Assembly: GCA_048213135.1 (NCBI GenBank) | Contig: PS015482.1 | Coordinates: forward strand, 10,560 to 46,975 | Reading direction: 5' to 3' | DNA: 36,416 bases | From: Reclinomonas americana ATCC 50394 | Lineage: Eukaryota | In this document: piece after piece, positions 1-36,416 of the stretch | How the letters are laid out: each line of letters begins with the position of its first letter | Numbering within the stretch: position 1 is the stretch's first letter | Made by a program: the position numbers and the translations under genes | The notes under the pieces: generated by a model | Databases searched by the model: none | The model's input: only the letters and a program-made list of their open reading frames with translations | What the model was told of the DNA's origin: nothing

Positions 1-610
1 GGAAGGAAAAGGGGATGAAGAAGGGGGAAGAGAAAGGGGGAAGGAAAAAGGGGAGGGGGAAGGAACATGGAAGGAACAGGGAAGGAAGAGGGAAGGAAGA
101 GGGAAGGAAAAGGGGAAGGTTCTCTTTTTTTTTACCTCTTCCCCTCCTCAGTCACTTCATCCTTTTCGTCTTCTCGTTGTCCTTCATGTTTTGCATGCTT
201 CTTCTTCTCATTCGCCTTCACCTTCTGTTTCCTCTCCTCCTTGATCTTGATTTTAATTGCGCTTCTCCTCTCCTTCCACTCCTCCGCTTGCTTGTTCTTC
301 CTCGTAATCCTCTTCTTCTATGGATCGTTTCTCTCTCTCTCTCCCTCTCTATCTCTCTCCCTTTGTGTGTCGTCGTCGCTTCTTCGTGCCTTTCTTCTCC
401 TACTTCGCCTTCTTGCTCTTCCGGCCTCTTCTCCTTTTTTCATCGTCTTGCTCTTGCACATCTCATTCTGCTGCCGCATCTCGTCATCATTCTTTCCTTC
501 TCATTCTTTTTTCTTCTTGATCTTCTTCTTCTGCTGCTACTGTTGCAGGTTGCTCTCGTTCTTATTATTCTCCTCTCCCCCTTCGAACAGTGATGCAAGT
601 GGAAACTGAC

Positions 611-1409
611 CATCTCCTCTTGTGGCGTGGTGGCACCCGAGTGCGTGCGACTGCGCACAAAATCGTCGTACGAGCCGGCAAATGGGTCCGTCGACTGGCC
701 GAGAGAGTCAGGAGAGACGATTCAAAGAAAGGATGACGAGTGGAACAAACCTCTGAACTCACTGGCGTCATGCGCGTGAGCGAAAACGCCATGGATGCCG
801 AGCTGGAGCGTGGCTGGTGCAGCGGCGCCGGCGGGAGACCCATGTCGGACAAACCGAGCATCGTGTGCGCACTGTGGGCGGAGGGTTGTGATGGTGGCGG
901 TGGTGGTGGTGGTGGAGCGGGTCGGCGGGGCATGGCGAACGCGAGGTCAAACTCGACGCTCTGGCCCGCGCGGGGCGGAGTGGTGAGGGGTGGAGGGGCG
1001 AAGGCGGGGTGAAGCTGCAAGACATAAGGGGAAAGGGTGGGTGAGGGGAAGGGTGGGTAAGGTGGAAGGAGGAGATGAATACTGATGTGATTGAGAGAGA
1101 GTGGAAAAGGAGGAGGACGAGGAGAAAGAGGAAAACAAATGAACGCGTTCATGGACGACAAACAGAGCCCTCCGCGCTGCCACGAAGACACACAGAGAGG
1201 GCCGAACCTGTCTTTCAATCCTCCCCTTCACCCTGCTCCCTCTCCCACACACACACACACACACACTCACGACTCCTGTTCTTTCCCTCTCTGAGACACA
1301 CATTGAGAGNNNNNNNNNNNNNNNNNNNNAAAGAGGTGAGTGAGTGAGAGGGAGGCAGAGAGTGAGTGAGAGAGGGAGGAGAAGGCTGACCGTGGGAGCG
1401 CGAGGTCAT
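611..1409 (-). CDS. Hypothetical Pro/Ser-rich protein, first three exons; continues beyond the window start
   Basis: Exons 1409-1391, 1176-1145 and 1014-611 have GT donors and CAG acceptors and join in frame: MTSRSHARRALFVVHERLHPAFAPPPLTTPPRAGQSVEFDLAFAMPRRPAPPPP...RHPFFESSLLTLSASRRTHLPARTTILCAVARTRVPPRHKRR. No family recognised. Confidence 0.5.
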
Positions 1410-1613
1410 CGCGCGCGCGGGAAAAAGGAAAAGCGGGCTTGTGGGACACCACTTGTCTCCGGGGCCACTTGTTGGTCCACGTGTTTTGTTGGCAAAGGAA
1501 GTGGTAGATGGATTGTGTGTGCATAAACTGGAAAGGGTGCTTTGGTTGGTGTGGTGGTGAGAGAGCGCGAAGTTCATCGGTCGCGACGTTCGAAGTCTGG
1601 CAAAACACCTCAA

Positions 1614-1987
1614 TCCCTTGCCGACAATGACCTTGGCACACCAACAACGACACATAATTACTCTTCTCCAACGGTTATCTTCCCTTTCAGAAGGCAAGCA
1701 CGTGTTGGCCTCGAAAGGATTTCGTGGCGCAATTGGTGTCAGCGGCCTCCATTGACGCTGAACTCGTTGGAGTGCTCATGCAGTAGCGACGCGATGGTTC
1801 TAGTTGCCCTGAGGCTGCGGCGCAGCTGCTGCGGGTGGGAGATTGTTCGCTTGGTTCTGGTTTTGAGCCGGCCGCGGGTTGTCACCAATGCCTGCATTGC
1901 AATGTTCACAAGTCCCTTACCGACAATGACCTTGGCACACAAACATACACAGAATTACTCTTCCCCAACAGCCATCTTCCCTTTCAG
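1614..1987. repeat. Diverged ~76-bp direct repeat pair (1614-1690 and 1913-1987)
   Basis: Both copies read tccctt(g/a)ccgacaatgaccttggcacac...aattactctt(ct/cc)ccaac...atcttccctttcag. Confidence 0.85.
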
Positions 1988-2155
1988 GATCCAAGGCGTG
2001 TGGCACATGTGGTGCTCTACTTACTGTTCGCCGTGCCCCCTCTGCTGCTTTCTATCTTGCACTCTTTCTCTTTCCCTCTTTCTATGTCACTCGCGCTCTC
2101 ACTGCCACTGAATCTTCACCCTCGACATTAGAAGTACGATCACTTCGCCTCCGGA

Positions 2156-3346
2156 TTACATCACATACAGCGTCGGCGCACCGGGCACCTCGGTCACCAA
2201 CTGCAACTCGTCGCGCACCTCATCGTCCGAATCATCGTCGTCGTCGCTATCGTGCCCGCGTTGCAGGCCGCGCTCTTCGGGCGTCGGGTTGACGACCATG
2301 TGCAGGCGCGGCGACTTGAGTTTCCCGTCTACCACCATGGCCAGAAACACGCTGTCGCGCAACGACGGCTGCCCGTGCGCCGACGTTGTTCCCGCCGCAG
2401 TCAAGTGCTGCTGCTGCTGGTGATGTTCGCGGTGATGGTGATGATGGTCGGGCCGGCTCGGTGACGACGATGAGCGAGAGCGCGCTCCCGGGCTGACGCT
2501 GCGCGCTGGCGACACACTCGAGCGCTGCGACTGCGTGCGACCGCGACCCCGCGGACTCCTCTCCTCGTCCACCAACTTCTCCTCCACGGTCGAGTCAAAC
2601 TGCGGCTGCCGCATCGCCTCCTCGTCGCCACCCGCCACCGTCAGCACCGTCGTCGGTGGACACGGCAACTGCTCGCCCAGCGTCTTGAACGGCACCAGCA
2701 TCACCTCGCCTTCGATCCAGTACACGCGACGACCGGCAATGCGCGGTGATGATGAAGACGACGATGACGAAGACGGCGATTTGGGGGACGAGGGTGATGC
2801 CTTTGCTACTGCCACACGCGAGTGAGTGCACGTAAAACAAAGGAGAGAGTGCTGTCGACGCACCATGCGTCGGCGACCTGCGCGAAGGCGATCGCTTTCC
2901 ATTCGAAGGACTCGTGGCTGTGGTGGTGGTGCTGGTCGAGTAATACCTCTGCAGCACCACCGCCGGCGTATCCGTGCGCTCATACACCTCAAAGTGCGCT
3001 GTGCCCGTCACTGGCGACACAAAGCGCGCCACCAGTTGCGTCGACCAATCGACACGCGCCAGGTCGCGTCGCGTGCGAATCAAGAAGGGAGGGTGGTAAA
3101 CGACGGCCGCGGAGGAAGAGTCGCCATCGATACGGCGATGCACAATGGTGCGAGAGACGCAGCGGGTGGCGGAGGAGGAGGAAGAGGAGGATGAAGTGGG
3201 GGCGGGAGGTGGGGGGATGTGCTGTGGGGGGAGAAGGGAAGGGTCAGAAGAGACAGGGATGCTGGATTGTGGTGAGGTGTGGGGTGTCACCTGTGCTCGA
3301 GCGTGCAGGTGGGCGAGAAGCAGTGGATCGGAGGTTGCCACGTGAC
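2156..3346 (-). CDS. Hypothetical protein with Ser/His/Gln/Asp low-complexity inserts; 5' end unresolved
   Basis: Exon ~3346-2864 and exon 2808-2156 are joined in frame by a 55-nt GTGCGT...GGCAG intron (2863-2809): ...VARFVSPVTGTAHFEVYERTDTPAVVLQRYY...SPTH/VAKASPSS...RRVYWIEGEVMLVPFKTLGE...VFLAMVVDGKLKSPRLHMVVNPT...LQLVTEVPGAPTLYVM*. The first exon probably lies near 3800-3860. Confidence 0.6.
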
Positions 3347-3694
3347 CTGCGCATGGGGAGGGGATGTGTGAGAGAGGGAGAGGAAGGAGACACGGAAAGA
3401 AAGGGAGAGGAAAGGAGAGGGGAGAGGAAGAGGAAAGGAGAAGAAGGAAGTGAAGAAAGATGAGAGACGAGAGAGAGAGAGAGAGAGAGCAAGAGAGGAG
3501 AGTGAGGGAGAGGAAGAGGAAAGGAGAAGAAGGAAGTGAAGAAAGACGAGAGACGAGAGAGTGAGTGAGAGAGCAAGAGAGAGAATAAGAGGAGAGAGAG
3601 GAGGAGAAAAAGAGCAACAAGATGAAGCAAACGACATAAGATGACAAAGGTCATGAAGAAGAGAAGAAGAAGAACGTGAGGAGAATATGGAGCA

Positions 3695-3697
<3 letters not shown>

Positions 3698-3775
<78 letters not shown>
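3698..3775. repeat. (CA)n microsatellite
   Basis: Perfect CA run seen directly. Confidence 0.95.
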
Positions 3776-3776
<1 letters not shown>

Positions 3777-3959
3777 GCGAACGCGAGATGATGTTGCACA
3801 AGAGAAATCAACGATCACCGACAAGCAACACAACAAAGACCACGCACACACCATCAAACGTATGTCTCGGCGTCCAACTCATCACTCTCTCACTCACACA
3901 CTCACACACAAAGAAAAACGCAATCGCGCGCGAAAATTGTTCCGATATTAATCAAAAAC

Positions 3960-6900
3960 ATGAGAGCGCTTGTTCTCCTGCTTCTCCTCCTCGTGCTCCT
4001 CTCGTGCGCCACACACGCACACAACTTCCCGTTCTCGCTCTTCCCCTCCTCCACAACATCATCATCATCATCAGTGGCCATTGTGCATGCACCCTTCTCC
4101 GCTCGAGCTGAAGAGGTGCCTGAGTGGTTGAGTGTGCGTCCGCGACGAGTGGCACTGCGACGACAACGAAGTTCTTCTTCTTCTTCTTCTTCTTCTTCTT
4201 CTTCTTCTTCTTCTTCTTCTTCTTCTTCTTCTTCTTCAGTGGTGTTGATTGGTAATGCGGTGTGTGAGGCGATGGGGGGAGTGGTGCGACGGCATGCGAG
4301 GTTTGATCAGGTGAGGAGAGAGGGGAGGGAGGGAGGGAGGGAGAGAGGCAAGGCAACACTTCACTCTCTCGTTTGTTGTCCTTCCCTTGGTTGCAACCCT
4401 GTCTCGCTTTCTCAGAGGCGAGTCAACGCATTGACCTCTCCTCCTCCTCCTCCTCCTCTTTCTCTCCTTCACTCTCTCTGTTTGTAGTCATTCAAGCTTC
4501 TCCCTCCCTGTGCCTTTCAGTCTGTCTCTCTTTCTGCAGAAGGACTGTCGAGGTTGCGCAGAGAGAGAGAGAGAGTGAGAGAAGAGAGAAGCCACCGCTT
4601 GACCTCTCTCCCTTGTTATTTCGTCTTCTGTGCTGCTCCTTCTCTCGCTCTGAGGGAGAGTTGCAGGGACAAGCCAACGCTTCGACCTCTTCTCCTCTTC
4701 CTTCTCTCCTCCCTCTCCGTCACTCTCTCCTCTGTACTCGCGCTTTCAAGCTTTGCATTCTCTGTGCCCATCAGTCCGTCTCTATTTCTGCAGAAGGGCT
4801 GTCGAGGTTGAACAGAGAGAGAAAGAGAGAGAAGCCAACGCTTGACATCTCTCCTTTGTTCTTTCGTCTTCTGTGCTGCTTCTCTCGTTCTGGGGGAGGG
4901 TTGAAGAGGCAACCCGACTTTGACATGCTCTTGCCTCCCTCTTCTGTCTCCATCTCCTGCTCCATGTTTCGCTCTTCAATGTGTTGCATTCTCTGCGCCG
5001 ATCAGTCTCTCTTCCTGCAGATGGACTGTGCAGCTTGCAGAGAGAGGGAGAGGGAGAGGAAAGCCAGCTTTGACCTTCTCCTCTCCCCTTTGTTGTCCTT
5101 CATTCACGCTGTTGCTTTCTCTCTGCAGCTCTTTTTCTCTTCAGCTTCCTTCTTCAGATAGGCCAACAAACATGCAGCAAAGAGAGAAGATTAGAGAACC
5201 CCTTTCGTCCTTTGCTCTCCTGCCGAACTCTATTCTTCTCTTCGTTCCCCTTTCCCTCACTGTCGCTTCTGTTGTATACTGCGCTAACTCTCTTCTCTCT
5301 CCCTCTCCCTCTCTCTCTTTTCCCTTCCTTCCTCTCTCTCACTTCCCTTCCCTTCCTCCGCAGGCCTCTACCGTCTACTCCCTCACCGGCACCGCCCACA
5401 AGGAAGTGCACGAATCATTCCCCTCCCACTCCGTCATCGTGGAGCCAGCGGTGCGTTCACGCATGCCCCTCTCCAATCGCCATCCCCTTGCACCCCTCAC
5501 TTCCCCTCCCTCCCCTCCCTCAGCTCATTTCCGAGGACGACCTGGTCTTCACGACCGACGGCCGCGTGCTCATCGCCCGCTCATGCCGACAAAACCACGA
5601 GCGCGACGAGGAGAAGGAGCACCAGTGGCAAGCCACCAAGGAGGTCATGCTGGTTGACACGGCGCTCCCGCTCCTCCAACTGTACTCTACCGAGTTCTTT
5701 CACATTGTTGCCGACTCGCTGGCTCGACTCGTGCAGGTGCTTGGATAATAGTACTCGTTGAGTGGCGCGAGTGAGAGGCTCACACCCGTTTGCGCGCTGC
5801 AGGTGTGGGACGAGGTGCACGCCGACCGCTCCATTGTCATTCTCACGCGCAGCTCGAGTGCCGGCGGCAGTCAGCTGACGTGCGACTTTTTCACCACCCT
5901 CGGCATTGATTGCAATCGGGTGCGGCACGGAGTAGGGGGAGAACAGGGAGAGAAGCATTGATGCTGACTCGTTTATTCCCAGATTGTCATGGACCCACCG
6001 CCAGTGATTGCACGCAAGGCGTACTTTACCAGCGGACTCCACTGCTGTCAGCCGCACCCAGCTGTGATTAACGAGCTGTCGCGTATATTCCGGCTGTTGC
6101 ATGGCGACCTCATTCGTGCGGCGATGCGGGAGCTGTGGGAGCGTTGCGTTGAGGCAGACAGACATTGAACAAGGAGAAGACGAGGAGTAGAAAGGAGAAG
6201 AAGCATGGAGCAGAAATGCTGTTCATCTTTCTCCAACTCTTCACCTCCGCGCGTGTCTGTTCGACAGAGGAGAGAGTTCCTGAGTGGAGGAAGCAGAGGA
6301 GACCAGGTTCTTCTCCTCTCTCTTCTTCCTTTCGCTTTCCTTTCTCTTCTATTTCCTCCGCTGTTTTCATTCTGTTCTTCTGTTCACAGAGAATGGGAGG
6401 AAGAGAGCTTGCTTTTAGTCCTTTCGCTTTCTCTCTTTTTGTTCCCATTCTCTGTGAACAGAATGAAAACAGCGGAAGAGTAGAGGGAAGAGAAAAGAAT
6501 GCAAAGGGAAGAGAGCTTCCGTTTTCTGTCCTCTCCCCGTTCTCTCTTTTCACTTCCACCCTCTGTGAACAGAATGAAACAGCGGAAGGAGAGAGCTGAG
6601 AAAAGAAAAGAGTCGGTGAGAGAAAACAAGAGAGCTTTGCATTCCGGCCCACCTCCCTTTCTCTCTTTTCATTCCCACTCTCTGTGTACTGAAGGAGAAT
6701 AGTGAAAGAGGTGAGAACAGAGAAAGAAAAGCGTCGGTGAGAGAAAGCAAGAGAGCTTGCAGCATTCCTGCCCACTTTCCTTTACTGTCTTTGACTCTCT
6801 CGTCCAAGAAGAAGGAAAAGAAGGAACAGGAAGACGAACAGGCGAAAGAGAAAAAGAAAAGAGACAATGATTGACTCATCCCTCCCTTCTCTAATCTCTT

Positions 6901-8056
6901 TCTCTCTCTTGTCTTTTGCGCTTCCATGGAAAGAGGGAACAACTCTGCAGTGTCGTTCTCCTTCCCCTTAAATTCCCTTCCCCATTTATTCCCCCCTTGC
7001 AGCCCGCCGCCTCACCTGGCTCACCACCCGCCGCCACCCCGCCCTCCGCCGCGTCGCTCTCCTGCAGCGCACCGGCGTACGCCACCTGCGCAACCACGAC
7101 GAGATTGTCGCCATGATCGCCCGCGAGTTCCCGCACTTTGAGGTGTCGGTGCTGCCGCCCGACACCACGCCCATGCACGGCATTTTCGAGTTCACCGCCG
7201 CCGACATCGTGCTGGGCCCGCATGGCGCCGGCTTTGTGTTTCGCGCGTTCGTGACCAGTCGCCCGTGTGCGCATGTGGAGATTGTGGCCGGACCGGAGGC
7301 GTCGTGGGATCCCACGCATGTGAGCATGGCGGCCATGAAGGTTTGTGTGGGGAAAAAGGAAGGGGAAAGGAGAACTAGAAGACGAAGGAGATAGAGGAAC
7401 AGGTGGAGAAAAACAGGAAGAGGAGGAGGAGGAGGAGAAAGAGGTCGTTCAGGAGGAAGAGAAAAATGAGGAGGAGAAATGGAAGAGAATGACGAAGATA
7501 ACCACAACCTCCTCCTCCTCCTCGTTCTCTTCCTCATGCTCCTTTCTTCTCGAATGAACTCGTCACCATGCAACTCTCCTCCACCTTGTCTTCTTTCTCG
7601 ACCTCGTCCTCCTCCTCTCTCTTTCTCGACCTCATCCTACTCTTCTTTGTCCTTCACTGCCCTCTCGTCGACTTCCTCCTCATCATTCCTCTCCTCTTCC
7701 TCCTCTTTCTCTTCTTGTGGGCCCCGTTCAGCAATTCATCACCACCACCACGAGGCGAAGAGCTGCACGTGCACGAGTGCTATCAGTAGGCGAAGAGTTG
7801 AACAAAGAGCGTGTCCAACAAGAAGAAGAAAGAGGGGCAGACGTTCGCGGATCATGCGGTCTCTCTCTCCCTCAATCTCCCTCATCCTTTCCCGAATAAC
7901 CAGGGATGCAAGACCTTTGTGTACGTGGACGCCAGTGCCACTCGCGACACATCGTTGCATGCACCACCCGCCAGTGTCGCCGCCATGCTGCGTCAGGCTG
8001 ATGAATATCTCGCCGGACTCGATTTGTGGAGTGCACGACTGGCGCGAGGAGCATGA
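3960..8056 (+). CDS. Glycosyltransferase family 61 (DUF563; EOGT/POMGNT2/plant xylan arabinosyltransferase clan), ~463-472 aa, N-terminal signal peptide or anchor
   Basis: Exons 3960-4310, 5364-5450, 5524-5736, 5803-5919, 5983-6115 (or -6142), 7003-7340 and 7904-8056 are all GT-AG and in frame. Hydrophobic N-terminus MRALVLLLLLLVLLSC. GT61-type motifs: EFFHIVADSLARL, LLQRTGVRHLRNHDEI, FTAADIVLGPHGAGF, AHVEI. Confidence 0.85.
4172..4237 (+). repeat. (TTC)n coding microsatellite giving a poly-Ser tract in GT61 exon 1
   Basis: Perfect trinucleotide run inside the open frame, between the signal peptide and the catalytic domain. Confidence 0.9.
4520..5150. repeat. Degenerate ~240-bp tandem repeat (about 2.5 copies) in GT61 intron 1
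   Basis: The block ttctgcaga(a/t)gg(a/g)ctgt...gagagaagcca..gcttgac.tctctcc.ttgtt.tttcgtcttctgtgctgct recurs at ~4530, ~4785 and ~5012. Confidence 0.75.
6358..6783. repeat. Intronic inverted repeat (6358-6475) followed by degenerate ~115-120-bp direct copies
   Basis: Left arm ccgctgttttcattctgttc[ttctgttc]acagagaatggga is the reverse complement of tcccattctctgtgaacagaatgaaaacagcgg (6443-6475). The right arm recurs at ~6555-6590, and gtcggtgagagaaa..caagagagctt occurs at ~6612 and ~6733. Confidence 0.8.
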
Positions 8057-8109
8057 TTAGGTGTGTCATCATTATTTCTCTTATTACCGTCCTCTCCCCC
8101 ATAACCATC

Positions 8110-10047
8110 TCATCTCCTCAGCCACGCACTGTCCTCCGCGTGACCATTCACACCCTCCGCGTCGTGCTCCTCACCACTGCCACCATTCATGGACATGCCC
8201 ACGCCCTCCGCCTCACTCCTGCCCTCGCCCTCGCCTGTCACATGTGCGGCGTACAAACTGTACGCCTCCTGGCTCAGCTGTTCGACCGTCGCCGCCGCCT
8301 GCGCGTGGTCGTACACGGCGCGCTCCAGACGCACCAAGGCCTGCCGCAGCGCAGATCAGTAACCTCGGACAGAGAGAAAGAGAGTGAGAGACGCTCACCT
8401 GTCGTGTCTTGACGTCCAGACCGGATGCCGACGAGGGCATGCGCACCAGCAAGATGCTAATGTAGGGCACCAGAGCGCAATACAAGGTGCTCCTGGTGCG
8501 CACAATGTACTCGAGAAAGCTGACGAGCGCTGGCATGTAGCGGAGGGGCGGGTTGAGGATGAGGGCCACCAGGTCGCCCTGTGAGAGAAAAGGGAAAGTG
8601 AGGAAGAGGAAAAGAGTGGGGAACAATGACAGAAGAGTTACAATCAAAGAATAATGGAAACGGGAAGGAGAACACAAGGAAAGAATGAGANNNNNNNNNN
8701 NNNNNNNNNNNNNNNNNNNNNNNNNNNNNNNNNNNNNNNNNNNNNNNNNNNNNNNNNNNNNNNNNNNNNNNNNNNNNNNNNNNNNNNNNNNNNNNNNNNN
8801 NNNNNNNNNNNNNNNNNNNNNNNNNNNNNNNNNNNNNNNNNNNNNNNNNNNNNNNNNNNNNNNNNNNNNNNNNNNNNNNNNNNNNNNNNNNNNNNNNNNN
8901 NNNNNNNNNNNNNNNNNNNNNNNNNNNNNNNNNNNNNNNNNNNNNNNNNNNNNNNNNNNNNNNNNNNNNNNNNNNNNNNNNNNNNNNNNNNNNNNNNNNN
9001 NNNNNNNNNNNNNNNNNNNNNNNNNNNNNNNNNNNNNNNNNNNNNNNNNNNNNNNNNNNNNNNNNNNNNNNNNNNNNNNNNNNNNNNNNNNNNNNNNNNN
9101 NGAGAGAGAGAGCAGAGTGGGAAACAAAGACAATGGGATCAACAACAGGAGGAAGAAAGAAGGCGGCACAGCTTTGTGTGTGAGAGAGGAGAGAGGAAAC
9201 AACGATGGACGGGGGTTCAATGACAAAAGAAAGAAGGAAGTGAGAGAGAGAAGCATGGCCCTCATTCTATCTGATTCCATCTTTCTTTGATTGCTGATCT
9301 TGCCGTTCTTTCTTTGTATCCCACTTAACTCCTCCTGTCTCACTTTGCCTCTCTCNNNNNNNNNNNNNNNNNNNNNNNNNNNNNNNNNNNNNNNNNNNNN
9401 NNNNNNNNNNNNNNNNNNNNNNNNNNNNNNNNNNNNNNNNNNNNNNNNNNNNNNNNNNNNNNNNNNNNNNNNNNNNNNNNNNNNNNNNNNNNNNNNNNNN
9501 NNNNNNNNNNNNNNNNNNNNNNNNNNNNNNNNNNNNNNNNNNNNNNNNNNNNNNNNNNNNNNNNNNNNNNNNNNNNNNNNNNNNNNNNNNNNNNNNNNNN
9601 NNNNNNNNNNNNNNNNNNNNNNNNNNNNNNNNNNNNNNNNNNNNNNNNNNNNNNNNNNNNNNNNNNNNNNNNNNNNNNNNNNNNNNNNNNNNNNNNNNNN
9701 NNNNNNNNNNNNNNNNNNNNNNNNNNNNNNNNNNNNNNNNNNNNNNNNNNNNNNNNNNNNNNNNNNNNNNNNNNNNNNNNNNNNNNNNNNNNNNNNNNNN
9801 NNNNNNNNNNNNNNNNNNNNNNNNNNNNNNNNNNNNNNNNNNNNNNNNNNNNNNNNNNNNNNNNNNNNNNNNNNNNNNNNNNNNNNNNNNNNNNNNNNNN
9901 NNNNNNNNNNNNNNNNNNNNNNNNNNNNNNNNNNNNNNNNNNNNNNNNNNNNNNNNNNNNNNNNNNNNNNNNNNNNNNNNNNNNNNNNNNNNNNNNNNNN
10001 NNNNNNNNNNNNNNNNNNNNNNNNNNGCGCTCTCTCTCTCTCTCTCG

Positions 10048-10078
<31 letters not shown>

Positions 10079-11437
10079 GAAAACACATTCGCTCTAGCCT
10101 ATTTATCTCGCTCTCACTTGCTTCGTCTATCTTGGTTAAGCTACCCTTCGCACCCATCCTTCCTCCTGTCCTCTCCCCCTTTCACTCACCCCTCTTCCTT
10201 CCCCCCTTCCCCCTTCTCCCCCTTCTCCCCTCTCCCTTCCCCCCTTCTTCCCCTTTCTCCCCCTTCTCCCCCTTCCCCCTTCTACACACCACCAACACCG
10301 CCAGCGCAGCCTGCAAATGCACATGCCCTCGCGCCACCACCAATCGCAAGGCCAACAGCGTCTCCTCAAAGATGCTCTCGTCCTTGACCAGACCGCGACC
10401 CACGATACTCAACAACCACGCCCACACCAGCGACACATTCGGTGTTGGCACCGGAGTGCTGGGAACCTGAGAAAGAGGGGAAGGATTGTCACGCAAGCTG
10501 AAAAAGGTGATGAGATCACACATACGCATCACGCACCAGTGCATGGAAGAGTCCGTGTCGCTGCTCGTCGGGCACAGTAGCCACCCGATCCGTATCACCA
10601 TTGAGCACCATGGCCAGTGGCACGACGACGCGTCGCAAGAGCTGCACGTAAAACGATAAGGCATGGACTTTAAATGAGCGATTCCAATCGGTGTCACGGA
10701 CCGATCGATACTCGGCTGACGGCATCGTCTTTACGGCCATCTCCGGCAGCAAGAGAGCATCGGAGACCTCCAAGAACCGAGCGAGCAAGCGGACAGCAGA
10801 AGGATGCGAGAACGTCGGCGTCGTCTCCTGTCTCCTATTCGTGAGAGAGACAAAAAGCCGCATGAATACAATCACACCCAAACTCACCGAGCGGACCAAT
10901 CGCAGCAGCGTCTCAACAGCTTGACTGGCACACACGACGGCGAGCTCAATCCACAGGAGCGGAATGCACAGCAGAGCATCGCAGACCAGCACGCAGTCCT
11001 CCCAGCCCGCATTCAAGTGCAGCCACTCGCACAGTGCCAGCACCAGCGGCATCACGGCGAGCGCATCGTTGCGATCGGTCGACTCCATCCACATGCGATG
11101 GCCGGTCACTGGAGCGCGACCGTCGGGCGCCGGCTGGAGTGCCGGTTGCGGGGCTGGTGGTGGTGGAGGCGACCATTGCAGGCAGAGGGCGTCACGGAAG
11201 AACTGCACCACGTATTACAATTACAGCAATGAATACAGACGACTGTGGATCGTTCACGAACCGCAACCATGGCCACAATCACTTCGTCGACAAGCTCGGC
11301 CTGCTGCCACTCACGACAGCGGTTGAGAAGCGACGGGATGAGCATCACCATTACTTCTGCGATGCTGCGTCGGGTGCGACCGCTGCGCAGAAAACATGCA
11401 TGGTGAGTTATTTCGTCACCGTCTCTCCCCATCGTCT

Positions 11438-11483
<46 letters not shown>

Positions 11484-12608
11484 GTCGTCGTCGTCGTCGT
11501 CTCGTCGTCGTCGTCGTCGTCGTCGTCGTGTCGTTCGTTCGTTCGTTCGTTCGTTCGTTCGTTCGTTCGTTCGTTCGTTCGTTACGTTCGTTCGTTCGTT
11601 CGTTCGTTCGTTCTCGTCGTNNNNNNNNNNNNNNNNNNNNNNNNNNNNNNNNNNNNNNNNNNNNNNNNNNNNNNNNNNNNNNNNNNNNNNNNNNNNNNNN
11701 NNNNNNNNNNNNNNNNNNNNNNNNNNNNNNNNNNNNNNNNNNNNNNNNNNNNNNNNNNNNNNNNNNNNNNNNNNNNNNNNNNNNNNNNNNNNNNNNNNNN
11801 NNNNNNNNNNNNNNNNNNNNNNNNNNNNNNNNNNNNNNNNNNNNNNNNNNNNNNNNNNNNNNNNNNNNNNNNNNNNNNNNNNNNNNNNNNNNNNNNNNNN
11901 NNNNNNNNNNNNNNNNNNNNNNNNNNNNNNNNNNNNNNNNNNNNNNNNNNNNNNNNNNNNNNNNNNNNNNNNNNNNNNNNNNNNNNNNNNNNNNNNNNNN
12001 NNNNNNNNNNNNNNNNNNNNNNNNNNNNNNNNNNNNNNNNNNNNNNNNNNNNNNNNNNNNNNNNNNNNNNNNNNNNNNNNNNNNNNNNNNNNNNNNNNNN
12101 NNNNNNNNNNNNNNNNNNNNNNNNNNNNNNNNNNNNNNNNNNNNNNNNNNNNNNNNNNNNNNNNNNNNNNNNNNNNNNNNNNNNNNNNNNNNNNNNNNNN
12201 NNNNNNNNNNNNNNNNNNNNNNNNNNNNNNNNNNNNNNNNNNNNNNNNNNNNNNNNNNNNNNNNNNNNNNNNNNNNNNNNNNNNNNNNNNNNNNNNNNNN
12301 NNNNNNNNNACGAAGTACGTTCTATACTTCTCTCTCTTCCTTCGTCGTGTACGGACCGAACGGACGGGACGTGTACGGTACGTACGCACGTCTCATCTTC
12401 TCGTTCGTCGTCCTCTCTCTCTCTCTCTCCTCCTCTCTCTCTCTCTCTTGGCGTGCTCTCATGAAGTCTCCTTTCAATCTTCATCTCTGTTTCTTCCTTC
12501 TCTTTAATCCAGTTTGTAACTTCCTTTCTCCCGCTATCCCGCTCGTCATCCCATTGTTTCCATCATTTCTCTCACTCTCTCTCTGTCTATCTCTCTCTGT
12601 CTATCTCT

Positions 12609-12649
<41 letters not shown>

Positions 12650-12668
12650 GTCTGTCTGTCTGCCTGCC

Positions 12669-12729
<61 letters not shown>

Positions 12730-13022
12730 GCTGTCTGACTGCCTGCATGTCTGTCTCTCTCTCTCCATGTCTGCCTGTCTCTCTCTATGTCTGTCTGTCT
12801 GTCTGTCTGTTTGTGTATCCCTCGCTCTCGCCTTTCTCCACTCTGTATGTGTACATGTCTGTCTGTCAGTCTGTCTGTCTCACTTGCTTTTCGTCTCTGT
12901 GAGTCTTTCTATCTCTGTCACTCTCTGTCTGTCTGTGTGCATGTATCTGTCACTCTCTGTTTGACAGTCTGTCTGTCTGTCTCACTCGGTTTCCTCGCTG
13001 TGCGTGTGTCATAATGGCTCTT

Positions 13023-13058
<36 letters not shown>

Positions 13059-14862
13059 CGTCAATCTATCACCCTCTCTCGCGGTCCCTCACTGTGCTTG
13101 TGTCGCACTGTCTCTGCTTCGTCCTTTCTTTCCTGTTCTCCTCTCCTCTTTCTCCTTTCCCCCCACGAACCACAGCGGGTACACGAGGGTGGCCAGGCGC
13201 AGAAGATGCAAATGGTGATGCACATACGTGGCAACTCCGGGCATACCCTCGAACAGGAGCTGAATCGCCTCTCCCATTCTGCACCCACACAAAAGTGAGC
13301 AACCAAGAAGCTTAAATGCGGAGAGCAACAACTCAACTGGTCACGATCCGCCACCGGCAACGACGGCAGCACATACAGCAGCAGACGACAGAGGGCATCC
13401 AGCACACGACCGCGGTCCGCATCGTCCTCGGTGGCGAGCACAACCAGGGCCACGGTGCGCACAATGATGCACCACGTGTCGATAGGAGTGGCATCACCTT
13501 GGAACACGGCCACAGTGAGCGGACACAGCAGCCACACGCGATCCGTGACAGGTCTGTGTTGGCGAGTGGGAGGTGAATATGAGGAAACAAGAGGATTTGA
13601 CTTTGGCACACTCACCGAGTCATCACGAGCCAGTGGTGTACAAACGACTCGGATGACACCGAGGCTGCCATGGCGCGCAGCACGCGCACGACACCGCTGC
13701 GGAGTGCGTCTGTGCCGGGGGCGACCATGTGCAGTTGTACCAGCGTGGGAAGCATCTGCGACGAAGGTAGGGTGAGCACTGCAACTCTATTTTGACATGT
13801 TCACCAGCCGGTACGAACGCTGCACACCTCACTATCTTTGCAGTCCACATACATGACACGAAAAAATGATTGCTTTCTCCACTCTGCAATCCAGACACTA
13901 TCCACATGGTCACCAGGCACCACAGCGTCTTGTCAAAAGATGACAACGCCGCCTCTCTCGCACATCACACACGCACTCTGCACTCTCTCCACACTCACGA
14001 TCGATAAGAACAATCATCCCTCCCATCACCACGCAACAATCTATCCGACAAGCAATCACTGTCCCTCTAATTCCTCACAGTCGATAAGCACAATCATTCC
14101 TCCATCGCAATTCAACAATCTATCCGACAAGCAATTACTTCCCTCTCATTCCTCTCTCACTCTCACAATCGACAATAACAATCATCCCTCCCATTACCAT
14201 GCAACAATCTATCCGTCACCGTCCTTCTCATTCCTCTCTCCACTCTCACAGTCGATAAGCACAATCATTCTTCCCATCACCACGCAACAATCTATCCGAA
14301 AAGCAATCACTGTCCCACTCATTCCTTGCCAGCACAAATCTCATTCTCCTCTCGTCTCCCTTCTTTCTTCATCTCGTTCCCCCCTCCTTACCTTCTGAAA
14401 CATGACGGGCAACTCCGCACTCGTTCCAACACATCGCACACACTCCACGAGGAACTCGACGGCAAAGTGCACCACCTGTTCGTCGTGACTGCAGCAACGC
14501 AGGGCGGCGACTGCAGTCGGCAGGCACTGCGCGACGAACTCGACGTCGGGTGACATGCGCTGCAGGCAGGTTCGACCACTGTGCGAGGGAGGTGGAGTGA
14601 GGGAGGGGAGAGGGAGAGGGCGAAGAGAGCAGGAGAGGGGGAGGGAAACGAAAGAATAGGATTGGGCAGTCGACAGTGAGCACGGTAACAACTGCGACAG
14701 CAAGATTGAGTTCATTGAAGACCGACTGAGTTTAGAGAAGGAGGAGACAAAGCAGAGCAAACGTGAGAAATGAAAGAGAAGAATGCAAAACTGAACTGCA
14801 CGTGTTTCAAAACAGTATCAGACTGAGCAAGCAGAAGGAGGAAGAAAGTAAGAGTGAGCGAG

Positions 14863-14925
<63 letters not shown>

Positions 14926-16698
14926 TCAGAATGGCCGAGAGACGAGAGTAGAAATCAAGACGATGAAGAAAATATCTGCTCGTACAGACTGTCTGCCACT
15001 TGAGAGAAGGAGATTCATCAAAAAAACACATATAAGAGAAAGCGAGCCCGAGAGAAATCTAGTTGATGCTGAAGAAGCTTGTGCTCGAAGTTCGACACTG
15101 ACTGAAACTGGGAGAGAACGAGAAAGGGAGGGAGGCAGAGAGACAAGTGCCGATAGTGATGAAGAAGACGTTTGTTGGAAGAGACTGTAAGAAACTGAAA
15201 TGGAAAAGAAGTGAGAGAAGAGAAGAGAAGAAAGAACAGAGAATATGAGAGACAGAGAAAGAAAGCAACACGAAAATATAGCAAACACAAGAGAATGAGT
15301 CACACAAAGATCAGCGCAATGAAACGAAGAGACGAGTGCCACTCTGTTACCCTTCTCATTTCGTCATTTCCTCGTCACAGCGGCACCGTATGCATAAGGT
15401 TGATCAAACCCCCTTCCCCCTTCCCCCCTTCCCCCTTTCCCTCTTCCTCCCTCCCTTCCCTCCCTCCCCTCCCTCCCCCCCCCCCCCCTCCGCAACAGCA
15501 ACAACCACGACGCCAACAACGACGACCGCGCGGACAACACCATCGGATTGGCCAGCACGACATGCGGCACGGCCAGCGCATCGCTCACAGACACAGGTGC
15601 AGCAGCCGTCGATGTGCCAGTTGCCGCCGCCGCCGCCGCCACGTCAACCAACTGCGACGTGGGAACCATCAGCAGCGTTCCACCACCCTCTGTCTCCAGC
15701 AACGGAGGCACGGCGCAGGCGTCGCGTTGCCGCACAGCCGGCTCCTGCTCGTTGGACAGCAGCGGACTCCAGTGCACTGCGTGATCGGCCAACGAGCCAA
15801 TGAGCACGCTGAGGGCGCGTGACGGCCGATACGACGTCGTGGCCACTTGCTCCACCAGTGCCGTGGCCAGTCGCGTCTGGCATATCTGCAGATCGACCAG
15901 GCGCAGCCACTCGTCGGCAGTGAGACAGCAATTCTCCACTTGCTCGAATGAGGCCAAGCTGAAGGCGGAGAGGACGGCCACACTCTCCACCTCCAGGAAC
16001 ACGCTCATGTCGTGCGTGTTCTGCGTGGACAGAAAGAGTCAGAGGCAACAGCCACGCCATTGAAGGGGACGGGATGAGTGGGCGGTACCGTCGGCAGCAT
16101 GGGGGCCAGCATGGTGAGGAGAGGAGCGGTGGCGAGCAACAATGTGCACAGTGGCGCAAAGCGCAGCGTCTTGTCAGCTTCCTTGATGGCTGCACGAAGG
16201 GAATATGAGGACGCTGACCGCAAGGAAGAGCAACTTTGCGTTCTCGCTCACCTGCATCGAGAGCACTCCACAGCACATCGAATAGCACCGTTGCTGCCTC
16301 TGTGGCACTACGACCGCCGCTTATGGGCAGCAGGCCACGTCTCACGAGGACAAACAGACGATACATGAGATGCTGTGAGTGAAGAGAACGAAGTTATTTG
16401 TCAAGCACTACACGGTACTCGGTGTTCGAAAAACCGCACCTGCGATGGCGGATCACTGGGCGACGAGCGCTCCAGCAGGCCGCGAAGAAAGAGTGCCAAA
16501 AAGCCGCACGGATCTGCTTCGGCACCTCGCGCAAGCAACAGGGCAGCCGGTGCCGACACTTGCACAAAGCTATCGAACGTGACGTCCACCAGCTGAACAA
16601 CAATAGAGTGAGACTCAAGTATACCACAGAGAAGAGATTTTAGTCCGTATAGCTAACAGATCTCACAACACGAATTCCAGACTGGGAATTCAGCGCCC

Positions 16699-16737
<39 letters not shown>

Positions 16738-17544
16738 CTACTACGTACTACGTACGTANNNNNNNNNNNNNNNNNNNNNNNNNNNNNNNNNNNNNNNNNN
16801 NNNNNNNNNNNNNNNNNNNNNNNNNNNNNNNNNNNNNNNNNNNNNNNNNNNNNNNNNNNNNNNNNNNNNNNNNNNNNNNNNNNNNNNNNNNNNNNNNNNN
16901 NNNNNNNNNNNNNNNNNNNNNNNNNNNNNNNNNNNNNNNNNNNNNNNNNNNNNNNNNNNNNNNNNNNNNNNNNNNNNNNNNNNNNNNNNNNNNNNNNNNN
17001 NNNNNNNNNNNNNNNNNNNNNNNNNNNNNNNNNNNNNNNNNNNNNNNNNNNNNNNNNNNNNNNNNNNNNNNNNNNNNNNNNNNNNNNNNNNNNNNNNNNN
17101 NNNNNNNNNNNNNNNNNNNNNNNNNNNNNNNNNNNNNNNNNNNNNNNNNNNNNNNNNNNNNNNNNNNNNNNNNNNNNNNNNNNNNNNNNNNNNNNNNNNN
17201 NNNNNNNNNNNNNNNNNNNNNNNNNNNNNNNNNNNNNNNNNNNNNNNNNNNNNNNNNNNNNNNNNNNNNNNNNNNNNNNNNNNNNNNNNNNNNNNNNNNN
17301 NNNNNNNNNNNNNNNNNNNNNNNNNNNNNNNNNNNNNNNNNNNNNNNNNNNNNNNNNNNNNNNNNNNNNNNNNNNNNNNNNNNNNNNNNNNNNNNNNNNN
17401 NNNNNNNNNNNNNNNNNNNNNNNNNNNNNNNNNNNNNNNNNNNNNNNNNNNNNNNNNNNNNNNNNNNNNNNNNNNNNNNNNNNNNNNNNNNNNNNTATAG
17501 CTAACAGATCTCACAACACGAATTCCAGACTGGAATTCACGCGC

Positions 17545-17584
<40 letters not shown>

Positions 17585-18740
17585 AAAAAACAATGGGCGG
17601 CAAGGACTTACCGCCGCTACCGCCTGCTGCATGACTGGAGGCCACGTCCATCGACATTGGAACTGGGCGGTCTTCTCCGCCACTGGTCCGGCATCCAAAC
17701 TGAGTGCACGATGATGAGTAAACAAAAGCCCTGCCAGGCGAAAAGAGAAGAAACACGACTTACAAGCTCGATCGATGTCGCATGCCAAGATCCGCCACCA
17801 GTGGCGAAGATCGATCAAGAGTACTGCACGAGCACGTCAGCCAACGAGATTCACGTGGGGCTCATCAGACGCTAACAAACCCAGAGTTGCGACGGAAGAG
17901 ACTGGTTTCGCTGTCAAACTGAGCAGTGGCCATGGACAAGCGATCCGTGCGTCCCGCCGTCAGCGATGCCACGAGTGGTGTCGAACTGGAACTCGCAGGT
18001 GCACCAGCGGACAGCAACACCGAGCTTGCATTCTCGGCGAGTCCGCCCACAGCCAGCGACACCACGAGTGGCGATGTGGGCGACGAAAAGTGTCGTTGCA
18101 GCGGGAACGAGGACTGGAGGGCGAGTGTTGACGGAGTCTCGGACGCACGTACGGATTGCCAGAGTATCGTGTGCAGAGCCAGAACGGCCGCAGCACGCTC
18201 ATGTGAGCTATTGTCACTATAGAGCTGGCTGAGCATGAGCTCGCGACTGGTCTCCGGCGCCTCGTGGCACATGCGCAGAAACATGCGACCCGCCTGCGTC
18301 ATGAGTGTCAGAAGGCGGCGATACCCAAGGACGCGGGCAGATCGCGCACGCACCACTATCCTCTCCGATTCGGAGCCAAACGCCATCAGCGGCCACGCAA
18401 TGGCGGCCATGCTGTTCATGTCGGCGGCATCCACACTCGGCGCGGACGGCAGTCGCAGTAGTGCACGAAACACCAGCTCCACCAGCGACCGATCGCGCAA
18501 CAATTCACGCTCCCGCGGCGGCAACATGTACCGTGGCAGCGATCCACCTCGCTGATTCAACTTGAACCACATGGACGAGGTCGACGACTCGTCGTACGTG
18601 TCGGCAGCGTACAGGGTGCGCAGCTGGGCGTGGCCAGCGTCGTTTGCAGACTGCTCCGCTTGCTGCGGGCGCCAGATAGAAGAAGTCAGACAGAGACACA
18701 AGTCGAGAGGCAGAAACGACCAGATAAAGGCAGTTTGGAG

Positions 18741-18800
<60 letters not shown>

Positions 18801-20564
18801 GNNNNNNNNNNNNNNNNNNNNNNNNNNNNNNNNNNNNNNNNNNNNNNNNNNNNNNNNNNNNNNNNNNNNNNNNNNNNNNNNNNNNNNNNNNNNNNNNNNN
18901 NNNNNNNNNNNNNNNNNNNNNNNNNNNNNNNNNNNNNNNNNNNNNNNNNNNNNNNNNNNNNNNNNNNNNNNNNNNNNNNNNNNNNNNNNNNNNNNNNNNN
19001 NNNNNNNNNNNNNNNNNNNNNNNNNNNNNNNNNNNNNNNNNNNNNNNNNNNNNNNNNNNNNNNNNNNNNNNNNNNNNNNNNNNNNNNNNNNNNNNNNNNN
19101 NNNNNNNNNNNNNNNNNNNNNNNNNNNNNNNNNNNNNNNNNNNNNNNNNNNNNNNNNNNNNNNNNNNNNNNNNNNNNNNNNNNNNNNNNNNNNNNNNNNN
19201 NNNNNNNNNNNNNNNNNNNNNNNNNNNNNNNNNNNNNNNNNNNNNNNNNNNNNNNNNNNNNNNNNNNNNNNNNNNNNNNNNNNNNNNNNNNNNNNNNNNN
19301 NNNNNNNNNNNNNNNNNNNNNNNNNNNNNNNNNNNNNNNNNNNNNNAGAGAGAGAGAGAGAGAGAAAGAGACGCAAATACAACGAAAAAGGAAGGTCGAT
19401 TGGTTAACGAGTATGACAGAGCTGGATGGAAGAGAGGAGAAGCAGCAGCGAACATCAGGAGTGAAAATGGAATGAATGGTGAGAAGGGGGTGACAAAGAG
19501 AGAAGACAAACCCCACTCTCGGCCAGCCAGTCCAACAGCATCGCATGCCACGCAGGCTCGGTGATGGGGAGTGGCGCGGCGGATGGGCCCACGTGGGCGA
19601 GCAAGCGCGCCACTGTGCTCTTGAGTGGCAGCGGCAGGCGAACGGAGTTGACATTCTACAAACAGCCATGAGAACAAACCCGTGATAGAAGCCTCGCTCC
19701 CGCCTTGCCATCATCACGCACCGCATCCAACAGAAAGTGTGAAATCGCATCGGCAAAGAGATCCGGGCTGGCCAAGTGAGCATACACGCAAAACTCGTAC
19801 AGCACCACGGCGCGACCGAGGGGCAGACTGGAGGCGCCGCGTCGCAACACATCGACCATGTAGCGCGCCGACAGCAACTCATGTGTATCACCGCACTCGG
19901 CAAACGCACGCAGCCGCCGCGCCACGACGCGCCCCGAGGCCATGTCGGAGGCGAACTCGGCCTCGAGAATCGACGGCACCACGTCGTGCGCCGCACACTC
20001 GAGAACGGTGCGCAGGAAGCGATGGCGCGAGGCGGCGGGTGATTGCGACCAGGCGACGTGGTCGAGGAGGGGGAGGGCCAGTCGGCCAGCCAGCAGCGTG
20101 CAGAGGGAGGGAATGGACAGTGTGCGGCAGAGGTGGGCGAGGTGGGTAGGGGTGAAGGTGGGGTGGGAGATCTGCAGAGGGGGTAAGAGGGGAAGGGAGG
20201 GTAAGAGGGGAAGGGATAAGAGGGGAAGGGATAAGAGGGGAAGGGATAAGAGGGAAAGGGATAGGAGAGGAAAGGATAGGAGGGGAAGGGATAAGAGGGG
20301 AAGGGGTAAGAGGGGAAGGGAGGGAGGGGGAAGGGAGAGAGGAGGAGAGGGAGAGGAAAGGATAGGGACGGGGAGGGCAACAGGGTTAGAGAGTAAGTGG
20401 AGAAGTGCGGAAAGAGGAACGGAGCGCGAAAGGCCAGGGAAGGGAAGGAAAAAGGGATGAAAGAGGGAAAAGGGAATAACTGGACCGGGAAGCAGAGGGA
20501 AGAGGATGGGAGCAGGGAAACCCGGACGAGAGGTAAGGGTGGCAGCACGCAATCGGGTGTGAAA

Positions 20565-20641
<77 letters not shown>

Positions 20642-23600
20642 TAGTAGTAGTAGTAGTATATAGTACTTACGTACGTACGTACGTACGTACGTACGTACTA
20701 CGTACTACTACGTACGTACGTACGTACGTACGTACGTACGTACGTACGTNNNNNNNNNNNNNNNNNNNNNNNNNNNNNNNNNNNNNNNNNNNNNNNNNNN
20801 NNNNNNNNNNNNNNNNNNNNNNNNNNNNNNNNNNNNNNNNNNNNNNNNNNNNNNNNNNNNNNNNNNNNNNNNNNNNNNNNNNNNNNNNNNNNNNNNNNNN
20901 NNNNNNNNNNNNNNNNNNNNNNNNNNNNNNNNNNNNNNNNNNNNNNNNNNNNNNNNNNNNNNNNNNNNNNNNNNNNNNNNNNNNNNNNNNNNNNNNNNNN
21001 NNNNNNNNNNNNNNNNNNNNNNNNNNNNNNNNNNNNNNNNNNNNNNNNNNNNNNNNNNNNNNNNNNNNNNNNNNNNNNNNNNNNNNNNNNNNNNNNNNNN
21101 NNNNNNNNNNNNNNNNNNNNNNNNNNNNNNNNNNNNNNNNNNNNNNNNNNNNNNNNNNNNNNNNNNNNNNNNNNNNNNNNNNNNNNNNNNNNNNNNNNNN
21201 NNNNNNNNNNNNNNNNNNNNNNNNNNNNNNNNNNNNNNNNNNNNNNNNNNNNNNNNNNNNNNNNNNNNNNNNNNNNNNNNNNNNNNNNNNNNNNNNNNNN
21301 NNNNNNNNNNNNNNNNNNNNNNNNNNNNNNNNNNNNNNNNNNNNNNNNNNNNNNNNNNNNNNNNNNNNNNNNNNNNNNNNNNNNNNNNNNNNNNNNNNNN
21401 NNNNNNNNNNNNNNNNNNNNNNNNNNNNNNNNNNNNNNNNNNNNNNNNNNNNNNNNNNNNNNNNNNNNNNNNNNNNNNNNNNNNNNNNNNNNNNNNNNNN
21501 NNNNNNNNNNNNNNNNNNNNNNNNNNNNNNNNNNNNNNNNNNNNNNNNNNNNNNNNNNNNNNNNNNNNNNNNNNNNNNNNNNNNNNNNNNNNNNNNNNNN
21601 NNNNNNNNNNNNNNNNNNNNNNNNNNNNNNNNNNNNNNNNNNNNNNNNNNNNNNNNNNNNNNNNNGAGAGAGAGAGAGAGAGAGAAAGAGAGCAGTTTAT
21701 CTGCAATAATTTGCATTCTGCACACGCTGTTCAACTCTCACAACCGCGTTATAGACTGAAGAAGCTTCTGGCGCGTGAAGGTGCAGTTCATGGATGGCAT
21801 CCCTCAACCTTCCATGCATAGCGAGTGCTTACACACGTGTATCGATAGATTGACCCACATCAACTGCACGAGAAGGCTGGCAGCAGTCGCTAACCGATCA
21901 CCCCGTTTCATGAATGAGATGGAGGAGTTGAGGACACACAATCAACACACTCGCACTCTCTTTCTTTTCCACAATCTCCAACCACACTCTCTCGTTTGCC
22001 CTCTTCTTTCCACTCCTCCGTCTCTTTCTTGTCGCCCTACGTGACTGACTGCTCAAGCTGCGCCTCCCTTCTACCTTCCCTTCCCCAAAACGCAACAATC
22101 GCCCGCAAGTGCGCCGCCAGCTCATTCGGACACACCACGCCAATGCCCTCCAGCAGCGAGGTGAAGCTCAACACCAGTGGCGTGTGATCGCCTGGCTGCG
22201 AGTCCCAGTGGCCCAATGCTTGCGCGAGGCACCAGAACACATCCGGCAGGACACCCTGCGCCGCGGCCGAGGAGGAGAGGTGGCGGGCCAGCACTTGGGC
22301 GAGGAGTAGTGATGTCTCGGCATCTTTCTCGCCAAATATGCCGCGCACTGCACGGGGGAAGGAAATGGGAAAGGGGATGGGAGAGAGATTAGAAGAGAGG
22401 AGTGAGCAATATTACGACAGGTAGGAAGAAGCGAGGAGACTGCGTTAGAGAGACAGAGAGAGAGAGAGAGAGAAGAGAGAAAGCAGAAGACAAAGTCGAG
22501 AGCATAGTGAGAATGACCTCTTTGGTGACGAAAAGTGCCGCTCTTACTCACCATTGCGATATCGCATCGAGACGGAGAGAGAGAAGGAGAGAGATATGAA
22601 GTGAGAAGTGTGCACTATTTCGAAAGGATACACAAGCATGAAGGAGTGAGACTGTTTTCGAGAGAGTACGGCGAAAGCAAAAGAGAGAAGAGAGAATGCA
22701 GAATACCAAAACTCATGCTTGCGAAATTGCCGAGAGCATGGTGAGGATGACCTCTCTGAAGACGAAAAATACCGCTCTTGCTCACCATTGCGATATCGGA
22801 TCGAGAGAAAGAGAGAGAGACGAGAAAGCAGGAAAGACAGAAGGCAACACGGGGACGGGTACGTATGCAGGCAAAGAGACCTAGAAATGCAAGCATGCAG
22901 ACGGAGAGATACTGAGAGACATAGAACGGGAATACGAGAAAACGATAGGCTAGAATCTGTAACCAGTCTTTGCTCTGACGATGAGACGCAACAAGTCGGA
23001 AGAAACGTGGCTGTCGGCAACGGCCACTCGGGGCCTCGCCACAGTCTATCCAGTGTCGCCATGCCCCACGTGCGCTCTCTCGTGCCCGGGTGCCGCAATA
23101 CTGCAAGCACGCACGCAGCGACATTGCTCTCCTGCGGAGAGTGTGTAAGACAGAAGTGACCTTCCGCGTCTGCGCCTCGCAAACGCAACGGTGACCATGC
23201 TGTCCACGAGACGCATGAGTTGCTGCCGCAAACCCGCATTGTCGGCGGCGGCCAGCGTGGCCGTCGTGGCGTCGACACTGCCGCCCACCGCTGGCGCCAG
23301 TTGATAGTAAGCGGTCATGAGCGGAGGCAGCAGGCGGTGTGCATGCTGCGACAAGACGGGTTGTGCCGCGGGCGACTTGGCCAGCAGGTCCAGCAGGCGC
23401 ACGCACTCGCCGGCGAGCCTCGACGAGTGACCGTGGATGACACGGCGGTTGACGCCGGCGAGGATGCCGCAGATGCAGCATTCCCAGAGGGGGAGAAGGA
23501 AGAACTGCGAGGAGGGGGAAGGGGGTGAGGGGGGGAAGAGAGGGAAGAGGGGAAGGGAGGCAAAAGAGGCAAGGGAGAGAAGGAAGAACTGCGAGGAGAA

Positions 23601-24221
23601 TGTGAAAGGGAACGAGGTGAGAAGGGTGCGAGATGTGAATGGAAGGCTTGAGATAGCGAGGCGAGCTTTGCAGAGCATGCGAATTAGCCAAGCAATGACG
23701 AGGAAGAGGAAGTGGATGCAGAGTGGGAGCAACGAATGCAGGAATGAGTAGATGGACTTCCGAGCGCGAACGGAGAACAACGTGAACGAGACAAGAGAAC
23801 GTACTGTGACAAACCGTGGCAAACAAATGAGACGTCTCCGCGGATGAGGGCGACGATTTGAGCTGAATAAGAGTCTCCAACAAGCTCTCCAGGGCCTCCT
23901 CCGCTGCGATTTCAAGCAAGTCAGTAGAAAGCAAACGCACTCTCTTCTAACTCGTCGAGAAATCAAGTTGTGCCAACTCTTCTCTGCCGTCAACACTCAT
24001 TGCCTCGTTGTCGCCTTTCAGCTGGTCACTTGTCCCTTCGTTGTTTCTCAGTCACCAGCACTCGCTGCTGCATGCTCTTGTAGAGGCTCTGCCGACTCTC
24101 TGCGCTTGGCTGTCTTCTATGCTGCAACTGGCTCGTCTTCCCAAGCCACGCGGCCTTCCTTCCTCCAAGATGACACCAAAAGCTCATGCTACAGGCAACT
24201 TGACTTGTCTCACTCCTCTCT

Positions 24222-24257
<36 letters not shown>

Positions 24258-25432
24258 CCTCTCTCTCTCTCAATTTCTCACTCTCTCTCTCAGTCTCTCT
24301 CCCACCTCTCCCTCTCTCTCTCTCATTCCTTCTCGCCTTGATCCACGCAAAGCCTCAGTCACTCAGCTTCTCGTCGCCCTTCTGCTTCATCATCTTCTTC
24401 TCCTCCTCCTTCATGACTCCTTTCCCTCGCTCTGACATGCACATTCTTGCCAGCCTGGATCCACTCAACGCCTCAGTCATTCAGCTTCTCCTCGCCCTCC
24501 TCTTCCCTTTCCCTCCTTTGCCTCCCAACTCACCCGCGCGCAACGACCGCTGCTGCTCGCTGCTTCCCAACGACAGAAGCGCCCACTGCAAGTCATACAG
24601 CAGCGCATGCAGCTCCACAGACCACGTGACAGCCGCGTGTTTCACCAGTTTGTGTTGAAGGAAGGCCACGCGATCTTCAAAGAACAGTGAGAGTGAGAGT
24701 GAGAGGAGAAGACTGAGGGAAGACAGATGGAAGACTGAGAGGAGACTGAGAGGAGAGGCTGAGAGGAGAGGCTGAGAGGAGAGGCTGAGAGGAGAGACTG
24801 AGAGGAGAGACTGAGAGGAGAGACTGAGAGAAGAAGACTGAGAGAAGACTGAGAGGAGCAGACTGAGGAGACTGAGAGGAGACAGAGGAGACTGAGAGGA
24901 GACAGAGAGGAGACTGAGAGGAGACTGAGAGGAGACTGAGAGGAGACTGAGAGGAGACTGTGAGGTGAGAGGAGACTGAGAGGAGACTGAGAGGAGAGAA
25001 AGGAGAAGTTGATGATGATGCAGAAGAAGAAGTGAGCAGAGAGANNNNNNNNNNNNNNNNNNNNNNNNNNNNNNNNNNNNAGAGAGAGAGAGAGAGAATG
25101 CGAGAGAGTTGGAGAGACAAGTCCCTCTCACAACGAGTCCCCCTCTCACAGAATTGTGCCTATGCTTGCTTACCTGGGAGTTTACTATCTGAGGCACCTC
25201 GCAGGCGACCGCGAGAGTGAGTGAGCGCGCGTTGCACACGACGTTGGCGCGAGGAATTGCCGCCAACTGCCTCTCTGAGACACACACACACACAAAGGAG
25301 AGCAAAGTGAGAGGCATGAGAGAGAGAGAGAGAGAGTCTCTCAGTGTCTGTCTCTCTCTCACCGAGCAGTTGCAGCTGTTCCATGAGAGGAGCCCATCTC
25401 TCAAATGCGTGAATTGCAATACGGGTTTTGTC
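8110..25432 (-). CDS. UNC80: UNC80-like large alpha-helical (HEAT/ARM-type) protein, homologue of the NALCN channel auxiliary subunit; many exons, interrupted by assembly gaps, start uncertain
   Basis: Colinear motif matches to animal UNC80, recalled from memory. N-terminal AFER (exon 25432-25363), LAAIPRANVV (25274-25174) and ELHALLYDLQWALL (~24610-24575; cf. ETKLLYTLHW). RRLRAFAECG...PLGRAVVLYEFCVYAH (~19925-19778; cf. RFQFLLNCCEPG...PVVARAALFLECARFVH). AGRMFLRMCHEAPETSRELMLSQLY...ERAAAVLALHTILW (~18295-18157). EADPCGFLALFL (~16520-16485; cf. EDPSTVLRHFL). C-terminal TLLALRLVV (~10360) and ALVSFLEYIVRTRSTLYCALVPYI (exon 8578-8399; cf. ALWDFLDFIVRTRIPIFVLLRPFI). Last exon 8340-8110 ends in TGA. 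Confidence 0.75.
12590..12985. repeat. (CT)n/(CTGT)n microsatellite tract in an UNC80-like intron
   Basis: Perfect and degenerate tctg runs seen directly. Confidence 0.9.
13999..14330. repeat. Four-copy ~81-88-bp intronic tandem repeat
   Basis: tcgataag.acaatcat.c.tcccatcacc.cgcaacaatctatccga.aagcaat begins at ~13999, ~14080, ~14168 and ~14251. Confidence 0.85.
20180..20320. repeat. 15-bp intronic minisatellite (ggataagaggggaag)n
   Basis: Tandem copies lie next to the acceptor of the exon starting at ~20171 and produce the spurious PFPSY ORF. Confidence 0.85.
22498..22822. repeat. ~90-bp direct repeat pair (~22498-22590 and ~22732-22822) in an UNC80-like intron
   Basis: gagagcat.gtgag.atgacctct.tg..gacgaaaa.t.ccgctctt.ctcaccattgcgatatcg.atcgaga occurs twice. 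Confidence 0.85.
24700..25000. repeat. 11-13-bp intronic minisatellite (gagaggagact)n
   Basis: Tandem array seen directly. Confidence 0.9.
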
Positions 25433-25570
25433 CTAGTCCTTGTACATTTTCTCTTTGTTCAGCAGCGTGTGTCTCTCTCTCTCTGTTGCGCGTGCGAGTG
25501 GATACACGCGCACGCCTCACTCCCTTCTCTCTCTCACACACATGCGGCGATGACAAACGAGGTGAGCGTG

Positions 25571-26201
25571 TTAGACGACCTCGTAGTAGAGAATGTTGCG
25601 CCAAAAGTTGCAGAAGCACATCATGTCGCGCAGCTTGACCTCCTCCGAGTTGGGGATGTCGCCGGTGCCGTACGGGCGGGGGGCGTTCAGGTAGCTGGGG
25701 GAGGGGAGAGAGGGGAAGGTGAGCGAAAGGAGTAGAGGGAGGGGGGACAGGGAGAGCAATGAGGAAGAGGGTGGGAGCTGAGAGAGATAAGGCGAGGAGT
25801 GGCAAGACACAGTTGAGAAAGAAGCATGTGGAGAGACTGTCGCATTCAACAATCAACCGTCAAACAAGCATCGGCGAGGTACAATGGAAGGAGTCCACAG
25901 AGACAGGCGAGATCGAGAGGCTGATGAACAGAGTGCATGGTGAAAGCAACTACCACGGCAGGCGTGGAGCGAGCAGAAAGAGGATCCTTGCAGATCACAG
26001 TTTCGCAAGCATCACACGAGATATGTGTGTGTGCGTGAGAGAGAGAGAAGCGTAAAAGGAAACGAGCATGCACCTCGTGCTTGCATGTCAACATTCGGAA
26101 CGCAGCACGAGCGAGTGAGATCGGAGAAAGGCAACCTCAAATAAAAGCGCACACAGCATGGCATCCTTGATCCAGAATGTCCACGGGCGGAGAGAGAGTG
26201 C

Positions 26202-26235
<34 letters not shown>

Positions 26236-28849
26236 ACCACAAAAGAGCCAGCACACAAGACGACACCCCATCCCCTTCCCCTAACCCCCCTTTCCCCTCT
26301 TTCCCTCTCTTTGCGCAACTGCGAGTGTGCGGTCAGCTTCAGCTTGAAGGCCGGCACTCCAGCCTTGGAGGCAATGGCGGCCACCACATCCTTGTAGGGG
26401 GCGTCCTCGGCCAGATCGAGCTCGATGGCCGATCCCTGCGGGGCCTTCAGCTTGTCGGCCGGGGTCTCCAGCTTGTACACCTCAAAGTGCACTGGTCCCT
26501 CGCCGACCTTGCGCTCGTAGCGGCGGTCAGTGGAGAACCACCTGCGGCGAACGGAGTGGTGAGTGCTCTGGAAGAGAAGAGTGTCTGGTGTCGAGCGCGC
26601 ACGCAACTCCACCATGCTGCTCATCTGCAGCTCCAGCTCCTCCACGCGCTTCAGCGCAGTCTGCAGGAACTCCCTGATCAGCGGGCCGAACCTGGTGATA
26701 TGGAGGAAGCAAGGGGTGAGCAAAGAAGTTGAGGATGGCGCGCGAGTGTGTGTGGCTGACTCAACTCGTCGACGGTGATGAAGCCCTGGTGCTTGAGGTC
26801 CAGGTCGGTGAACTTCTTCTGTTGGAGGGGAAACAAAGGTGTGAGCGAAGTGATTCTGGGACAAGAAAGCTGCAAGCGGAGACGCAACGTCGAGGGAGGC
26901 GTCGGTGGGGATGTCCTCCTTCGGCAGGTGCATGTGCGAGTAGAACTCGATGACCAGCTTGCCAAACTCCTCTGCAGAGGCGCAAAGGGTGATGAGTGCG
27001 AAGCAGGGGAGAAGAGGGTGGGAAGTGAGTGGCACGAAGAGCGCAGGAGGCGATGCAACATGAAGAAGGCGATGCAAAGCGCAGAGGGGGTGCGAAGTGA
27101 AGGCGAGGCAAGACGCAGCACGCGAGGCAAGACGCAGCACGCGAGGCAAGACGCAGCACGCGAGGCAAGACGCAGCACGCGAGGCAAGACGCAGCACGCG
27201 AGGCAAGACGCAGAAGGCGATGCGAGACGCAGAAGGCAATATAAGACGCAGAAAGCGATGCAAAACGCAGAAGGCGATGCAAAACGCAGAAGGCGATGCA
27301 AAACACAGAAGGTGATGCAAAACACAGAAGGCGATGCAAAACGCAGAAGGCGATGCAGAGCGCAAAACACAGAAGGCGATGCAAAACGCAGAAGGCGATG
27401 CAGAGCGCAAAAGGCGATGCAGAGCGCAAAAGGCGATGCAGAGCGCAAAAGGCGATGCAGAGCGCAAAAGGCGATGTAGAGCGCAAAAGGCGATGCAACA
27501 CGCAAAAGGCGATGCAACACGCAAAAGGCGATGCAAGACGCAGAAGACGATGCAACACGCAGAAGGCAAGGCAGAGTGCAGAAGGCGCTACAGAATGCAG
27601 AATGCGAATGCAGAAGGCGATTCACAAAGCAGAATGCGATGCAAAGCGCAGAAGGCGATGCAAAACGCAGAAGGCGATGCAAAACGCAGAAGGCGATGCA
27701 AAACGCAGAAGGCGATGCAAAACGCAGAAGGCGATGCAAAACGCAGAATGCAATGCAAAGTACAGACTGTGATGCAACGCAGAAGGCGATGCAAGACGCA
27801 CAATGCGATGAAATTGAAGGAGGCGAGCACAATGCAGAATATGACAATGCAGAAGGATGGAGAATGCGATGCAGAGCGCAGGATACAACAGAAGGCGATA
27901 CAAAGCGCAGAAGGCGATGCAAAGCGCAGAAGGCGATGCAAAGCGCAGAAGGCGATGCAAAGCGCAGAAGGCAATGCAAAAGGGCAGAAGGCAATGCAAA
28001 ACGCAGAATGCGATGCAAGACGTAGAAGGCAAGGGAGAGTGCAGAAGGCGCTACAGAATGCAGAATGCGATGGAAATTGAAGGAGGCGGTGCACAATGCA
28101 GAATATGACAATGCAGAAGGATGGAGAATGCAGAGCGCAGGATACAACAGAAGTCGATGCAAAGCGCAGAAGGTGATGCAGAACGCAGAAGATGATGTAA
28201 AACGCACAAGGCGATGCAAGACGCACAAGGCAATGCAAGACGCACAAGGCAATGCAAGACGCACAAGGCAATGTAACACGCAGAATGCAACGCGAGACGC
28301 AGAAGGCGATACACAGCGCAAAAGGCGATGCAGAATGCATCGCAGCGCGAGATACAGACACCAGAATGCATTCAACCCCCTTCCCCTTCTCCCCCTTCCC
28401 CTTCTCCCCCTTTCCCCCTTCCCCTTTTATCCCCGCTTACTCACCGCGATCAATCGACGAGCTTCCATCGACATCATTCGACGCAAAGAAGCGCTCCACC
28501 GTCGCCTTGAACTCCTGCGGAAAAAATGCAGGATTCCCCCCACAATCTCTCAGCAAAAAAATCAACACACACACACACGCACTCCCTTTCATGCACAACA
28601 CAAACCGACGAGTGCGTCAACACGCTGTGCAGCTTGTCCTTGAGACCGCCAAGTGCGCCAAAGTGCTGCACAAAGAGAGAGAAAAAACGACAAAAAGTGT
28701 GAGAAATGGCGTGCCTTTTTCCTTGCACTCGCGCGCACGCATTCACTCTCTCCGCGTGTGTATGCATGTGTGCATGTGTGTGAGAGAGAGACAGAGGACA
28801 CAGACACAAAATGAGCGTGCGGGCAACGCGTCAGGGCGCCGACCGACAT
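25571..28849 (-). CDS. Two-EF-hand calcium-binding protein with a C-terminal USP7/UBP12-type ubiquitin-like domain (~233 aa)
   Basis: Exons 28849-28844 (start tentative), 28665-28606, 28514-28445, 26971-26889, 26818-26766, 26691-26608, 26541-26320 and 25694-25571 total 702 nt in frame. EF loops are DVDGSSSIDREE (near-canonical) and DLKHQGFITVDE (degenerate). The C-terminus IELDLAEDAPYKDVVAAIASKAGVPAFKLKLTAHSHYLNAPRP...KLRDMMCFCNFWRNILYYEVV resembles, from memory, the USP7/UBP12 UBL ending LRLTSHNCY...LSDML...ILYYEVL. Confidence 0.8.
27045..28372. repeat. 19-bp minisatellite array (caaaacgcagaaggcgatg and variants) with higher-order duplications, filling an intron of the EF-hand gene
   Basis: The 19-bp period is clear at 27661-27740. 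The variant cgcgaggcaagacgcagca occurs at ~27102-27210. Larger blocks are duplicated (~27805-27900 vs ~28065-28160). Confidence 0.95.
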
Positions 28850-29206
28850 GGCGCACCAACACAAGACCAGACACACACACAAACGCTCGTGCACACACAC
28901 AAACACACAAAAGCATGCATCACGTGCAACAACACACGCACACACGCGCAACACACAAAGATCATGACATGGCCGACACATACAAACAACGCATGCGTGC
29001 AAGCAAGTGACAGCAACGAGGAGACATCGTGTGCGTGCAAATACGTGTGTGTGCGCGCTTTGATCGCGATACCTCTGCCATATTCGCTCAAAAGAAAGTT
29101 GAGAAACAAAAACAAGGGGCAGTTACCGTGACGCCTAATGCAATTGCACGGCGGATGGTAACCCATGAATGGCGTTCGCTTTGCCTCTCTCTGCTGCTCT
29201 CTCTCT

Positions 29207-29294
<88 letters not shown>

Positions 29295-29521
29295 CACACA
29301 CTACTACTACTACTACTACTACACTACTACTACTTCGTTACTTACTTACTTCTTCGTTCTCTTCTCTCTACTCACGACACNNNNNNNNNNNNNNNNNNNN
29401 ACGTACGTTACGTACGTACGTACCGTACGTCGTACTAGTACGTACGTACGGACGTCGTACGTACGTACGTACGTAGTCGTCGTCGTTCGTCGTCTCTCTC
29501 TCTCGTCGTCTCTCTCTCTCT

Positions 29522-29593
<72 letters not shown>

Positions 29594-29712
29594 GTCATCA
29601 CATAACAAAAGGTCACTCGCTTTTCATCACACCATTGTTTGATTTTGCCTTTTCTCTCTCTCTCTCTTCACACACAGACAGACAGACACACTACAAGCAA
29701 TGTGTGTGCGCT

Positions 29713-30017
29713 TCAGTTGTATGCCAGCGCCTCGAGTCCCGTCGGCTGATCGTTGTTTCCACCACGCAGGTTGTGAATGGCACCGCGAGCCAGATCCGGA
29801 ACTGTCACCGCGAGCGCGCCAGGCTGTGGCGCGGCACCAGCGGCATGCGGCTCTGTGTGTGTGAGAGAGTAGTGAGTGAGAGTGTGAGATCGACACTCAA
29901 TACGCACACATAAAAAGTGCGCCATGTCCAGATTCACTGTCATGTTTATTTTCTCTCTGCGGGTGTGTGCGTTGATTTGGACTCACCAGCGCGGAAGTCT
30001 CCCAGAATCCAGTCCAT
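29713..30017 (-). CDS. Possible two-exon small ORF (56 aa)
   Basis: ATG at 30017, donor G|GTGAGT at 29986 and acceptor CACAG before 29852 give MDWILGDFRAEPHAAGAAPQPGALAVTVPDLARGAIHNLRGGNNDQPTGLEALAYN*. No homology recognised. Confidence 0.3.
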
Positions 30018-30289
30018 TGTGTGCGTGTGTGAGTGAGTGGGTTTTGAGTGGACAGTTCGGCGGGACACGCGGCGTCCGGCAGTGATTTGTTGAGCGTCGG
30101 CAAGAGGAAACGCGCGAAAGACTGTCGTACCTTGGTGTACATAATGAAAGCTACAGAATAGTGCACTTGCCGCATTTTTCCGCAGTGCTTGAGAGTGGAG
30201 AGATCACCGCTGCGATAACGAGTGCTTCAATTACCGACAGCTGGCAGAAACAAAGACGGTCAAGATCCGTGGAGCAACAGCGGAATTGC

Positions 30290-30938
30290 AGCGCAGTGCA
30301 ACGCCAGTGGCAACGTTAACGCCAGTGTGCAACGCAGTGTGCAACGCAGTGGCAACGCAGTGCAACGCAGTGCAACGCAGTGCAACGCAGTGCAACGCAG
30401 TGCAACGCAAGTGGCAACGCAAGTGGCAACGCAGTGTGCAACGCAAGTGGCAACGCAGTGTGCAACGCAAGTGGAAACGCAGTGTGCAACGCAAGTGGCA
30501 ACGCAGTGTGCAACGCAAGTGGCAACGAAGTGTGCAACGCAAGTGGAAACGCAGTGTGCAACGCAAGTGGAAACGCAGTGTGCAACGCAAGTGGCAACGA
30601 AGTNNNNNNNNNNNNNNNNNNNNNNNNNNNNNNNNNNNNNNNNNNNNNNNNNNNNNNNNNNNNNNNNNNNNNNNNNNNNNNNNNNNNNNNNNNNNNNNNN
30701 NNNNNNNNNNNNNNNNNNNNNNNNNNNNNNNNNNNNNNNNNNNNNNNNNNNNNNNNNNNNNNNNNNNNNNNNNNNNNNNNNNNNNNNNNNNNNNNNNNNN
30801 NNNNNNNNNNNNNNNNNNNNNNNNNNNNNNNNNNNNNNNNNNNNNNNNNNNNNNNNNNNNNNNNNNNNNNNNNNNNGCAGTGTGCAACGCAAGTGGAAAC
30901 GCAGTGTGCAACGCAAGTGGCAACCCAGTGTGCAACGC
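30290..30938. repeat. 10/12/24-bp minisatellite (tgcaacgcag; gcagtgtgcaacgcaagtggcaac) spanning a gap
   Basis: Tandem units on both sides of the N run. Confidence 0.9.
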
Positions 30939-31093
30939 CCTTCTCATCCCTTTCCCCCTTCTGCCTTTCCTCTTCCCCCCTCCACCCTTCTCCTTCTCCT
31001 CCCTTCCCCCCTCCCACCCTTCCCCCCTTCCCCCCTTCTCCCCCTTCCCCCTTCCCCTTCTCCCATTTCCCCCCATTACCACCTTCGCAAATT

Positions 31094-32601
31094 TCACTCC
31101 CTCGTCACCAACATGGCCGCACTCTGCGACACGATTCTATGCGACCCACCCGGCAACGCCTTCTCCAACCGCACAAACAGCGTCGGCTCAAAGTCCCACT
31201 CCCGCGGCAAGTCCACCGTCAACGTCTCCACCATGGAGCCCGTCGGCAAAATGTGTCTGGCGTACACTGGTTCCAGCACACGCTGCGTGTGTAGCGAGGA
31301 GAAGATTTGAGTCACTGAAAAGACAGAGATAGAGGGGACGGGCGAGGGATACCACAACGCACCTCCTCCAACACCCGCAAACCATCCATGTCGCGCTTCT
31401 CGCATCGCACCATTGACGACTCGAAGGAGGCCACCGACTCGGGATTGTACTCTTGCGTGATGGTGATGCGTGCCGAATTGTCGAGCGGCACACTCACTCG
31501 CCGCGCACGAATGGTGAGCGGTGGTGGTCGCTGGCGTTGCGACGATTGCGCCAGTGAGGAGGTGGTGGCGGCAGCAGCTGCCGCCGCCGCCGCCACCGCC
31601 GTCACTCCGCCCATGTGCAACATGGGAGGCATTGCTGGTGCTGCAGAGCCAGTCGCGGAAGTGCGCTGCGACGACGATGCAGGTGGTGGTAGCGGGGGTG
31701 GTGGTGGCAATACTGATGGGGGCGGCAAAACTGCTTCTCCCACGGTCGTGCTCGTCGCAGAGGAGGACCCGAACTGGGATGCAGGCATGGGCGGGAGAGG
31801 CGGTGGTCGCAATAGTGTCGTGTGTGATTGGGGCTGCGACTGCGCTCCCATGGGGAGGAGCGGAGTGCCAGTCGGCAACAACGCCGACGCCGATGTGTGC
31901 ATGGACATAACAGAGGCCATGTGCGCTGGCCTGATTGGGGTGATCGGGAAAAGTGTGAGAGGGGGGAAGGATGAAGAGTGGGAGTGTGACGCAACGGCAG
32001 CTGCGGCAAAAAGTCTTGCGCTGGCAAGGAGGAGGACATTGAGTCGCCTCCAGCTCCGCCAGAGTCACTGCGGGGGTGGGGGAAAGGAGGTCAGCGAAAA
32101 TAGGGAAAGGGAGACAGAACAACAGAGAAACAACGTGAGAATCAGTTGACAGTTGAGCGAAACATGCAGACTTGGAAGCGAAAAGCGAGAGGACGAAGCA
32201 CAGGGAGAAGTGAAGGGAGGAAGTGAAGGGANNNNNNNNNNNNNNNNNNNNNNNNNNNNNNNNNNNNNNNNNNNNNNNNNNNNNNNNNNNNNNNNNNNNN
32301 NNNNNNNNNNNNNNNNNNNNNNNNNNNNNNNNNNNNNNNNNNNNNNNNNNNNNNNNNNNNNNNNNNNNNNNNNNNNNNNNNNNNNNNNNNNNNNNNNNNN
32401 NNNNNNNNNNNNNNNNNNNNNNNNNNNNNNNNNNNNNNNNNNNNNNNNNNNNNNNNNNNNNNNNNNNNNNNNNNNNNNNNNNNNNNNNNNNNNNNNNNNN
32501 NNNNNNNNNNNNNNNNNNNNNNNNNNNNNNNNNNNNNNNNNNNNNNNNNNNNNNNNNNNNNNNNNNNNNNNNNNNNNNNNNNNNNNNNNNNNNNNNNNNN
32601 N

Positions 32602-32643
<42 letters not shown>

Positions 32644-35263
32644 GCAAAGGGGAAGCAATGGAGAGGAAAGAAAGCGATCGAAAGGAGAGCGACGAAGGAG
32701 AGTCCGAGACAATTTGGGAAGAGGCAGTGAGAAAGAAAGAGACATACAAGAGAATGGAGAGGAAGGGGAGCACTAATCAACAACGCAACTGATACCCATC
32801 GCCACCAACTCCCGTACTTCTACAATGGCACAACTCGAATGAGTTTACGGGAGCAACACAAGACGCGATGATCAATATTGCACAACGCACGAGAATGGTC
32901 TTTGCGGCGCACCAGCAGGTGGGCTGTGAGAAGCTTATTCGTCAGACTGGAAGCAAACTCATTGACGAAGGGCTGTACATCACGCAACTATGCTGGCAAA
33001 GGTGACGGAGCAGGTGACCTGTGCACGCAGTTTTAAGCAAACAACACAATCACTGACAGCTCACAATCTGGACGCAACGGTGACGATGATCCAGTGCTGC
33101 TGCTTCCAGCGGACGGAGAGACACCATACAGCGATGTGGGCATGGGAACACCGCTGTCGATCACAAGCTGTGAGAAGACTGCGCATTGCCTTTATCCCCA
33201 TTCCCCTCTGTTTCTTTCCCTTTCCCTTCCCCTTGACCCTTGACCCTTACCCTTGACCCTTAACCTTATCCTTACCCTTACCCTTACCCTCACGTTACTT
33301 CCCCACTCCTCCTTCCCCTTCCCCTTCCCCTTCCCCTTCCCCTTCCCCTTCCCTTTATCCCTTCCCCCTTTTCCCCCTTCCTCCTTCCCCTTTTCCCAAC
33401 CTCGGATGCCTCCCCTGACCCCCACCCGGAACCGGTAATGGCGGCGGCGGCGGCAATCCGGGCGACCACGAGCTGAGGCCTGCAAACGACAATGGTGGCG
33501 GCGCAAACATCGTCGGCGGCATGGTCGATGCTGCCGTGGAGGTGGCGCCAGCTACTTGTTGATTGCCAAGCAGGGCGCCAAAGCTACGTGCCCGCCTCTC
33601 CTCATCGTCCCACCGCATCTCCCCGTGCCGGGAGCGATTCGCTCCACCAGCAGCCCGCCGTCGCGAACCACCGCCTCCTCCTCCACTACCGCCGCCGCCA
33701 CCTCCACCGGCCCTGCTGCCGGCGGTGCTCTCTGACATTGAGCCGTCGCGGTTCTGCTGGCGAACGCTGCCACGAGTCTTCATGCTGACTTGGATTGGGT
33801 GACAGGGCAGGCGGCGACCGTCGACACATTCAGCCACAACGGAGAGAGTGTAGGAGGGTACTTGGAGTCGGCGAGGGACCGTGTAGTGCTGCGAAAGGGA
33901 ATGATGAGGAGGGCTGGTGAAAAAAAAAACAGGCACTGTGATTGTCAGTTACTCAACTTCGCCCTTTTGAAATCGAACAGGCGAAAACGCTCCATCCACC
34001 CCGTTCCGATCCAACACCCTGTCCACCAACTCCCACTGCTGACTGCCCTCCCATTCGAGGTGCAGTCGAACAACATCGGCTGGAAAGTCGCCAGCCCGTA
34101 CTAAACAGAACATGGGTTTGTGGGAGAATCTGACGTGCGACGATGAGGATGAGAATGGGGCAGAGCAGTCACACAAGTCGCGTGGTCCGGCTCACCTGTA
34201 CAACATTCTGTATTCGTGCCGCCTGATATCAATGAGCTCCACACGACAATTGGCCGATCCGCCAGGACCGGGAACATCCAAGCCAAACACTGCGAGAGAG
34301 GGAGGAAAGAGATTTAAAAAAGAGAGGGAGCTGGAGGGAGCAGGAGGGGAGCAGGTAGGGAGTAGAGAGGGGAGCAGGAAGGAAGCAGGGAGGGGAGCAG
34401 AGAGGGGAGCAGAGAGGGGAGCAGGTAGGGAGAAGAGAGGGGAGCAGAGAGGGGGTAGAGGCAGCAGGAAGGGGAGCAGGAGGGGAGCAGGAAGCGAGCA
34501 GGAGAGGAGCAGGAGGGGAGCAGGAGGGGAGCAGGAGGGGAGCAGGAGAGGAAGCAGAGGCGAGCAGAAGCGAACGGGAGAAAGCTGCAAAATGACCAAG
34601 AAAGTGCAGATGAGTGAAAAGAAATCCTCGCCAATCTGCGCGCGCACCAATACTGCCGGGAGCCACAGCAAGCACATTCGCAGACTGGTGTGCCACGGAC
34701 GACGACGCAGATGGATCCGGTATCCGCGACAACATGGACATGGAGGGCGCCATCTGAGAGGGTCCTGCCATGGACATCAACGCAGAGGACGAGGCCGCCG
34801 AGTACGTGTCGAAAGCAGATGACGTCTTCACCACCGGCACCGACTCGGCAATCGATAATGTGGTGGCCACGAACAAGCGCCCGCCATCGGCCATCAACTC
34901 GTGGTGATCACTTTCGCCCAACGCCGCCACGAAGCGAGCTGACAGCAGGCGGTCAGTGAGCAAGAAGATCGACGGCATGGAGGAGAGGGGAGAGAGAGAG
35001 AGAGAGAGCACTCACCCTGGTAAAGGGTATCCAGCGCCATGGCCGCATTCTGAATGAGCACGCTGCACATGAAGGAGGCGACGAGCACCGCCTCGCCACT
35101 CGGCAGCGTCTGACTGATAATCGACACTCGCAGAGCGCGACTCCTGGGAGATGAGAGGGCGTGAGAGGGAAGGAGAGGGAATGAGAAGGAGGAAAGGCGA
35201 GACGGTGAGAGCGAATGAAGGGAAGAATGAAATGAGAAAAGAAGAGAAAGGAGGAAGGGAGTA

Positions 35264-35301
<38 letters not shown>

Positions 35302-35359
35302 GAGGAGGAGGAGGAGAGAGAGAGAGAGAGAGGAAGGAAGGAGGAAGGAAAGGAAAGGA

Positions 35360-35411
<52 letters not shown>

Positions 35412-35566
35412 NNNNNNNNNNNNNNNNNNNNNNNNNNNNNNNNNNNNNNNNAGAGAGAGAGAGAGTGAAGAGGGAAGAGAGAAGGAGAAATGGAGGGAAG
35501 GAAGGCATGCTTGCAGTCAATAAGGCGACGACTTCGGCACAAGACAGTGAGTGAGAGAGTGTGTGA

Positions 35567-35615
<49 letters not shown>

Positions 35616-36416
35616 TGCAGTGAGTGGCCGCATAAAAAACACTCAGTCACATGATGCTCACAAAAATATGCTTGGAAATGCACACACTCTCACAAAGAAT
35701 GAGAAGTGAGTGAGGAGAGAGACAACACACACACACGCAACTTCTCCATGGGAAACATGTCGACTCGTGATTGCCCAGACTGCAGAGAGAGAGAATGTGA
35801 GAGACAATGAGAGTGTGTGAGAGTGTGCGTGTGAGAGAGAGACGCAACAGTAATGGCCACACAGTAAATGGGGAATGGAGCAGGTGACTCCACACGCACA
35901 CCTGCAAAGAGAGAAAGAGTGTGAGAGAGTGTGTGAGAGAGTGTGAGAGTGAGAGTGATGCATCAGTGTGTGATGATGATGCGCAACTGCGGATGAGCAG
36001 TGTGCCTTCGACCATCAAGTGCGTTCACGTGAGAGAGCACAGCACAGAGAGAGAGTGAGAGAGAGTGTGTGTTGATGACGCGACACACACTGACAGAGAG
36101 AATGAGACTGTGAGCGCGTGTGTGTGTCACAGAGAGCTGTGGGGATGTGCACGTGTGTGTCTGTAGAGTGGTGGGGGAGGCACACACTCTCAGCACAAAC
36201 ACACACACGCGCGCGCGCAGAGAGAGAGACAGGAAAAGAGAAACTGTGTGGGCGCGCGCACACGACGTTCGGTTTTTGCTGCATTCGGCCGCATTGATTT
36301 GCAAGCGACCAGACTACAATTCAACAGATGGTGAAGCCCAAGCGCCAACCATATGCGAAACATGAAGCATACACACCTGCAGCTTATGCGGTGAAGATCG
36401 CAGTTCTCGACTTGTT
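31094..36416 (-). CDS. Long Pro/Ser/Ala/Gly-rich protein with beta-rich globular segments; putative Ig-fold transcription-factor-like protein; 5' end probably outside the window
   Basis: In-frame exon chain: 35901-35849, 35779-35742, 35143-35016, 34938-34648, 34289-34196, 34129-33958, 33888-33433, 33167-33079, 33018-32989, 32923-32891, 32819-32790, 32067-31996, 31930-31363, 31282-31094 (stop). Further tentative exons lie at ~35988-36416. The gene structure is well supported; the function is inference only. Confidence 0.65.
33215..33400. repeat. (CCCTTA/CCCTTC)n hexamer tract in an intron
   Basis: Seen directly between exons 33888-33433 and 33167-33079. Confidence 0.85.
34328..34565. repeat. 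11-12-bp intronic minisatellite (gaggggagcag)n
   Basis: Degenerate tandem array between exons 34938-34648 and 34289-34196. Confidence 0.85.

Follow-up and report, generated by a model that had tools for sequence, protein, structure and literature searches.

A large minus-strand gene

The window, that is, the whole 36,416-nt stretch of DNA that was analyzed, contains a candidate gene at 8110..24674 (minus strand), as delineated by a crude, self-trained GT-AG Viterbi model (27 exons, 5,322 nt, ~1,774 codons) whose exon edges are provisional. The chain of exons, raised in GC (0.63 vs 0.50 outside exons; GC3 0.74), joins two motifs at its opposite ends, LLYDLQW in an early exon (24583-24603) and FLEYIVRTR in the penultimate one (8492-8518). 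Both strings had been quoted in the preliminary description as blocks of UNC80, a subunit of the NALCN channelosome of animals, and both are indeed present, once each and on the same minus strand; they are the two named among the "at least six" blocks reported there, and the comparison made here covers those two. The span given for the gene, 8110..25432, is right at its 3′ end, 8110 being the last base of the TGA stop (8112-8110) that closes the final exon, but position 25432 is the start of a stop-to-stop frame and not of a demonstrable exon. Where the 5′ end lies is uncertain; the gene may reach as far as the earliest credible ATGs near 25387-25370. Further upstream, the segment 25694-25571 resembles the last exon of a separate gene.

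Following the minus strand from its 5′ end, the model begins with the exon carrying LLYDLQW (24534..24674; acceptor AG, donor GTGAGT), which matched nothing in Pfam or the PDB. It continues with predicted exons at 23815..23903 (the overlapping tile gave only weak, unrelated Pfam matches), 23196..23504 (no Pfam match), 22993..23131, and 22075..22347 (no Pfam match), a short one of low confidence (21833..21889), and a doubtful one of 14 nt adjoining a gap (21742..21755). An exon of 150 codons (19722..20171; no Pfam match, and only spurious RecA-fusion matches in the PDB) and another at 19517..19655 precede the largest one (17920..18662; 247 codons), for which no Pfam, PDB, or database match was obtained and the second half of which, rich in Ser, Ala, and Thr, is probably disordered. 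Two low-confidence exons, one of them short (17764..17823 and 17612..17699), are followed by those at 16440..16592, 16252..16372 (donor GTGAGC), and 16089..16189, and by one of 174 codons (15497..16020) with no Pfam match and no UNC80 match in the PDB. Next are a doubtful exon with a Cys/Ser-rich reading (14421..14559), a doubtful one of 30 nt (13899..13928), one with a weak match to DOP1_C (13616..13755), and those at 13345..13553, 13171..13270, and 11268..11382. The exons 10888..11202 and 10520..10827 share an open frame (the piece 10519-11214, 232 aa), and the 60-nt "intron" preceding the latter does not break the frame and might itself be coding. After the exon at 10290..10458, the gene ends with the penultimate exon carrying FLEYIVRTR (8399..8578), whose acceptor (CAG|GGC) and donor (CAG|GTGAGC) were read directly (the model placed the edge at 8414), a 58-nt intron, and the last exon (8110..8340; no Pfam match). 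Long stretches filled with microsatellites lie between groups of exons.

Seven assembly gaps (N-runs at 8691-9101, 9356-10026, 11621-12309, 16759-17495, 18802-19346, 20750-21665, and 25045-25080) conceal 4,005 of the 17,323 bases between 8110 and 25432 (23% of the locus) and probably hide further codons beyond the at least 1,774 visible ones. That a single gene spans these gaps is an assumption of the exon model, and more than one gene, or a gene in decay, might have been stitched together within the 17 kb. The extent of the gaps, the several tiny or doubtful exons, the separation of exon groups by microsatellites, and the prediction of the chain from genomic sequence would all be compatible with such an artifact. 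However, the frames are consistent across all 21 of the model's introns that contain no gap, all coding-like segments of the span lie on the minus strand and are uniform in composition, and the plus strand gave no family match inside the span, which renders the artifact decidedly improbable. The evidence supports the existence of a very large gene on the minus strand whose product is apparently all-helical.

A probable helical-repeat product without relatives in the searches

Leucine (15.6%) and alanine (12.8%) are abundant among the ~1,774 visible codons, and both the size and the make-up of the product fit a giant solenoid; UNC80 is itself a giant (~3,000 aa) armadillo/HEAT solenoid. For the 232-aa piece, AF2 predicted helices only, albeit with low confidence (pLDDT 46.3), and Foldseek found no match to this model at E ≤ 0.001. 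In a language-model atlas, the look-alikes of the same piece were all large eukaryotic solenoids (LINES_N, TPR_DOP1, Tra1_central, XPO4, HEATR5A, and BIG2_C), but only one of the 10 best belonged to the family of the top match, and the tool itself flags them as probably of the wrong family.

Sequence searches with this piece retrieved none of the 1.84 billion representative proteins (HMMER, E ≤ 0.001), nor did its ~230 contiguous codons, which would be expected to lie inside the UNC80_C region, match any UNC80 model. Three word-index searches, in which candidates of up to 2,000 aa were considered, gave no match either; the FLEYIVRTR exon had no scoring word in common with proteins of 278–2,000 aa, and its language-model look-alikes were helices of Utp15_C, Utp12, and Utp21, not UNC80. 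Eight pieces of the gene were compared with the PDB at E ≤ 10, and none matched an UNC80 chain (the presence of such chains is assumed from the cryo-EM papers). In Pfam, neither the N-terminal nor the central UNC80 profile was matched by any of 115 pieces, 195 tiles, and 25 exons, and none of the UNC80 models was hit by the LLYDLQW exon in these three sets; as the HMMER filters conceal matches above E of ~0.1–0.25, very weak colinear ones would go unseen. No ion-channel or UNC79 family match was obtained in the 36-kb window.

A faint match to the end of the UNC80_C profile

The Pfam scans, which were run exon by exon or piece by piece (25 of the 31 predicted exons, the six shorter than 20 aa being omitted), gave one UNC80 signal. 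The profile UNC80_C (PF20262) matched the FLEYIVRTR exon and no other: as one of the 115 pieces (E = 0.062, 11.5 bits), one of the 195 minus-strand tiles (E = 0.013, 13.8 bits), and one of the 25 predicted exons (E = 0.012, 13.8 bits). Each time, the same 34–35 residues aligned ungapped with profile positions 1002-1036 of 1079. The match lies ~90 codons upstream of the stop and ends close to the end of the profile; thus, its position in the protein agrees with that in the profile. It recurred in all three queries that contained the whole exon and was absent from all other minus-strand queries, from 150 plus-strand control tiles, and from 51 flank segments.

All of these scores are below the curated Pfam cut-off for UNC80_C (gathering score, 22.1 bits). 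In the minus-strand tiles, matches of equal size were obtained for unrelated families (Ubiq-Cytc-red_N, E = 0.0041; Atrophin-1, 0.0053; DUF3915, 0.0082; TMEM251, 0.016; DUF7471, 0.018; EAD11, 0.021), and judged blind, the UNC80_C match is at the level of noise. Considered as a test of a single family named beforehand, a chance origin is unlikely: 0.012 divided by 24,736 amounts to ~5 × 10−7 per model, which, scaled up by 335 overlapping queries and by a handful of UNC80 models, gives ~10−3 or less. The resemblance is thereby confirmed but not independently replicated, because the UNC80 hypothesis had arisen from the very same residues. The preliminary description had made its case dependent on a significant UNC80 profile match; in scans restricted to single exons of a locus that is 23% N, which handicaps the comparison, the best score of 13.8 vs 22.1 bits does not yet amount to one. 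What holds of the proposed homology is that the penultimate exon resembles the end of UNC80_C, and does so at the expected position; the LLYDLQW motif received no profile support.

A quite plausible, if not the favored, alternative is that the gene encodes an unrelated, lineage-specific α-solenoid scaffold, for example, a HEAT/ARM protein of trafficking or nuclear transport, in which the two UNC80-like motifs would have arisen by chance from Leu-rich amphipathic helices. The composition of helical repeat proteins converges, and the scatter of the atlas look-alikes over many solenoid families, the failure of every match to reach a curated threshold, the equally good matches of unrelated families, and the empty PDB, representative-library, and word-index searches are all consistent with this reading. 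It would, however, demand a chance match to the family named beforehand, the improbability of which was estimated before its concordant C-terminal position was even counted. It would also have to accommodate the fact that UNC80_C appeared in none of the plus-strand control tiles and was outscored by no other family among the predicted exons, in which the only others were Acetyltransf_9 (E = 0.14) and DOP1_C (E = 0.17).

The DOP1_C match relates to another alternative, already named in the preliminary description, that the protein belongs to the DOP1 (Dopey) family. It is located on exon 13616-13755 (E = 0.15–0.17, 11.3–11.5 bits, profile positions ~264-304 of 431), and the atlas comparison of the 232-aa piece also brought up clusters of TPR_DOP1 (similarity 0.90) and DOP1_C (0.88), look-alikes that, as stated, are flagged as probably wrong. 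The match is weaker than that to UNC80_C, its ~11.4 bits fall far short of the 27.3-bit cut-off, and no scan of the 5′ exons matched the Dopey N-terminal domain. Furthermore, the TPR_DOP1-like piece would here follow the DOP1_C-like exon, the reverse of the order of these domains in DOP1. Membership in this family is highly improbable. DOP1, Tra1/TRRAP, HEATR5, BIG2, and the exportins have the all-helical, Leu-rich make-up in common with the product (language-model similarity 0.88–0.93), but no domain defining any of these families was found, and their matches are weaker or no better placed than that to UNC80_C.

A putative divergent UNC80 and its implications

The likeness to animal UNC80 comprises the very large, apparently helical-repeat architecture and the ~34 residues near the C-terminus, which align ungapped and whose distance from the end also corresponds; the Leu/Trp motif LLYDLQW may fit the N-terminal pattern of animal UNC80 as well. 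It differs in that the profile score stays below the cut-off, that no N-terminal or central profile matched, and that the solved human or mouse chains were not matched. One faint, correctly placed resemblance is insufficient to prove identity. From an animal gene, one would expect strong matches to models built from animal sequences, exon by exon, and the weak match of these animal-trained profiles suggests that the source is probably not an animal. Non-animal homologues of UNC80 are described from Agaricomycotina, Mucoromycota, Rotosphaerida, Apusomonadida, Malawimonadida, CRuMs, as well as Discoba as highly divergent giants of the armadillo type, ~22% identical to human UNC80 and detectable only via sensitive or custom profiles or HMMs (Senatore et al, 2025; PMC12412391). 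A faint signal at the level of a single exon is, therefore, possible for a true distant homologue. As far as published descriptions allow comparison, the candidate shares with these homologues its divergence, its apparent size, and probably a non-animal host. The library in which the 232-aa piece found no relatives (E ≤ 0.001) should contain proteomes of this kind, which indicates that either the lineage is not close to those of the non-animal UNC80s or the gene evolves fast.

Judged from its sequence, the gene has about an even chance of encoding a true UNC80 homologue, and what it would most likely represent is a very divergent member of that family in a non-animal eukaryote without sequenced close relatives. 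A single long minus-strand gene of ~27 or more exons would then give rise to a Leu/Ala-rich, all-helical, cytoplasmic scaffold of the ARM/HEAT type. As UNC80 does elsewhere, this giant would pair head-to-tail with an UNC79-like partner and dock on the cytoplasmic face of a four-domain cation channel of the NALCN/Cch1 type, thereby controlling its activity or placement. A complex of Cryptococcus UNC80 with Cch1/Mid1 is attributed in PMC12412391 to Boucher et al (2024).

The suggested absence of NALCN from choanoflagellates, to which the preliminary description had likened the organism, agrees with the Discussion of PMC12412391, according to which the lineages that separate animals from fungi have apparently lost all NALCN/Cch1 subunits, except for one channel of Tunicaraptor. 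The main conclusion of the preliminary description, a UNC80 older than neurons, is not new, because fungal, apusomonad, malawimonad, CRuMs, Rotosphaerida, and Discoba homologues are in print (PMC12412391), and what was obtained here is too slight to strengthen that case. We consider it unlikely that a genuine UNC80 orthologue was kept where the channelosome is thought to be lost, as in a choanoflagellate-like unicellular holozoan, or in an unsampled deep lineage. Were it so, UNC80 would either act independently of NALCN or work with another four-domain channel, and the published wholesale loss between fungi and animals would be contradicted. If the identity holds, one more non-animal lineage would join the list of UNC80 holders that extends from fungi to Discoba, which would help to date the channelosome and to reveal the truly conserved blocks of a fast-evolving scaffold, here, the C-terminal helix pair. 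This would carry greater weight if the host were one of the unicellular organisms related to animals, for which the loss of all subunits is currently assumed.

Structure and surroundings of the large gene

A homologue of UNC80, a subunit of the NALCN channelosome, had been claimed at 8110..25432 from short motifs. Two of these, LLYDLQW (24583-24603) and FLEYIVRTR (8492-8518), were each found once, both on the minus strand, and the candidate gene carrying them (hereafter the large gene) thus reads from high to low coordinates; all coding-like segments within the claimed span also lie on the minus strand. The low edge, 8110, proved exact, as it is the final base of the TGA stop that closes the last exon (8110-8340). 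The high edge, 25432, did not hold, being just the opening of a stop-to-stop frame; the earliest possible ATGs are near 25387-25370, and there is little certainty about the first two or three exons.

Exons were modeled with a GT-AG Viterbi chainer using self-trained codon log-odds, which is crude and works without outside training. The model comprised a chain of 27 exons between 24674 and 8110 (5,322 nt, ∼1,774 codons), with a GC content of 0.63 (0.74 at third codon positions, GC3), compared with 0.50 outside the exons. Gap-free introns (n = 21) were between 60 and 937 nt long (median 73), the 60-nt minimum being imposed by the model; the last intron actually measures 58 nt. The introns fall into two classes, short ones of ∼58-75 nt (for example, 8341-8398, 10459-10519, 13554-13615, and 16190-16251) and long, microsatellite-filled ones of 300-940 nt, a GT-AG pattern which, as far as can be told, is diagnostic of no lineage. 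As 4,005 of the 17,323 bases in the claimed span are hidden in seven gaps, exons are certainly missing from the model. The predicted product is rich in leucine (15.6%), alanine (12.8%), and valine (9.1%). This composition at 8110-24674 is extreme (L+A+V 37.5%, lysine 0.7% of ∼1,760 predicted residues, GC3 0.74) and may in part be a product of the self-trained codon model. The locus is a real large gene, probably for a helical scaffold protein.

The 36,416 bases of the window form a draft eukaryotic scaffold, in which 12 N-runs account for 4,728 N and the non-N GC content is ∼55% (from base counts). Microsatellites are numerous, several of them abutting assembly gaps, and di-/tetranucleotide or 24-bp tandem repeats border most N-runs (for example, at 10030-10064, 11526-11613, 18744-18799, 20663-20749, 30318-30603, 32602-32640, and 35266-35411). 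Evidently, the assembly broke at simple repeats, and gaps within the large gene may hide exons. Rfam and tRNA scans across the window found neither an Rfam family nor a tRNA.

Upstream of the large gene, a probably separate gene has what looks like its last exon on the minus strand at 25571-25694, where a strongly codon-biased frame follows a good acceptor and runs to its own stop; nothing in Pfam or PDB matched this exon. To the same gene probably belongs a ubiquitin-like exon at 26313-26687 (minus strand; OTU1_UBXL, E = 5.3e-4; USP7_ICP0_bdg, E = 0.0075). On the plus strand, 7002-7337 encodes a glycosyltransferase family 61 (GT61) domain, whose match passes the cut-off with 34.4 bits (E = 3e-8); its gene, which probably starts from about 5524, converges tail-to-tail on the 3′ end of the large gene. 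The GT61 domain and the ubiquitin-like fold are the only recognizable signals among the neighbors. A short block is common to 26313-26687 and 2634-3152 (minus strand), with 10 identities in 19 residues and a pairwise E of 0.003; the second of these stretches is a coding-like frame that belongs to a further minus-strand gene (∼2.2-3.2 kb). The block may represent a small paralogous domain or have arisen by chance. At 27042-28332, a 19-bp minisatellite (consensus CGCAGAAGGCGATGCAAAA; ∼69 copies, 78% matching) keeps multiple reading frames on both strands free of stops over hundreds of codons; no family matched them.

Resemblance to the UNC80_C profile

The UNC80 profiles were taken from Pfam and the queries were unaltered stretches of the window, so the resemblance was tested exon by exon. 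UNC80_C (PF20262) reached E = 0.062 (11.5 bits; piece 8216-8689) against 115 minus-strand stop-to-stop pieces of at least 35 aa, E = 0.013 (13.8 bits; tile 8375-8584) against 195 of 264 minus-strand 70-aa tiles (69 low-complexity tiles left out), and E = 0.012 (13.8 bits) against 25 of 31 predicted exons (six of <20 aa left out). The aligned block was constant across the scans, comprising 34-35 residues at profile positions 1002-1036 of 1079, ungapped. It falls in the penultimate exon (8399-8578), which contains FLEYIVRTR, ∼90 codons before the stop, and this position in the gene agrees with the near-end position in the profile. None of 150 plus-strand control tiles (of 183 prepared) and none of 51 flank segments matched an UNC80 model. 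Among the predicted exons, UNC80_C was the top Pfam match, the only others being Acetyltransf_9 (0.14) and DOP1_C (0.17). The last of these touches on a reading of the large gene as a DOP1 (Dopey)-type protein; this reading, and that of a mis-joined locus, we regard as improbable.

The best UNC80_C score lies far below the Pfam cut-off of 22.1 bits, and its level was equaled in the tile scans by unrelated families (Ubiq-Cytc-red_N, 0.0041; Atrophin-1, 0.0053; DUF3915, 0.0082; TMEM251, 0.016; DUF7471, 0.018; EAD11, 0.021). In the Pfam scans, no UNC80 model matched the LLYDLQW exon (24534-24674) or the ∼230 contiguous codons at 10519-11214, which would be expected inside the UNC80_C region; the HMMER filters drop matches above ∼E = 0.1-0.25, which would make any faint colinear UNC80 matches invisible.

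About 0.3 matches of such size are expected by chance among 25 exons, and taken blind, the UNC80_C match is worth nothing. As a test of one pre-named family, it corresponds to ∼5e-7 per model (0.012/24736); allowing for 335 overlapping queries and for the UNC80 models beyond PF20262 in Pfam, presumably a few, the chance is near or below 1e-3. The positional agreement helps further. Because UNC80 had been proposed from these same residues, the profile confirms the resemblance and does not constitute a second independent line. Judged by sequence, the resemblance of the FLEYIVRTR exon to UNC80_C is real.

Relatives and structure of the predicted protein

Eight pieces of the gene, including both exact motif exons, were compared with PDB, where UNC80 chains are assumed to be present from cryo-EM papers; none matched such a chain at E ≤ 10. 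RecA matches of one piece were rejected as an artefact of 2.8-bit matches summed over tandem-fused chains. For a 232-aa piece (the open stretch 10519-11214), an exhaustive HMMER search of 1.84 billion representatives found no relatives with E ≤ 0.001. Word-index protein searches were empty for pieces 17868-18800 and 17868-18665 and, at E ≤ 10, for the FLEYIVRTR exon; in the "longer" mode used for piece 17868-18800 and this exon, candidates were at most 2000 aa long, and full-length UNC80 was never among them.

Modeled by AlphaFold2 from its sequence alone, the 232-aa piece consisted of helices only (pLDDT 46.3), and the 24 Foldseek matches of this model in PDB, all with E ≥ 2.4, are meaningless. 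Protein-atlas look-alikes, which are leads only, were Utp15_C/Utp12/Utp21 helices for the FLEYIVRTR exon and large eukaryotic solenoids of many families for the 232-aa piece (recognition low, 1156); UNC80 was absent among the look-alikes of both. That the large gene encodes a solenoid protein unrelated to UNC80 is a serious possibility.

Identity of the large gene and its bearing on UNC80

The UNC80 identity advanced in the preliminary description is thus upheld in part: a faint, well-placed resemblance to UNC80_C stands in its favor, whereas the score is below the cut-off and the LLYDLQW exon is without an UNC80 match. We consider the chances even that the large gene is a true, very divergent UNC80 homologue, which the UNC80 profiles, built from animals, barely match. 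Considering this weak match, the absence of relatives for the 232-aa piece, and the few recognizable neighbors, the host is probably a non-animal eukaryote, poorly sampled and unannotated. By analogy with the family, such a product would be a cytoplasmic scaffold, paired with UNC79, of a NALCN/Cch1-type channel.

A literature search for the spelling "UNC80" together with choanoflagellate found no report of a choanoflagellate UNC80. Senatore et al (2025; PMC12412391) reported 139 UNC80 homologues, ∼22% identical to human UNC80. According to that paper, all NALCN/Cch1 subunits appear lost in lineages between animals and fungi, bar one Tunicaraptor channel, and biochemical evidence for a Cryptococcus Cch1-Mid1-UNC79-UNC80 complex is cited there (preprint PMC11526942). 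Published homologues from outside animals include those of Thecamonas, Gefionella, Stygiella, Rhizopus, and Cryptococcus; in an apusomonad, CRuMs, malawimonad, discobid, or rotosphaerid host, an UNC80 orthologue would be expected. Given these published non-animal homologues, that UNC80 predates neurons is already known, and the locus would be newsworthy only if its host were holozoan or otherwise unexpected.
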